In this document: piece after piece, positions 1-64,000 of the stretch
Position numbering within the stretch: position 1 is the stretch's first letter
How the letters are laid out: each line of letters begins with the position of its first letter
From: a candidate division FCPU426 bacterium
Lineage (GTDB): Bacteria; Oederibacteriota; Muellerivitia; Muellerivitales; Muellerivitaceae
NCBI GenBank assembly: GCA_963847625.1
Contig: CAWKAR010000027.1
Location: 1 to 64,000, forward strand
Direction: 5' to 3'
Length of the DNA: 64,000 bases
The notes under the pieces: generated by a model
What the model saw: only the letters and a program-made list of their open reading frames with translations
Database searches by the model: none
What the model was told of the DNA's origin: nothing
Made by a program: the position numbers and the translations under genes

Positions 1-179
1 TTCCCCCCGACCAGGCCACCTACCTGCGGATGGTGGAAAGCTGGGCGAAGGTGGAAGGCCTCCGGATTCCCACAGGGGAACTGCACGCTAAGGCCCTTTT
101 CTGGGCCCGGCAGAACAATGGATCTTCGGGCCGCACCGCCCGGCAGTTCATCAACGATTTGAAGGGAAAATCCAAATGA
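1..179 (+). CDS. 3' end of DUF815-family AAA+ ATP-binding protein (partial, runs off window start)
   Basis: Frame 3 reads ...DQATYLRMVESWAK...ALFWARQNNGSSGRTARQFINDLKGKSK*; W-A...SGRxAxQF is the typical DUF815 C-terminus; TGA at 177-179. Confidence 0.75.
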   Translation, partial: PPDQATYLRMVESWAKVEGLRIPTGELHAKALFWARQNNGSSGRTARQFINDLKGKSK

Positions 180-299
180 ACCGTCTAAAATCCTGGAATA
201 TCCGCACCGATTCATGAATTTTGAAAAAACCGTTCTTGAACAGGTATTATAGTTTCTTGTTTTTCCCGGCGACTTGCCGGCTCCAGGAAGGGGGTACCC

Positions 300-776
300 A
301 TGACCGTTGACCTGTCGGTGTTCTATAAAGCTGCGCCTTACCGGAGCTTCCGCGATGAGGATTGGAACATCCTTGCCGAGGTCTTGAAGGAGACACGGGT
401 TAAGTCCGGAACCGCCCTTTTCCGGGAGAACGATCCAGGTGAAGGCCTTTATCTGATCCGATCCGGCCGGATCCTCATTCGCCGTCGTTTCATCCCAGAG
501 GGGGCGAAAGCCGCCCAGGAGCAGGTCCTGGCGATCCTGACCTCGGGGGAAATCTTGGGTGAGATGGCGCTGGTGGACGGCGCGCCCCGATCCGCTGACG
601 CGATGGTGGAAGAGGATTCGATCCTATTCCATCTTTCCCAGGCCGATTACGTGAAGCTCCAACTGGACCATACGCGCACGGCCCTTCGCATCCAGGACCT
701 GCTGGTCATCACTCTTTGTTCCCGCATCCGGGCCGCCGACCGCAATTTCGAAATCATCCGGTTTTTTTGCACATAA
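300..776 (+). CDS. Stand-alone cyclic nucleotide-binding domain protein (Crp/Fnr-like, no HTH)
   Basis: LFRENDPGEGLYLIRSG and phosphate-binding cassette GEMALVDGAPRSA; ends after the C-helix. Confidence 0.85.
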   Translation: MTVDLSVFYKAAPYRSFRDEDWNILAEVLKETRVKSGTALFRENDPGEGLYLIRSGRILIRRRFIPEGAKAAQEQVLAILTSGEILGEMALVDGAPRSADAMVEEDSILFHLSQADYVKLQLDHTRTALRIQDLLVITLCSRIRAADRNFEIIRFFCT

Positions 777-804
777 TGTTCGTTTCGATTTTTGATTTAA
801 ATGG

Positions 805-1815
805 GTGGACTACCTCTTGATATTTAACACGAAACTTACCTCTTGGCCTTTAGCGGATCAACGATTCTGGTGCCTCTTCTCCATTTTTTTCTACTTCCCT
901 TTTTCAATCCCGCTTCACGCCCAAACGGATCCTTCCCCGACGGTGAAACTTTCCCTGCCCTCCTTGTTGGTTTGCGGACAGCATGAAACCCTCTACCATG
1001 TGAAAAAATACAAGATCGACTGGGAATTTTCCGCTGAAGGAAAAATCCTTGATGTCCAGCCCCAACCCCTTTCCTGCCGTTTCCTGGTCGTAGGCGGCCC
1101 CCGGAAGGTTTTCCTGCTTCGAAAGGTGGACCGGGGATGCCGGATAGTTTGGGACTGGTCCAGGCTGGAAGGCGTTGATATTGCCTGCGCGGCCGCAGCG
1201 GACTGGGACCTGGAGGGATTGCCCACCCTTGTCCTGGCCGGAGACACGCGGAAGAACCGTCTCTTCCTGGCGGAGGCCAGGTCCTTCGGATCCAAGATGA
1301 GGTGGGAATATAAGCTTCCCGCCGCGCCCCGCTCCGTCCGGATCTGCCCCGACAGCGGAAATTTCCTGGTCACCCTTGCCGATTCCACGGTGGAAGAGGT
1401 TTATTTCCAGGAGGACAAGACGGTCTGGTCCCTCGGCAAAGAGGACGGCCTGGAGGACGCGCGGGACGCGGTCCGGGGGCCCGAAGGCTACACTTTCGTG
1501 GCCGACGCATCGGATGGATCGATCCTTTGCTTCAACCCGGGTAAAAAGCTTCTTTGGAGAAGCCACCTGCCTTTTACCCTCAGCAACGGAAGTCTCGACC
1601 GGATTTTCCTTTCCCTTTACAAGAAAAACGGCAGGCGCACGGTCATGGTCTCGGTTCACTTCGAGGGGGACGCGCCCGGCGCCAAGGATATGGTGTTTCT
1701 CCTGAACGCCGAATCGGGCAGACTCATGGCTTGGAGCGACCATCTGGAAAGGGGGGCCTTTCCACCCTTCATCAAGGTGGTTCCCGACACGCCTTCCTAT
1801 TATAAGAAACAATGA
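805..1815 (+). CDS. Hypothetical secreted beta-propeller protein (PQQ/NHL-like); start uncertain
   Basis: Signal-like segment ending LHA|Q; repeated blade ends (IVWDW, MRWEY, TVWSL, LLWRS); stop overlaps next ATG. Confidence 0.6.
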   Translation: MDYLLIFNTKLTSWPLADQRFWCLFSIFFYFPFSIPLHAQTDPSPTVKLSLPSLLVCGQHETLYHVKKYKIDWEFSAEGKILDVQPQPLSCRFLVVGGPRKVFLLRKVDRGCRIVWDWSRLEGVDIACAAAADWDLEGLPTLVLAGDTRKNRLFLAEARSFGSKMRWEYKLPAAPRSVRICPDSGNFLVTLADSTVEEVYFQEDKTVWSLGKEDGLEDARDAVRGPEGYTFVADASDGSILCFNPGKKLLWRSHLPFTLSNGSLDRIFLSLYKKNGRRTVMVSVHFEGDAPGAKDMVFLLNAESGRLMAWSDHLERGAFPPFIKVVPDTPSYYKKQ

Positions 1816-2930
1816 AAACTTGCCCCCTTTTCGCCAACCTATCCATTTGGATTCTCGGGACCGCTTGTTTTTTTTCAACATCAGGTCCGGGCCGCGCTTC
1901 GGATAACAGGGATCTTTCCGCAAAACTCAGCCTGGAGGCGGGTATCCTGGAGCCGCCCGCGGAAGCCTCGGGCCTTTACCAGTTTTCAAGGCTGTTGTTG
2001 GAAAGCCATAACGACCTCCAGCCTTCGCTGGCTCTCGTGCTTTCGGGTGAATTGGGATGGCAATCCTCGAACGCGGCTTCGGCTCCTCCCTGGCTGGTTT
2101 ATCCAACCCAGAATCTGTTAAACCTGGAGGCCGATAACCTTGCCACCTCCGGCGGGTTGGAAAACCTTTCGGCGCGCTTGAGCCGGGCCTACCTCCAATG
2201 GGTTTCCGGAAGGCTTCAAGTCAACGCGGGCCTCCAGAGTTTCGATTGGGGGACATCCAGCTTATACAGGCCGACGGATTATTTTTTTCCCCTCGCTCCC
2301 CTAGCTTGGGTGGCGGACCAACCCCTGGGAAGTGAGGGGGTGGAAGCCGATTGTTTCCTCTTCGATTTTCTCAGCGCGGAAGGGGCCGTACGATGGCTCC
2401 AGGGGGGTGAAAAGGAGTGGGTGGCCCGGCTGGTCAACAAGGGTATCGGCATCGGTGTGAGCCCCAGTTTCGCCCGGATGTCGGGACGGGACGGATTGGG
2501 AGTGGAATTATCCGGAACCTTTCCCGAGTTCCAGGCGAGGCTCGAAGCGGTGGATTGGTTCTATCACGGCGGTCCAGCCCTTTTGGAATGGGTGGCGGGG
2601 CTTTCCACGGTTCAAGACAAGACCCATTACACCCTGGAAGCCTTCCAGGACGGAACCGGAAGCGTTCTGGGCGGCTTCTCCAACAAATCCCGGAACGCCT
2701 TTTACCTTTTCGCCTCGGTGGGGAAGGACTTTTCCTCTAAATGGAAGGTTTCCGCGGCTCTGGTTAAATCCCCCGAAGGGGGACCTTTATTAATTTGGCC
2801 GAAGGCATCCTGGGTTTTCGCGGACTCCGAAGAATTGACCCTGCAGTGCCAGGTACCCTTATTGGTGGACCCGGGCCCTTTGGACCTTGCGACGACCCGT
2901 TTGGGTTTATCGGCCGCTTACCTGTATTAA
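1812..2930 (+). CDS. Hypothetical outer-membrane beta-barrel protein
   Basis: Signal peptide; RLSRAYLQW...AGLQSFDWG...PTD porin-like segment; amphipathic strands; C-terminal beta-signal RLGLSAAYLY. Confidence 0.65.
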   Translation: MKTCPLFANLSIWILGTACFFSTSGPGRASDNRDLSAKLSLEAGILEPPAEASGLYQFSRLLLESHNDLQPSLALVLSGELGWQSSNAASAPPWLVYPTQNLLNLEADNLATSGGLENLSARLSRAYLQWVSGRLQVNAGLQSFDWGTSSLYRPTDYFFPLAPLAWVADQPLGSEGVEADCFLFDFLSAEGAVRWLQGGEKEWVARLVNKGIGIGVSPSFARMSGRDGLGVELSGTFPEFQARLEAVDWFYHGGPALLEWVAGLSTVQDKTHYTLEAFQDGTGSVLGGFSNKSRNAFYLFASVGKDFSSKWKVSAALVKSPEGGPLLIWPKASWVFADSEELTLQCQVPLLVDPGPLDLATTRLGLSAAYLY

Positions 2931-2960
2931 TATGAAAACCGCAGAAGGGCATTTCTTTCT

Positions 2961-2989
2961 TTGATTGGTGTACCTATTCACCTTATAAT
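2961..2989 (+). promoter_or_regulatory. Putative sigma70 promoter of aroK
   Basis: TTGATT (2961-2966), 17-nt spacer, TATAAT (2984-2989), about 30 nt upstream of the ATG. Confidence 0.55.
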
Positions 2990-3018
2990 CCAAAACCTTG
3001 CTTTGACTCGAGGGGTTC

Positions 3019-3630
3019 ATGGCGCGTAAATCTAAAACTCAACCTGTTTTCCCCCGGGAAGCGGTCTTCAAGGCGGCTTCGGCCGGGATCACCAAACCGA
3101 TAGGGTTTCCGGAGAACATCGTCCTCATCGGCATGTTCGGGAGCGGCAAAAGCTCGGTCGGGAGAATACTGGCGGATAAGCTTCGTTACCATTTCCTGGA
3201 TGTGGACCATCTCATCGAAATGAAATACCGAAAGCCGCTCAGCCGGATCCTGGATATCCTGGGCATGAAAAAATTTATGCGGGTGGAGGATGAAACCATC
3301 CGCGCCCTGCAAAACTACTGGCATTGTATCCTCGCGCCGAGCGGAAGCTCGGTCTACTACCCCCAGGGAATGAAACAGTTGAAAAAGCTGGGCCCCTGCG
3401 TTTACCTGGACGTTTCACTGGCCGAGATCATAAAGCGGCTGCCCGACTGGTCCAACCGGGGGGTTGTTTGCCGGGGGGGAAACACCCTTTCCGCGCTATA
3501 CCACGAGCGGATTCCCCTTTACAGGAAGTACGCCGACTTCACGGTGGACGCATCGGGCCGGTCCTTCGAAAAGATCGCGCAAAAGGTCCTCAAGCAGCTG
3601 GGAGTGGAAGCCGTTCCCGTCAAGAAATAG
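3019..3630 (+). CDS. aroK: Shikimate kinase
   Basis: NIVLIGMFGSGKSSVGRILA Walker A; DVD; ERIPLYRKYAD. Confidence 0.9.
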   Translation: MARKSKTQPVFPREAVFKAASAGITKPIGFPENIVLIGMFGSGKSSVGRILADKLRYHFLDVDHLIEMKYRKPLSRILDILGMKKFMRVEDETIRALQNYWHCILAPSGSSVYYPQGMKQLKKLGPCVYLDVSLAEIIKRLPDWSNRGVVCRGGNTLSALYHERIPLYRKYADFTVDASGRSFEKIAQKVLKQLGVEAVPVKK

Positions 3631-3741
3631 TTCCCCCTTTCTCCGGGAGGAAACGCCCGGAAAAAAGTTTATCCGCTCTTGCGCCTTCCCCTGCTTGTAT
3701 AATGGATGTCATCTTTAAAATTTGTTTCCGGGAGAATCCTC

Positions 3742-4725
3742 GTGAAGACGGCGGTCATCGGTTCTGGCAGCATGGGGACGGCATTGGCCCGCCTTTTGGC
3801 GGATAACGGCCATTCAGTGTCCTGCTGGGACCATATTCCCTCCGTGGTGGAAGACATCCGAAAGAACCACCAGAACACCAGATTTCTCCCGGGGGTTGAC
3901 CTGCCCTCCGGCGTGACCGCGGACCTGCTCCTGAACCACGTGGTTAAAGAAGCGCAGTTGGTTTTCATCGCGGTTCCCTCCGCCTATTTCTCGCATGTGG
4001 TGAAGGAATTTTCGCCCTTTTCCCCGCCCCAAGCCGTCGTGGTGGGCACCTCCAAGGGTTTGGAGCCCTCCACCGGGAAACGTCTCAGCCAAGTCTATGC
4101 CCAAGCTGCGGTACACCCTCCCGACCAATACATGGTGCTCTCGGGCTCCTGCGTTGCCAACGAATTCGCCCGACAAAGACCCACGGCGGTGGTCGTAGCC
4201 GGGTCCAACCGGGCTCATTCGCAGAAGGTATCCGATGCCCTATCCAACTCCTACTTCCATGTGGAAATATCCGACGACCTGGTCGGCGTGGAGTTGGGGG
4301 GAGTCCTGAAGAACATATACGCCATCGGTTTCGGCTTTTTGGACGGTTTAAACCACGGTTCCCCGAACCTGAAATCGGCCTTCCTGATCAAGGCTTGGGC
4401 CGAGTTGAAGGGAATCGGAGTGAAATTGGGGGCCCAGGCTAAGACTCTCGATGGGTTGGCGGGTTTGGGAGACCTGGTCACTACGGGTTTTTCCCCGGAC
4501 TCCCATAACCGCAAGTTTGGGCAGCTTCTGGCTTCGGGACTGGATTATGACAAAGTCATCGCGCAAATGGGGGGCGCGGCACCCGAAGGCGTCCGGACGC
4601 TTAACACGCTTCTGATGGTTTTGGGAAGCCAACTCGATACCCCCTTGGCAAGACTGATCCATACCAGCATCCAACAGCCAGCGGCCCGGGCCAAATTCGT
4701 GGAGGGGATCCTGCAGTTTTTTTAA
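3742..4725 (+). CDS. gpsA: NAD(P)H-dependent glycerol-3-phosphate dehydrogenase
   Basis: GSGSMGTALA Rossmann motif; SKG; GVELGGVLKNIYAI; GLAGLGDLVTT; SHNR; GTG start at 3742 after GGAG. Confidence 0.93.
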   Translation: MKTAVIGSGSMGTALARLLADNGHSVSCWDHIPSVVEDIRKNHQNTRFLPGVDLPSGVTADLLLNHVVKEAQLVFIAVPSAYFSHVVKEFSPFSPPQAVVVGTSKGLEPSTGKRLSQVYAQAAVHPPDQYMVLSGSCVANEFARQRPTAVVVAGSNRAHSQKVSDALSNSYFHVEISDDLVGVELGGVLKNIYAIGFGFLDGLNHGSPNLKSAFLIKAWAELKGIGVKLGAQAKTLDGLAGLGDLVTTGFSPDSHNRKFGQLLASGLDYDKVIAQMGGAAPEGVRTLNTLLMVLGSQLDTPLARLIHTSIQQPAARAKFVEGILQFF

Positions 4726-4768
4726 CGGAACCGTTTCCGGCCGTTGAAGCGGTCCGGGAAACGGAAAG

Positions 4769-5215
4769 GTGGAATGGCCGGTGTTAGATTTCGTTTCCCA
4801 ATTTCCCGATTGGCACCATATTCTTTTCAAGGTCAAGGACGCGGACCTGTCCATCCGATTCTACAGCGAATACCTGGGAATGGGGGCGGTGCTGGACCAG
4901 AAGGATGGGGACGGCGCACGGTGGGTATGGCTGCGTTTTTCCGAGAACCCGAACGCGCCTTATTTCGTCCTCCTGGAGGATTCCCACCTGAAAATAGGCC
5001 CTGCTGTCACGAACAGCCTCCAACAGTTTTCTTTCAGGCTTCCGGACTTGAAGCCAGTGGAGGAAATCAGTTCCAAGGCCAAAAAGGACAAATGCCTCGT
5101 GGAAGCCGCCCGGTATGGAGGCCATCTCCGGGGCTATTTCTGCGTCATTTCAGACCCTGACGGCAACCTGTTGGAGTTCACTTACGTGCTTACCCCCAAA
5201 ACCATCTCGCATTAA
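4769..5215 (+). CDS. VOC/glyoxalase family protein
   Basis: HHILFKVKDADLSIRFYSEYLG and ISDPDGNLLEF motifs. Confidence 0.88.
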   Translation: MEWPVLDFVSQFPDWHHILFKVKDADLSIRFYSEYLGMGAVLDQKDGDGARWVWLRFSENPNAPYFVLLEDSHLKIGPAVTNSLQQFSFRLPDLKPVEEISSKAKKDKCLVEAARYGGHLRGYFCVISDPDGNLLEFTYVLTPKTISH

Positions 5216-5289
5216 GAATTTCTTGCAAAACCCTCATCCGCAGTTGTGATAGCGATTAAGTTTTATGGAAAACTCTATAGCTGTTTCTT

Positions 5290-6000
5290 TTAGCGCCGGT
5301 TGTTGGACAGGATGCGCAGGATGGCCAGGAACAAATTCAGGAAATCCAGGTACAAGGAAAGGGCCGCGCTCACGTACTCGTCGGATTCATGGGTCCGCAG
5401 AATCCTGGAGGTATCGTAGAGGATAAAAAGGGAAAAGAGCACCGAGGTGATCCAGGCGAGGGCCAGGCTGGCCGCGTTCACTTGTGCCCCGAACATTTGC
5501 ATGACCATGAGGACGACCCCGATTCCGATCACGGCCCAGATACCGGTCCAAACTATCCCGCTGAGGAAGGAGAAGTCTTTTTTAGTGATGAAAACGTAGG
5601 CGGTGAGCCCCAGGAAAATGCTTCCGGAAATAAGCCCGGCCTCATAAATCACACCATAAGACCCACCTGTCCTCAAGGCCGCGACCATCAGGCAGGGAGC
5701 GATGAAGACGCCGCTGACAAAAGTAAAACTCAAGAGGGCGAGTATGTTGATCCCCGGTGTTTTCCGGACGGCCATGCACAGGAAAAAGACCCCGAAATAA
5801 AGGATCAAACCAATGAAAAAGTGGGATAAAACCGCGGCCGCGAAGCCGGGATTGGCCAAGGTGAGGAAAGCCCCCCCGATAGCCACTCCCAGTCCCAGGA
5901 GAAAAAGGGAATAGACTTTTTGCAGGAAATCCAAACGTGTTTCAACATCCTCGCTAACGACGCTGGTTGGGATGGGTTGTTCTTGGGTGAAGAGGGCCAT
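5290..6000 (-). CDS. Bax inhibitor-1/YccA family membrane protein
   Basis: FLQKVY N-terminal motif, about 7 TM helices, ILYDT...AALSLYLDFLNLFLAILRIL. Confidence 0.93.
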   Translation of the reverse strand: MALFTQEQPIPTSVVSEDVETRLDFLQKVYSLFLLGLGVAIGGAFLTLANPGFAAAVLSHFFIGLILYFGVFFLCMAVRKTPGINILALLSFTFVSGVFIAPCLMVAALRTGGSYGVIYEAGLISGSIFLGLTAYVFITKKDFSFLSGIVWTGIWAVIGIGVVLMVMQMFGAQVNAASLALAWITSVLFSLFILYDTSRILRTHESDEYVSAALSLYLDFLNLFLAILRILSNNRR

Positions 6001-6070
6001 GTTCTTTACTCCTTTAGATCGTCATGAACATTTATATTGGGCACTGGAACCGTAAATGTCAATGTCTTAG

Positions 6071-6196
6071 GGGTGAACCACGGCTAAAATGCGGTTCCGG
6101 GCTGGTACTCCGACAGGCGGAAAACCAACGCAGGAGTTCCGAACCCACCGGAGCCCTTTTATGCTGGATACAGCCGTCACCAAGCGCGGGGCACCC
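6071..6196 (+). ncRNA. Structured non-coding RNA, probably Acido-Lenti-1-like motif (strand not certain)
   Basis: Nested pairings GGGUG/CACCC, ACGGCU/AGCCGU, GGUUCCGG/CCGGAGCC, ACUCC/GGAGU; segments GGGUGAAC, CUGGUACUCC, UUAUGCUG, GCG-GGGGCACCC match my recollection of the Acido-Lenti-1 consensus (not searched). Confidence 0.6.
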
Positions 6197-6232
6197 ATGC
6201 CCCTATGGTAAGATAAGGCGTTTTTCAAGTTC

Positions 6233-7864
6233 TTGAAGGAGACCCTTTTGTTCTCCCAAATACCTTACCGCAAAAATTTCTGGGTTTTTTCTCCGTCCGA
6301 ACTTTTAACTTCCATCCTCTTCATGAACCTATTTATTCTGGCCCTGGGCGCTTTTTTCGCGGACCGCCCGGGAGCGAACGTCGCGCTTGTTTCGGCTTGC
6401 GTCAATAGTCTTGTCTGGGTGGCCTGGATCTACTTTGTTTCGGTGCGCCGCCCCCCGCCGTTCGGACTCCTGGGCCTGATGCGGGGGCTGGGGCCCTGGC
6501 TGGGCCTGGTGTTGTGCTACACCCTGATGAAGCCCCTCGTCCCCGTTCTTCACCCCCAACTTTTTGACGCGGACCTCCACAGTTTGGACCTGCGCCTGCT
6601 GGGGAAAGGGCCCTCGCCTTTCCAGCAGAGCCTGGCGGGCAGGCCGGAATTAGTCGACTTGTTCAGCCTGTTTTACCTGGGGCTTTACGCCTGGCTCATC
6701 GGATTACTGGTTTACCATAGTTATCTGCGGCGCGCGCTTTACCAAAGGTTCATGCTCGGGCTCATCCTGGTCTATTCCGGCGGATTCCTGGGCTACCTGC
6801 TCTATCCCGCCGTCGGACCCCGCTTCGCCTATCCCCAGGAATGGGCCGGACTCGAAGGGGGAACCCTTTATTGGCTTACCCAGTCCTTGGTCAACGGCTT
6901 TGGAGCGCGGTTTGACGTTTTTCCGAGCCTTCACGGCGCCCTCTCGGGATACCTGCTCGCCTGGCAATTCCAACACGACCGGAGGTCCGTGGCGTGGGGT
7001 ATTCCCCTGACGGCTGGGATCTGGCTGTCCACCCTTTTTCTCGGGTACCACTATTTACCCGACCTTGTCAGCGGGGGGCTCCTGGCTGCTTTCAGCGCCT
7101 GGGCCGCGCCGCGGTTAGAGGTCCTGGCGGGGGCTTTCCGCCGTTCCCTGCGGCCGCCCCGGGTCTGGCTTTTAAACCTGACCGAAGGCCATGGGGATTA
7201 TTTCGGTAAACTGGCCGGCCGCCTCAGCGACCTGATTCTGCTCGGAGGGGAGACTTCCCCGGGGTTCGTCTGCGGGGAGGTTCCGAAAAACCGGGCCCTG
7301 GAACCCCTGCGTCAGGCCCTCGGGGACCTGGATGAAGGCCCCTTTTGGGTCAGGCCTTCCGACACTTCGGGCTCCAAACGCAGGACCCTGGTGGGCTTGA
7401 AACCCCTGAACGTCGAGCAAGTGTTCAAGGAAGTGTTCAACCCTTCGGCAGGGCATTATTTCATCGTTCAAAAAGCCCTCAAAGTTTCGGCGGTCGGCGT
7501 TTGCCGGGCTTTTCCGCCGAAAGGGGTGGAGTTGTCGGATGTGGAAGTCCGGGTGACCTCCCTCCCCCAAGGGAACGTTTTGGAATTAAACCTGGCCCCC
7601 AATCGGAGTTTATTCCGGGGGCTCCTGGATAATCCCTGGCATTACTTTCCCAGGTCCTTTCCTTTGAGGGGTTTCGAGCTCTTTGAGGCCGTGAAATTGA
7701 CGCGGCGCTTGGCCAAGCGGTGGAATCAACCCACTGAAGTGGAATGGGTGCTGTCGGAGGGGAAAGTTTTCGTCCTGGACGGGCGGCCGGTCAAGGAAGA
7801 CCCTGTGGAAGAAAAATTTGATGCCCCTTCCGGCAACGACTTACAGGAAAACTTGCGGCTATGA
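6233..7864 (+). CDS. PAP2/Aur1-like (IPC synthase family) membrane phosphotransferase fused to a degenerate PEP-synthase/PPDK N-terminal ATP-grasp domain
   Basis: YPAVGPR, FPSLH, LGYHYLPDL PAP2 motifs; C-terminal FGKLAGRL, SPGFV, FWVRPS, FIVQ, EVEWV...VFVLDGRPV echo PPDK_N motifs. Confidence 0.75.
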   Translation: MKETLLFSQIPYRKNFWVFSPSELLTSILFMNLFILALGAFFADRPGANVALVSACVNSLVWVAWIYFVSVRRPPPFGLLGLMRGLGPWLGLVLCYTLMKPLVPVLHPQLFDADLHSLDLRLLGKGPSPFQQSLAGRPELVDLFSLFYLGLYAWLIGLLVYHSYLRRALYQRFMLGLILVYSGGFLGYLLYPAVGPRFAYPQEWAGLEGGTLYWLTQSLVNGFGARFDVFPSLHGALSGYLLAWQFQHDRRSVAWGIPLTAGIWLSTLFLGYHYLPDLVSGGLLAAFSAWAAPRLEVLAGAFRRSLRPPRVWLLNLTEGHGDYFGKLAGRLSDLILLGGETSPGFVCGEVPKNRALEPLRQALGDLDEGPFWVRPSDTSGSKRRTLVGLKPLNVEQVFKEVFNPSAGHYFIVQKALKVSAVGVCRAFPPKGVELSDVEVRVTSLPQGNVLELNLAPNRSLFRGLLDNPWHYFPRSFPLRGFELFEAVKLTRRLAKRWNQPTEVEWVLSEGKVFVLDGRPVKEDPVEEKFDAPSGNDLQENLRL

Positions 7865-7929
7865 AAAAGTGAAAAAACGGGTGGGGGATGATATGATCTA
7901 ACCCCTATACTCGTTTCTTTAAGGCAGGA

Positions 7930-8565
7930 TTGGTGATGGAATTAAAAAAAACCCTCTCGCTAGCCGGGGCTGTGGCGACCATGGCTGTCATAGGCTGCGT
8001 GTCCATAGACCAGAATGTCCAAGTGACGCCGCCCTCGGCGGTGGAACAGTATGGCCGCAGTCCCATCGACCAATGTACTCCCCATACCGTTCCCCATCAC
8101 CTTATTATGGCCACCGCCGGGATTGGGGTATCGCTGGTCCAACTGGGGGGCGGCTATGTCCCGGACCAAACAACTTTCGACTTTTTTTGGGGGCAAATCT
8201 CCCCCCAATTGGATCAAAGCCAGGTGATCTCCTCCAACCTCAAGCCGGTCATCGACTGGAATGTCGAGGGCGCTTACTTCGTGGTGGTTCCCATGTCCGA
8301 TTCCTGCACCAAGGCCAAGCCCTATGGGGATGGAATCACCAGCGATTGTTACACCATTTCGATACCCATTTACCTTTACGAGGAGGATGACTGCCAGAAG
8401 CAACCCGTGAACACAAACGTGGTGTTGCTGTACATTTATCCCAAGAACCCGAATAACTTGCCGACCAACCTCCAATGGATCCACCCCACGCCCACTCCTA
8501 CTCTCACCCCCACCTCGACCCCCCTGCCGGCCCCCACTCCCCCCCCTAAAAGCGGGAATGAGTGA
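7930..8565 (+). CDS. Hypothetical lipoprotein with C-terminal Pro/Thr tail
   Basis: Lipobox-like AVIGC; four further Cys; HPTPTPTLTPTSTPLPAPTPPP. Confidence 0.7.
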   Translation: MVMELKKTLSLAGAVATMAVIGCVSIDQNVQVTPPSAVEQYGRSPIDQCTPHTVPHHLIMATAGIGVSLVQLGGGYVPDQTTFDFFWGQISPQLDQSQVISSNLKPVIDWNVEGAYFVVVPMSDSCTKAKPYGDGITSDCYTISIPIYLYEEDDCQKQPVNTNVVLLYIYPKNPNNLPTNLQWIHPTPTPTLTPTSTPLPAPTPPPKSGNE

Positions 8566-9041
8566 GGGCCATTCACCGGTTCCCAGGGAACCCCCGGGTT
8601 TTGAGGGCCATCATGGTGGCTCTTTTGGTTGGGATGGGAGCTTTCTCCCGGGCCTGGGCCAAGAATGAGGCGGTCACGGTGCCGGTGATCCTCACGGATT
8701 ATTATGCGTGGGCCTACACAGAGGCGGTTGAGGACAAGTCCACTCTTTACGCTTGTTCCACGGGCGGGGTGGACGCTTTGGGCTGGATTTTCCTTGCGGT
8801 CAAACCCGATTACACCGGTCTTTTTCTCGTGAACCTGGCCGGGGGGGCCAAGACGGTTTACCCGGTCGCGGTTCTCCTCACGAATTCGGATGCCGGGGCC
8901 CGGGATAGGGCCTGGATCGCCTTGGGAACACACGCGGCCACCATCATCACCCTGGAATTCTTAGGAAGGCCCGCCATCAGCCTCCAAGCCATGGGACCGG
9001 GAAGGAACGACTTGGGTTTGCAGTTAGCCTGCCGGTTTTAA
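8562..9041 (+). CDS. Hypothetical exported/outer-membrane protein
   Basis: Overlaps previous stop (GTGA); signal peptide ending AWA; hydrophobic helices; C-terminal beta-signal GLQLACRF. Confidence 0.55.
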   Translation: MRAIHRFPGNPRVLRAIMVALLVGMGAFSRAWAKNEAVTVPVILTDYYAWAYTEAVEDKSTLYACSTGGVDALGWIFLAVKPDYTGLFLVNLAGGAKTVYPVAVLLTNSDAGARDRAWIALGTHAATIITLEFLGRPAISLQAMGPGRNDLGLQLACRF

Positions 9042-9072
9042 CCGCGTTGGACCCTGCGGGCCGGGCATCCGA

Positions 9073-9579
9073 TCACACGCCCGGTAATTGACGGGCCAGC
9101 TGCAGGTATTCCTCCACGCCCTGCAGGATCTTCCGGACGTCCTCATCGGTGACCCGCCTCACCACCTTCCCCGGCAGGCCCAACACGAGGGACCGGGGCG
9201 GGATGACTTTTCCTTCCGGGACCACGGTCCCCGCCCCGATGACGCATTCATCCCCGACTTGGGCTCCCGTGAGGATGGTGGAATGGATACCCACCAGGCA
9301 CCGGTTCCCGACACTGCAGGCGTGAACGCAGGCCTGATGGCCCACGACGCAATCCGCCCCTAAAAGGGTGGGGAAGCCCCGGTCGGTATGGAAAACACAA
9401 CCGTCCTGGAGGTTGGTCCGGGCGCCTATCCGGATGAGGTTCAAGTCCCCCCTGAGGACGGCCGAGGGCCAGACGCTGACTTCGTCGCCCAGTTCCACTT
9501 GTCCGATGACAGCCGCCAAATCGTGGATATGGACGTTTTTACCGAACCGGGGTTGATGCTCAAGGTAAGTTTGGATCAT
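9073..9579 (-). CDS. Gamma carbonic anhydrase family (hexapeptide repeat) protein
   Basis: VIGQVELGDEVSVWPSAVLRGD, TNLQDGCVFH, VGHQACVH Zn-ligand histidines. Confidence 0.92.
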   Translation of the reverse strand: MIQTYLEHQPRFGKNVHIHDLAAVIGQVELGDEVSVWPSAVLRGDLNLIRIGARTNLQDGCVFHTDRGFPTLLGADCVVGHQACVHACSVGNRCLVGIHSTILTGAQVGDECVIGAGTVVPEGKVIPPRSLVLGLPGKVVRRVTDEDVRKILQGVEEYLQLARQLPGV

Positions 9580-9637
9580 GTTGAATTCTGATTTTTGGTT
9601 TTAGAAAATCGAATGACAGTATAAATGAAAACACGTT

Positions 9638-10090
9638 TTAAAGGTTCTCCAATACTTCCTTGACATGGCCCTTGACGCTCACGGGGGACCAGATCTTTTT
9701 CACCTTGCCGTTCTTATCGATCAGGAGGGTCGTGCGGACGATGCCCATGAACCCGCGGCCCATGAACTTCTTTTTCCGCCAGACGCCGTATTCCCTCAAA
9801 ACCTTTTTCCCCTCGTCGGACAGGAGAGCGAAGGGAAGCTTGTATTTTTCCTTGAAAGCCGAGTGTTTTTTCACCGGGTCGGCGCTTACGCCCAGTACCA
9901 CCGCTCCCTTTTTTTCCACGGCATTCCAGTTGTCCCGGAAGTCGCAGGCCTCCTGGGTGCAGCCGGGCGTCATGTCCTTGGGATAGAAATAAAGAACGAT
10001 CTCTTTTCCCTTGAAATCCTCCAGCGATACTTTAGAGCCCTCCTCATTCTCCAACACGAAGGGAGGGGCTTTTTGGCCCTTCTTGAGCAT
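9638..10090 (-). CDS. bcp: Thioredoxin-dependent thiol peroxidase (BCP/PrxQ)
   Basis: VLYFYPKDMTPGCTQEACDFRD. Confidence 0.95.
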   Translation of the reverse strand: MLKKGQKAPPFVLENEEGSKVSLEDFKGKEIVLYFYPKDMTPGCTQEACDFRDNWNAVEKKGAVVLGVSADPVKKHSAFKEKYKLPFALLSDEGKKVLREYGVWRKKKFMGRGFMGIVRTTLLIDKNGKVKKIWSPVSVKGHVKEVLENL

Positions 10091-10435
10091 GGGACACCTC
10101 GATGATTTGGAATGGAAACCGGGCCATCATTAAGAAGCCTGGAAACAAAAACAAGTCCTCAGCAGGCTTATGGTGGGAATATTGAAGTTTTATTACAGAT
10201 GTTTAATTTTTGACATTATAAGGACATATATGACCAAATGTTAATTCATTACCTTTATCGTTTATATAATAGTTTCCAAAAAGAAACCTTATTTTATTGG
10301 TTTTTTGGATTGTCGTATTAATTATTTATTAACGTTTAAGGTACAAGAGGTATACTTCTATTAATAAATTTTGGTCTACAATTCACCGCTTCAACAATGC
10401 CTCAAACGTAAGGCCAAAATAAAAGGAGAGATATT

Positions 10436-11113
10436 ATGAATTTCTATTTTTCGCTTTTTCAGCTCATTGAAACCGTGGAGTCCCTCGGCCGCAATGTCCA
10501 GCATTTGGCGAGCCGGGCCCTCCGAATCAGTCCCCGGGACGCGCGCGCGAACCGCGAGCTCCTGGAAAAATGCGAGATGAAGTTGAACGAGGTAAGGGTG
10601 TTGCTAAACAACAAGACCCACATCCGGAAGATTGTCCTCCGAAAAGCCGCGTTTCTTTTCCAGATTTTGGAGGTTTTCTACCGCCGGGTGTTGCATCTTT
10701 CCGCCGCGACCTCCAGCATCGGGCCGGACGATGAACTATCCATCAAAGCCGTTTGGCAGCTTCTCTCGCTGGCCCAGAAGCACTACCAGATCGTGGCTCA
10801 CACCCTTTTCGATCTCACGGGCATTCCCGTGACCCTGGCCCTGGACGCCTCCAAGGAATACAGCGTCCGGGATTTCTCCTCCGCCCTCCAGGAGGAGGCC
10901 GCCTGCCAGCAGGAATCCCTCAAGCTTTTGGAAAAGGCCATCGAGGTATTCGGGGAGGAACAGGAATTGGCCGGTAAGCTCGTCTTGATGCGCAAAGAAA
11001 TCCTTGAGATTAAAAAGCGCATGAAGCGCTTCACGCCTGTCCCCGCCACGGAAAAAGTCGAGGCGGTCATGGCGCCTGTTTCCGCGGCCATTTCCTCGAG
11101 CTCGAAAAACTAA
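10436..11113 (+). CDS. Hypothetical all-helical protein
   Basis: Strong SD (AAGGAG) before ATG; 225-aa helical ORF; no recognised motif. Confidence 0.65.
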   Translation: MNFYFSLFQLIETVESLGRNVQHLASRALRISPRDARANRELLEKCEMKLNEVRVLLNNKTHIRKIVLRKAAFLFQILEVFYRRVLHLSAATSSIGPDDELSIKAVWQLLSLAQKHYQIVAHTLFDLTGIPVTLALDASKEYSVRDFSSALQEEAACQQESLKLLEKAIEVFGEEQELAGKLVLMRKEILEIKKRMKRFTPVPATEKVEAVMAPVSAAISSSSKN

Positions 11114-11154
11114 AAGGTGAGGACAAATAGAATCCGCGGGAAGAAGCCGGCTGA

Positions 11155-12450
11155 ATGAGTCCCCGGCGTTTCCGGCCCCCTGCCCTTTACATGAAGGCGC
11201 CCTTCCTGCGCGAGGTCCTGGATGGGATGCCGGATTCGGTGAAGATCATCGATGACCAGTTCCGAATCGTCTTCGCCAACAATACCGCCCGCAGCAAGAT
11301 CCACCAGGACCTGAACGATGTTCGCGGAAGGCCCTGCCACCAAGTGATTAACGGTTTCAAGGACCGGTGCTTTTTCTGCAATACGAAGAAGGTTTTTGAG
11401 ACCGGGGAGCCCCAGGTGGGGTATTGCACTTTATCCTCCAACGGAAGTTTGCGGGATTTCCAAGTTTCCGTTTTTCCCATGAAGGGCGACGGGCAAAGGG
11501 TCGAGTACGCGGTGGAGATCGTTAAGGATATCACCACCCTTTCCAAGGGCGCTCCCTTGCCCCGCGGCGCGGGGAACATCCTCAGCCGTGACAGGACCTT
11601 CGGTTGGGTCTTCGAACAGATGGCCCAATGCGCATTGGACGACGGGCCAGTCCTCGTCCAGGGCGAAAAGGGCACCGGCAAGAAATCCTTTGCGCAGGCC
11701 CTTCACCAAAGAAGCGCCCGTTCCCCCGGCCCCTTCCGGATTTTTCATTGCGAGAATCCCGCCGGCAGCGGGGACAGCGGAGGCCTGTTCGGTGAAAATG
11801 GCGAGTGGCATAAGGCGGCGGGAGGAACCCTTTACCTGGACAGCCTCGACCTTTTGGGGAAAAGGGAGCAGGAGATCCTGGCCGAAAAACTTTCCCGTCC
11901 GGCCGGTCCTGGCGCGCCCCGGGTTGTGGCGGGAACGAGGGTGGACCTCCAGCACTTGGCCCGGGAAAAGGCCGTCCTACCGGGTCTCTACGACCGTTTC
12001 GCCTCCCATATTCTTCGACTCCCCGCCTTGAGGGACAGGCGACAGGATCTCCCCTTTCTGGCTCAGCACTTTATTGAAACCTACAAGGTCGTTACGGGTT
12101 CACCGGCGGAAAAGCTGGGACCGGATGCCCTTTGCCAATTGTTATCTTATTCCTGGCCCGGCAATCTCCGGGAACTGGAAACCACGATCGAACGGGCCTG
12201 CCTGATGGCAACCGGACCCAAAATCGAGAAATTGGACCTGCCCATTTGCGCGCCCCAGGCCGAAAAACTGGATGAACAATTGAGTCTCACCGAAAAGGCG
12301 TTCCTGGTGGACGCCCTGACCAAATCGCAGGGGCGTTTGGGGAAGGCCGCCCAAGGCTCGGGATTGAGCTTGAAGACCTTCCAACGGAAGATGACTAAAC
12401 ATGGTTTGAAGGCGGGCGATTTCAAGCATCTGCCGGGGGCCGTTTCGTAA
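11155..12450 (+). CDS. PAS-AAA+-Fis HTH regulator; atypical NtrC-family protein lacking GAFTGA
   Basis: PAS (DGMPDSVKIIDD...GRPCHQV...RCFFC); Walker A VLVQGEKGTGK; LPALRDRRQDL; YSWPGNLRELE; C-terminal HTH. Confidence 0.85.
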   Translation: MSPRRFRPPALYMKAPFLREVLDGMPDSVKIIDDQFRIVFANNTARSKIHQDLNDVRGRPCHQVINGFKDRCFFCNTKKVFETGEPQVGYCTLSSNGSLRDFQVSVFPMKGDGQRVEYAVEIVKDITTLSKGAPLPRGAGNILSRDRTFGWVFEQMAQCALDDGPVLVQGEKGTGKKSFAQALHQRSARSPGPFRIFHCENPAGSGDSGGLFGENGEWHKAAGGTLYLDSLDLLGKREQEILAEKLSRPAGPGAPRVVAGTRVDLQHLAREKAVLPGLYDRFASHILRLPALRDRRQDLPFLAQHFIETYKVVTGSPAEKLGPDALCQLLSYSWPGNLRELETTIERACLMATGPKIEKLDLPICAPQAEKLDEQLSLTEKAFLVDALTKSQGRLGKAAQGSGLSLKTFQRKMTKHGLKAGDFKHLPGAVS

Positions 12451-12549
12451 ACACCCTGCCGCCGCTCTTTCTTGACGCCATCCCGCCCGGGTTTTAAACT
12501 GCCAACACCTTATTTTTTTCCGATCCATTAAAACCTTAAAGGAGCTCTT

Positions 12550-13800
12550 GTGACTTACACTTACCAAAACGTGAAGCCACCGCAGGGGGAGAAGATCGGC
12601 ATCAAAAACGGCGTCCTGGAGGTCCCGGACCACCCGGTGATCCCGTTTATCGAGGGGGACGGGACGGGACCGGATATCTGGCGGGCGTCGGTTCGGGTGT
12701 TCGACGCGGCTGTGCAAAAGGCCTATGGCGGGAAAAAGAAAATTTCCTGGTTCGAGGTTTTTGCGGGCCAGACGGCCTTCGACAAATTCCAAAACTGGCT
12801 TCCCGACGACACGGTGGAAGCCTTCCGGGAATACCTGGTGGGCATCAAGGGTCCCCTGACGACGCCTGTGGGGAAAGGCATCCGTTCCCTGAACGTTTCC
12901 CTCCGGCAGACGCTGGACCTTTACGTTTGCCTGCGTCCAATCCGGTATTTCCAAGGCGTTCCCTCGCCCGTGAAGCACCCCGAAAAGGTGGACATGGTCA
13001 TTTTCCGGGAGAACACCGAGGACATCTACGCCGGCATCGAGTGGCAGGCCGAAACTCCCGAGGCCAAAAAAGTCATCGAATTCCTCCAAAAGCAGATGGG
13101 CGTCAAAAAAATCCGTTTTCCCCAGACTTCGGCTATCGGCATCAAGCCCGTCTCCCGGGAAGGCACGGAGCGGCTGGTGCGCGCCGCCGTGGAATTCGCC
13201 ATCAAGCATAAGCGGAAAAGCGTGACCTTCGTGCACAAGGGGAACATCATGAAATTCACCGAGGGCGCCTTCCGGGACTGGGGCTACGCCCTGGTTAAAA
13301 GCGAGTTTAAGGGAAGGGCCGTGAGCTGGGAAGATTGTGGCGGCAAGCCGCCCGCGGACCAGGTGCTGGTCAAGGACGCCATCGCCGACATCACCCTCCA
13401 GCAGGTTCTAACCCGGCCGGAAGATTTCGACGTCATCGCGACCTTGAACTTGAATGGGGACTTCCTTTCGGATGCCCTGGCGGCGCAGGTGGGAGGCATC
13501 GGCATCGCCCCGGGAGGAAACATCAACTATGTCACGGGACACGCCCTATTCGAGGCCACCCATGGAACGGCGCCCAAGTATGCCAACCTGGACAAGGTGA
13601 ATCCCGGGTCGCTGATTCTCTCGGGCGTCATGATGCTGGAGCATCTGGGTTGGCAGGATGCGGCGAACCTGATCGTCAAGTCGTTGGGAAAAACCATAGA
13701 GCACCGGATAGTGACCTACGATTTCGCCAGGCTCATGGAGGGAGCGAAGGAAGTCAAGTGCTCCGAGTTCGGCTCGGCCCTGATCCGGAACATGGTTTAG
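12550..13800 (+). CDS. icd: NADP-dependent isocitrate dehydrogenase
   Basis: [68 protein letters not shown]. Confidence 0.98.
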
Positions 13801-13855
13801 AATAGGGCGTCTACATTATTTAAAACTTACTATTAATTATTAACGGAGTTTTTCT

Positions 13856-16492
13856 ATTACCCCAAAACGGAAAATCAATAAGTCTGTTTCTTCCCACCCG
13901 AAAAGGCGGAAAGCCGTTTTGAAATCACTTCTCAAACCCCTGGCCGAGAAATCCCAGACGTTGCCGGTTCTTCCAAAACCGCCCCTTCCTCTTTGGACCA
14001 AAACCCTCATGGTAATAACCCTGTGTTTGGGTTTGTTTTTTTGGTGGGAGCACCATACCGATACCGCGATGCTTTTTATCAGCATGGCTGTTTTTATTTT
14101 TCTCACCGGCCGGATGAGTTTTCAGACCCCCTTTTACCCCCTGACTTTTATCGGGTTGGGATGGGCCCTTTTTACTATTTCAGTCGGGCACTACCATAAC
14201 TTCAATTACGCTTTTTCCTGGCTTCCGAATCTGCTGATTGGCCCACCGGGACTTTATTTCGCGGTGGGGATGGGTTTGATGGTGGCGTTTTGGCGGTTTT
14301 TGCCTTTGGCCCACGATGAATACGACATCTCCAAAGCTTGGGCCCGGATTTGGTTCTGGGCGATCTTTGCCGTGGCAGCCTTCATGCGGTTGCGCCGGAT
14401 TCATGATCCCATGGGTGGTTATTGGGATGACAACTCAATATGCATCATGGATCCCCGGGATATTTTGGAATTTCATGACCGTTACATGTTCGTACCCACC
14501 GGGAACCGGGAACCCTTTTTCTCCTATTATCTAGCGGCGCTGTGGTCCTTTATGCCGAATGCCTCCATCATTTTTATCCACCGGTTGGGAAGCGCCATCA
14601 TCGACCTGACGGGAGTATGGCTTTTCTACCTGCTGGGGAAGGAAATCGGCGGACGGAGGGCGGGTCTCGTGGCGGCCGGCCTCGCCGCAGTCAGCAAGCC
14701 CATGATCATTTGTGATCTACTCGGATATACCCAGGTTACCGTCCCCATGGCGGTAGCTTTGACCCTGCTCATGACGATGCGCTTGTTCAAAAAACCCGAT
14801 TGGAACCATTTCATCAAATGGGGCCTGGCGCTGGGTTTCATGCCCTACAATTACACCGCCGTTCGGCCTTGGCTCCCCTACATAGCGGGGGTGGTGTTGT
14901 GCTGGATCTGGTTTTATAAACAGAAAGAGGGAAAAGGGAAGTGGGATTTCCTGCTGGGCTGGGGGACTCTTTTGACGTGGGTGTTCGCGTTCCTGCTTCG
15001 GAACAATTTCCTGCCGATGAAAAACGGTTTGATCGTTTTTTTAAACCACGGATGGGTTGGCTTGGCCGCCGTGGTCATTCTGTGGTATTTTTTTAAGCGC
15101 TCCTTGTCGGAAGCGATGATGATGAACCGCACAACCCTCTTACCCCGTTTTTTCCTCGGGATTTTCCTGGCCGCGGTTCTGGCTTATCCCCTGGCATCCA
15201 GCCCCCTTTTGGCTGAACGCACCTCCGCCCTTTCCATTTTTCATAACCAGACCGATTTAACCGTTAACTACACCTTTGACGCTGTCCGGACTTTTTTCGA
15301 CAAAATTTGGGTCACCCTTCAAACCATTTTTGCTGAAGGAAAGGACCTTTCTGGAGACGCCATCTTTGATTTTCATTTCATCCCGATTTTCATCCTTGGA
15401 CTGGTTTCCCTTTTAGCCAGGCCGAACTGGATGAAAATATTCTTGTTGGTTTGTTTTTTTGCGGGAATTTCACCCCATGTCCTTTCAATCGATCCCCATG
15501 TTGGCAAGTTGGTTGGTATTGTAGTTCCCCTATCGGTTTTATCGGGATTGGGCGTTCGACAAATTTGCTCGGTTCTTCGAGCCACCCGCGAAGGCCGTTC
15601 CAGCTTCATGTTTATCTTCCTTCTTATAGCTTATTTTGGGTGGGCTATCTGCGGAACCTACGATAAAGTTTGGAAACAGTGGTTCAGTCTCGAGAGCACG
15701 GACAGGGCTGTCTCACACCAGGTGGCTAAATATGCCCCCCAAGACCGTGTTTATATCGCCCTTTATCCCTATTTCGTGTCACCCCTCACCCAGACAGTAT
15801 TGGACCAGGGACTGGATTTCCACTCGTTGGCGGCCGAGAACCCCATCCCTTTAAAAACCGGTGAAGCACCGAAAGACGTGGTCGTAATCATGTCCGCTGG
15901 CGACGCAAAAACCAAGGCTCTCATCGAAGGCCAGTTCAAGAATGTTTCCTGGGAGGACATCCGCCGGGGTGGTTATCAGGATATTTTGCTGGTGGGCCGC
16001 CGGGCGGTCATCCCGGCCGCTGAAATTTCCGAAAAACCCGGCAAGCTATTTTATTTCCAGGGGGTTCCCGCGGCCAATTGGACAAGGGATTATTTCATGG
16101 GAAGGGCCATCCTGGGTTATGGCATGATCGAAAGGGAAGAAAGTGTTCCGAGTCCCTACGATCCGGTACCCCCCGAAATGGGTGCAAGACTCGTGCATTT
16201 GAAGGGCAGTTTCAACCTGCCGGCGGACGCCAGGGTCACTTTAAAGGTCGCGGCCAGCAACCATGTGAAACTGCAAATTGACGGCAGGGAGATCCTGTAC
16301 CTGAAACCCTATCAAGAAACTCTTTCAGGAGAAAAAAGAGTGGATTTGCCGGCGGGAGACCATAGGGTCGTTTATGACACATACCTGCAAGGCCCAAGGG
16401 AAATCCCGGAAATTTCTATGTGGATAGATGGAAAACAGGTTGGACTGATGGGAGGACCTGCGCAAAATTCCACTTTCGCGGGAGGACACTAA
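13856..16492 (+). CDS. ArnT/PMT-like GT-C glycosyltransferase with C-terminal PA14-like domain (type A, copy A1); probable ATT start at 13856 (ORF caller: TTG 13919)
   Basis: Many TM helices, YWDD loop, REP, FYLLGKEIGG; C-terminal LKGSFNLP...VKLQIDG...LPAGDHRV PA14-like; N-terminus aligns with paralogs from ATT 13856. Confidence 0.8.
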   Translation: MTPKRKINKSVSSHPKRRKAVLKSLLKPLAEKSQTLPVLPKPPLPLWTKTLMVITLCLGLFFWWEHHTDTAMLFISMAVFIFLTGRMSFQTPFYPLTFIGLGWALFTISVGHYHNFNYAFSWLPNLLIGPPGLYFAVGMGLMVAFWRFLPLAHDEYDISKAWARIWFWAIFAVAAFMRLRRIHDPMGGYWDDNSICIMDPRDILEFHDRYMFVPTGNREPFFSYYLAALWSFMPNASIIFIHRLGSAIIDLTGVWLFYLLGKEIGGRRAGLVAAGLAAVSKPMIICDLLGYTQVTVPMAVALTLLMTMRLFKKPDWNHFIKWGLALGFMPYNYTAVRPWLPYIAGVVLCWIWFYKQKEGKGKWDFLLGWGTLLTWVFAFLLRNNFLPMKNGLIVFLNHGWVGLAAVVILWYFFKRSLSEAMMMNRTTLLPRFFLGIFLAAVLAYPLASSPLLAERTSALSIFHNQTDLTVNYTFDAVRTFFDKIWVTLQTIFAEGKDLSGDAIFDFHFIPIFILGLVSLLARPNWMKIFLLVCFFAGISPHVLSIDPHVGKLVGIVVPLSVLSGLGVRQICSVLRATREGRSSFMFIFLLIAYFGWAICGTYDKVWKQWFSLESTDRAVSHQVAKYAPQDRVYIALYPYFVSPLTQTVLDQGLDFHSLAAENPIPLKTGEAPKDVVVIMSAGDAKTKALIEGQFKNVSWEDIRRGGYQDILLVGRRAVIPAAEISEKPGKLFYFQGVPAANWTRDYFMGRAILGYGMIEREESVPSPYDPVPPEMGARLVHLKGSFNLPADARVTLKVAASNHVKLQIDGREILYLKPYQETLSGEKRVDLPAGDHRVVYDTYLQGPREIPEISMWIDGKQVGLMGGPAQNSTFAGGH

Positions 16493-16604
16493 AAGGCACC
16501 AGGATAAATAACAATTATGTTATGGGCCACCCTCTATTCGAGGCCATCCATGAATCGCTTTTTTCTTGTGACCAATCAACTTTATCCAGTATTCTTAAAA
16601 AATC

Positions 16605-18779
16605 ATGAAACGAAGAAAAAAATCAAACGGCCTTTTGAGCGGGATATCCCTAACCCGTTTTAAAGACATCGTATTTGTAGGCTTTATCCTGGAATGGATT
16701 AATCAAGAAATAGGAAATAAAAATGGCATCCGCTGGGTTCTCCTGGGTTCCGGAATCCTGCTCGCTTGCGTTGGAATTGGTTTCCTTTCGGGAGATGCCC
16801 CGAATTGGCTGTTTGGATTGCCTTCCCAAGCCCTCGCGTTTTGGGCCCTTTGGAACGCGTTTCCGATCCAGTCAAGATCTCTCCCGGAAACGGTCCCAAA
16901 AACAACCCCCCTGCGGAAAAACGAAACAAAGTGGCTTTGGCTGGTTTTGGCGGTCATAACATCTTGGGTATTTGCTTACTACTGCTTTTCGCGGGTGTGG
17001 TGGATTGCGGGTATAGTTACAAGCGTAGGCCTTCTCGGGGCGCTTATTCTTTGCGCGGGCCGTTGGAAAAACCCTCCGCCCGTTCGGGAATATTTTTCCG
17101 ACAATACAGCCATAATCATATTAATGATCTTGACGGTTCTTCTTCGTTTTCCTTTCCTAAATCAATTTTTTGCCGGATTGCAAAACGATGAGGCTCATAA
17201 CTTTTTGGATACTCTCGATGTCCTCAGGGGGATCATAAAATCTCCATTTGGATCCAGTTTTGATTTAGCAAATTTAACCCGTTTTTTAATAGCGCCCTTT
17301 GTTTATATTTTCGGGGCCAATTTTACCGCCGCGAAGGGGGCGACGACTTTGACCTCCACCCTTTGTATTTATTTTTTTTACCGGTGGTGCCGGCTTTATT
17401 TCGGGGTGGGAGCCTCATTGTTGGCCTCCAGCTTTTTTTCCTTTTGTTGGTGGGATCTTTTCTTCAGCCGATCACTTCTTGAGAATATTTTTACAAATTG
17501 CTTTGAAGTCCTGGCCTTTTTTTTCCTGTCGAAGGCGGTCAGGGAAGGGGGGAAGTGGAATTTTGCCTGGTCGGGAATATGCCTGGCAATTTCTGTTCTA
17601 ACCTATACTTCGGGGCGATTGGTCCCCGTAATAGCGGTATTCGTGATCATAGTGTATTGGCTTCTAGGGAAAAGAAAGTTCCCAAAGTTTTTTGTGAAGG
17701 AAATAGTATTTTTATCGATTTTCTTTTTATGGATGATCGGGCCCTATCTCGTTTTTATCTATCATAAACCGGATGAATTATACGGGCGTGCCGCCCGATT
17801 AAATATTATTGAGCTCGTGATGCAAAAACATGCCTATCTCATGCCGTTAGAAAGGGTCCTATCCACTTTTTATACTTTTCTTTTCCCCAACAATCCGGCG
17901 GTGGATTTGCGTTTCGGACTTACTTCCGTTCCGTGCCTGGATCCTTTTTTGGGTTTGTTCTTCCTGCTTGGGGTGGTTTTAGCCGTTTATTTCCTGCGCC
18001 AATGGAGGAATTTATTGGCCTTGACGGGCATCCTATTTGGACTCATGGCCAATGCGTTTATCAGCGGATCAACCGAGATTGACCTGTTTAGTTTCCATGC
18101 CGGGCGGTGTTTTTTTATATTTCCTTTTTTATGTTTCCTGATGGCCCAAGGGATGGATTGGGGGATCAGGCTTGTTTCAAGTTTGCCGAAAAAGCTGAAA
18201 ATTTCCTGCAATCTGGCATTGGTTTTGTTGGCGGTATGCTCCGCTTACACGAATATCGACACCTATTTTTTTAAATTCAGGAATACACTCGCCAATTATT
18301 TCCCCCTGGCTTTTAACCATCTCGCGGTTGTGGAGTTGTTCAAAAATTATTATTTGAAAGATCATGTCGTAGTGGAAGGGATCAACAACCATGGCACCTT
18401 TTCCAGTGGAGCTTTCGACCTCATTGATCGTGCACTAACTTTACATAACGCTCCTGTCAACTTTGATGGCCCCACCTATGGTTGCTATGACTTCCTTGGA
18501 AGAGATCCCGCCAAGTATGGCATACCGGTCAACCTGGGATGGCCATTGCCATTGCCGATCCGGGCCCAGGTTACCAAGAGCGTGGTTATCTTTTTTCCGT
18601 TTTGGGAAGCGGTGTATTACGAACCTGAAAAGGGAAAAGTCCGGCAGTTTTACCCCAACGCGGTATGGGAAACGCATAAGAACCAATATGGGGAAGGGTT
18701 TGTCATGACGGCTGAAATAAAGATAGAGGATATCCAAAACCTCCAAAAAGGCATGAAGCTGGATCCGCCCCTTTATTGA
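16605..18779 (+). CDS. ArnT/PMT-like GT-C glycosyltransferase (type B, copy B1)
   Basis: LLRFPFL...GLQNDEA acidic loop motif, multi-TM, TYTSGRLVP, soluble C-terminal domain with FYPNA. Confidence 0.8.
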   Translation: MKRRKKSNGLLSGISLTRFKDIVFVGFILEWINQEIGNKNGIRWVLLGSGILLACVGIGFLSGDAPNWLFGLPSQALAFWALWNAFPIQSRSLPETVPKTTPLRKNETKWLWLVLAVITSWVFAYYCFSRVWWIAGIVTSVGLLGALILCAGRWKNPPPVREYFSDNTAIIILMILTVLLRFPFLNQFFAGLQNDEAHNFLDTLDVLRGIIKSPFGSSFDLANLTRFLIAPFVYIFGANFTAAKGATTLTSTLCIYFFYRWCRLYFGVGASLLASSFFSFCWWDLFFSRSLLENIFTNCFEVLAFFFLSKAVREGGKWNFAWSGICLAISVLTYTSGRLVPVIAVFVIIVYWLLGKRKFPKFFVKEIVFLSIFFLWMIGPYLVFIYHKPDELYGRAARLNIIELVMQKHAYLMPLERVLSTFYTFLFPNNPAVDLRFGLTSVPCLDPFLGLFFLLGVVLAVYFLRQWRNLLALTGILFGLMANAFISGSTEIDLFSFHAGRCFFIFPFLCFLMAQGMDWGIRLVSSLPKKLKISCNLALVLLAVCSAYTNIDTYFFKFRNTLANYFPLAFNHLAVVELFKNYYLKDHVVVEGINNHGTFSSGAFDLIDRALTLHNAPVNFDGPTYGCYDFLGRDPAKYGIPVNLGWPLPLPIRAQVTKSVVIFFPFWEAVYYEPEKGKVRQFYPNAVWETHKNQYGEGFVMTAEIKIEDIQNLQKGMKLDPPLY

Positions 18780-18862
18780 TCAGTTTCCGCGGGCTCTTTT
18801 GGAACAAGCATGAAACTTTATTCTTGTGGCAACGCCTCTTTATCCAGTATTCTTGAAAAATC

Positions 18863-21037
18863 ATGAAGCGAAGAAAAAAATCAAACGGCACTTGGGACGG
18901 GAAATCCTGGAGCCGTTTTAAAAATATCGTATTTATTGATTTTATTCTGGATTTGGTTAATGAAGAAATAAAAAATAAAAATGGAATCCGATGGATTTTC
19001 CTTTTCGCCGGAATCCTGTTCTCCTGCGTTGGAATTGGATTCCTTTCGGGGGATGCCCCGAATTGGCTGTTTGGATTGCCTTTCCAAGCCATTGCATTTT
19101 GGGCGCTTTGGAACGCGTTTCCGATCCAGCCAAGAACCCTCCCGCAAACGGCCCCAAAAACAACCCCCCTTCGAAAAAACGAAGCAAAATGGCTTTGGCT
19201 GATTTTGGCGGTCATGGCGTCTTGGATATTTGCTTATTACTGTTTTTCGCGGGTGTGGTGGATGGCGGGTGCAGTTACAAGCATAGTCCTCCTCGGTGCG
19301 CTTATTCTTTTCGCGGGCCGTTGGAGAAACCCTCCGCCCGCCCGGAAGTTGTTTTCCGATAATACGGCCCTGGTTCTATTGATGATCCTGACAATTCTTC
19401 TCCGTTTTCCCTTTCTCAATCATTTCTTCGCGGGTTTGCAGGACGATGAGGCCCACAACTTCATGAACACGCTTGATGTTCTCAAGGGAATCATTAAAAC
19501 CCCATTTGGCTCCAACTGGGCATTGGCTTATTTCCCCCGTTTTTTACTAGCGCCCTTCGCATATGTTTTCGGGACTAACTTGGCCGTCATGAAGGGAGCG
19601 ACAGCCTTGATTTCCGCCGTCCCAGTCTATTTTTTTTACCGGTGGTGCCGGCTTTATTTCGGGGTCGGGGCCTCGCTGCTGGCCTCCAGTTTTTTCTCCT
19701 TTTGTTGGTGGGATCTTTTCTTCAGCCTTTCACTGTTCCAGCATATTTTCACGGTTTGCTTTGAAGTTTTGGCCTTTTATTTCCTGGCCAAGGGGATCCA
19801 AAAAGGGGGGAAGTGGAATTTTGCCTTTTCTGGAATATGCCTGGCAACGTCGGTTCTGACTTATTATTCAGGGCGGTTGGTTCCCATCATGGCGGTCATC
19901 GTGATCATCGCTTATTGGTTGATGGAAAGAAACGGATTTCCTAAGTTCTTGGGACGGAATCTTTCATTTTTAACGGTTTTCTTTTTATGGATGATCGGGC
20001 CATACCTCGTTTTTATTTTCCATAAACCGGATGAATTATACGGGCGTGCCGTCCAGATAAATACTTTGCAGCTCGTGGCGCAAAATCAAGCCTATCTCAT
20101 GCCCTTGGAAAGGATCCTGACCGGTTTTTACACTTTTCTTTTCCCCAACAATCCGGCGGTGGATTTGCGTTTCGGCCTCACTTCCGTCCCGTGCCTGGAT
20201 CCTTTTTTAGGTTTGTTCTTCCTGCTTGGCGTGGTTTTGGCCGTTTATTCCCTGCGCCAATGGCGGAATTTACTGGCCTTGACGGGCATCCTCATCGGGC
20301 TCGCGGCCAATGCGATCACCAGCGATTCAACAGACATTGGACCGTTTGGTTTCCATGCCGGGCGGTGTTTTTTTATTTTCCCTTTTTTATGTTTCCTGAT
20401 GGCCCAAGGATTGGATTGGGGGATCAGGCTTGTTTCAAGTTTGCCGAAAAAGCTGAAGATTTCTTGCAATCTGGCATTGGTTTTGTTGGCGGTTGGTTCC
20501 GCTTACACGAATATCGACACCTATTTTTTCAAATTCAGGAATAGTCCCTCCAATTTTTTTCCCTTGGCTTTCAACCACCTTTCTGTTGTGGAATTGTTCG
20601 AAAGTTATGTCTCGAAGGATCATGTCGTGGTGGAGGGGATCAACAACAATGGCAGTTATTCCAGCGGAGCATTCGATCAAATCGAACGAGTCCTGACCAT
20701 GCATAACGCTCCGGTCAACTTTGAGGGTTTCACTTATGGTTGTTATGACCTCCTCGGGAGAGACCCGGCTGCGCATGGCATACCGGTTAACCTGGGATGG
20801 CCTTTGCCGCTGCCGATCCGGGCCCAGGTCTCCAAGGGCGTGGTCATCTTTTTCCCCTTTTGGGAAGAGAAGTTTTTCGAGCCGGAAAAGGAAAAAGTCT
20901 TGCAGTTTTACCCCAACGCGGTATGGGAAACGCATAAGAACAAAAATGGGGAAGCCCTCGTCATGACGGCTGAAATAAAGATGGAGGATATCCAAAACCT
21001 CCAAAAAGGCATGAAGCTGGACCCGCCCCTTTATTGA
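18863..21037 (+). CDS. ArnT/PMT-like GT-C glycosyltransferase (type B, copy B2)
   Basis: 724 aa, colinear tandem paralog of B1; GLQDDEA. Confidence 0.8.
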   Translation: MKRRKKSNGTWDGKSWSRFKNIVFIDFILDLVNEEIKNKNGIRWIFLFAGILFSCVGIGFLSGDAPNWLFGLPFQAIAFWALWNAFPIQPRTLPQTAPKTTPLRKNEAKWLWLILAVMASWIFAYYCFSRVWWMAGAVTSIVLLGALILFAGRWRNPPPARKLFSDNTALVLLMILTILLRFPFLNHFFAGLQDDEAHNFMNTLDVLKGIIKTPFGSNWALAYFPRFLLAPFAYVFGTNLAVMKGATALISAVPVYFFYRWCRLYFGVGASLLASSFFSFCWWDLFFSLSLFQHIFTVCFEVLAFYFLAKGIQKGGKWNFAFSGICLATSVLTYYSGRLVPIMAVIVIIAYWLMERNGFPKFLGRNLSFLTVFFLWMIGPYLVFIFHKPDELYGRAVQINTLQLVAQNQAYLMPLERILTGFYTFLFPNNPAVDLRFGLTSVPCLDPFLGLFFLLGVVLAVYSLRQWRNLLALTGILIGLAANAITSDSTDIGPFGFHAGRCFFIFPFLCFLMAQGLDWGIRLVSSLPKKLKISCNLALVLLAVGSAYTNIDTYFFKFRNSPSNFFPLAFNHLSVVELFESYVSKDHVVVEGINNNGSYSSGAFDQIERVLTMHNAPVNFEGFTYGCYDLLGRDPAAHGIPVNLGWPLPLPIRAQVSKGVVIFFPFWEEKFFEPEKEKVLQFYPNAVWETHKNKNGEALVMTAEIKMEDIQNLQKGMKLDPPLY

Positions 21038-21121
21038 ATATTCTCTGCGGGTTCTTTTGGCATATTCATGTAACTTTTTTCTTGTGGCAACGCATCTTTA
21101 TCCCCTATTCTTGAAAAAATC

Positions 21122-23296
21122 ATGAAACGAAGAAAAAAATCAAACGGCCTATTGGGTGGGATATCCCTAACCCGGTTTAAAGACATCGTATTTGTAGGCT
21201 TTATCCTGGAATGGATTAATCAAGAAATAGGAAATAAAAAAGGAATCCGCTGGGTTCTCCTGGGTTCCGGAATCCTGCTCTCTTGCGTTGGAATTGGATT
21301 TCTTTCGGGGGATGCCCCGAATTGGCTGTTTGGATTGCCTTTCCAAGCCATTGCATTTTGGGCGCTTTGGAACGCGTTTCCGATCCAGCCAAGAACCCTC
21401 CCGCAAACGGCTCCCCAAATAACTCCCCTTCGAAAAAACGAAACCAAATGGCTTTGGCTGGTTTTGGCGGTCATTGCGTCTTGGGTATTTGCTTACTACT
21501 GCTTTTCACGGGTGTGGTGGATGGCGGGTACAGTTACGAGTGTAGCCCTTCTCGGGACGGTTATTCTTTGCGCGGGCCGTTGGAGAAACCCTCCGCCCGC
21601 CCGGAAGTTATTTTCCGATAATACGGCCCTGGTTCTATTGATGATCCTGACAGTTCTTCTCCGTTTTCCCTTTCTCAACCATTTCTTCGCGGGTTTGCAA
21701 AACGATGAGGCCTATAACTTTTTAGGCGCGTTCAATATTCTCAACGGAAACGTGAAAACTCCATTTGAAAACTCCGGTAATTACGCTTATTTGCCCACGA
21801 TTTTTATGGCGTTTTTCGTATACCTATTCGGGGCCAAGTTGGCCGTCGCGAAGGGTGTCTCGGCCTTGATCTCCGTCATTCCCATTTATTTTTTTTACCG
21901 GTGGTGCCGGCTTTATTTCGGGGTGGGGGCCTCGCTGCTGGCCTCCAGCTTTTTTTCCTTTTGCTGGTGGGATCTTTTTTTCAGTTTTTCAATTCACCAG
22001 AATATTTTCACAGCTTGTTTTGAAGTCGCGGCTTTTTATTTCCTGTCAAAAGCGGTCCGGGATGGGGAAAAATGGAATTTTGCCTGGTCGGGAATATTCA
22101 TGGCCATGTCCATCCTGACATATTACACGGGGCGGTTGGTTCCCATCATGGCGGTCATCGTGATCATTTTTTATTGGTGGCTGGGAAAAAGCAGATTTCC
22201 AAAATTCTTTGGGTGGAAAATCTCGTTTTTATCGGTTTTCTTTTTATGGATGATTGGTCCATACCTCGTTTTTATCTACCATAAACCGGAAGAATTATAC
22301 GGGCGCGCCGCCGAATTGTATGACATGCCGATCGTGATGCAGAAACAAGCCTATCTCATGCCCTTGGAAAGGATCCTGACCGGTTTTTATACCTTCCTTT
22401 TTCCCAACAACCCGAGAGTGGATTTGGGATTCGGGCTCAGTTCCGTTCCGTGCCTGGATCCTTTTTTGGGGTTGTTCTTCCTGTTTGGCGTGGTTTTGGC
22501 CGTTTATTCCCTGCGCCAATGGAGGAATTTACTGGCCTTGACGGGCATCCTCATCGGGCTTGCGGCCAATGCGATCGCCAGCGGTTCAACCGAGACGGGG
22601 CCTTTTGGTTTTCATTCCGGGCGGTGTTTTTTTATTTTTCCATTTTTATGTTTCCTGATGGCCCAAGGATTGGATTGGGGGATCAGGCTTGTTTCAAGTT
22701 TGCCGAAAAAGCTGAAGATTTCCTGCAATATGGCATTGGTTTTATTGGCGGTATGCTCCGCTTACACGAATATCAATACCTACTTTTTTAAATTCAAGGA
22801 TAGTTCCGCTAATTATTTTACTCTCGGTTTTGGGCACATTGCGGTCGTGGATTTGTTTAAAAGTTATATTTCGAAGGATCATGTCGTGGCGGAGGGGATC
22901 AACAACAATGGCAGTTTCTCCAGCGGCGCTTTTGACCTCATCGACCGGGTCCTGACCATGCATAACGTACCGGTAAAATTTGACGGTCCCACCTATGGTT
23001 GTTATGACCTCCTGGGGAGCGACCCGGCCGCACATGGCATACCGGTCAACCTGGGATGGCCATTGCCATTGCCGATCCGGGCCCAGGTCTCCAAAGGCGT
23101 GGTTATCTTTTTCCCCTTTTGGGAAGAGAAGTTATTCGAGCCGGAAAAGGGAAAAGTCCGGCAGTTTTACCCAAACGCGGTATGGGAAACGCATAAGAAC
23201 CAAAGCGGGGAAGCCCTCGTCATGACGGCTGAAATAAAGATGGAGGATATCCAAAACCTTCAAAAAGGCATGAAGCTGGACCCGCCCCTTTATTGA
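21122..23296 (+). CDS. ArnT/PMT-like GT-C glycosyltransferase (type B, copy B3; B1/B2 mosaic)
   Basis: 724 aa tandem paralog; GLQNDEA. Confidence 0.8.
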   Translation: MKRRKKSNGLLGGISLTRFKDIVFVGFILEWINQEIGNKKGIRWVLLGSGILLSCVGIGFLSGDAPNWLFGLPFQAIAFWALWNAFPIQPRTLPQTAPQITPLRKNETKWLWLVLAVIASWVFAYYCFSRVWWMAGTVTSVALLGTVILCAGRWRNPPPARKLFSDNTALVLLMILTVLLRFPFLNHFFAGLQNDEAYNFLGAFNILNGNVKTPFENSGNYAYLPTIFMAFFVYLFGAKLAVAKGVSALISVIPIYFFYRWCRLYFGVGASLLASSFFSFCWWDLFFSFSIHQNIFTACFEVAAFYFLSKAVRDGEKWNFAWSGIFMAMSILTYYTGRLVPIMAVIVIIFYWWLGKSRFPKFFGWKISFLSVFFLWMIGPYLVFIYHKPEELYGRAAELYDMPIVMQKQAYLMPLERILTGFYTFLFPNNPRVDLGFGLSSVPCLDPFLGLFFLFGVVLAVYSLRQWRNLLALTGILIGLAANAIASGSTETGPFGFHSGRCFFIFPFLCFLMAQGLDWGIRLVSSLPKKLKISCNMALVLLAVCSAYTNINTYFFKFKDSSANYFTLGFGHIAVVDLFKSYISKDHVVAEGINNNGSFSSGAFDLIDRVLTMHNVPVKFDGPTYGCYDLLGSDPAAHGIPVNLGWPLPLPIRAQVSKGVVIFFPFWEEKLFEPEKGKVRQFYPNAVWETHKNQSGEALVMTAEIKMEDIQNLQKGMKLDPPLY

Positions 23297-23338
23297 ACGT
23301 TTTTTTTAGGTTTTTTTAACTGCTGCCTAATTTCCATT

Positions 23339-23585
23339 TTACTTTGAACTATTCCCCGGGACGGGAATAGGTTTTTGGCTGAAGGTTTGGAAATACTTGA
23401 GGCACTGGTCCTGCCACTGCCGGGCGTCCCGGACCTGCTGGCGCAGTTTGCGGGATACGGTTTTGAATCTCTCCCCATCCACCCTGCCTTGAAGCTTTTT
23501 CCTAAAGGACTCAAAACTCTCCGCCTTTTTCACCACCCTTTGGTAACACCCGCATAGCGCCCCCAAAGGGTATTTTCCGGCTTCA
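23339..23585 (-). pseudogene. Orphan 3' end of alpha-glucuronidase aguA (fragment 1, divergent allele)
   Basis: Reads LCGCYQRVVKK...LQGRVDGERFKTVSRKLRQQVRDARQWQDQCLKYFQTFSQKPIPVPGNSSK*, homologous to the C-terminus of the gene ending at 32408. Confidence 0.9.
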
Positions 23586-23724
23586 AGAGCCCCGCTTCCG
23601 GAAAAGAGCCGATTTTTCAATGGTTTTTACAGGGTTTTTCAATGAAAGATTATTCATTTTTTTTGCAATAAATCCCGGGTTAGCCGTCTAGAGGTTAGAA
23701 AACCGGAAAACATGATGGGAGACG

Positions 23725-23906
23725 CCTGAAAATACGCCTTATTTGAAGAAAGTCCAAAGTATAATGCTCGGAAGTTTTATCTGAACGCAGTATGGAAAGA
23801 TCAACAAAAACAATTTGAGGAAGCACTCGTCATGACGGCTGGAATCAAGCGGGAGGAAATCCAGAGCCTCCCAAAAGCCGTGAAGCCGGATTCGCCCCTT
23901 TATAAA
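23725..23906 (+). pseudogene. Relic 3' end of a type B GT-C gene (copy 1)
   Basis: RKFYLNAVWKDQ...ALVMTAGIKREEIQSLPKAVKPDSPLY aligns with B C-terminus RQFYPNAVWETH...ALVMTAEIKMEDIQNLQKGMKLDPPLY. Confidence 0.8.
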
Positions 23907-23933
23907 GTCTCGAATTAAGGAATTTTTATTGCT

Positions 23934-26585
23934 ATGCCGACCAAGAGAGTATCTAAAAAATCTTCTTCCTCCCACCCGAAAAGGCGGAAAAGCCATCCGG
24001 CTCCAACCCCGTTAACTCCGGCCGTGGAATCCCCGGTACCGCCGGTTCCTCAGCAGCCTTCCCTGCCTGTTTGGACCAAAACCTTCGCCATCATCGCCTT
24101 GTGTTTGGGGCTGGGCTTTGCGTTGGGACACCACACCGATACCGCGATGCTTTTCATCAGCATGGCTATTTTTATTTTTCTTTCCAGGAACGCGAGTTTC
24201 CGGACCTCCGTCTACCCCCTGGCCCTGATCGGACTGGGTTGGGCCTTATTTACCGTTTCTGCCGGGCAAGACTGCGGTTTCGTCTACGCTTTCCCAAAGT
24301 TGCCAAGCTTTCTGTGTGCCTATCCGGCGTTTTATTTCGCGGTGGGGATGGGGTTGATGGTGGCGTTTTGGCGGTTTTTGCCTCCATTCCGGGCGGAAGA
24401 CGATGTCCCCAAGGTTTGGGCCAGGATTATATTCTGGGTGATCTTGGGCATGGCCGCTTTCATAAGGATGCAACGCATCAACGAGACCACGGGTTCCTAT
24501 TGGGATGAAACTGTCAACTGCATCACCCAGCCCTGGGGCATTTTTGAATTTCATGACCGCTACCTGATCGCGTCATGGGGGAGCCGGGAACCGTTCTACA
24601 ACTATTTCCTCGCGGTGTTATGCGCGCTCTTTCAGAACGCCCATTTGATTTTCATCCAGCGGCTCGGATGCGCGCTCATTGATTTGTTGGGGATTTGGTT
24701 TCTCTACCTGCTGGGGAAGGAAATCGGAGGCCGGTGGACGGGGCTCGTGGCGGCAGGCCTGGCCTCCGTCAACAAGCCCATGGTTGTCGAAGCCATCCTG
24801 GGATATCCGATGGTGACCCTTTCCATGGCGGTGTCCCTGATTCTTCTCATGACGGTGCGATTATTCAAGAAACCCGACTGGAGGCATTTCCTCCAATGGG
24901 GCCTGGTTCTGGGTTTCATGCCCTACAATTACACGGCAACGCGGCCCTGGCTGCCCTATATCGCGGGGTTGGTTTTGTGCTGGATCTGGTTTTATAAACA
25001 GAAAGAGGGAAAAGGGAAGTTGGATTTCCTGCTGGGCTGGGGGACGCTGGGGGCAGGGATTTTCGTGTTCCTGCAGTGGAACCATTTCCTGCCGGTGACG
25101 AACCCCCTGGTGGTTTTCCTGGCCCATAGATGGGTGGGATTGGCCGTGGTGGCGATCCTCTGGTTTTTATTCATCAGTTCCCGGCTGGAGGCGGTCAAGA
25201 ACAACGGCGCAAGCCTCCTGCCGCGGTATTTTCTCGGGGTCTTCCTGGCCGCCGCGCTGGCCTATCCCCTGTCTTTCGACCCGTACCTGAATGCGCATAT
25301 CGCGAATCTTTCCATTTTCAATAACCAGACCCAATCGACGGCCAACCACGCGCTTGAAGCCGCCTTGATATTTTTCAACAAGGTTTGGATCAGCCTTCAA
25401 ACCATCTTCTCGGGAAGGTTGGGCAATGGGGGGGAGACATACTTGTTCAACGGCGCTTTTTTCGATTTTCATTTCATCCCGGTATTCATCCTGGGGCTGG
25501 TCTCCCTCCTGGTACAGCCGAACTGGATGAAAGGGTTCCTGTTGCTTTGCTTTTTCCTGGGGATCTTGCCCCACGTGCTGACGAGGGATCCCAATATGGG
25601 AAAGCTCATGGGTATCTTGGCGCCCCTGTCGGTTTTGGCGGGGTTGGGCGTCCGCCAGGCTTATTCGGCCTTCCGGTCCATTCGAGGCGGCCATTCCGGA
25701 ATCTTGTTTGTTCTGCTTCTCACGGCTTATTTCGGGTGGGCATTCAGCGGAACCTACCATGAAGTTTGGAAAAAATATTTCGATATACAAAGCAGGGAGG
25801 TGACGATTTCCCTGCAAGTGGCGAAATACACCCCCCAAGACCGCGTCTATGTCTCCCTTTTATCCTCATACATTTCAGCGAAGGTGCAAGCAGTCCTGGA
25901 CCAGGGCCTGGAATACTACTCCTTGGGGGACCAGAATCCCATTCCGGTGAAAACCGGGGATATTCCGAAGGACGTGGTGGTGATCATGTCCGTCCTCAAT
26001 GCGAAAACCAAGGACCTGATCGACAGCCAGTTCAGAAACGTTTCCTGGGAGGACCTTTCCGAGAAAGGTTTTCCTGGTTTACGGCAGGAACGCCGCGCGA
26101 TTATCCCGGCCGCGGAAATACCCAAGGAACCAGGCAAGCTTTTCTATTTCCAGAGGGTTCCCGATACCAATTGGACGAGGGACTATTTCATAGGGCGTGT
26201 GGTCCTGGGTGACGGCATGATCGAAAGGGAGGAAAGCGTCCCAAGCCCCTACGATCCGGTGCCGCCCGAGATGGGCGGAAGGGTGGTACGCTTGAAGGGC
26301 AGTTTCAACCTGCCGGCGGACGCCCAGGTCACTTTCGGGGCCAAAACCGACAACCACGTGAAACTGCAAGTGGACGGCAAGCTGGTCCTCTACCTGAGAC
26401 CTTACCAGGAGTTCCTATCCGGGAATAAAAAGGTGGACCTGAAGGCGGGCAACCACGCGGTCGTATACGACACCTATCTCCAGGGTCCAAGGGAGATCCC
26501 AAAAATATTTATGTGGGTGGATGGAAGGCAGGTCGTACTAATGGGCGATCCGGCGCAAAATCCAGTCGCTCCGGAAGGACATTGA
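23934..26585 (+). CDS. ArnT/PMT-like GT-C glycosyltransferase with PA14-like domain (type A, copy A2)
   Basis: 883 aa; YWDE loop; paralog of A1. Confidence 0.8.
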   Translation: MPTKRVSKKSSSSHPKRRKSHPAPTPLTPAVESPVPPVPQQPSLPVWTKTFAIIALCLGLGFALGHHTDTAMLFISMAIFIFLSRNASFRTSVYPLALIGLGWALFTVSAGQDCGFVYAFPKLPSFLCAYPAFYFAVGMGLMVAFWRFLPPFRAEDDVPKVWARIIFWVILGMAAFIRMQRINETTGSYWDETVNCITQPWGIFEFHDRYLIASWGSREPFYNYFLAVLCALFQNAHLIFIQRLGCALIDLLGIWFLYLLGKEIGGRWTGLVAAGLASVNKPMVVEAILGYPMVTLSMAVSLILLMTVRLFKKPDWRHFLQWGLVLGFMPYNYTATRPWLPYIAGLVLCWIWFYKQKEGKGKLDFLLGWGTLGAGIFVFLQWNHFLPVTNPLVVFLAHRWVGLAVVAILWFLFISSRLEAVKNNGASLLPRYFLGVFLAAALAYPLSFDPYLNAHIANLSIFNNQTQSTANHALEAALIFFNKVWISLQTIFSGRLGNGGETYLFNGAFFDFHFIPVFILGLVSLLVQPNWMKGFLLLCFFLGILPHVLTRDPNMGKLMGILAPLSVLAGLGVRQAYSAFRSIRGGHSGILFVLLLTAYFGWAFSGTYHEVWKKYFDIQSREVTISLQVAKYTPQDRVYVSLLSSYISAKVQAVLDQGLEYYSLGDQNPIPVKTGDIPKDVVVIMSVLNAKTKDLIDSQFRNVSWEDLSEKGFPGLRQERRAIIPAAEIPKEPGKLFYFQRVPDTNWTRDYFIGRVVLGDGMIEREESVPSPYDPVPPEMGGRVVRLKGSFNLPADAQVTFGAKTDNHVKLQVDGKLVLYLRPYQEFLSGNKKVDLKAGNHAVVYDTYLQGPREIPKIFMWVDGRQVVLMGDPAQNPVAPEGH

Positions 26586-26592
26586 AGCGCCG

Positions 26593-26646
26593 TTATTGAC
26601 CGGGATTAGGCTTTTGACTGAAGGTTTGGAAATACTTGAGGCACTG
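26593..26646 (-). pseudogene. Orphan 3' end of aguA (fragment 2, 54 bp)
   Basis: ttattgaccggga..agg.ttttgactgaaggtttggaaatacttgaggcactg near-identical to 32408-32461. Confidence 0.9.
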
Positions 26647-26649
26647 CCA

Positions 26650-26830
26650 CCTGAAAAAACGTCTTATTTGAAGGAAGTCCAAAGTATAATGCTCGGAAGT
26701 TTTATCTGAACGCAGTATGGAAAGATCAAAAGAACCAATTTGGGAAAGCACTCGTCAGAACGGCTGGAATCAAGCGGGAGGAAACCCAGAGTCTCCCAAA
26801 AGCCGTGAAGCCGGATCCGCCCTTTATTAA
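26650..26830 (+). pseudogene. Relic 3' end of a type B GT-C gene (copy 2)
   Basis: Closely similar to 23725-23906; ends ...KPDPPLY* (TAA 26828-26830). Confidence 0.8.
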
Positions 26831-26883
26831 AGCCTCGAATTAAGGAATTTAAATATTTTTAAATATTAAGGAGGTTTTTTGCC

Positions 26884-29535
26884 ATGCCGGCCAAGCGAGT
26901 ATCTAAAAAATCTTCTTCTTCCCACCCGAAAAGGCGGAAAAGCCATCCGGCTCCAACCCCGTTAACTCCGGCCGTGGAATCCCCGGTACCGCCGGTTCCT
27001 CAGCAGCCTCCCCTGCCTGTTTGGACCAAAACCTTCGCCATCATCGCCTTGTGTTTGGGGTTGTATTTTGGGTGGGGACCCCACACCGATACCGCGATGC
27101 TTTTCATCAGCATGGCTTTTTTTATTTTTCTTTCCAGAAGAATGACTTTTTCAACCCCGGTCTACCCATTGGCCCTGATCGGACTGGGCTGGGCCTTATT
27201 TACCGTTACAGCCGGGCAAGACTGCGGTTTCGTCTACGCTTTCCCAAAGTTGCCGAACTTTCTGTGCGCCCATCCGGCGTTTTATTTCGCGGCGGGGATG
27301 GGGTTGATGGTGGCGTTTTGGCGGTTTTTGCCTCCATTCCGGGCGGAAGACGAGGTCCCCAAGGTTTGGGCCAGGATTATATTCTGGGTGATTCTGGGGG
27401 TGGCCGCTTTCATGAGGATGCACCGCATCAACGAGACTACAGGTTCCTATTGGGATGAAACTGTCTCCTGCATCACTCAGCCCCGGGGTATTTTTGAATT
27501 TCATGACCGCTACCTGATCGCGCCAAGCGGGGGGCGGGAACCGTTCTTCACCTATTTCCTCGCGGTGTTATGCGCGCTCATGCAGAACACCCATTTGATT
27601 TTCATCCATCGGTTCGGATGCGCGCTCATTGATTTGTTGGGGATTTGGTTTCTCTACCTGCTGGGGAAGGAAATCGGAGGCCGGTGGACGGGGCTCGTGG
27701 CGGCGGGCCTGGCCTCCATCACCAAGCCCATGGTTGTCGAAACCCTCCTGGGATATCCGATGGTGACCCTTTCCATGGCGGTATCCCTGATTCTTCTCAT
27801 GACGGTGCGATTATTCAAGAAACCCGACTGGAGGCATTTCCTCCAATGGGGCCTGGTTCTGGGTTTCATGCCCTACAATTACACGGCGGTCAGGCCCTGG
27901 CTCCCATACATAGCGGCGGTGGTGTTGTGCTGGATCTGGTTTCATAAGCAGAAAGAGGGGAAGGGGAAGGGGGATTTCCTGCTGGGCTGGGGGACGCTGG
28001 GGGCAGGGGTTTTTGTGTTCCTGAAATGGAACCATTTCCTGCCGATGACGAACCCCCTGGTGGTTTTTCTGGCCCATAGATGGGTGGGATTGGCCGTGGT
28101 GGCGATCCTCTGGCTTATATTCATCAGCTCCCGGCTGAAGGCGGTCCAGCACAACGGCACAAGCCTCCTGCCGCGGTATTTTCTCGGGGTCTTCCTGGCC
28201 GCCGGGTTGTGTTATCCCCTGGCTTTCGACCCGTATCTGTATGCTCATATCACGGATCTTTCCATTTTCAATAACCTGTCTCATTCGAACGCCAACTGCG
28301 TCCTGGAAGCCGGCCGGGTCTTTTTCAATAAGGTTTGGATCAGCTTTCAAACCGTCTTCTCGGGAAGGATGGGCGATTGTGGGGAGACATACTTGTTCAA
28401 CGGCGCTTTCTTCGATTTTCATTTCATCCCGGTATTCATCCTGGGGCTGGTCTCCCTCCTGGTACAGCCGAACTGGATGAAAGGGTTCCTGTTGCTTTGC
28501 TTTTTCGTGGCGATCTCGCCCCACGTGCTGACGAGAGATCCCAATATGGGCAAGCTCATGGGTGTCGTGGCACCCCTCTCGGTTTTGGCGGGGTTGGGCG
28601 TCCGCCAGGCCTATTCGGCCTTCCGGTCCATCCGGGGCGGCCATTCCGGAATCTTGTTTGTCCTGCTTCTTACGGCTTATTTCGGATGGGCATTCAGCGG
28701 AACCTACCATGAAGTTTGGACAAAATATTTCGATTTACAAAACATGGAGGTGACGACTTCCCTGCTGGTGGCGAAATACACCCCCCAAGACCGCGTCTAT
28801 GTCGCCCTTTATCCCTCTTTCATTTCGGCGAATACACAAGCAGTCCTGAACCAGGGCCTGGAATACTACTCCTTGGGGGACCAGAATCCCATTCCGGTGA
28901 AAACCGGGGATATTCCGAAGGACGTGATGGTGATTATGTCCGTCTACGACGCGAAAACCAAGGGCCTGATCGACAGCCAGTTCAAGAACGTTTCCTGGGA
29001 GGACATTCCCGTGAAAAATTATTCGGTTTTACGGTTGGAACGCCGCGCGATTATCCCGGCTGCGGAGATACCCAAGGAACCAGGCAAGCTTTTCTATTTC
29101 CAGAGGGTTCCCGATACCAATTGGACGAGGGACTATTTCATAGGGCGTGAAATCCTGGGTGACGGCATGATCGGAAGAGAGGAAAGCGTCCCAAGCCCCT
29201 ACGACCCGGTGCCGCCCGAGATGGGTGGAAGGATCGTGCATTTGAAAGGCAGTTTCAACCTGCCGGCGGACGCCCAGGTCACTTTCGGGATCAAAACCGA
29301 CAAGCTCGTGAAACTGCAAGTGGACGGCAAGCGGGTTTTCTACCTGAAACCCTACCAGGAGTTCCTTTCCGGGAAGAAAAAGGTGGACCTGAAGGCGGGC
29401 AACCACGCGGTCGTTTACGACACCTATCTCCCGGGTCCAAGGGAGATCCCGGAAATATTAATGTGGGTGGATGGAAGGCCGGCCGGACTGATGGGCGATC
29501 CGGCGCAAAATCCAATCGCCCCGGCAGGACATTGA
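26884..29535 (+). CDS. ArnT/PMT-like GT-C glycosyltransferase with PA14-like domain (type A, copy A3)
   Basis: 883 aa; SD AAGGAGG; YWDE; close paralog of A2. Confidence 0.8.
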   Translation: MPAKRVSKKSSSSHPKRRKSHPAPTPLTPAVESPVPPVPQQPPLPVWTKTFAIIALCLGLYFGWGPHTDTAMLFISMAFFIFLSRRMTFSTPVYPLALIGLGWALFTVTAGQDCGFVYAFPKLPNFLCAHPAFYFAAGMGLMVAFWRFLPPFRAEDEVPKVWARIIFWVILGVAAFMRMHRINETTGSYWDETVSCITQPRGIFEFHDRYLIAPSGGREPFFTYFLAVLCALMQNTHLIFIHRFGCALIDLLGIWFLYLLGKEIGGRWTGLVAAGLASITKPMVVETLLGYPMVTLSMAVSLILLMTVRLFKKPDWRHFLQWGLVLGFMPYNYTAVRPWLPYIAAVVLCWIWFHKQKEGKGKGDFLLGWGTLGAGVFVFLKWNHFLPMTNPLVVFLAHRWVGLAVVAILWLIFISSRLKAVQHNGTSLLPRYFLGVFLAAGLCYPLAFDPYLYAHITDLSIFNNLSHSNANCVLEAGRVFFNKVWISFQTVFSGRMGDCGETYLFNGAFFDFHFIPVFILGLVSLLVQPNWMKGFLLLCFFVAISPHVLTRDPNMGKLMGVVAPLSVLAGLGVRQAYSAFRSIRGGHSGILFVLLLTAYFGWAFSGTYHEVWTKYFDLQNMEVTTSLLVAKYTPQDRVYVALYPSFISANTQAVLNQGLEYYSLGDQNPIPVKTGDIPKDVMVIMSVYDAKTKGLIDSQFKNVSWEDIPVKNYSVLRLERRAIIPAAEIPKEPGKLFYFQRVPDTNWTRDYFIGREILGDGMIGREESVPSPYDPVPPEMGGRIVHLKGSFNLPADAQVTFGIKTDKLVKLQVDGKRVFYLKPYQEFLSGKKKVDLKAGNHAVVYDTYLPGPREIPEILMWVDGRPAGLMGDPAQNPIAPAGH

Positions 29536-29542
29536 AGCGCTG

Positions 29543-29684
29543 TTATTGACCGGGAATAGGCTTTTGACTGAAGGTTTGGAAATACTTGAGGCACTGGTTC
29601 CGCCACTGTCGGGCGTCCCGGACCTGCTGGCGCAGTTTGCCGGACACGATTTGGAACCTTTCCCCATCCACCCTGCCCTGGAGC
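29543..29684 (-). pseudogene. Orphan 3' end of aguA (fragment 3, ~140 bp)
   Basis: Encodes LQGRVDGERFQIVSGKLRQQVRDARQWRNQCLKYFQTFSQKPIPGQ*, near-identical to the intact gene end. Confidence 0.92.
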
Positions 29685-29745
29685 CTGCTCCGGGCGGTTT
29701 CGAGGCTCTTAGCCTTTCAGGCCCCTCTAAGGAATTTTTATTGCT

Positions 29746-32391
29746 ATGCCGACCAAGAGAGTATCTAAAAAATCTTCTTCCCACCCGAAAAGGCGGAAAA
29801 GCCATCCGGCTCAAATCCAGTTAACCCCGGCCGTGGAATCCCCGGTACCTCCGGTTCCTCAGCAGCCTTCCCTGCCTGTTTGGACCAAAACCTTCGCCAT
29901 CATCGCCTTGTGTTTGGGGCTGGGTTTTGCGTTGGGACACCACGCCGATACCGCGATGCTTTTCATCAGCATGGCTATATTTATTTTTCTTTCCAGGAAC
30001 GCGAGTTTCCGGACCCCCTTCTACCCCCTGGCCCTGATCGGACTGGGTTGGGCCTTATTTACCGTTTCTGCCGGGCAAGACCGCGGCTTCGTCTACTCTT
30101 TCCCAAAGTTGCCGAACTTTCTGTATGCCCATCCGGCGTTTTATTTCGCGGTAGGGATGGGGTTGATGGTGGCGTTTTGGCGGTTTTTGCCGCCATTCCG
30201 GGCGGAAGACGATGCGCCCAAGGTTTGGGCCAGGATTTGCTTCTGGGTGATTCTGGGGGTGGCCGCTTTCATGAGGATGCACCGCATCAACGACGCCATC
30301 GGTTCCTATTGGTATGAAACTGTCTCCTGCATCACCCAGCCCTGGGGTATTTTTGAATTTCATGACCGCTACCTGATCGCGTCACATGGGAGCCGGGAAC
30401 CGTTCTTCAACTATTTCATCGCGGTGTTATGCGCGCTCATGCAGAATACCCATTTAATTTTCATCCATCGGCTCGGATGCGCGCTCATTGATTTGTTGGG
30501 GATTTGGCTTCTCTACCTGCTGGGGAAGGAGATCGGAGGCCGGTGGACGGGGCTCGTGGCGGCAGGCCTGGCCTCCGTCACCAAGCCCATGGTTGTCGAA
30601 ACCCTCCTGGGATATCCGATGGTGACCCTTTCCATGGCGGTGTCCCTGATTCTTCTCATGACGGTGCGATTGTTCAAGAAACCCGACTTGAGGCATTTCC
30701 TCCAATGGGGCCTGGTTCTGGGTTTCATGCCCTACAATTACACGGCGGTCAGGCCCTGGCTCCCATACATAGCGGCGGTGGTGTTGTGCTGGATCTGGTT
30801 TCATAAGCAGAAAGGGGGAAAGGGGAAGTGGGATTTCCTGCTGGGCTGGGGGACGCTGGGGGCAGGGGTTTTCGTGTTCCTGCAGTGGAACCATTTCCTG
30901 CCGATGGAGAACGGCTTCATTTCTTTCTTAAACCACGGATGGGCGGGATTGGCCGTGGTGGCGATCCTTTGGCTTATATTCATCAGATCCTGGCTGAAGG
31001 CGGTCCAGCACAACGGCACAAGCCTCCTGCGGCGGTATTTTCTCGGGGTTTTCCTGGCCGCCGCGCTGGCCTATCCCCTGGCTTCCAGCCCGGAACTGAC
31101 GGGGCATATCACGGAACTTTCCATTTTCAAGGGCCTGTCTCATTCGAACGCCAACTGCATCCTGGAAGCCGGCCGGATCTTTTTCAACAAGGTTTGGATC
31201 AGCCTTCAAACCGTCTTCTCGGGAAGGATGGGAGGCGAGGGGGATGCGTACCTGTTCAACGGCGCTTTCTTCGATTTTCATTTCATCCCAGTATTCATCC
31301 TGGGGCTGGTCTCCCTCCTGGTACAGCCGAACTGGATGAAAGGGTTCCTGTTGCTTTGCTTTTTCGTGGGGATCTCGCCCCATGTCCTATCTACTGATTA
31401 CAACATGGGCAAGCTCATGGGTATCGTGGCGCCCCTCTCGGTTTTGGCGGGGTTGGGCGTCCGCCAGGCCTATTCGGCCTTCCGGTCCATCCGGGGCGGC
31501 CATTCCGGAATCTTGTTTGTCCTGCTTCTCACGGCTTATTTCGGATGGGCATTCAGCGGAACCTACCATGAAGTTTGGAAAAAATATTTCGATATGCAAA
31601 ATCTGGAGGTCACAACCTCCCTGCAGGTGGCGAAATACGCCCCCCAAGACCGCGTCTATATCGCCTCTTTTTCCTATTTCGTGACGGGGAAAACACAAGC
31701 AGTCCTGGACCAGGGCCTGGACTACTACTTCTTGGGGGACCAGAATCCCATTCCGGTGAAAACCGGGGATATTCCGAGGGACGTGATGGTGTTCATGCCC
31801 GTCTACGACGCGAAAACCAAGGACCTGATCGACAGCCAGTTCGGAAACGTTTCCTGGGAGGACATTCCCCAGAAAGGTTTTCCTGGTTTACGGCAGGAAC
31901 GCCGCGCGATTATCCCGGCCGCGGAGATACCCAAGGAACCAGGCAAGCTTTTTTATTTCCAGCGGGTTCCCGATACCAATTGGACGAGGGACTATTTCAT
32001 GGGGCGTGAAATCCTGGGTGACGGCATGATCGAAAGGGAGGAAAGCGTCCCAAGCCCCTACGACCCGGTGCCTCCCGAGATGGGCGCAAGGGTGGTGCGC
32101 TTGAAGGGCAGTTTCAACCTGCCGGCGGACGCCCAGGTCACTTTCGGGGCCAATACCACCAACCACGTGAAGCTGCAAGTGGACGGCAAGGAGATCCTGT
32201 ACCTGAGGCCCTACCAATACCTGAAGTTCCTATCCGGGGAGAAAAAGGTGGACCTGAAGGCAGGAAACCATTCGGTCGTTTATGACACTTATCTGAAAGG
32301 CCCAATGGAAATCCCGAAAATATTAATGTGGGTGGATGGAAGGCCGGCCGGGCTGATGGGCGCTCCGGCGCAAAATCCAATCGCCCCGTAA
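29746..32391 (+). CDS. ArnT/PMT-like GT-C glycosyltransferase with PA14-like domain (type A, copy A4; YWYE variant)
   Basis: 881 aa close paralog of A2/A3; early TAA removes the last 3 residues (ccg TAA ggg cat tga). Confidence 0.8.
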   Translation: MPTKRVSKKSSSHPKRRKSHPAQIQLTPAVESPVPPVPQQPSLPVWTKTFAIIALCLGLGFALGHHADTAMLFISMAIFIFLSRNASFRTPFYPLALIGLGWALFTVSAGQDRGFVYSFPKLPNFLYAHPAFYFAVGMGLMVAFWRFLPPFRAEDDAPKVWARICFWVILGVAAFMRMHRINDAIGSYWYETVSCITQPWGIFEFHDRYLIASHGSREPFFNYFIAVLCALMQNTHLIFIHRLGCALIDLLGIWLLYLLGKEIGGRWTGLVAAGLASVTKPMVVETLLGYPMVTLSMAVSLILLMTVRLFKKPDLRHFLQWGLVLGFMPYNYTAVRPWLPYIAAVVLCWIWFHKQKGGKGKWDFLLGWGTLGAGVFVFLQWNHFLPMENGFISFLNHGWAGLAVVAILWLIFIRSWLKAVQHNGTSLLRRYFLGVFLAAALAYPLASSPELTGHITELSIFKGLSHSNANCILEAGRIFFNKVWISLQTVFSGRMGGEGDAYLFNGAFFDFHFIPVFILGLVSLLVQPNWMKGFLLLCFFVGISPHVLSTDYNMGKLMGIVAPLSVLAGLGVRQAYSAFRSIRGGHSGILFVLLLTAYFGWAFSGTYHEVWKKYFDMQNLEVTTSLQVAKYAPQDRVYIASFSYFVTGKTQAVLDQGLDYYFLGDQNPIPVKTGDIPRDVMVFMPVYDAKTKDLIDSQFGNVSWEDIPQKGFPGLRQERRAIIPAAEIPKEPGKLFYFQRVPDTNWTRDYFMGREILGDGMIEREESVPSPYDPVPPEMGARVVRLKGSFNLPADAQVTFGANTTNHVKLQVDGKEILYLRPYQYLKFLSGEKKVDLKAGNHSVVYDTYLKGPMEIPKILMWVDGRPAGLMGAPAQNPIAP

Positions 32392-32407
32392 GGGCATTGA
32401 AGCGCCG

Positions 32408-34525
32408 TTATTGACCGGGAATAGGTTTTTGACTGAAGGTTTGGAAATACTTGAGGCACTGGTCCCGCCACTGCCGGGCGTCCCGGACCTGCTGGCGCAG
32501 TTTACCGGACACGGCTTGGAACCTTTCCCCATCCACCCTGCCCTGGAGCGCTTGCCAACCGTTTTCCAGGTTTTGAGTTTCCTCGACCCCCTTTTGGTAA
32601 CACCCGCACAACTCCTCCCAAAGCGTATTCCCCGATTTCATCCGGTGCCCCCAAGGCACGTGGTGGAACCAGAGAAGGTATTTCTCCGGGCAGGTTTTGA
32701 GGGAATTGAACTTCTCCGGCAAGGGGACGTGGTACTGGGCGACGGCGCCGCTTCCTTTAAGGGTGCGGTCGAAACCCAAACCCTTTTGGTCGGCGTGGAC
32801 GAAATAAGTGGAGGACCAATCCTCGTGCTGGGGATCGAAAGTCCAGGGCATGGGCGCGTAGTGGATATGGGGGTCGGTCATTCCGTTCAGGCCCAGGGGG
32901 GAGTCGTAGTCCACGAATGATTCCCGGGAAGCCATCATGATGGAAACGATTGGATCCACTGTTTGGGATCCATTTCCCCAAGTCAATCCCGCCCAGTCCC
33001 GGGCGATGGCCTCGGCGCTCAAACCCGGGTTCCAGGCCAGCCTTCCGAAGGCGTACCAGTTGGCCTGGGCGAAGGGGTGGCCGCACCAGTTCCGGTCATC
33101 GCCAGTATTGGCCACACCCGCGATAGCACTGTCTTTATGGTTGTTGAACTTGCCTTCTACGACTTTTTTAACCGTTGAGCCGGGGCCCTGAGCGTAAGTT
33201 TCCGCGTCCAGGAATTCCTTCCAGAGAGGGGCCAGGTAAACCAGGTGGGTGGATTGCCCCAGGTATTCCTGGGTGACTTGCAATTCTGCGGCCAGGGGAG
33301 TCTTGGGCATGGCGCCGAACAGGGGATGAAAGGGCTCGCGGGGCTGGAAATCCAAGGGACCGTATTTGACCTGGAGGAAAACATTGGGGAGAAATTTGCC
33401 GTCCAGCGGTGTGAACTCCTGGAAGGCGCGCTTGATCCGGTCATGGTCCACTTGGGGGGAATAGACGAAGGCCCTCCACATCACGACGCCCCCGTGGGGC
33501 GCCAGGGCTTTGGCCAGCAGGTTCGCCCCCTGCGCGTGGGTGCGGCTGTAATCGTTGGGCCCGGGCTGGCCCTCGCTGTTGGCCTTGACCAGGAAACCCC
33601 CGAAATCCGGAATCAATCCATAAATCTCACCGGCTTTTTTTGCCCACCACTTTTGCACCGAGGGATCGAGGGGATCGGCGGTGGGGAGGTCCCCCAACGC
33701 CTTAGGGGTTCCAAAGTTGGCCGAGAGATAGACCCGGATGCCGTAAGGACGCAAGGTATCTGCCAGTGCCGCGGTTTTCTTGAGATATTCGGCTTTTAGC
33801 ATCATGGGATTGGCGTTGACGTTGTTCAGGACCGCGCCGTTCAACCCGATGGAAGCGCAAGCCCGGGCGTAATCCCTCACGCGCGGGTTGACCTGGCCCG
33901 GCAAGTCGTTCCAACGCCAAAGGGATTTTCCCGCGTAGCCCCTTTCAATGGTCCCGTCCAGGTTGTCCCAGTGGTCCAACAACCGGCGCTTCAGGCGGGG
34001 TTTTTCAGCGATATCCAGTTTTTCAACGGGCTGGCCGGTGCCTATAAGCCGGAGAAGGTGGAAGGCGCCGTAGAGACAGCCCAAGGGGCTTTGGGAAGCG
34101 ACGAGGGTAAAGTGGCGGCCTTCCGCTTGGCAGGAACGGATCAGGTAACCTTCTTTTCCCAACTTCGGCAGACTTCGCGCCTCTTTCATGCGGGCAACCA
34201 AAGGGGAAGATTCGGGGGTGCCGACCAATAAGGAACCGTCCTGGATTTTCTTTAGGAAAGGGATATTTTTTCCCAGGAAACCCTTGAGGCCCTGTTGCAG
34301 TTCTTCCTGAAGGATTTTTTCGGTAGACGTCGTTCCTTCCACCACGATGGAGGAAAACGCATGTCGGAAGGAATCCAGCAGCCTGGAATTTGCCACCTTG
34401 TCGTAACGAAGCCAAAGCCGGTAACCGTCTTCGGCATGAAGGCCGGAAGGAATTCCGATGAAACACCCTATAAGAATAGGGAGCCGCCAGCGTCTTCGAA
34501 TTGCGGCAACTTGAGTATTTTTGAT
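32408..34525 (-). CDS. aguA: Alpha-glucuronidase, glycoside hydrolase family 67 (secreted); probable ATC start at 34525 (ORF caller: GTG 34396)
   Basis: A|EDGYRLWLRY N-terminus, HWDNLDGTIERGYAG, NNVNA, VKANSEGQPGP, WRAFVY, KYGPLDFQPREP, QEYLGQ. Confidence 0.95.
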   Translation of the reverse strand: MKNTQVAAIRRRWRLPILIGCFIGIPSGLHAEDGYRLWLRYDKVANSRLLDSFRHAFSSIVVEGTTSTEKILQEELQQGLKGFLGKNIPFLKKIQDGSLLVGTPESSPLVARMKEARSLPKLGKEGYLIRSCQAEGRHFTLVASQSPLGCLYGAFHLLRLIGTGQPVEKLDIAEKPRLKRRLLDHWDNLDGTIERGYAGKSLWRWNDLPGQVNPRVRDYARACASIGLNGAVLNNVNANPMMLKAEYLKKTAALADTLRPYGIRVYLSANFGTPKALGDLPTADPLDPSVQKWWAKKAGEIYGLIPDFGGFLVKANSEGQPGPNDYSRTHAQGANLLAKALAPHGGVVMWRAFVYSPQVDHDRIKRAFQEFTPLDGKFLPNVFLQVKYGPLDFQPREPFHPLFGAMPKTPLAAELQVTQEYLGQSTHLVYLAPLWKEFLDAETYAQGPGSTVKKVVEGKFNNHKDSAIAGVANTGDDRNWCGHPFAQANWYAFGRLAWNPGLSAEAIARDWAGLTWGNGSQTVDPIVSIMMASRESFVDYDSPLGLNGMTDPHIHYAPMPWTFDPQHEDWSSTYFVHADQKGLGFDRTLKGSGAVAQYHVPLPEKFNSLKTCPEKYLLWFHHVPWGHRMKSGNTLWEELCGCYQKGVEETQNLENGWQALQGRVDGERFQAVSGKLRQQVRDARQWRDQCLKYFQTFSQKPIPGQ

Positions 34526-34701
34526 GGTGATCCTCCAACAGGAATCGAGTGATGAATGGAACTGATTTTATCACCATATCCGGCCGGTTTTTTAAATGAG
34601 TTCATCGAGGTTTATTCAAAATCGGGGACGGATTCTTCTTGAAAATCAACCGAGGTTGCCTTTTATTAGTGCCTTTCCCTGTCTAAGAAAGGAAAGTTCC
34701 G

Positions 34702-35331
34702 TTGAAACCCAAACACATCATCCTATTCGACCTCGACGGCACGCTCACCTGGGGCGTGTCCACCACCCGGTTTCTCTTCCGGAAAATGGGCCAGGAGCCC
34801 TTTTTCAAGGAGTTGGAATCCGACTGGCTCCGGGAGCAAACCGACCATTTGACCCTGGCCCGGAAGGTCACCGCCCGGATGAAGGGTTGGAAAATGAAGG
34901 ACATCGAAAAGGCGTTGCGCGCCATTCCCAAGATGAGGGGGATCGGGTCAACGGTGCGCGCCTTGAAAAAAAAGGGATATTACACGGCCCTGTCGACCCT
35001 GGGCTACGAGTTCGCGGCCGAGTTTTTCCGGAGATGGTACGGCTTCGACGAGGTCCAGGGTACGACTTTGGAAATCCGCCGGGGAGTCATCACGGGAAGG
35101 GGAATGAGGATTTTCCGGGAGCATGAGAAGGCTCTTTTCCTCAAGGGCCTGGCCCGCCGGTATTCCATCCCCCTGTCCGAAACCGTGGCCCTCGGCGACA
35201 GCCGCTCGGACCGGGAGGTCTTCAAGGCGGCCGGGTTCCGGATCGCCGTGAATCACGACGGTTTTTTAAAAGGCAAGGCGGATAAGGTACTCAAGGGGCG
35301 GGATTTGGAAAGGATACTGCGATATTTATGA
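34702..35331 (+). CDS. HAD-superfamily phosphatase (phosphoserine phosphatase-like, subfamily IB)
   Basis: FDLDGTL motif I; EK; ALGDSRSD motif IV. Confidence 0.88.
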   Translation: MKPKHIILFDLDGTLTWGVSTTRFLFRKMGQEPFFKELESDWLREQTDHLTLARKVTARMKGWKMKDIEKALRAIPKMRGIGSTVRALKKKGYYTALSTLGYEFAAEFFRRWYGFDEVQGTTLEIRRGVITGRGMRIFREHEKALFLKGLARRYSIPLSETVALGDSRSDREVFKAAGFRIAVNHDGFLKGKADKVLKGRDLERILRYL

Positions 35332-36200
35332 GGCTCAGGAAAAGCGGCGTTTTTATCATGATGCTGGGAAACCTTTTTTTCGGTTTTCTTCCGGTCCTGA
35401 TCAAGTGGGGAAACGCGATGGGGTATTTATCAACCCAAACGACCTTTTTCAGGTTCGCTTTCGCTACCCTCGGCATCCTGGTTCTGGCGGCCGCGGGGGT
35501 GCAACCCCTCAAAGCAGTCAATACCCGGGCCCTGCTCTGGCGGGGCTTTTGCGGGGGCACGTCGGTTTTCCTTTATTTTTTCACGCTCCAATGGACCACC
35601 GCGGGTAAGGCCACGCTCTTTAACTACACCTATTCCATTTGGGCCAACGTCTTCACGGTAGTTTTCCTGAAGCGAAAGGCCCCCCGGGGATTGGGATACA
35701 TGCTGGCCTTGGCGGGCCTGGGGGTATTCCTGGTCCTGGGGACGAGGTTCGAGAACTTGAACTGGGGAGACTTGACCGGAATTCTTTCCGGCGTCGTGGC
35801 GGGCGCGGCGGTGGCGGCCATGCGCGAAGCACGCCGCACCGACAACGTCCTGACGGTTTTCGGAAGTTTCACCTTTTTCGGTTTCCTGATTTCGGGTTTG
35901 TTCCTGGTTTTCGGGCCGTCCGGGGGGTTCAACCACTGGACCCCCTTGACGGCCAGCGGATGGGAAATCCTCCTGGCCATGGGCGCTTGCTCCATGGTGG
36001 CGCAACTTTTTTCCACGCAGGGCTACGGTTACACCAGCCTGGCCATGGGTACGCTTCTGTCACTCACCGTGCCGGTTTTTGCCTCCTTCTTTGGGTTGGT
36101 TTTTTTGAAGGAAGCCCTGACCCCCCATTTCATCCTGGGGACGGCCATGGTGCTGGCCGCCTGCGGGATTCTATCCCGGTTGGATTCAAACCCTAATTAA
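35328..36200 (+). CDS. DMT/EamA family transporter
   Basis: About 10 TM in two repeats; TFFRF, LLWRG, ATLFNYT, FLKE. Confidence 0.9.
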   Translation: MRLRKSGVFIMMLGNLFFGFLPVLIKWGNAMGYLSTQTTFFRFAFATLGILVLAAAGVQPLKAVNTRALLWRGFCGGTSVFLYFFTLQWTTAGKATLFNYTYSIWANVFTVVFLKRKAPRGLGYMLALAGLGVFLVLGTRFENLNWGDLTGILSGVVAGAAVAAMREARRTDNVLTVFGSFTFFGFLISGLFLVFGPSGGFNHWTPLTASGWEILLAMGACSMVAQLFSTQGYGYTSLAMGTLLSLTVPVFASFFGLVFLKEALTPHFILGTAMVLAACGILSRLDSNPN

Positions 36201-36437
36201 AAATATGCAATAACTATCTGAAAACTGTTTAATTCCTGGCCCATCCACTTTCCCGAAATTTAATGCTGGAATGCGATGCAATTAAACAAGAAAGATGACA
36301 GAATTTAAGTGAATGAATAAAAACCTATTCTTACGGGGAAATAAAACAGGGACGCGGCTCAGGCGTGTTTTTTCCCTGAAAGAAACCCTGATTTTTGATA
36401 ACCTTTAAGGGATGAAGGTTTTTGGAAGGCGGGCCCC

Positions 36438-36896
36438 ATGTCCATGAAAACGGGTTGGGTCGAGAAGAGGCTCCACGAGCGCGTCGTCGCCACCCTGAAA
36501 GTCGATTACCGGCTGGTGGACCCCAAGGAATCCAAGAAGATCCTGAATCATATCCATTACAGCCAAACCACGATGGACCGTATGCCGGAGCTGGCCAAGA
36601 TGTCCTCCCTCTACCACGCCGTCACCCGGGACATTTCCGTGGGGGGGCTGGCGTTGGTCAGCGAACAACCCTTTGCCGAGGGTTTGCTGGTGGAGATCGG
36701 CCTGTACCTGCCGCAATACAAGAGCGTCCTGAAATTCCTGGCCAAGGTGGTCCACACCGATAAGTTCACTGAACTGGGCCGTAATATCTACCGGGCGGGG
36801 GTTCAGACCCTGGCCATCAACCAGGAGGATCTCAACCGGATTGAAACCTATTTATTCAAGTTGAAGCTGCAGTCGGGACCCCAGGAATCCGCCTGA
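36438..36896 (+). CDS. PilZ domain protein (c-di-GMP motifs intact)
   Basis: EKRLHER (RxxxR) and DISVGG (DxSxxG). Confidence 0.85.
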   Translation: MSMKTGWVEKRLHERVVATLKVDYRLVDPKESKKILNHIHYSQTTMDRMPELAKMSSLYHAVTRDISVGGLALVSEQPFAEGLLVEIGLYLPQYKSVLKFLAKVVHTDKFTELGRNIYRAGVQTLAINQEDLNRIETYLFKLKLQSGPQESA

Positions 36897-36909
36897 GACG
36901 ATGGCTGCC

Positions 36910-36937
36910 GCCGGATTTCCCAAAAAATCCGGCTTTT
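36910..36937 (+). terminator. Putative intrinsic terminator after the first PilZ gene
   Basis: GCCGGATTT-cccaaa-AAATCCGGC 9-bp stem followed by TTTT. Confidence 0.6.
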
Positions 36938-37092
36938 CTCCCCCCGTTTTTAACCGAATTCCTGCCCAGCTTTTCTCCTCTTCCGCTTTTCTGAAATAAA
37001 GCGCCACATTCCTTGGGCTCTTGACTTCCCAATGTTTTGGAAGATACTGCCCGGTGAAAGGCTTGAGCCCGATTGACCGCCGAGGAGGCCTT

Positions 37093-37530
37093 GTGGAACC
37101 CAGAACGGCCTGGATGGAAAAAAAACTCAAGGATAAGGTGATTGCCACCTTGAAGGTGGATTACAGTCTCGTGGACCCGAAGGATACCAAGAAGGTCCTC
37201 GGCCACTCCCATTACAAGGACACCACCATGGAACGCATGGCGGAACTTTCCCGGAAATCCTCCCTCTGGCACGCCGCGGCCCGTGACATTTCCACGGGGG
37301 GCCTTTCCCTCCTGGCCTACGCGGACATCTCCGTTGGAACCTTTGTGGAAGTCGGCCTGCACCTTCCGCAGTACCATGCTGTCCTAAAATTTCTGGCCCA
37401 AGTCATCCATGTCGAGACCTTCACCGAGATGGGCCGCGTCATCCACCATGCCGACTTGAAGTCCCTGGCCGTCAACAAGGGGGACTTGGAAAACATCGAG
37501 GCCTTCCTGATCCGGCAAATGGAGCAATAG
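37093..37530 (+). CDS. PilZ domain protein paralog (RxxxR lost)
   Basis: GTG start after GGAGG; EKKLKDK replaces RxxxR; DISTGG retained; colinear with upstream paralog. Confidence 0.82.
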   Translation: MEPRTAWMEKKLKDKVIATLKVDYSLVDPKDTKKVLGHSHYKDTTMERMAELSRKSSLWHAAARDISTGGLSLLAYADISVGTFVEVGLHLPQYHAVLKFLAQVIHVETFTEMGRVIHHADLKSLAVNKGDLENIEAFLIRQMEQ

Positions 37531-37539
37531 CCAGAGCCC

Positions 37540-38550
37540 ATGAGCGGATCAAACCTTGCCGTCCCCACCTGCTCCCGCCTGCCCCGCTGGCGGGGTTTCA
37601 ACCTCCAGGGCCGCTATTCCTTCCACAAGCAGAATCATTTCGGGACATTCCTGGAATGGGATTTCCAAATGATCGCCGAATTAGGATTCGACTTCGTGCG
37701 GTTTCCGTTGGATTACCGGTTTTGGATAAAGGACGGCGATTGGAAAAAAATCGACCCGGATGCCTTCCGGGAAATCGACCAGGCTTTGGCCTGGGCGAAA
37801 AAGTACCGGCTCCATGCCTGCATCAATTTTCACCGGGCTCCCGGCTACTGCATCAACCTCCCGAGGGAATCCCGTAACCTCTGGAGTGACCGGGAAGTCC
37901 AGGAGATTTGCGCGGCCCATTGGGCCTTTTTCGCCAGGCGCTTCCGGGGAATCCCCAACCGGGAAATGACTTTCGACCTGTTTAATGAACCCAACGAGGT
38001 GTCCAACGCCGATTACGCAGTGGTGGTGGCGATCATGGCCGCGGCCATCCGCTCGGGAGACCCTGAACGCCTGATCATCGCCGACGGCACGGAAGTGGGG
38101 AACCGTCCCGTGCCCGAGTTGATTCCCCTGAAGGTGGCACAGGCCACCCGCGGTTACCAGCCCATGGAAGTGAGCCATTACCTCGCGCCCTGGTCGCCGG
38201 GCGGGGGACAGTATCCAATGCCATCTTGGCCGTTGGAGAAGGAAGGAAAACGGTTGGACCGTTCCTGGCTTAAGAGGGAATATATCGAACCCTGGAAGGA
38301 ACTGGAGGCCCGGGGGGTGGGAGTGTTCGTGGGGGAATGGGGCGTTTACAAACGCACGCCCCACGAGGTGGTGCTGGCCTCCATGCGGGACCACCTGGAA
38401 CTTTGGAAGGAAGCTGGGTGGGGCTGGGCCTTATGGAATTTCCGGGGGGATTTCGGCTTCCTGGACAGCGGACGGGAAGATGTGAAATATGAGGAATTGG
38501 ACGGGCACAAGCTCGACCGTCAAATGCTGGAACTCTTGCTGGCTTATTGA
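37540..38550 (+). CDS. Glycoside hydrolase family 5 (cellulase family)
   Basis: RGFNL, GFDFVRFP, NFH, FNEP acid/base, VGEWG nucleophile, GWALWN. Confidence 0.93.
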   Translation: MSGSNLAVPTCSRLPRWRGFNLQGRYSFHKQNHFGTFLEWDFQMIAELGFDFVRFPLDYRFWIKDGDWKKIDPDAFREIDQALAWAKKYRLHACINFHRAPGYCINLPRESRNLWSDREVQEICAAHWAFFARRFRGIPNREMTFDLFNEPNEVSNADYAVVVAIMAAAIRSGDPERLIIADGTEVGNRPVPELIPLKVAQATRGYQPMEVSHYLAPWSPGGGQYPMPSWPLEKEGKRLDRSWLKREYIEPWKELEARGVGVFVGEWGVYKRTPHEVVLASMRDHLELWKEAGWGWALWNFRGDFGFLDSGREDVKYEELDGHKLDRQMLELLLAY

Positions 38551-38563
38551 TTGGAGGTGACTG

Positions 38564-39112
38564 GTGAAAATTATTAGAAGGATTATTGGATTATTTTTAT
38601 TGATGTTAAGCACAATAATTTTTTACCCATGTGCATCGTTTGGCCAAGCAGATTTTACTGAAATTGTGGATCAATTTGTAAAACCTGACAAAAACGGAAA
38701 TACTATTGCATATTTTGGAAAATTTGACCTTTATATCTGCAATGGCCAAAGGAAAATTAATTCCTATGCCTTTTTAGTGACTGAAGAGCAAGTGCATGAA
38801 AAGAAATACCATGTCACTAAAAGCTGGATACGGTTTTTTGCCGATAATACTGAAGGGAAAAAAGGTGGTGGTCACATTGACATCATCAAACCGTTAAACG
38901 TCATTGATATTGGAACGCGGTCGGTTTACGAAGTATTTCCTTTAGTTGACAAGATCGTTTTTGTGCTTAATTCAGGCCAGGTTTATGATGTTCTAACTTT
39001 CAAGTGCAATGGAAATAGTTTAGAAAAATTTTCAGAAGTTTATACAGATAATTTGCCCCAAATAATGTTTGGCGAGCCAGCAAAGGATTTACCGGGCAAC
39101 CTTGGTCATTGA
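38564..39112 (+). CDS. Hypothetical secreted protein, AT-rich, possibly truncated
   Basis: SD GGAGG, GTG start, signal peptide ending SFG|Q; abrupt shift to AT-rich codon usage. Confidence 0.6.
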   Translation: MKIIRRIIGLFLLMLSTIIFYPCASFGQADFTEIVDQFVKPDKNGNTIAYFGKFDLYICNGQRKINSYAFLVTEEQVHEKKYHVTKSWIRFFADNTEGKKGGGHIDIIKPLNVIDIGTRSVYEVFPLVDKIVFVLNSGQVYDVLTFKCNGNSLEKFSEVYTDNLPQIMFGEPAKDLPGNLGH

Positions 39113-39182
39113 TTTCACATTACAACTGAAAATCTCACCGTGTGATCACTTTTCATTTAAAAAGTTTTCAGCAAGCGCCAGC

Positions 39183-39296
39183 CTACTCCCCGAGAAACTG
39201 AAGGATAATCTGCCGCTTGCGGGAGCGGTTGTCGAAATCGATGAGCACGATTTGCTGCCAGGTCCCCAGCGCGGCCTGGCCTTCTTGGACGGGAAT
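39183..39296 (-). pseudogene. Orphan 3' end of yjbQ (divergent allele)
   Basis: Encodes IPVQEGQAALGTWQQIVLIDFDNRSRKRQIILQFLGE*, versus FPVLEGQAALGTWQQIVLIDFDNRSRKRQVILQFLGE* in the gene ending at 42004. Confidence 0.93.
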
Positions 39297-39522
39297 GATT
39301 AACTAGGAACCTCCGGTTTAACGCTTAAAACCCTGAACTACTGAATCTGTTGTCTGTTTTTGTGCACATTTTCGATTTATCCTGTCAGAAATCATTCATT
39401 GACTATACTTTTCAATGGCGGTACCGTCAAAATATTCATTTCTATGGCTATCATAAAAAAAGTTCTAAAGGAATATGTCTCAAAAAAATTTTTTGTTTTC
39501 AATATTTTAGGAGGAGATTTTC

Positions 39523-41055
39523 GTGAAAAAGAACTTGTACCTCTTGGTCCTTCTTACCAGTTTCATCATTCCCATAGCTTGTAGTAAAGTTTCTTCTCCA
39601 ACGACCGCTACTGGGTCGCCGGTTACGGCCCAGGACATGAATCAACCCACTTCCATCTACGTTTCTCCATTAACGAGCATTACTTTTACGCCCATTCCTC
39701 AAATCGTTTTGTCTCCGTCATCCAAGGACTCTTCCTGCAAAAAGTGGCCCACCATTTCTTTTACGCCAAATCCTGCGCGAAAAAAACATAGAGACCCATG
39801 CATCGACAGCGGCGATGGGTATGACGCCGGATTGGACGGGCCGGCGACTTTTTACGCTGTAACTACCCCATCTCTGATTTTTGAAGGCCCCATAACTTGG
39901 GGTAATCCTTGTGGTAATTCCACGTGGCTTAGCATTCCTGGCGTTGAAGTACCACCTGTTTATCCAATGGCTGGGATTGCCGATTTAAGGTGCTTTAACA
40001 TTAGCTCGGCAAGTGATTTAAATGGAACTTTTACCCTTACTTATGAAGGGCAGGATATCGTTTCTGTTATCGTAAACGGTTCTGCCGCCAATCAGCCTTG
40101 TACTGATTGCGCTATTACAACCTGTCAAACACTTACGATACCCAATAATCTTTTACAACTTGGCGAGAACAAATTGGAAGTAATCGCAAGTAGTTTCGGA
40201 AGTGATAATATTGGTATGGATTTTGAATTTTGTGGCCCATTCGAGCCATTGTACTGTTTTTCCACCTTTACGCCCACGCTGACGAACACGCCGACCATCA
40301 CTCAAACAAATACGCCAACCCCTACGATAACACCTACGATGACCCCGTCAAACACGCCCACTCCGTCCCTGACCTTGAGCATTACTTCAACGGTTTCAAT
40401 TACAACAACCAACACAACTACTCCAACACCTTCTTCAACTGAAGGATCAATAACGCCAACAGCTAGCCAAAGCCCAAGTGGGAGCCCAACACTTACACCC
40501 AGTCCTAGCCCGACTACCTCGGTAACGACTACGCCGACTTGTCCAGGGTTTGATTATAGAGTTCCATTGATTCCTTATTTCCAAGGTACGGCACCATGGG
40601 GAAGCATGGATTTGGATAGTTCTGATCTTACGATAAGTGCCAAAGGTTGTTTTTTGACTTGTTTGGCAATGCTTGCCCAAATAAATCCAGGGGCATTAAA
40701 CTTGGATTTGAGCAATTACCAAAATGCGATATCAAAAAATGGAAATCTTGATCAATATAAGGCGGCACAATATTTGGGTTGGCCAGACGCCTATGACGAT
40801 GTTCTGCCCGGTAGTACTGATATTGTCAATGCGCTAAAACAGGGTCGTTATGTTATCGCGCATGTTCCTTCAACTACGCCTGCCGGACACTATGTTATCG
40901 TGACGGGGTCTGTTTATGATCCACAATACCCCGGATGCCGTTATACCATCCAAGACCCAAATGGCAATCTGGATTACCATTATTTAGATCAGTATGGTAA
41001 CCCACTTGAACTTAGAACTTTTGGTTCCAATGGAAATACAACACCAGCCCTATAG
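39523..41055 (+). CDS. Lipoprotein with Cys-rich beta domain, long Thr/Pro linker and C-terminal C39-like papain-fold peptidase
   Basis: SD AGGAGG; lipobox PIAC; TPT linker; Q...W...TISAKGCFLTCLAM (Cys), GHYVIV (His), IQDP (Asp). Confidence 0.75.
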   Translation: MKKNLYLLVLLTSFIIPIACSKVSSPTTATGSPVTAQDMNQPTSIYVSPLTSITFTPIPQIVLSPSSKDSSCKKWPTISFTPNPARKKHRDPCIDSGDGYDAGLDGPATFYAVTTPSLIFEGPITWGNPCGNSTWLSIPGVEVPPVYPMAGIADLRCFNISSASDLNGTFTLTYEGQDIVSVIVNGSAANQPCTDCAITTCQTLTIPNNLLQLGENKLEVIASSFGSDNIGMDFEFCGPFEPLYCFSTFTPTLTNTPTITQTNTPTPTITPTMTPSNTPTPSLTLSITSTVSITTTNTTTPTPSSTEGSITPTASQSPSGSPTLTPSPSPTTSVTTTPTCPGFDYRVPLIPYFQGTAPWGSMDLDSSDLTISAKGCFLTCLAMLAQINPGALNLDLSNYQNAISKNGNLDQYKAAQYLGWPDAYDDVLPGSTDIVNALKQGRYVIAHVPSTTPAGHYVIVTGSVYDPQYPGCRYTIQDPNGNLDYHYLDQYGNPLELRTFGSNGNTTPAL

Positions 41056-41075
41056 AACTATAGAAGGAGACGGTC

Positions 41076-41945
41076 ATGAAAAATAAATGGGTATTAATTA
41101 TTGTTGGATATTTTTTAATGAACATTGTGTCAGTAGTCCAAGGAGAAATACCGCAAGGTTATAAAGTGAAAAAAGATTTTTTCACAATATCTACGAATAC
41201 ACCTCCCGCATTATTGTATGTTGTTGATTCCCAAGGCCGCAGAACGGGCATCAATCCTTCTTATTTATCTAAGATCGATCAATATGGGATTTTAGAGGAC
41301 TTACATGGTTTGCTGAGTGAAATTCCTCTTTCAAATTCAGAGCAACAAAATAATGGTGATCCCAATAATAATTTTGCACCTAGTCCGACTACTCCTTGTC
41401 TGATTACGATTCTAGATGGTGGCAATCAAACATATACGATTAACTTGATTGGTATTACTCAAGGTGTTCAAGATATTGTTGTTCAGGATGCTCCCCTTAC
41501 CCCTTTGCCCAAAGCACCACAGAATGAATTTTTCGTATTAATTCAACCCAATGGTGTGAAACAAATAAACGTTGCTGTTAATACTGATGCCCATACAACG
41601 GCTATTACTAGGGTTGTTGGAAATAGCGATCTTTTAAGTGATGTGATGATTGCTTGCCAACAAAACCTGATCACTTCCAAACATGTTTGCAAATATTTAG
41701 AGAAAAAAGCTGAAGCCATCCAGGGCGCCTTGGAGGATAAAAATTACAAAAGAGCAGAGGAATTAATTTGGGATTTTCTCCATTTGCTGGGCGATTCCAG
41801 GCCTGCGGGATGCCATGATGACGACTATCACAATGTCATTGAAGAACCGGCTTTGACTATTCTCAAGGAAGACGCTAAGGCCCTCTCGGCGCAGTTAGAG
41901 GAAAATCAAAAGCATCCCCATCATAATCATGATGATGGGAGGTAA
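41076..41945 (+). CDS. Hypothetical secreted protein with FIMAH-like helical C-terminal domain
   Basis: SD AAGGAG; signal peptide; LYVVDSQGRRTG; C-terminal helices ending ILKEDAKAL; His-rich tail. Confidence 0.65.
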   Translation: MKNKWVLIIVGYFLMNIVSVVQGEIPQGYKVKKDFFTISTNTPPALLYVVDSQGRRTGINPSYLSKIDQYGILEDLHGLLSEIPLSNSEQQNNGDPNNNFAPSPTTPCLITILDGGNQTYTINLIGITQGVQDIVVQDAPLTPLPKAPQNEFFVLIQPNGVKQINVAVNTDAHTTAITRVVGNSDLLSDVMIACQQNLITSKHVCKYLEKKAEAIQGALEDKNYKRAEELIWDFLHLLGDSRPAGCHDDDYHNVIEEPALTILKEDAKALSAQLEENQKHPHHNHDDGR

Positions 41946-42003
41946 GGCCTGAAACTTCTCCAACACCCGATTCTGATTTACTTCTATCTATCTGAAATTT
42001 GTC

Positions 42004-42432
42004 CTACTCCCCGAGAAATTGAAGGATGACCTGGCGCTTGCGGGAACGGTTGTCGAAATCGATGAGCACGATTTGCTGCCAGGTCCCCAGCGCGGCCTGG
42101 CCCTCCAAGACGGGAAAGGTTTGGCTGGTGCCGATCAAGGAAGACCGCAGGTGGGAATGGCCGTTCCCGTCCTGCCAGGTGTCATCGTGGTGGTACCGCC
42201 CCGGGGGCGCCAGCTTGTCCAGCATTTCGGGAATGTCCTGCACCAAGCCGGGTTCGAATTCCATGGTGGTAATGCCGGCGGTGGAACCCACCACCGAGAT
42301 CGTGACGATGCCCTGGCGGCATTTCAGGGACGATAGGAAATCCTGGACTTCCCCGGTCAGGTCCTGGATATGGCTGTTGCCCCGGCTGGAGACATGGATG
42401 GTCTTCGACTCGTTTTTCATGGATGTTGCCAT
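42004..42432 (-). CDS. yjbQ: YjbQ/UPF0047 family protein (secondary thiamine-phosphate synthase)
   Basis: GSTAGIT, YHHD...DGNGHSHLRSSLIG, LGTWQQI; ATG 42432 after GAGGAG. Confidence 0.93.
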   Translation of the reverse strand: MATSMKNESKTIHVSSRGNSHIQDLTGEVQDFLSSLKCRQGIVTISVVGSTAGITTMEFEPGLVQDIPEMLDKLAPPGRYHHDDTWQDGNGHSHLRSSLIGTSQTFPVLEGQAALGTWQQIVLIDFDNRSRKRQVILQFLGE

Positions 42433-42509
42433 AGCTGCTCCTCTCATTGATTCAAATTATTACTCGACTCGACTTCGGCAAATTTCGAAAAGTATATCCC
42501 TAGTGATGA

Positions 42510-42662
42510 TTCCCCCCTTTGAAAAAGGGGCATTTCGGTTTGTGGGTACCATAGGGGGTTTTCCCTATGAGCGCTGTTAGGGAGGGGGGTATTAGTTGTT
42601 TTCAGAACGGTACGGAAAGACTAACTCCCCCTTTATCCCCCTCTTTCAGAGGGGGATAAATC
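42510..42662. repeat. Cluster of REP-like palindromes
   Basis: CCCCTTT-gaaa-AAGGGG, CATAGGG-ggtttt-CCCTATG and TTTATCCCCCTCT-ttc-AGAGGGGGATAAA hairpins between yjbQ and the LysR gene. Confidence 0.6.
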
Positions 42663-42729
42663 CAACGATTTCCGCCTTTTCAACAATTAATCTACCGACC
42701 CATCAAAATAGCAAAAACCATAAGCATCA

Positions 42730-43605
42730 TCATCCCGGGTGGGTTTGCATGATTACCTTCTTAAGAGCCTCGGCGGCGGGGGAAAGCTTTCCCTTTTTTC
42801 TCCAGGCCAGCGAAAGGGTGCGGATGGCCTTGGGTTGGGAAATGACCGGATAGGCCACGCCGGGAAAAGTCGCCACCATCCGGGGAACCAGGCTGATGCC
42901 CAGCCCCGCCGCCACCAGCGCCTGCACGGTCTCGATACCGCCGCTCTCAAAAACCACCTTCGGTTCCAGCCCCGCCTGGCGGAAAAGGTCCAGGGTGATC
43001 TGCCGGAAACCGTGGCCCGCCTTCATCAGGATGAAAGGTTCGTTGGAAACTTGCTTGAGGGCCAGGGATTTTTTCCCCGCCAGGGGATGCTTGGCGTGAA
43101 GGGCTAATAGCAACTCCTCGGCCAGGATGGTTTGCTGGTCTAAGCCGGGCCTTAAACCCGCCTCGTCCATGACCGCCAGTTCCACCTCCCCCTGTTCCAG
43201 GGCCAGGGCCAGGTTGGGCGAGGATTCCTCCCTCAACTGGACCTGGATCTTCGGGTGAGCCTTCCGGAACGCCGTGAGAATAGGAGGCAGGAGATGGGCG
43301 CCAGTCGTGGGCATACAGCCCAGACTGACCTTGCCCAGGGTGAGTCCCGACAGGGCTTTGGCGTCCTCGCGGGCGGATTCCATTTCCTGCAAGATAGCCT
43401 TGGCCCGTGGGAGGAAGGTTTCCCCCCTGGCCGTGAGGTTGCCGCCTTTGCGCGTCCGCTCGAAAAGGGGGCCGCCCAACTCCTCCTCGAGCTTGGCGAT
43501 CTGGATGCTCAAGGAAGGTTGGGAAACGTTGCAGGTCCTGGCCGCGCTCGTGAAGCGTCCCGTCTGGGCCACGGCCAGGAAGTAACGAAGTTGGTGGGTT
43601 TCCAT
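42730..43605 (-). CDS. LysR-family transcriptional regulator (OxyR/CynR-like), divergent from leuCD
   Basis: QLRYFLAVA...FTSAARTCNVSQPSLSIQIAKLEEELGGPLFER HTH; LVAAGLGISLVP. Confidence 0.95.
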   Translation of the reverse strand: METHQLRYFLAVAQTGRFTSAARTCNVSQPSLSIQIAKLEEELGGPLFERTRKGGNLTARGETFLPRAKAILQEMESAREDAKALSGLTLGKVSLGCMPTTGAHLLPPILTAFRKAHPKIQVQLREESSPNLALALEQGEVELAVMDEAGLRPGLDQQTILAEELLLALHAKHPLAGKKSLALKQVSNEPFILMKAGHGFRQITLDLFRQAGLEPKVVFESGGIETVQALVAAGLGISLVPRMVATFPGVAYPVISQPKAIRTLSLAWRKKGKLSPAAEALKKVIMQTHPG

Positions 43606-43726
43606 AAAACCTCAAGTCTTTCACCACAGCGGCGCTTCGCGCCACACAGAACTCTTCGCACCGCAGCGAAGAGTCGTTGACAGTTAAAGATTTTATTTTC
43701 TTATGCCATAATGGATATAAACAATT

Positions 43727-43752
43727 ATAGCTTAAAACTATTATTAATATAG
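43727..43752. promoter_or_regulatory. Putative LysR binding site (ATAG-N7-CTAT-N7-ATAG)
   Basis: ATAG 43727-30, CTAT 43738-41, ATAG 43749-52 in the AT-rich divergent region; T-N11-A dyad. Confidence 0.6.
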
Positions 43753-43821
43753 AATCTATATCTTTTACAAATGACTCCATTTAGAGATATATTTCTGTCA
43801 TTCCAATCAAGAGGTTTTCAC

Positions 43822-45229
43822 ATGAGTAAAGGCACTCTCTACAACAAAGTCTGGGATTCGCACATCGTGGACAAACTCCCCACGGGACAGTACCAGCTTT
43901 TCATCGGATTGCACCTGATCCACGAGGTGACCAGCCCCCAAGCCTTCGACATGGTCGGGGAAAAGGGAGTGAAGGTGGCCTATCCCCAACGGACCTTCGC
44001 CACCGTGGACCACATCGTTCCCACCCAAAGCCAGGCTCGGCCCTTTTCAGACCCCGAGGCCGAGCAGATGATGGGGGCTATCGAGAAGAACGTGAGGAAG
44101 TATGGGATCCAGTTCTTCGGGTTCGACTCGGGCCGCCAGGGAATCGTGCATATCGTGGGCCCCGAGCTGGGGTTGACCCAGCCCGGTATGACTATCGCCT
44201 GCGGGGACTCGCACACCTCTACTCATGGGGCTTTCGGGACACTCGCTTTTGGCATCGGCACTTCCCAGGTGCGCGACGTCCTGGCCACCCAGTGCCTGGC
44301 CATGGACCCCTTGAAGGTCCGCCGGGTCAACGTGAACGGCAAATGGAGGCCGGGCGTCACCGCCAAGGACGTCACCCTTTATATCATCCAGAAGCTGGGG
44401 GTGAAGGGCGGCATCGGCTACGCCTACGAGTACGGCGGAAGCGTGTTCGACTCCATGACCATGGAAGAGCGCATGACGGTTTGCAACATGGCCATCGAGG
44501 GAGGGGCCCGGGTGGGCTACGTGAACCCGGACCCAGACCACCTTCGATTACCTGAAAGGACGGCCCTACGCCCCCGCCGGGGACAAGTGGGACAAGGCCG
44601 TGGCCTACTGGAAATCCGTGGCCTCGGACAAGGACGCCCAGTACGACGACGTGGTGAATTTCGACGCCTCGGATATCGAGCCCATCGTGACCTGGGGCAT
44701 CACGCCCGACCAGTCCGTGGGCGTGAACGGCAGGCTTCCCGAAGTCAGCCGATTCTCCGCCGATGAGGCCAAGACGGTGGAATTGGTCTACAAGCACATG
44801 GATTTTAAACCGGGGGCGCCGATCAAGGGTACGCCCATCGACGTGGCTTTTATCGGCTCCTGCACCAACGGCCGCATCAGCGACCTGCGGGAAGCGGCCA
44901 AGGTGGCCAAAGGCCGCAAGGTTTCCAAGACCGTACGGGCCTTCGTGGTGCCAGGTTCCCAGCAGGTGAAGGCCCAGGCGGAAAAGGAAGGCCTGGACCA
45001 GATCTTTACCGAGGCTGGTTTCGAGTGGCGCGAGGCGGGCTGTTCCATGTGCCTGGCCATGAACCCCGATAAGCTCAAGGGCCGGGAAATTTCCGCCTCC
45101 TCGTCCAACCGCAATTTCATCGGGCGCCAAGGGAGCAAGGACGGCCGGACCATGCTGATGAGCCCCGCCATGGTGGCGGCGGCCGCTATTAAAGGGAAAA
45201 TCGCGGATGTCCGGGAGGTGTTGAAATGA
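43822..45229 (+). pseudogene. leuC: 3-isopropylmalate dehydratase large subunit, split by a +1 frameshift at ~44533 (real lesion or assembly error)
   Basis: [22 protein letters not shown] in the first frame; [23 protein letters not shown] in the second; removing one C in gaCCCag restores [18 protein letters not shown]. Confidence 0.92.
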
Positions 45230-45828
45230 GCAAAATCACCAAAATCGAGGGAAGGGCCTTGCCGGTGGAAGGGAACGACATCGATACCGACCGCATCATT
45301 CCTGCCAGGTACCTGAAAGAAATTACCTTTACTAACATGGGAAAGTACCCCTTCTATGACGAACGTTTCGACTCCCAGGGGAAATCAAAGGGCCATCCCT
45401 TTGATATGCCCCCATACCAGGGAGCTTCCCTCCTATTGGTGAACCAGAACTTCGGCTGTGGTTCCTCGCGCGAGCATGCGCCCCAGGCGCTCATGCGCTG
45501 GGGAATCAAGGCCATTCTGGGGGAATCCTTCGCGGAGATATTCGCGGGCAACTGCACCATGCTGGGGATTCCCACCATGACGGCGCCCCAGGTGGAAATC
45601 CAACGGTTACAAAAGATGGTCAGGGAGAATCCGAAATCTTCCTATGCCGTTGATTTGGAGAAGAAGACCTTGTTTTGCGATGGGAAAGAGGCTTTGAAAT
45701 TCGAAATCCACGAGTCCAAGCGAAACGCTCTTATCAACGGGACTTGGGATTCAACAGGATTGCTCTTGGCCAACGCTGGCAAAACCGCCGAGGTGGCCAA
45801 GCGGCTTCCATACGTCAGCGGCTTTTAA
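45226..45828 (+). CDS. leuD: 3-isopropylmalate dehydratase small subunit
   Basis: [37 protein letters not shown]. Confidence 0.96.
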
Positions 45829-45869
45829 ACCCGGCTGGGTTTTCGAACCACCTTTTTATTTGCATGGAT

Positions 45870-45898
45870 TTGACTTCACCCTCCCGCTTTGTTACCAT
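45870..45898 (+). promoter_or_regulatory. Putative sigma70 promoter of the toxin-antitoxin operon
   Basis: TTGACT (45870-75), 17-nt spacer, extended -10 TGnTACCAT (45890-98). Confidence 0.55.
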
Positions 45899-45941
45899 AG
45901 TGGCATCAATATGGATACAAAACGGCTACAAGGGGTAGAAT

Positions 45942-46274
45942 ATGAAATTTCGCCAGGTTCGTGAAATAAGAACCCATTACGGCAAGGTGCTGGAGGACCT
46001 CCGAAAGGAGAAGAAAATCGTCCTTATGAGTAAGGGAAAACCGGTAGCGTTGCTGACTGAATTGACCGAGGATAGTTTTGAGGAGCGGATCACCGAAACC
46101 AAAAACACGCGTTTCGCCGCGGAACCCTCCGGGTTATACACGGCCGAAGATCCGGAAATACTTAAGGCTTGGATCGGGGAAGCGGAAGGCCGTCGCCGCG
46201 ACTACCTGGAAGGCAAAGCAAAACTCATTCCCGCCAAAAAAGTATTCGCCGGTCTCCGCCAAAAAAACAAATGA
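45942..46274 (+). CDS. Type II antitoxin: Phd/YefM-like N-terminus fused to addiction-module-component C-terminus
   Basis: VREIR...IVLMSKGKPVALL (Phd/YefM); AWIGEAEGRRRDYLEGKAKLIPAKKVF (TIGR02574-like); ATGA overlap with toxin. Confidence 0.8.
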   Translation: MKFRQVREIRTHYGKVLEDLRKEKKIVLMSKGKPVALLTELTEDSFEERITETKNTRFAAEPSGLYTAEDPEILKAWIGEAEGRRRDYLEGKAKLIPAKKVFAGLRQKNK

Positions 46275-46573
46275 TCCGTTTCCACCAGGAAGCCGCCGCG
46301 GAATTGGAGGCTTCTTTCGATTATTACGAGACCCAACGGCCCGGCTTGGGACTGCGTTTTCTCGAGGGCGTGGAAAAAGCACTGGAAAAAATCCAGTCCC
46401 ATCCCAACGCCTGGCCTTCCTTGACGCCGGGAAGAGGACCCTTGCGCCGCCACCTGTTGAGGTTGTTTCCCTACGGCTTGATCTACGAGAGGGAAAAACA
46501 GGACATCCTTGTTTGGGCTGTCATGCATTTGGCCCGTAAACCCGGATATTGGAAGAAAAGGAACCGGGGTTAA
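46271..46573 (+). CDS. Type II toxin, RelE/ParE family
   Basis: MIRFHQEAAAELEASFDYYETQRPGLGLRF...RRHLLRLFPYGLIY...AVMHLARKPGYW. Confidence 0.9.
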   Translation: MIRFHQEAAAELEASFDYYETQRPGLGLRFLEGVEKALEKIQSHPNAWPSLTPGRGPLRRHLLRLFPYGLIYEREKQDILVWAVMHLARKPGYWKKRNRG

Positions 46574-46624
46574 AGGAATTGGCGTTTAACTATAATGGCC
46601 GTAGGCATTCACAAAAGAATTAAC

Positions 46625-47500
46625 TCACCTGAATTCCACGCACCTCATGGACAGCATGCCGTAATCAAATCCCTCGAATGGAAAACGCACCTTGGGTTTG
46701 CCGTGCGTGCCGGCCGCGGCCGCGGCAACCAGAAGTGGCGTGAAATGCTCGTCGGTGGGATGGGATTGGGCTCCGCCGGGGGCTTCCCTATAATTGGACA
46801 GGGCCCCCAGGTCGAACCGGCCGAGGGTATTCTTCACCCACGCGTCAAACTCCACCACCCAGGCCGGGGGAGCGGCCGACCGATCGGAAAAATCCACCAG
46901 GCCCAGGTTATGGGTGATATTGCCGCTTCCCAGGATGAAGACTCCCTTGGACCGCTGGGAAGCCAGGGCCTTGCCCATCGCCAAGTACTCGGAAAAAGAG
47001 ACTCCGGTGGGGATGGAAACCTGGAGAACCGGAATATTGGCGCGGGGGAACAGGTGTAACAAGGGAACCCAGGCGCCGTGGTCCAAGCCCCGGTCCGAAT
47101 GGGTGGCGGGTTTCAGGCCGATATTGTCCAACAAGCCCAGGACCAGCTTGGCCAGTACAGGCGCTGTGGGGGCGTTGTATTCAAGGCCGTAAAGCTCCCC
47201 GGGGAACCCGAAAAAGTCGTAGTTTAAGGGGACTTCGTTCAGGGGGCCCAGGTGGGGGGGCCATTGCAGCCAATGGGCCGAAACCACCAGGATGGCCTTG
47301 GGCCGGGCTTCCCGGCCTTCCTCGGGGTTCAGGAGGGACTCCCCCCAGGCCTTCCAGGCCCGGGTGATCTCGTTATCCTCCGCAGCCAGGGTGGGCGCGC
47401 CATGGCCCACGAATCCCACCGGCATCAGGATTTTCGATTCCAGGTATTCCTTCGGTTCGCCCGATTTCCCGTCTTTCTTTTTGTTTTTATGGGACGACAT
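46625..47500 (-). CDS. Class III extradiol ring-cleavage dioxygenase (DODA/YgiD/LigB family)
   Basis: FVGHGAP, VSAHW, YDFFGFP, RGLDHGAWVPL, GSGNITHNL, HPTDEHFTPL. Confidence 0.93.
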   Translation of the reverse strand: MSSHKNKKKDGKSGEPKEYLESKILMPVGFVGHGAPTLAAEDNEITRAWKAWGESLLNPEEGREARPKAILVVSAHWLQWPPHLGPLNEVPLNYDFFGFPGELYGLEYNAPTAPVLAKLVLGLLDNIGLKPATHSDRGLDHGAWVPLLHLFPRANIPVLQVSIPTGVSFSEYLAMGKALASQRSKGVFILGSGNITHNLGLVDFSDRSAAPPAWVVEFDAWVKNTLGRFDLGALSNYREAPGGAQSHPTDEHFTPLLVAAAAAGTHGKPKVRFPFEGFDYGMLSMRCVEFR

Positions 47501-48084
47501 GGCCGATAATCCTTTCATGTCTTCCGCCCGGAACCGGCGTGAAACAAGGCCAAACCGGGGGGACAAGACCTAATAGGATAGAGATTTTTTTGAAAAAACC
47601 AAGGAAGGAAATAAGCGGTATAAATAATAGGAAACAAATTTAGTTATTGGAGATTTTTCCCACCTTCCAAAAGAGGTTTTGGGTCAAACCCCTTGGAATT
47701 TGCCGCGCGGGGCCCTTGGGTTCCAGGGAAGCGGAAGGTTTTTTTCGCTTTTTACAACAGGAAGAAGGGGCACCGTAAAGAGGCCAAACGAGGAATAGAG
47801 GTTTCTTGAAATCCCGGGAATATTTGGTGCTTCGGAAACGCATGAAGGCTCCTTGGCTTTTTGAGTTGTAATAAAAAAAGGATATCCAAGTCGGGGCGGG
47901 TCCTCTATGCGTTAAATCATCCTGGATGGAAAAATATTTTGAAGGGAGGTGTTGCTTTTTCAACGCCGCTTTATTCTGGATGCGGGAAGAAATCCAATCA
48001 CTTGACCCTTGAACCGGTCGGACCTACCATGGGCATGTACAATAATTCAAACACTTTTTTTGATCGATATTCCGGGGGAAACTC

Positions 48085-48561
48085 TTGAAAAAATTTTTCT
48101 GGGTGGCGGGTTTATTCCTGCTTTCGAACATGGTCCTGGCACAGGATGGACTGACTCCGGTCATTCAAGGTAATGGCGCCCGATTATCCCGAAAGATCCC
48201 CTTCAAACAAAACAGGCATGCCGGCCCTAATAACGGTTCCACGAGGCGGGTGATTCCTGGGTTAAAAGCAAACGCCCCGGCCAACGGCTATTACCCCTTG
48301 GCTCAAAAAACACAGGTGCCGGGGAAGGGACCTTTGGCGAAAACGGCGGCTGGGAAAGGCCGAGGGAAACGAAATTCCGTCATAGGAAATCCCAAGTCGA
48401 ACCCCCAGACTTTTCTAAAAAAACTGCCTACCCCCGGCAAGGGGTTCTCGGCCTATATGAAGAACATGAAGACTTTTCCCGGTTATAAAAATCCTCCGGG
48501 CGCGGTACCCACCACGGGGCCCGCCTCCCTGAAATATCCGACCCTTTACCAATCCAAGTAA
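48085..48561 (+). CDS. Hypothetical secreted basic low-complexity protein
   Basis: TTG start after GGGGG; signal peptide MKKFFWVAGLFLLSNMVLA|Q; K/P/G-rich. Confidence 0.6.
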   Translation: MKKFFWVAGLFLLSNMVLAQDGLTPVIQGNGARLSRKIPFKQNRHAGPNNGSTRRVIPGLKANAPANGYYPLAQKTQVPGKGPLAKTAAGKGRGKRNSVIGNPKSNPQTFLKKLPTPGKGFSAYMKNMKTFPGYKNPPGAVPTTGPASLKYPTLYQSK

Positions 48562-48608
48562 TTTCAAACATTTCAACTGGCTATTTCCCGAGTCTTGCCG
48601 AGAAGGGT

Positions 48609-49574
48609 TCAGCCGGCGGTGGGACGTTTTCTAAGGATTTCCCAAAGTTCCTTGCGGCCGAACATGCCCTTGGGCCTCAAGAGCATCATGAGGACCAGCA
48701 GGAGGGAATAAATGACCATGCGAAGGTCGATCCCGGTCAACTGCTGGAGGGGCCGCAGAGCCTCGGGTAGGAAGGTCAGGATGAAAGCTGCGATCAGGGA
48801 GCCTGAGACGGACCCCATGCCCCCCAAAACCACCATGATGACGATTTCCACGGACTTCATGAAGTCAAACGAGCTGGGGTTGATGAAGGAAAGGTAGTGG
48901 GCGAACAGCCCGCCCGCCACGCCCGCTGCTGCGGAGGACACCACGAAGGCTTGCACTTTATAGTGGGTGGTATTGACGCCCATGGCCTCCGCCGCGATCT
49001 CGTTCTCCCGGATGGACAGGAGTGCCCGGCCATGTGTGGACAGGATGAAGCGGTGCGTGGCCAGGACGCAGAGCGCGAGGATGAAGACCACCAGGAAGGC
49101 GGTGGTGGTTCCGGGAATTCCGATGAAGCCCCTCGCCCCGCCCACCGTTTGGATGTTCAGGATTAAAACCCGGATGATCTCGCCGAACCCCAGGGTGGCG
49201 ATGGCCAGGTAATCGCCCCTCAAGCGAAGAGACGGCAGGCCCACGAAGTATCCCGCCAGGGCGCTCAAAAGGGCCGCGGCCAGGAGGGAAATAATGAGCG
49301 CACATTGGTCGCCCGCGAAGCTTCCATGGAGGGGGGAGAGAAGAAACACGTTCACCGAAGCGGCGGTATAGGCACCGACGGCCATGAATCCCGCGTGGCC
49401 GAGGGAAAACTGCCCCGACAGGCCGTTCACCAGGTTCAAGGAAACCGCCAGGATGGCGTTGATGCTGGCCAGGATGAAGAGCTCGCTGAAATAGGGCGGC
49501 ATCACGGCCGTCAACCCTTGGGCCGCGCCCGCGATCGCCAAAAGCAGAAACAACCACTTCAAATTGGAAACCAT
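48609..49574 (-). CDS. livM: Branched-chain amino acid ABC transporter permease
   Basis: SLNLVNGLSGQFSLGHAGF, LRLRGDYLAIATLGFGEI, IRENEIAAEAMGV, VVLGGMGS. Confidence 0.93.
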   Translation of the reverse strand: MVSNLKWLFLLLAIAGAAQGLTAVMPPYFSELFILASINAILAVSLNLVNGLSGQFSLGHAGFMAVGAYTAASVNVFLLSPLHGSFAGDQCALIISLLAAALLSALAGYFVGLPSLRLRGDYLAIATLGFGEIIRVLILNIQTVGGARGFIGIPGTTTAFLVVFILALCVLATHRFILSTHGRALLSIRENEIAAEAMGVNTTHYKVQAFVVSSAAAGVAGGLFAHYLSFINPSSFDFMKSVEIVIMVVLGGMGSVSGSLIAAFILTFLPEALRPLQQLTGIDLRMVIYSLLLVLMMLLRPKGMFGRKELWEILRKRPTAG

Positions 49575-49593
49575 TAAAGCTCCCTAGCAGGCT

Positions 49594-50433
49594 TTACCAA
49601 CGTTCCGCCGCTTCGACGGTTTGAGCGATGAGCGTCACGATGGTCATGGGGCCGACCCCGCCGGGAACCGGCGTATAGGCGGAGGCTCGGTCCTTCACAC
49701 CTTCCAGGTCAATATCCCCCACTCCGCCTGGATGGAAACCCGCGTCCACCACCACCGCGCCGTCCTTGATCCAGGATGCCTGGATGAATTTGGGTTTTCC
49801 GACCGCCCCCACCACCAGGTCGCCCCGCCGCACCACTTCGGCCAAGTCCTTGGTCTTGGAATGGCAGATGGTGACCGTGGCGTTGGCGTTCATGAGCATC
49901 ATGGCCATGGGTTTTCCCAAGATGGGGCTTCGCCCCACCACGACCGCCTGCAAGCCGGCCAGGGCGATCTGGTAGTGTTTCAACAGGGTCATGATGCCCT
50001 GGGGAGTGGCGCTGCCGTAGGCCCTCTCCCCCATGGCCAGGCGACCGAACCCATGGGTGGTCACGCCGTCCACGTCCTTTTCCAGCTTGATGGAGTCGAA
50101 ACAATGCCTCTCGTCGATTTGCTTGGGAACTGGGTGCTGAAGGAGGATTCCCGCCACGTCCGGGCTTTCATTCAATTCCCTGATTTTTCCCGCCAACTCG
50201 CCGGTGGTGGTGGTCTCGGGCATCTCCACCTTCAGGGACTGAAGGCCCACCCTCTGGCAGGCGTTACCCTTCATTTTCACGTAGGTCACCGAGGCGGGGT
50301 CCATGCCCACCAGGATGGTGGCCAGCATGGGGGTCCGGTTCGGGTGTTTTTCCCTCAGCTTTTTCACCCGCTCGATCAACTGCAGTTCGATTTCCTTCGC
50401 CAGCGTTTTTCCGTCCATGACAATGGGAGCCAC
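49594..50433 (-). CDS. folD: Bifunctional methylenetetrahydrofolate dehydrogenase/cyclohydrolase
   Basis: [37 protein letters not shown]. Confidence 0.96.
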
Positions 50434-50475
50434 GTTTCACCTCTTTTTAGTTTTAACAGCATTAATAAAGTATTT

Positions 50476-51378
50476 TCAAACCTTTTCCGGCTGGTACTTG
50501 CCGAAGAGGCCCGCGGGCTTTAACAGCAGGATGAGGATCAGGATGGCAAAGGCCAGCGCGTCCCGGTAGGTCGAGGAACCGTATCCCACCACCATGGCCT
50601 CGGCGATGCCCATGATCAGCCCCCCTACCACCGCCCCCCGGATGCTTCCGATGCCCCCCAGGACCGCCGCCACGAAGGCCTTGATTCCGATCATGACCCC
50701 CATGAGGGGGTCCACTCTCGGATAGCAGATGCCCACCAGGATGCCCGCCGCGGCCGCCAGGGCCGAGCCGATGATGAAGGTGAAGGAAACGATGCGCCCG
50801 GTGGGAATGCCCACCAGCGAGGCGAGTTCATGGGAATGGGAAACGGCCCGCATGGCTCTTCCCAGCTTGGTCTTCAGCACGATCCATTCCAGCACGATCA
50901 TCAGGAAAAGGGCTGTCATGAAAACCGTGATTTGCTGGTTGGTCACGGCCACCTGGCCGAATTGGAAGAGGGCCGTCTGGGGCATGATGTCCGGAAAGAC
51001 CCGGGGAGTGGCGCCGAAGATCACCTGGCCCAGGTTCTCCAGGAGAAGGGAAACGCCCACGGCGGTGATCAAGAGGTTGAGCCGGGGCACGTGCATGAGG
51101 GGCCGGTAGGCGAAACGCTCGATCAGGAAACCCAGGAGGGCCGAGGCCAGCATGGCGGCCGCGAGCACGACCAGGAAACGGCCGATGCCCGGGTTTTGGC
51201 CGGCCCCTACGGCGATCGCCGTGAAAAGGCCCGCATAGGCCCCCACCATCACGATGTCGCCATGGGCAAAATTGATCAGGCGCAGGATTCCGTACACCAT
51301 GGTGTAGCCCAGGGCGATCAGGGCGTAGATGGAACCAAGGGCCGCACCGTTCAATAAAAGTTGTGAAAAACCTTCCAT
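50476..51378 (-). CDS. livH: Branched-chain amino acid ABC transporter permease
   Basis: GSIYALIALGYTMVYGILRLINFAHGD, GRAMRAVS, KAFVAAVLGGIGSI. Confidence 0.94.
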   Translation of the reverse strand: MEGFSQLLLNGAALGSIYALIALGYTMVYGILRLINFAHGDIVMVGAYAGLFTAIAVGAGQNPGIGRFLVVLAAAMLASALLGFLIERFAYRPLMHVPRLNLLITAVGVSLLLENLGQVIFGATPRVFPDIMPQTALFQFGQVAVTNQQITVFMTALFLMIVLEWIVLKTKLGRAMRAVSHSHELASLVGIPTGRIVSFTFIIGSALAAAAGILVGICYPRVDPLMGVMIGIKAFVAAVLGGIGSIRGAVVGGLIMGIAEAMVVGYGSSTYRDALAFAILILILLLKPAGLFGKYQPEKV

Positions 51379-51513
51379 CCAACCATCCTCCGTTTAATGG
51401 AGCGATTTTACCCACGAAGCGGGAAACACTAAACAGAAAAACAAGCGAGCGCGCCGCTTCCTTGACGGGCGGTGTGCTGTGATAATAGGCTTATCGGACT
51501 CAAAGGAGAAAGC

Positions 51514-52686
51514 TTGGCTTCCAAAAAAACCGTCCTGATCGCGAACCTGGTCTTCACCCTATTCTTCATCCTGAACGTCACCGCCATCGTGACGGGACTT
51601 TCCTTCTACCCCGAGCAATGGCGGTTTTTTCTGCTCGCTGGCGTCCTGGGCAACCTCCTCTGGCTCCTCTTTCCCCTCATCCTCAAGCGGCATTCCTCCC
51701 CTTTTTTCCGGCTCTCCCGCGCGGTCCTGGGCCCGTTATGGGTCTTATGGAACTTCTTCATCCTGCTTTACTCGGCTTTCATCCTCGTTTTAGGGCTCAT
51801 ATGGTTTCCTTTGGGAAAATGGGCAGGAATTTCTTTCGACCATTTCGCCTATATTCCCTCCACCGTCTTCCTGGCGGCCATCGCCTTCATTTGCGTGGCG
51901 GGATACCTCCAGGCCCTGATTCCCGTCAAGTTGGAGAAGATCACGGTCCCAATCCGGAACCTTCCCAAGGAATTTGCCGGTTTCAAGATCGCCATGATTT
52001 CGGACCTACACGTGGGGCTCTTTACCCGGTTTTGGCGGCTCCGGAAGTTCGCCCGGACCGCCCAGGATGCGAATCCGGACCTCTTCGTGGTTTGCGGGGA
52101 TATCACCGATGACGATCCCCAGTACCTGCCGAAGTTTCTGAGAAGCCTGGAGGCTTTGGACCCTTATATTCCCGCCCTGGGTGTGCTGGGTAACCACGAC
52201 GTCTATGCCGACCCGGAAAAAACCCTGCGTTTCCTGGAGGACAGCCGCCTGCAAATGCTGGTGAATGAGGGGATGGAAATCAGGCGGGGAGGTGCCTCAC
52301 TGTGGGTGGCCGGAGTCGGTGATGCGGGGGCGCGGCAATTAGGAAAATGGGGATCCGTGGCGCCGGATTTCGACGCCGCGTTGAAAGGAAAACCCGAAAA
52401 GGCCCCGACCGTATTGCTATGCCACCAGCCCCAGGGTTTCCCGGAGTCCGTGGCGCGGAAAGTGGAACTGACCTTGAGCGGCCACACCCACGGGGGCCAG
52501 TTGGGGTTCCGTCGCTTGAATTGGTCCCTGGCCAAGCTATTCATGAAATACCACATGGGGCTGTTTAAGGAAGGGGAGAGCTGGCTTTACGTTTCCACGG
52601 GAACGGGCACCTGGGGCCTGCCGATCCGGTTCGGCCTCACGCCCGAGGTCACGCTAATTGAATTAGCAATAGAAAATGAACAATGA
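51514..52686 (+). CDS. Membrane-anchored metallophosphoesterase (YkuE/YaeI-like)
   Basis: About 4 N-terminal TM; SDLH, GDITD, GNHD, LCHQP, SGHTHGGQ; TTG start after AAGGAG. Confidence 0.92.
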   Translation: MASKKTVLIANLVFTLFFILNVTAIVTGLSFYPEQWRFFLLAGVLGNLLWLLFPLILKRHSSPFFRLSRAVLGPLWVLWNFFILLYSAFILVLGLIWFPLGKWAGISFDHFAYIPSTVFLAAIAFICVAGYLQALIPVKLEKITVPIRNLPKEFAGFKIAMISDLHVGLFTRFWRLRKFARTAQDANPDLFVVCGDITDDDPQYLPKFLRSLEALDPYIPALGVLGNHDVYADPEKTLRFLEDSRLQMLVNEGMEIRRGGASLWVAGVGDAGARQLGKWGSVAPDFDAALKGKPEKAPTVLLCHQPQGFPESVARKVELTLSGHTHGGQLGFRRLNWSLAKLFMKYHMGLFKEGESWLYVSTGTGTWGLPIRFGLTPEVTLIELAIENEQ

Positions 52687-52724
52687 AAAATCGCGGAAAA
52701 ACCCGGGCATGCCTGTAGTCGTTC

Positions 52725-53090
52725 GGAATCTGCCAGTAGGACCCCTGGACCTACCAGTAGGAGCCCTGGAATCTGCCAGTAGGACTTCCGGCACCTGCTC
52801 CTAGGACTCCCGGCACCTGCTCCTAGGACCCCGGGCACCTGCTCCTAGGACTGCGGGCCTCTGCTATTAGGACCCCGGGCACCTGCTCCTAGGACTTCCG
52901 GCACCTGCTCCTAGGACCCCCGGCACCTGCTCCTAGGACCCCCGGCACCTGCTCCTAGGACTCCGGGCACCTGCTCCTAGGACTCCGGCACCTGCTCTTA
53001 GGACCCCCGACCTGCCAGTAGGGGGCCGGGAACCCAGTACACGGGCCCCGGGAACATGAGCCGATAGTCCCGGGAACATGCGTCGGTAGG
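52725..53090. repeat. Non-coding tandem repeat, 22-bp period (consensus GGCACCTGCTCCTAGGACyccs), ~14 clear plus ~3 degenerate units
   Basis: Units start at 52725, 52747, 52768, 52790, 52812, 52834, 52856, 52878, 52900, 52922, 52944, 52966, 52987, 53008, then degenerate 53029, 53051, 53073. Confidence 0.95.
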
Positions 53091-53137
53091 CGGCATCGGA
53101 GGTGTCGATAGGTGTCGTCAGGATAATCTGGTTCAGA

Positions 53138-54265
53138 TTACGGGTTTACGGTCGTGACGAAGGATTCCTTCCCGTTTTCGACCTTCAAGACCACCGCCGA
53201 TTTCACCGCGTCGCGGTTCTCGTTCAGGCTGATGGTTCCCGTCACGCCGGGGAAGTTCTTGGTGGCCGCGATGGCGTCCCTTATATCCTGGGGACCGAGG
53301 CTCTTGGCGGTTTTCAAGGCCGCCGCCAGGACCCCCACTGCGTCATAGCCCAGGGTGGCCAGGGCGTCGGGGATATGGCCGAAACGGGAATTGTACTTGT
53401 TCACGAAATCCACCACCTTGGGGTCCTTGGACATGGAGGAAAAGTGGGTGGAGAAGTAACAGCCTTCCAGGGCCGTCCCGCCGATCTCAAAAAGCTTGCT
53501 CGACTCCCAGCCGTCGCCGCCCAGAAGCGGCACCTTGAGGCCCAACTCGCGGGCCTGCTTGGCGATGAGTCCCACCTCGGTGTAGTAACCCGGCACGAAA
53601 ATCACGTCCGGCTTCACCTCCCGGATGGTGGTTAATTGCGATTTGAAATCGATGTCCCCTTGGACGTAACTCTGGTCGCTGACGATGGTCCCGCCCTTCT
53701 CCTTGAACCTTTTGATGAAGTAATCCGCCAGGCCCATGCTGTAGTCGGATTTCTGATCCCGGAAGATAGCCGCGGTCTTGGCCTTGAGGTGGCCCAGGGA
53801 AAAATCGGCCATGACCTGCCCTTGGAAGGGATCGATGAAGCAGACGCGGAAGATGTAGTCGCCCTGCTGGGTGACCTTGGGGTTGGTGGAGGAGGGGGAG
53901 ATCATGGGGGTTTTGCGGTCCTGGCAGATGGGCGCCGCCGCCAGGGAAAGGGAACTGGCCACCTCGCCGATGACCACTTGGACCTGGTCCTGCGTGATGA
54001 GTTTGGTGACGGCCACCGCCGCCTGCTCGGGCTTGCCCTGGTCGTCCAGGGTGGTGACGATGAGCTTCTTTCCGTTGATTCCCCCGGCCGCGTTGATTTC
54101 GTCCGAGGCGAAAATCACGCCCTCATGGTTGGACTGGCCGAAAGTGGCCTGGCCCCCCGTGAGGGAGGCGAATTCCCCGATCCGGATCTCGTTGGGATTG
54201 ATCTTGGGCCCGCAGGAAAGGCTGAGGATGCCCAGGACGGCCAGGGCCATGATGGTTTGACGCAT
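53138..54265 (-). CDS. livK: Branched-chain amino acid ABC transporter substrate-binding lipoprotein
   Basis: Lipobox LSLSC; IRIGEFASLTG, EINAAGGINGK, SPSST, IFRVCFIDPFQG, GGDGW; ATG after AAGGAG. Confidence 0.92.
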   Translation of the reverse strand: MRQTIMALAVLGILSLSCGPKINPNEIRIGEFASLTGGQATFGQSNHEGVIFASDEINAAGGINGKKLIVTTLDDQGKPEQAAVAVTKLITQDQVQVVIGEVASSLSLAAAPICQDRKTPMISPSSTNPKVTQQGDYIFRVCFIDPFQGQVMADFSLGHLKAKTAAIFRDQKSDYSMGLADYFIKRFKEKGGTIVSDQSYVQGDIDFKSQLTTIREVKPDVIFVPGYYTEVGLIAKQARELGLKVPLLGGDGWESSKLFEIGGTALEGCYFSTHFSSMSKDPKVVDFVNKYNSRFGHIPDALATLGYDAVGVLAAALKTAKSLGPQDIRDAIAATKNFPGVTGTISLNENRDAVKSAVVLKVENGKESFVTTVNP

Positions 54266-54423
54266 TTGGAACTCCTTCATCAATTAGGGGTGGGATTGAA
54301 ACGGGGGCTAGGATAGGCAAGTTTCAAGGGAGCGTCAAGAACGGGGAAAGGGTCAAAACCACTTGCAGGTTTCCCCGAATAATTAATGGATACCTATTGA
54401 ATCTAGTGCCAAACAAATGAGAT

Positions 54424-56409
54424 ATGGCGGAATTCCTTCGCCGCAGAAAACCTTGTTATAATCCCCCCATGAATCCAGGCCCCGCAACCGGTTCCTCGAC
54501 ATCCTCCGACCTATCCCAAATATTTCGCTGGTCCAATCCATGGGCCTACGCCCTGGCCGGTTGTTTCCTATTGCTCATCCTATTCGGGGCGCATCGCATC
54601 GACGACACCGACATGGGTTTCCATTTAAGGAGCGGCCAATGGATCCTGCAGAACCATTGGGTGCCCACCCAGGAACCCTACACTTATACGGTCCCCAGCC
54701 ACGAGTACCTGGATATGGAGTGGCTTTACCAGGTTCCCCTCTACCTTCTATATATAGCGGGTGGATACACTTCTATCTCCCTAGTCCATATCGCCTTGAT
54801 GGTCCTGGCCTTTTTACTGTTATTCAAGCGTCTTCGGATGACCGGAACCCCTTGGTGGATATGCGCATTCCTGTTGGCGGCGGCGGTGCTGGCCTCGGAA
54901 ATCCGGTGCCGGGTCAGGCCTGAAATCCTCAGCTGGGTCCTCCTAGGCTTGACTCTTTGGGTGCTGGAATCCAGGGCCGAAAAAAAAGGGGACCGGCTTT
55001 TTTGGCTCCCCTTCATCCAATGGTTTTGGGTCAACACCGAGGGCCTTTTCGGGCTGGGCCTGGGCTTGATGGTTTTCTACTGGATTTCCAACCTGGTGCA
55101 TACCCGCAAGAACGACATGAAATTGCTGAAATTCACCGGGCTTTCCCTGGCGGCCTGCCTGGCCAACCCTTACTTTATCCGCGGATTGTTGTTCCCCCTG
55201 ACCCTGCTTTCCAAGTTGAGGTTATCCGATACCAACATCTTCAAGTTCGCGGTCAAGGAATTCCAACCGCCCTGGTCCCTGTCTTTCCCCAACCAACTGT
55301 TACCACCTTCCTATCTCTTGACCTACAAGTTCTTCTGCTTCTTCCTGTTGTTTCTTCTCCTGGTTACCTTCCGCAAGAGGAAGATCCATGAGTGGCTGAT
55401 GGCCCTAGTCTTTTTCGGCTTTTCCGTATCCGCCATGCGCAACATCCCCCTCTTCCTGTTGGCCTGCGCACCGCTGGCCGCCACCTGCTGGGGGGAACTG
55501 AAGTGGAACTGGCTGAGGCGGTTCCAGGAGAAATTTCTCTCCAAGCCGGTTTGCGCCTGGGCCCTGGCGCTGTTCCTGCTGGGTTTTTCCCTGAGGATGG
55601 TGACCAACGCCCACTACGTTTCCCGCCGGCTGGCGGAGCGTTTCGGCCTGGGGTTGGACCAGAGTACCCTGCCGGTGGCGGCCTGCGAATACCTGATTCA
55701 AAATCACTTGGACGGAAAAGTCATCAATACGCTGGATGAAGGGGACTGGCTGGACTGGAAGGGACCCCAAAAGACCTTTATCGACGGGAGGCTGGAGGCT
55801 ATGGGCGAGGAATTCTTCACCGAATACATGCAATCGATGTCTCCGGGAGCCCTCAAGCCCCTGTTGGACAAATACCAACCCGACATCCTCTTCTTCCACC
55901 CCCTCCACGCGCCCCAGTGGGTGTTCGAAATGAAGAGCATGGCGGGATGGAGACTGGTTTACGTGGACAGCCACACCGCCATCTACCTGCGGCAGGGCTA
56001 CGCGGACAATCTCCTGGCCGTGGATTACGACCGGGTGCTGGCGGACTGGGGGGTGGACAAGGCCATCCTGGGGAACGTGGACAACCTGCTTCAGACGCCC
56101 CACCCGACGTCTTGGGTCCGCTTTTTGGAGGGATTCGTCGTGCCGGCGTATTATCCCGACGGCCTCCAGAACATGGGCATCTTCTGCGCCCGCAATGACC
56201 ACCTGAAGGAAGGCAAATGTTTTTTCCTGGAGGCCATCCGGAGGACGGGGGGCTGGTATTACGACTTTTATTTCAACCTGGGAAGCATGGATTTTTACCT
56301 CACCCAAAGGTACCAGGAGGCTTTGACTTGCATGAAAAGGGTCCTGGAGGACCAGCCTGAAAACCCGTTCGCCCTCAAGGTACTGCAGGATGTTTCGAGG
56401 CTCCGCTGA
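54424..56409 (+). CDS. GT-C-like multi-pass membrane protein with C-terminal TPR (start may be ATG 54469)
   Basis: DTDMGFHLRSGQWI, EWLYQ, RPE, WVNTEG, NPY, RNIP, FIDGR motifs; TPR-like tail. Confidence 0.72.
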   Translation: MAEFLRRRKPCYNPPMNPGPATGSSTSSDLSQIFRWSNPWAYALAGCFLLLILFGAHRIDDTDMGFHLRSGQWILQNHWVPTQEPYTYTVPSHEYLDMEWLYQVPLYLLYIAGGYTSISLVHIALMVLAFLLLFKRLRMTGTPWWICAFLLAAAVLASEIRCRVRPEILSWVLLGLTLWVLESRAEKKGDRLFWLPFIQWFWVNTEGLFGLGLGLMVFYWISNLVHTRKNDMKLLKFTGLSLAACLANPYFIRGLLFPLTLLSKLRLSDTNIFKFAVKEFQPPWSLSFPNQLLPPSYLLTYKFFCFFLLFLLLVTFRKRKIHEWLMALVFFGFSVSAMRNIPLFLLACAPLAATCWGELKWNWLRRFQEKFLSKPVCAWALALFLLGFSLRMVTNAHYVSRRLAERFGLGLDQSTLPVAACEYLIQNHLDGKVINTLDEGDWLDWKGPQKTFIDGRLEAMGEEFFTEYMQSMSPGALKPLLDKYQPDILFFHPLHAPQWVFEMKSMAGWRLVYVDSHTAIYLRQGYADNLLAVDYDRVLADWGVDKAILGNVDNLLQTPHPTSWVRFLEGFVVPAYYPDGLQNMGIFCARNDHLKEGKCFFLEAIRRTGGWYYDFYFNLGSMDFYLTQRYQEALTCMKRVLEDQPENPFALKVLQDVSRLR

Positions 56410-56535
56410 GGGGTTAAGAGAACTTTTTAAGCGTCTGGATGGTGTTATATTGGTTTCGCGGGAGTAAAATCCTGTTTATTCAATATAACCACGCCCGTCA
56501 TCGATAAACGCCTCTTTTGGAAATAAAGGGAAACC

Positions 56536-59406
56536 ATGAACTTCCGATATTTGAAGAAGCGAAAACCCCTCTTGCTTGGCCTTCTGGCCTTGCTTTGTTT
56601 TTCCACGGCCCTTTGGTTTTTCCATTTCAGGACCCATCGGATGGGGGGGGACATGGACGGGGACTCGGACAGCGAAAAGGAAGTGCATCCCAGGGTGTTG
56701 CAGGAATGGTTCAACCGGGGCCGGAAGAGCCTTGATTCCCGCCCCGCCGCGGCCCACCGCCTGGAAGCCAGGAAAAAGGCCCGCAGCCTGTCCTTGGCCC
56801 GTCTTTCAAACAATGGTCTTCAGGCTCTGTTGAGCTCCTCCAACCGCATCTCCCGCAACTCGGGCAACTGCGATTGGGCCGAGATGGGCCCCTCCCCCGA
56901 AAACGACTCGGTTGATTTTGAAACTTCCTATGTCTACGGCACCGTCTCGGGCCGGATCACCAGCCTGGCCCTGGACCTCGTCCATGACAGTACCGGAAAC
57001 ACGCTTTACCTGGGGGCGGCTTACGGGGGGGTCTGGAAAACCACCAACGGCCTCAGCGCATCCCCCTCTTTCACGCCCATCAGTGACCCGACCCAAAGCC
57101 TGGCGATGGGGGCACTGGCGCTCGATACGAGCGTGACTCCCCCCATTCTTTACGTGGGGTCGGGGGAATTGAACATGGCGGGCGATTCCTATTTCGGGAC
57201 CGGCATCCTGAAGTCCACCGACGACGGCAACACTTGGACCCTTTCCGGGACCGCCAACGGCGGGGCGCTCTCTTTCGAAGGTTTGGCTTTCTCCAAGCTC
57301 CTGGTGGACCCCACCAGCCCCTCCACGGTCCTGGCGTGCGCGGGTTTTTCCTGCTGCCATCCGGGAATCATCAACCTGAACCAGGGGCTTTACCGCTCCA
57401 CGGACCAGGCCAATAGTTGGACGCAGGTTTCCACCGTCAACGGCGGGGGCCAAGCCATCGCCGGGCATTCCTTCACGGACATTATCTACGACGGGAGCGC
57501 CACTTTTTACGCCGCCGTCCGGTTCCAGGGGGTTTACGCCTCCACGGACCACGGGAACAGCTGGACCCAACTGCCTTCCCCCTTTCCCAGCGGCACGGCC
57601 CCCTCCACCAGCAATTTCGCCCGGGCCACCCTGGCCTTCCGGGGAGGAACCCTTTGGTGCCTGGTGACAGACGCGAATGAGGGCCCCTCCATCCCGGTCA
57701 ACGGAACCGACACGGGCCTTTCCCAATCCACGGACGGAGGCAATACCTGGACGGCCGTAAACCTCCCGGCCAACCTCTACGGAGGCTCCGGCGCCATGCA
57801 GGGAAACTACGACCAATACGTTGCGGCTCCGCCCGGCTCCAATGCCCTGCTGGTGGCCGGAATCGACCTTTTCAAAACTTCCGCGGTCAACGGCACCTCA
57901 ACCTCCTGGGCCAATATGACGAACGCCTATTCCAACAGCCCAAAAAGCCATCCGGACCAGCACGCCATCGCGTTCCTGAACGCCAACACCTGGTTCATCG
58001 GCAACGACGGCGGTATTTGGGCCACCCAGAACGGGGGATCACAATTTACCAACAAGAACACCAACCTGGGGACCATCCAGTTCTACAGCGTGAGCCCCGA
58101 CCCTTCGGGCTACGGGAAATTCCTTGGAGGCTCCCAGGACAACGGGACTGCCGCCAACCACGGCAACAGCGGTTCCGCTTGGACGCTTTATTACGGCGGG
58201 GACGGGGGTTACACGGACGCCAATCCGGCCATGCTAGGCCAGTTTTATTCCGAGAATTTCATGATCGGCTTGTTCCGGACGGACAATTACGGGGCCGACT
58301 TTTTCGGCCATACCGTTATCGACGGTAATTACAGCCCCATCTCCTCGGATGAATGCGCCATGCTCATGCCCTACCAGGTGCTCCCCAGCAATCCGGCCAC
58401 GGTGGTCCTGGGAACCTCCCGGGTTTGGGAGGGTCCCGGAAACCCCTCGTCGGACGGGGCCGGATGGAATCCCATCAGTGGCTACCTGATCGGGAACGGC
58501 GCTTTCCAGTACATCCTGGCCCTGGCTGTGGCCCCGAGTAATACAGGTTACATCTACGCCACCACCGGGGACGACCTCGCGGGAAGCTACCAGGTCTTCA
58601 CCAACTCCGGCGGGAGCAATTGGACCAACGTTTCCACCGGCCTTCCCTCGGGGAACCCCATCGCGGGGATCGCCGTGGATCCCGGCAACCCCGCCATCGC
58701 CTACTCCGGTATCCAGGGTTTCACCGGCACGACGGGTTCCGGGCACGTTTTTCAGACCACCAACGGGGGAGGGAGTTGGACCGACATTACCGGCACCCTT
58801 CCCGACGCGCCGGTGAATTGGCTCCTGGTGGATCCCCAGTTTCCGGGGGATCTCTACGCGGCCACGGACGTCGGAGTTTTCGCGACCCAGGCCGTGAACG
58901 GTTCCTCCACCAGCTGGGCCAGAATGGGGACCCTGCTTCCGGACAGCATGATCCTGCAGATCAAGATGTCCGTGACCTGCCCCCGGCAGATCGTGGCCAC
59001 CACCCACGGTCGCGGCGCCTGGGCCATCTGCCCCTTGGACACCTCCTGTCCCCCCACGCCTACTCCCACGGTCACTTTCACGCCCACCTTCACGCCCAAC
59101 CTCACCCCACTTACTTCCCCCGGTTTCACCGTCCAGGCCCTGCCCAATACCACCGACGGCCAGACTCCCGTCAGCTTCGTCGTGGGACTGCCCGCGGCGA
59201 TGAATATCCAACTGAAAATCTTCGACCTGGCGGGAGAGCTGGTTTACTCCAAATCCGTCAACGGCGTGAATGGAACCAACGCGATCGGCTGGCTGCCGAG
59301 GAACCAGGGAGGAGAGCCTTTGGCCAGCGGAGTCTATATTTATTTCGTGCAGGGCGGCGATTCCTCCGACCTCCAGAAGACCGGGAAGATCGCGGTCGTC
59401 CATTAG
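56536..59406 (+). CDS. Secreted BNR/Asp-box (VPS10/GH74-like) beta-propeller protein with Pro/Thr linker and T9SS-CTD/FlgD-Ig-like tail
   Basis: GGVWKTTNG, KSTDDGNTW, STDHGNSW, HPDQH, GGSQDNG, GGDGG, THGRGAW; tail ALPN...LKIFDLAGELV...LASGVYIY...GKIAVVH. Confidence 0.85.
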   Translation: MNFRYLKKRKPLLLGLLALLCFSTALWFFHFRTHRMGGDMDGDSDSEKEVHPRVLQEWFNRGRKSLDSRPAAAHRLEARKKARSLSLARLSNNGLQALLSSSNRISRNSGNCDWAEMGPSPENDSVDFETSYVYGTVSGRITSLALDLVHDSTGNTLYLGAAYGGVWKTTNGLSASPSFTPISDPTQSLAMGALALDTSVTPPILYVGSGELNMAGDSYFGTGILKSTDDGNTWTLSGTANGGALSFEGLAFSKLLVDPTSPSTVLACAGFSCCHPGIINLNQGLYRSTDQANSWTQVSTVNGGGQAIAGHSFTDIIYDGSATFYAAVRFQGVYASTDHGNSWTQLPSPFPSGTAPSTSNFARATLAFRGGTLWCLVTDANEGPSIPVNGTDTGLSQSTDGGNTWTAVNLPANLYGGSGAMQGNYDQYVAAPPGSNALLVAGIDLFKTSAVNGTSTSWANMTNAYSNSPKSHPDQHAIAFLNANTWFIGNDGGIWATQNGGSQFTNKNTNLGTIQFYSVSPDPSGYGKFLGGSQDNGTAANHGNSGSAWTLYYGGDGGYTDANPAMLGQFYSENFMIGLFRTDNYGADFFGHTVIDGNYSPISSDECAMLMPYQVLPSNPATVVLGTSRVWEGPGNPSSDGAGWNPISGYLIGNGAFQYILALAVAPSNTGYIYATTGDDLAGSYQVFTNSGGSNWTNVSTGLPSGNPIAGIAVDPGNPAIAYSGIQGFTGTTGSGHVFQTTNGGGSWTDITGTLPDAPVNWLLVDPQFPGDLYAATDVGVFATQAVNGSSTSWARMGTLLPDSMILQIKMSVTCPRQIVATTHGRGAWAICPLDTSCPPTPTPTVTFTPTFTPNLTPLTSPGFTVQALPNTTDGQTPVSFVVGLPAAMNIQLKIFDLAGELVYSKSVNGVNGTNAIGWLPRNQGGEPLASGVYIYFVQGGDSSDLQKTGKIAVVH

Positions 59407-59606
59407 AAAAACCAGGTTTAAAAATGTTTTAAGAGCCGCCCCAAGAAAAATTTTATCGGTAAAACGAGTAACAAATTACCAATCCTCCCCGCCAAGTCAG
59501 GTTATCCGGTAAATCTCGCGTTAAAAGCTTTTTCCTTCTTTCCAGGGCCGAAATTTTTTTCTATTATTTTTGGACTAAAACAGCACTTTGCCGTCTATAG
59601 AGGGAA

Positions 59607-60986
59607 TTGAAGTCCTTAAAAAATATCTTTTGTAGGGATTTAATGAAATTATTTTTCCAGTTGGTACCAAGAATATCATTTCCTAACTGTATTTCCCCCA
59701 CCGGCTCCCCTCGAAAAAGTAGGCAATCCTGGGCGGCCATCTTCGCCGTTTTTTTCTTCTGGCCCCTCTTTTTAAACGCGCAGACACCGACGCCGGCCTG
59801 CTTCCTGGGCGCGACACCCTGGAATGCCCCCACTGGGTCCGGGAACAATGGAGTGGCCTATGGAGTGGCCGTGGACCTGTCGCGGTACCGCGTTTATTAT
59901 GCCGACCCCTATTACGTGAGCGGGGGCGTCACGGGCGCGGTGTTTGCCCTCGATTACCAGGGCGACCCGGTTACCGGGTTCGGAACCAACGGGATGGTTC
60001 CCTTGCCGGGAGCTTGGGGGGTGGCTATAGGGTATTGTGCTTATGAGGGCTTATACGTGACCCAAAATGGAACAGTCAACAAATTAGACGCCAACGGTGT
60101 TCTGATGGGCGGTGGTTGGCCCACCACCCTTAACAGCGGGGGTTTAAGGAATATCACGTTAGATAGATCGGGTAATGTGTACGTTGTGGATAGTTACACG
60201 ATTTATTCCTTGACCTCAACAGGAAGCCTTAATTCTTCCCTTAGTCCTGTGGATGCCTGGAACCAACCCTCGGGGTTGGTGATGGTTGGCCATGTCTTGT
60301 ATGTGGCGGATACAGTCAACGATAGGATCATGGGCTATCCGGTATCCAATCCGGGGTCTGGGGTGACCATCCTGGACAACGCCGCTACCGAGCTTTCAGG
60401 TTTGGAATCGGCACCTTATGGCCTGGCCCTGGATTCACAGGGCCGTCTTTACGCGGCCATGGGCACCGGCTACGACGTGTTCACCAACAACGGCGTTTCC
60501 TGGAGCCTTTCGTCCTCCAATTTCAACGCCGGTTTGGTGAATGGCTCGTATGGAATCGGCGTGGATGGGTTGGGGGCTGTTTACTTGGCCCCGGTGGGCG
60601 GCTTACAGCTGATGAAGATGGGTCCCTGTTTCTCGCAACAGCAACCACCGCCTCGCTGTACGGCGACACCAACTCCGACGCTTTACTACCAGGGCTCCAA
60701 CCCGCCCGCCCCAGGGCAATGTTTCATCTTTCCTTCACCGGTCCGGGGGGACCACGCCACCCTTGCCTATGACATGGCCGAAAGCGGCCGGATGGACCTG
60801 AAGATATGGACCTATAGCGGGGAATTGGCGGCCGGAATCACGGACCGGAAACCAGCCGGCGTCCAGGAAACGCCCTTCGACCTGACCCGGCTCGCGCCAA
60901 GGATTTATTTCTATGCCGTGACGTTGAGTTACGATTCGGGAAGAATTGAAAAAATCAAACCCCGCAAATTCGCCGTGATTCGTTGA
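59607..60986 (+). CDS. Secreted NHL-repeat beta-propeller protein with Pro/Thr linker and CTD-like tail (start uncertain)
   Basis: Signal LNA|Q; AYGVAVD, WNQPSGL...LYVADTVNDRI, PYGLALDSQGRLY; tail IFPSPVRG...LKIWTYSGELA...LAPRIYFY...KFAVIR. Confidence 0.78.
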   Translation: MKSLKNIFCRDLMKLFFQLVPRISFPNCISPTGSPRKSRQSWAAIFAVFFFWPLFLNAQTPTPACFLGATPWNAPTGSGNNGVAYGVAVDLSRYRVYYADPYYVSGGVTGAVFALDYQGDPVTGFGTNGMVPLPGAWGVAIGYCAYEGLYVTQNGTVNKLDANGVLMGGGWPTTLNSGGLRNITLDRSGNVYVVDSYTIYSLTSTGSLNSSLSPVDAWNQPSGLVMVGHVLYVADTVNDRIMGYPVSNPGSGVTILDNAATELSGLESAPYGLALDSQGRLYAAMGTGYDVFTNNGVSWSLSSSNFNAGLVNGSYGIGVDGLGAVYLAPVGGLQLMKMGPCFSQQQPPPRCTATPTPTLYYQGSNPPAPGQCFIFPSPVRGDHATLAYDMAESGRMDLKIWTYSGELAAGITDRKPAGVQETPFDLTRLAPRIYFYAVTLSYDSGRIEKIKPRKFAVIR

Positions 60987-60992
60987 AGTGTT

Positions 60993-62549
60993 ATGAAAAC
61001 AAGAAAATTATTAAACGGGATCTTTGATAGAGGCTTATCCATGTTTATTTGGAATCCGGAATTGAACCTTACCCACACCTCAAAAAGCTTCCGGGTCTTC
61101 ATGGCAATCCTCTTGCCGGTTTTTTTCCTGGCCGCGCGATCCCCGGCCCAAACCACCCAGACTTTTTATTCCCCGGCGGGCCAGTTGAACTCCCTGGACA
61201 TTAATAATCTTTCCGCCCGCGCCGCTGCCTTGGGGTCGGCCTTCACGGGGCTGGCGGACGACTCCTCCGCCCTCTTCTCCAACCCCGCGGGTCTGGCCTG
61301 GCTGACAAAAGGGGAAATTACCCTGAACAGCCATCTGGGGCTGGCGGATACCCTTCAGGAAACGGCGGTGCTGGGCCTCGCGACCGGGAAATGGGGCGGC
61401 TTTGGGTTGGCCTGCAGTTACCTGGATTATGGCACGATGGAAGGCCGGGATAATTTGGGTTCACTGGCACCCAACTACAGCGCCAACCGGTGGGGCCTGC
61501 AGGAGGGTTGGGGGGTTAAAATCCTGGAGCCGTTGTCCCTCGGCGTGGCTCTGTTGTATTCCAGGGAATCCGTATCGGGAACGGGTTCTTCTTTCTTCGT
61601 CCCCGAGGCGGGCCTCCTTTGGGAACCCCTGAAGAATCTTAGGTGTGGACTGGCTTACGAGTATGGCGGCTGGAGTTCCATCCCCGGAAATTTGGATTCC
61701 TTCCTCAAAGTCGGCGCCTCTTATCTTTTCCGGATCGATCCTTCCTTCCAGCTTCTGGCGGCCTTAGATGATTCCATGGAGTTGAATTCCCTCAATTATT
61801 TCCAAACGGGAGTGGAAGCCTCCTGGAAATCCCGGTATTTCCTGCGGGCGGGATACCGGGGGGCCTTTACCGACAATGAATATGGAGGCTTCTGGGGTTT
61901 TTCCTTCGGAGGCGGTTTGGCACTGGCTGGTTTTAATTTGGATTACGCCTATTTGCCCTACGGGGACCTGGGCAACATGCACCGCTTCAGCGTCACTTAT
62001 CCTTTTGGAATTTTGGGCGGGTCTTCCGACCTTGCCACCCATTCCAAAACGCGTACGGGTGTAAAGGTTTCCGCCGCGGGTGTGGGAAATAAAAGTGCTG
62101 TGCCATCCGGGAATTCCATCGACCCCGGTTCCTATCCGGCATATTCCAGGGGTGCCTCGCCCGCGGCCGAGAACGGGGGAGGACCCAACGGGATTTCAAC
62201 CGGCGGTTCCAACGCTAATCAAGCCTCAACCCAAAGCCCTTCCAAACCCGATGCCCAAAGCACCTCCCAAAACAGCCTGGTCCTTCGCTTTAATATTCCC
62301 CCCGATTTCATGGCTCAAGGGAACGATATGATGGCCCAAAACAGGCCTTCCGAGGCTGTCACCCTTTACCAACAGGCCCTCAAAGAAAACGACCAGAATC
62401 CCCAGGCATGGTGGGTCCTTGGCAAAGCCTATTTCCGGCTCCATCAAAAAAATCATGTCATTCTCTGCTTGGAAAAGGTCTTGGCGTTGAACCCGGAGGA
62501 TACAACCCTTCGGGAATGGCTGGAAAAATATAAGGCCCAAAAGCCCTGA
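60993..62549 (+). CDS. PorV/PorQ-family (FadL-like) outer-membrane barrel with linker and C-terminal TPR
   Basis: SARAAALGSAFTGLADDSSALFSNPAGL; LRAGY; LDYAYLPYGDLGNMHRFSVTY; TPR (AWWVLGKAY...LEKVLALNP). Confidence 0.85.
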   Translation: MKTRKLLNGIFDRGLSMFIWNPELNLTHTSKSFRVFMAILLPVFFLAARSPAQTTQTFYSPAGQLNSLDINNLSARAAALGSAFTGLADDSSALFSNPAGLAWLTKGEITLNSHLGLADTLQETAVLGLATGKWGGFGLACSYLDYGTMEGRDNLGSLAPNYSANRWGLQEGWGVKILEPLSLGVALLYSRESVSGTGSSFFVPEAGLLWEPLKNLRCGLAYEYGGWSSIPGNLDSFLKVGASYLFRIDPSFQLLAALDDSMELNSLNYFQTGVEASWKSRYFLRAGYRGAFTDNEYGGFWGFSFGGGLALAGFNLDYAYLPYGDLGNMHRFSVTYPFGILGGSSDLATHSKTRTGVKVSAAGVGNKSAVPSGNSIDPGSYPAYSRGASPAAENGGGPNGISTGGSNANQASTQSPSKPDAQSTSQNSLVLRFNIPPDFMAQGNDMMAQNRPSEAVTLYQQALKENDQNPQAWWVLGKAYFRLHQKNHVILCLEKVLALNPEDTTLREWLEKYKAQKP

Positions 62550-62735
62550 AACCAGTCTTTAATGGTAAGCGCCCAATAAACTTATAAAATATTTGGTTGA
62601 AACCTGACAGAGGATTTCACAGAAACGCTTTTAGTTTCTTAAAAATGGAATAAATCGTCAATTTTGACCACTAGTAATCACCAAACAGCCATGGAGCGGG
62701 GTGATTATGTTTACAGTGGTTTTAAGGAGATTTCT

Positions 62736-63308
62736 TTGGACGACCGGGAATTGGTTAAAAAACTCCTGGCCAAGGACGAAAAGGCCCAGCACTATTTTTT
62801 CAACACCTATTGGAACAAGCTTTATAAGGCTTGCGTCTATATTTTGGGCCAAAAGGACCATGAGGCCGAGGATTTGGCCCAGGAAGCCTTCATCGTGGCG
62901 CTTCGGAAACTTCCCGAGTTCGAGTTCCGATCCTCCCTCCACCACTGGCTTTTCCGGATCTGCACTTACCTATGCTACGAGCACATCCGCGAGCGCAAAA
63001 AGAAGCTTCTCCGGCTGGAAGAGAACCTGGATAACCTGCCGGGTTCCATCCAGGTGGAGCAGGGACGTTGGAAACAAGAGGAGGCCGACCGGCAAAGGAT
63101 GCTCCAACTGGTGGAGAAGCAGAAGGAACTGCTGGGTGAACCCTGCCGGGGCCTGCTGCGCCTGAGGGACGAAGAGGAGAAAAGCTACGCCATGATCGCC
63201 GAAAGCCTGAGAATCCCCATCGGGACCGTCATGTCCCGCCTAGCGCGATGCAAGGAAGCCCTGAAGCAGTTGGTGACCGGCGCTTTGGAGGAATTGACCC
63301 GTGTCTGA
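62736..63308 (+). CDS. ECF RNA polymerase sigma factor
   Basis: EAEDLAQEAF, FEFRSSLHHWLFRI, SYAMIAESLRIPIGTVMSRLAR; TTG start after AAGGAG. Confidence 0.93.
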   Translation: MDDRELVKKLLAKDEKAQHYFFNTYWNKLYKACVYILGQKDHEAEDLAQEAFIVALRKLPEFEFRSSLHHWLFRICTYLCYEHIRERKKKLLRLEENLDNLPGSIQVEQGRWKQEEADRQRMLQLVEKQKELLGEPCRGLLRLRDEEEKSYAMIAESLRIPIGTVMSRLARCKEALKQLVTGALEELTRV

Positions 63309-64000
63309 TTTGGTTAAAAAATTTTTTCGCGAGGATTTGACCGAGGCCGAGGATAAGGCCTTGAGCGAATCGTTATTGTCCTCGGACGAGGCCGCCGAAG
63401 AGTTTGTGAAAATATCGGAGGAAGCCTACACGCGCTACGGGCTACCGAAAGCCGATTGGGAAGGACCGATTCCCCACACCCTGCTAAAGCCACACGGTGG
63501 AAGCCCCTGGTTCGGGGCGACGATGGTGGTTTTGGGCTTGACCGCCGGTATTGTGTATTGGATTTGTCACCGGCAGGTGACGTCCACTCAGGAAATTTCC
63601 TCACCTGCTTCCACCGTCAAACCTCCTGCGGCAGTCCCGGTGAATAAACCAGCGAGGCATGAAAGCTTTCCTATTAATAGAATACAGAAGGTGATTTCGG
63701 AGACGGGAACAACTCTTCCCAAGGCCGTCCCCGAAGCGTTAAAGTCTCCATTAGCAGCGGTGAAGAAAACAGTTTCAAACGCGGTGCCAAATTTAAGCCA
63801 AGGGATTCCCGCGGCTTCCGAAATCCGTCCGGCCCCATCCGTTCCCAGCCTCCCAGGGCAACAAGCCATCGCTTCAACCGCCGGTTCGCCGGTTCGTTCC
63901 AGCACGACCCCAGTCCATTGGGACCAGGCCAATTCGCAGAATTATTCCAGCCTTTCGGTGGTGGTCCAACAAACTAGGCCTTCGGCCATTGAGGTCAATG
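63301..64000 (+). CDS. Putative membrane-anchored anti-sigma factor (partial, runs off window end; absent from the ORF track)
   Basis: GTG overlapping sigma stop after GGAGG; VSDLVKKFFREDLTEAED..., one TM (WFGATMVVLGLTAGIVYW), long P/S/T/A linker, open to 64000. Confidence 0.75.
   Translation, partial: MSDLVKKFFREDLTEAEDKALSESLLSSDEAAEEFVKISEEAYTRYGLPKADWEGPIPHTLLKPHGGSPWFGATMVVLGLTAGIVYWICHRQVTSTQEISSPASTVKPPAAVPVNKPARHESFPINRIQKVISETGTTLPKAVPEALKSPLAAVKKTVSNAVPNLSQGIPAASEIRPAPSVPSLPGQQAIASTAGSPVRSSTTPVHWDQANSQNYSSLSVVVQQTRPSAIEVN

What the first reader, a model, noticed from the sequence alone, without database searches (positions are those of the whole stretch)
23339..32550. Cassette accretion marked by displaced 3' ends of a convergent anchor gene (aguA)
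Seen: the order is B3 - aguA tail 1 - B relic - A2 - aguA tail 2 - B relic - A3 - aguA tail 3 - A4 - intact aguA. Each tail carries the aguA stop codon but breaks off at a different point (~247, 54 and ~142 bp). Tail 1 stays in frame for ~70 codons yet has a different C-terminus (PIPVPGNSSK vs PIPGQ) and many substitutions. Inference: each new glycosyltransferase arrived on DNA carrying its own aguA end, with a homologous crossover in aguA and an illegitimate junction on the other side. That would strand the previous tail and give a polarised array with the newest unit next to aguA. It resembles homology-facilitated illegitimate recombination, here apparently iterated into an integron-like array, with no integrase in the window.
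Basis: partly seen in the sequence, partly recalled or inferred. Interest (0 to 1): 0.82.

Follow-up and report, generated by a model that had tools for sequence, protein, structure and literature searches.

The report
Gene capture behind stranded gene tails
Three leftover copies of the end of a sugar-enzyme gene separate membrane glycosyltransferase genes that a related species lacks at this spot; the first copy likely marks DNA captured from a relative by ordinary recombination, the other two likely come from later duplication in place, and the same scar sits behind about ten genes of this genome, a variant of a known kind of gene insertion that has no integrase beside it.

Summary
Observation confirmed; tail 3 is about 185 bp, not 142. 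A congener (G001) has icd and aguA adjacent, so the 18.6-kb glycosyltransferase array is an insertion. Tail 1 keeps the ancestral aguA end: it is the displaced old allele. Tails 2 and 3 look like copies of a whole unit: their repeats run on into the A gene, A2/A3 are sisters, A2-A4 are mosaics, tail 3 is probably a chimera. One capture plus in-place amplification fits better than three polarised captures; neutral decay of the aguA tails is not rejected. The larger result: 15 downstream, same-strand tails at 12 genes and none in other orientations; 9 more in 1.6 Mb of three relatives; 4 of 9 anchors checked are empty in G001. Seven non-aguA tails show purifying selection (omega 0.15-0.24, p<=5e-5) and most repeats end at the stop codon, so the second gene end likely came from a relative. 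No integrase on the contig, no shared junction motif. Closest known: insertion with long target duplication (PMC2853133); partial-anchor duplication by single crossover of a recircularised fragment (PMC3240628). The scan noted single cases on other genomes before. New variant of a known kind.

The parts
12550..13800 (+). icd, left flank; directly convergent with aguA in G001
   Evidence: Pfam Iso_dh; G001 synteny
13919..16492 (+). A1, GT-C (PMT_2) glycosyltransferase; groups with two paralogues on contig C30, not with A2-A4
16496..16557 (+). decayed internal icd fragment (matches 13507-13569); eroded copies lead B2 and B3; likely an older scar anchored on icd
   Evidence: 48/63 identical, 0 of 300 shuffles
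16605..18779 (+). B1, GT-C (PMT_2)
18863..21037 (+). B2, paralogue of B1/B3 (dS 0.36-0.51, omega 0.23-0.31)
21122..23296 (+). B3, GT-C (PMT_2)
23339..23586 (-). aguA tail 1, about 247 bp; keeps the ancestral C-terminal motif and a piece of the native downstream spacer; frameshift and Trp-to-Arg change; the displaced old allele
23587..23724 (+). spacer X with a promoter-like motif that recurs upstream of genes on several other contigs; function untested
23725..23903 (+). B relic 1: last ~55 codons of a B-type gene, 76% identical to B1-B3
23934..26585 (+). A2, GT-C (PMT_2), 883 aa
26593..26646 (-). aguA tail 2, 54 bp, derived stop; repeat continues into A2; joined to relic 2 over a 3-nt microhomology
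26650..26828 (+). B relic 2, 91.5% identical to relic 1
26884..29535 (+). A3, GT-C (PMT_2), 883 aa
29543..29727 (-). aguA tail 3, about 185 bp; proximal 132 bp resident-type, distal 45 bp nearer tail 1; internal TGA
29746..32391 (+). A4, GT-C (PMT_2), 881 aa; leader identical to A2's over 20 bp
32408..34396 (-). aguA, intact GH67 alpha-glucuronidase, the anchor; 83% aa identity and omega 0.13 to G001
39183..39295 (-). second site: stranded 113-bp tail of the yjbQ-like gene, 92% identical, 7 synonymous and 2 non-synonymous differences
39523..41945 (+). cargo of the second site: two convergent ORFs without a Pfam match; absent from the G001 site
42004..42447 (-). yjbQ-like (UPF0047) anchor gene; 11 bp from the GH5 stop in G001

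Best explanation
The array sits in a site that is empty in a related species and likely grew in two ways: one capture of a glycosyltransferase unit from a relative by the cell's own recombination in the end of aguA, which stranded the old gene end (tail 1), followed by likely in-place amplification of that unit between the repeats so made (tails 2 and 3). Step 1 (inferred): a fragment from a relative, holding promoter X, a B relic, an A gene and the last ~250 bp or more of its own aguA, most likely closed into a circle and entered by one RecA crossover in aguA; aguA stays whole with a new end, the old end is pushed to the far side of the cargo. Step 2 (inferred): unequal crossover between tail 1 and the new aguA end, now direct repeats, duplicated the unit; deletions then trimmed the inner tails to 54 and 185 bp and removed the inner copies of X; conversion kept A2-A4 and the proximal tails about 90-95% alike. 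Step 1 is a habit of the genome and its relatives, seen behind about ten genes here with unrelated cargo.
For: Shown: empty site in G001. Tail 1 keeps the G001-like C-terminal motif and a 12-of-13 match to the G001 spacer behind the stop (read from the printed sequences); the outermost tails of ubiX and nth also keep the G001-like end. Polarity: 16 same-strand downstream tails at 13 genes, 2 upstream, 0 inverted among 2660 genes; with stricter filters 15 at 12 genes and 0 others among 2683 (one of the 12 is the B relic and one an integrase gene, leaving 10). Relatives: 2 in 0.8 Mb of G001 (plus 1 inverted), 4 in 0.4 Mb of G002, 3 in 0.4 Mb of G029. Empty G001 site at 4 of 9 anchors examined: aguA, yjbQ, nth, TMEM260-like. 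Seven non-aguA tails, 218 codons: omega on the tail branch 0.15-0.24, neutrality rejected at p 5e-5 to 2e-7, p<=0.0023 when each of three loci is dropped or only five close-outgroup loci are kept. All 24 tails pooled: 137 synonymous, 111 non-synonymous differences, pairwise omega 0.28, below the 0.5 floor of an in-place copy, p 6e-6. 20 of 24 repeats end no more than 20 bp past the stop, 13 within 4 bp, as expected if only coding sequence was shared; the two that run 100 bp or more are aguA tails 2 and 3. Tail 3: derived states shared with the resident 5:0 proximally and with tail 1 4:1 distally, p 0.048. A2-A4 mosaic: 193 of 376 neighbouring sites in the same state, shuffle maximum 163 in 10,000. 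No tyrosine recombinase on contig C27 among 18 matches in the genome. From the literature: 56 of 60 clones from a one-sided homology substrate were partial anchor duplications, 109-950 bp in 14 sequenced, by single crossover of a circle (PMC3240628); cassettes between long direct repeats amplify (PMC2853133 discussion).
Against: For the aguA tails themselves neutrality is not rejected (omega 0.56-1.79, p 0.035-0.78; proximal parts p 0.74-0.92), so the foreign origin of the resident end at this locus is carried over from other loci. No donor was found: the pattern search of metagenome contigs gave 0, aguA relatives there are at most 59% identical, A2 has no relative in genome contigs and 32% at best in five relatives. 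Tail 1 and tail 3 differ at 20 of 45 distal sites, more than a recent chimera should; the chimera test is borderline and was chosen after seeing the data. Circle versus linear one-sided uptake cannot be told apart here. ComEC and DprA are present but also ring over the cut-off in 10 of 14 control genomes. 5 of 9 anchors gave no empty site: GH27 has other neighbours in G001, ubiX was unresolved in a 1.5-kb flank, G001 shares the recQ-PIN block at 93% elsewhere, two anchors lack a clear orthologue. The outgroup is distant (dS 0.7-0.8).
Confidence: 0.55

Rival explanations
1. Three successive captures from relatives, each bringing its own aguA end, newest next to aguA.
For: Three break points; the distal patch of tail 3 differs from the resident at 22 of 45 sites, too much for a copy made when A3 and A4 split (dS 0.16); nth has two tails around unrelated cargo and a G002 pseudouridine-synthase gene has two, so iteration by capture does occur.
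Against: Tails 2 and 3 share the derived stop and junction and their repeats continue into A; A2+A3 are sisters; B relic 2 is a 91.5% copy of relic 1; no age gradient between tails 2 and 3 (96% and 95% to the resident); aguA tails fit neutral decay.
Confidence: 0.2
2. Everything happened in place: an A gene moved in from elsewhere with a true duplication of the target, or plain tandem duplications with deletions; all tails are neutral copies.
For: Neutrality not rejected for aguA; recR has a short cargo-free tandem copy of its end; cargo often belongs to families with many paralogues in this genome.
Against: Purifying signal in seven other tails and in relatives (24:8 and 23:6); repeats end at stop codons; A2-A4 have no close source in the genome (62-63% aa); the B relic is only 76% like B1-B3.
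Confidence: 0.15
3. A site-specific recombinase or a long-repeat transposase acting in trans made the insertions, as e14 does at icd.
For: 18 tyrosine-recombinase matches elsewhere in the genome; one scan hit (C52) is an integrase-bounded island; icd flanks the array and an icd fragment lies inside it.
Against: At least ten unrelated anchors, three break points at aguA and two at nth, no shared motif or terminal repeat among 19 junction pairs apart from the aguA copies and one 17-bp match; IS1634 and integron integrase below their cut-offs.
Confidence: 0.05
4. The array is a strain chimera made by the assembler.
For: Genome in 63 contigs; no long reads; B3|tail 1 not bridged; the runs laid may be the source samples.
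Against: Copies differ by about 10% and every junction is unique; independent contigs match three junctions with 0-1 differences; tails carry old decay (stop, frameshift); the same pattern stands in three other genomes.
Confidence: 0.05

Closest known systems
[quoted passage not shown]
   Same: Insert under 20 kb between direct repeats over 30 bp, empty site in another genome, no mobile element, repeats often span a start or stop so the target gene survives; later amplification between the repeats.
   Different: Described for restriction-modification genes and ascribed to their DNA breaks; repeats in its Table 2 are 44/46 to 49/49 alike. Here cargo is glycosyltransferases, outer-membrane and beta-propeller proteins and toxin-antitoxin pairs, repeats are 78-98% alike with a purifying signature (a second allele, not a copy of the target), and the event is iterated at one anchor.
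Single crossover of a recircularised incoming fragment, and HFIR (PMC3240628; passages)
   Same: One-sided homology; product is a partial duplication of the anchor of variable size (109-950 bp there, 37-250 bp here).
   Different: Laboratory plasmid substrate in E. coli at about 4e-9; HFIR proper gives an insertion with a deletion of similar size, not seen as a net loss at the nth and TMEM260-like sites. Here only the end products are seen.
Sequential displacement in Vibrio cholerae T6SS effector-immunity arrays and Rhs C-terminal displacement (PMC5361080; passages)
   Same: Integrase-free arrays proposed to grow by one-sided homologous insertion that pushes older parts downstream.
   Different: There the anchor's own variable end is the payload and orphan immunity genes are kept; here the anchor is an ordinary gene that regains an equivalent end, the cargo is unrelated and mostly convergent.
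e14 prophage in E. coli icd with icdC (annotation; scan control)
   Same: A gene's 3' end is replaced by a diverged copy and the other copy is stranded (165 bp, 10 synonymous to 2 non-synonymous differences).
   Different: e14 carries its integrase and uses one fixed site; neither holds here.

Membership tests
Insertion with long target duplication (ILTD) | Empty site in a related genome | tested here: met
   aguA, yjbQ, nth, TMEM260-like in G001, 4 of 9 anchors examined; another species, not a conspecific
Insertion with long target duplication (ILTD) | Direct repeats over 30 bp, variable in length, insert under 20 kb | tested here: met
   37-250 bp repeats, 0.5-13 kb apart at the ten integrase-free anchors
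Insertion with long target duplication (ILTD) | No integrase or transposase in the insert | tested here: met
   Pfam on cargo of 10 sites; no tyrosine recombinase on C27; cargo of the C39 and C49 sites not scanned; a serine recombinase piece lies just beyond the ubiX tail
Insertion with long target duplication (ILTD) | Restriction-modification cargo and near-identical repeats, as in the cases described | tested here: not met
   No RM family among the cargo scanned; repeats 78-98% alike with purifying signal
Homology-facilitated illegitimate recombination | One homologous side and one non-homologous junction with 0-10 bp microhomology | tested here: met
   Homology in the anchor only; junctions share no motif; 3-nt overlap at tail 2
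Homology-facilitated illegitimate recombination | Insertion coupled with a deletion of recipient DNA of similar size | tested here: not met
   Net duplication; native downstream DNA intact at nth and TMEM260-like sites. A deletion hidden inside the replaced gene segment cannot be excluded
Homology-facilitated illegitimate recombination | RecA dependence, linear single-stranded donor in a competent cell | not testable with these tools
   ComEC and DprA present but common in controls
Integron | Integron integrase IntI | tested here: not met
   TIGR02249 below cut-off in G000 and G001
Integron | attC sites between cassettes | tested here: inconclusive
   No shared motif at junctions and no long inverted repeat at them; no attC covariance model was run
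Integrative element with 3'-end replacement (e14/icdC type) | Own integrase and one fixed crossover site | tested here: not met
   three break points at aguA
IS1634-type elements with long variable target duplications (family feature recalled, not read) | IS1634 transposase and terminal inverted repeats | tested here: not met
   NF033559 below cut-off; no terminal repeats

The most novel reading that the evidence does not exclude
In this phylum gene ends serve as general, integrase-free attachment sites: any gene lying behind a conserved gene's end in one species can pop out or be cut out with that end, enter a relative by a single RecA crossover, leave a stranded tail, and then amplify or move on using the repeat it made. 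With about 3 visible scars per Mb this would be a main route of accessory gene gain, and the tails would be a datable, countable record of it in single genomes.
Probability: 0.3. Interest if true: 0.75.

Novelty: new variant of a known kind. Interest (0 to 1): 0.5.

Why it matters
How bacteria add accessory genes where no mobile element is present is still poorly resolved. Here one genome shows about ten such insertions with a readable scar, and the scar can be tested: the stranded end evolved as a working allele and shares sequence only up to the stop codon, so the 'target duplication' is likely a second allele from a relative. The scan is simple and can be run on any genome set to count this route. 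At aguA it has built seven surface-modifying glycosyltransferases (function by family only, untested) into an array that looks integron-like but needs no dedicated enzyme.

Tried and rejected
Search for strains with other array contents: DNA pattern in metagenome contigs 0 hits; aguA protein gave 80 loci, best 59% identity, not used; A2 in genome contigs none; 13 relatives with aguA each have one match and no tail, and of the 11 relatives whose aguA flank was fetched only G001 is syntenic. Public runs X1-X4 hold 7-17% of the words, contigs only; two odd joints (25741-31619, 31066-21872) are single low-depth contigs with short sides and were not used; the joint is tail 3|A4 laid on tail 1. First genome-wide scan timed out; the second was too noisy and was replaced. 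Mirror-image 5' heads: 4 upstream against 3 downstream, no enrichment. E. coli control: 1 hit (icdC, integrase-made) in 0.78 of 4.64 Mb; about 2.3 would be expected at the relatives' rate, so 0 integrase-free cases is not significant and lineage specificity is not claimed; one of the two stretches was chosen to hold icd. Terminator-like hairpin at 23349-23370 inside tail 1: 2 found against 1.7 in shuffles, not used. A2 has no solved relative by sequence; no fold was predicted. Parsimony polarisation gave the same split as the likelihood test (non-aguA 25:23, aguA 12:29). recR, C59, C48, C39, C28 and two OMP tails were left out of the likelihood test (no cargo or no clear orthologue). [quoted passage not shown]
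Full report
The observation. The window is the first 64 kb of contig C27 of a 4.43-Mb, 63-contig genome. Between icd and a convergent GH67 gene, aguA, lie seven membrane glycosyltransferase genes of two types, A and B. Three pieces of the aguA end lie among them at 23339-~23586, 26593-26646 and 29543-~29727, and two relics of a B-type gene end precede A2 and A3. Contigs of public runs bridge three junctions with 0-1 differences; B3|tail 1 is uncovered and the runs may be the source samples.

The array is an insertion. Of 41 genomes searched, 14 have aguA and only this one has extra partial matches. In G001, the only congener held, icd and aguA face each other with no glycosyltransferase between. 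G001's aguA ends in a motif that tail 1 keeps and the resident gene has lost, and tail 1 is followed by a short match to the G001 spacer. So tail 1 is the old end and the resident end is derived. The unit behind tail 1 looks imported from an equivalent locus: a promoter-like spacer, a B relic only 76% like B1-B3, and an A gene whose closest paralogues in the genome are 62-63% identical.

Tails 2 and 3 are different in kind. They carry the derived stop and the same A-aguA junction, and in the genome-wide scan they are the only repeats that run 100 bp or more past the stop. A2 and A3 group together (94/97), A2-A4 are mosaics (193 of 376 neighbouring sites alike, shuffle maximum 163) with dS 0.15-0.17 and omega about 0.5. 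Tail 3 shares derived states with the resident proximally (5:0) and with tail 1 distally (4:1; p 0.048), as an unequal crossover between tail 1 and the new aguA end would give; this test is borderline and post hoc, and the two distal patches still differ at 20 of 45 sites. One capture and later amplification is therefore the better reading; three captures stay possible.

The habit is genome-wide. Searching the last 300 nt of 2660 genes for orphan, single-copy matches within 30 kb gave 16 same-strand downstream tails at 13 genes, 2 upstream and none inverted; a stricter run gave 15 at 12 genes and nothing else, of which one is the B relic and one an integrase gene. Anchors include nth (two tails), recQ, ubiX, a GH27 gene, a TMEM260-like gene, a chemoreceptor and, in this window, a yjbQ-like gene; cargo includes outer-membrane barrels, beta-propeller proteins, an alpha-2-macroglobulin cluster and toxin-antitoxin pairs. 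G001 has an empty site at 4 of 9 anchors examined; the other five were uninformative or different. Samples of relatives show the same: 2 tails in 0.8 Mb of G001, 4 in 0.4 Mb of G002, 3 in 0.4 Mb of G029, against 1 (icdC of prophage e14) in 0.78 Mb of E. coli K-12. The E. coli sample is too small to show a difference.

The second gene end came from another lineage. A copy made in place would decay neutrally and give a pairwise omega of 0.5 or more. The 24 tails give 137 synonymous and 111 non-synonymous differences, omega 0.28 (p 6e-6). A three-sequence codon model with G001 as outgroup gives omega 0.15-0.24 on the tail branch of seven non-aguA tails (218 codons; p 5e-5 to 2e-7), stable to dropping loci. 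20 of 24 repeats end within 20 bp past the stop and 13 within 4 bp of it (the scan demands that a match come within 30 nt of the stop, but not that it end there). That is what sharing only coding sequence with a donor predicts. No recombinase signature was found: no tyrosine recombinase on C27, no integron integrase or IS1634 over cut-off, no shared junction motif.

Mechanism. Shown: empty site, ancestral tail 1, polarity, purifying signal outside aguA, repeat ends at stops, no local integrase. Inferred: uptake of a relative's DNA, RecA crossover in the anchor, amplification and trimming at aguA. Between a circle and a linear one-sided event I favour the circle, because HFIR is described as insertion with deletion while 56 of 60 clones from a one-sided substrate were partial anchor duplications by single crossover of a recircularised molecule (PMC3240628, passages); end products alone cannot settle it. 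No donor was found.

Comparison and novelty. Integrase-free iteration is known from V. cholerae T6SS arrays (PMC5361080, passages; also PMC11751169, passages). Earlier notes of this scan report single stranded tails at argS, lysS, a GNAT gene and actin in other genomes (not checked here) and a duplicated hpnD start in this genome (the 162-bp match was found again). What is added here is iteration at ordinary genes, a genome and phylum count, and evidence that the repeat is a second allele. Seven paper searches showed no such census in the open library.

Noticed in passing
window 16496-16557, with eroded copies at about 18794-18815 and 21050-21075: Internal icd fragment in the leader of B1, echoed before B2 and B3: likely an older scar anchored on icd, and a sign that B1-B3 arose by in-place tandem duplication.
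   Followed up: partly
window 13865-13918: A1's homology to A2 starts upstream of its first in-frame start codon; the ATG used by A2-A4 seems lost in A1.
   Followed up: no
window 23640-23700 and contigs C10, C22, C25, C27, C37, C45: Recurrent upstream motif (T-run, then a conserved block ending in GCCGTCTA) that looks like an ECF-sigma promoter (resemblance recalled, not tested).
   Followed up: partly
window 23349-23370: The distinctive end of tail 1 forms an 8-bp hairpin before a T-run on the + strand and could serve as terminator for B3; not above chance.
   Followed up: partly
window 43771-45229: leuC appears split by a frameshift into two overlapping ORFs (43771-44766 and 44600-45229).
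   Followed up: no
window 36438-37530: Two short paralogous ORFs (152 and 169 aa) in tandem, 69% alike over 347 bp; no family scan run.
   Followed up: no
window 52724-53034: Short intergenic repeats, 74-82% alike over 117-159 bp.
   Followed up: no
L122:3801-6579 (G000 C50) and L135:8611-11394 (G001 C4): A recQ plus PIN toxin-antitoxin block is 93% identical between the two species but lies in different places; G001's spacer behind recQ matches the sequence behind the G000 tail.
   Followed up: partly
L113, L121, L122; L207, L211 (G002): Toxin-antitoxin-type genes are frequent cargo between an anchor and its stranded tail.
   Followed up: partly
L143 (G000 C33:104409-107371): Mirror-image case: 162-bp copy of the start of a squalene synthase gene 1.9 kb upstream, 96.9% identical.
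   Followed up: partly
L128 (G000 C30:25511-32585): Two more A-type paralogues, one frameshifted, sister to A1.
   Followed up: partly
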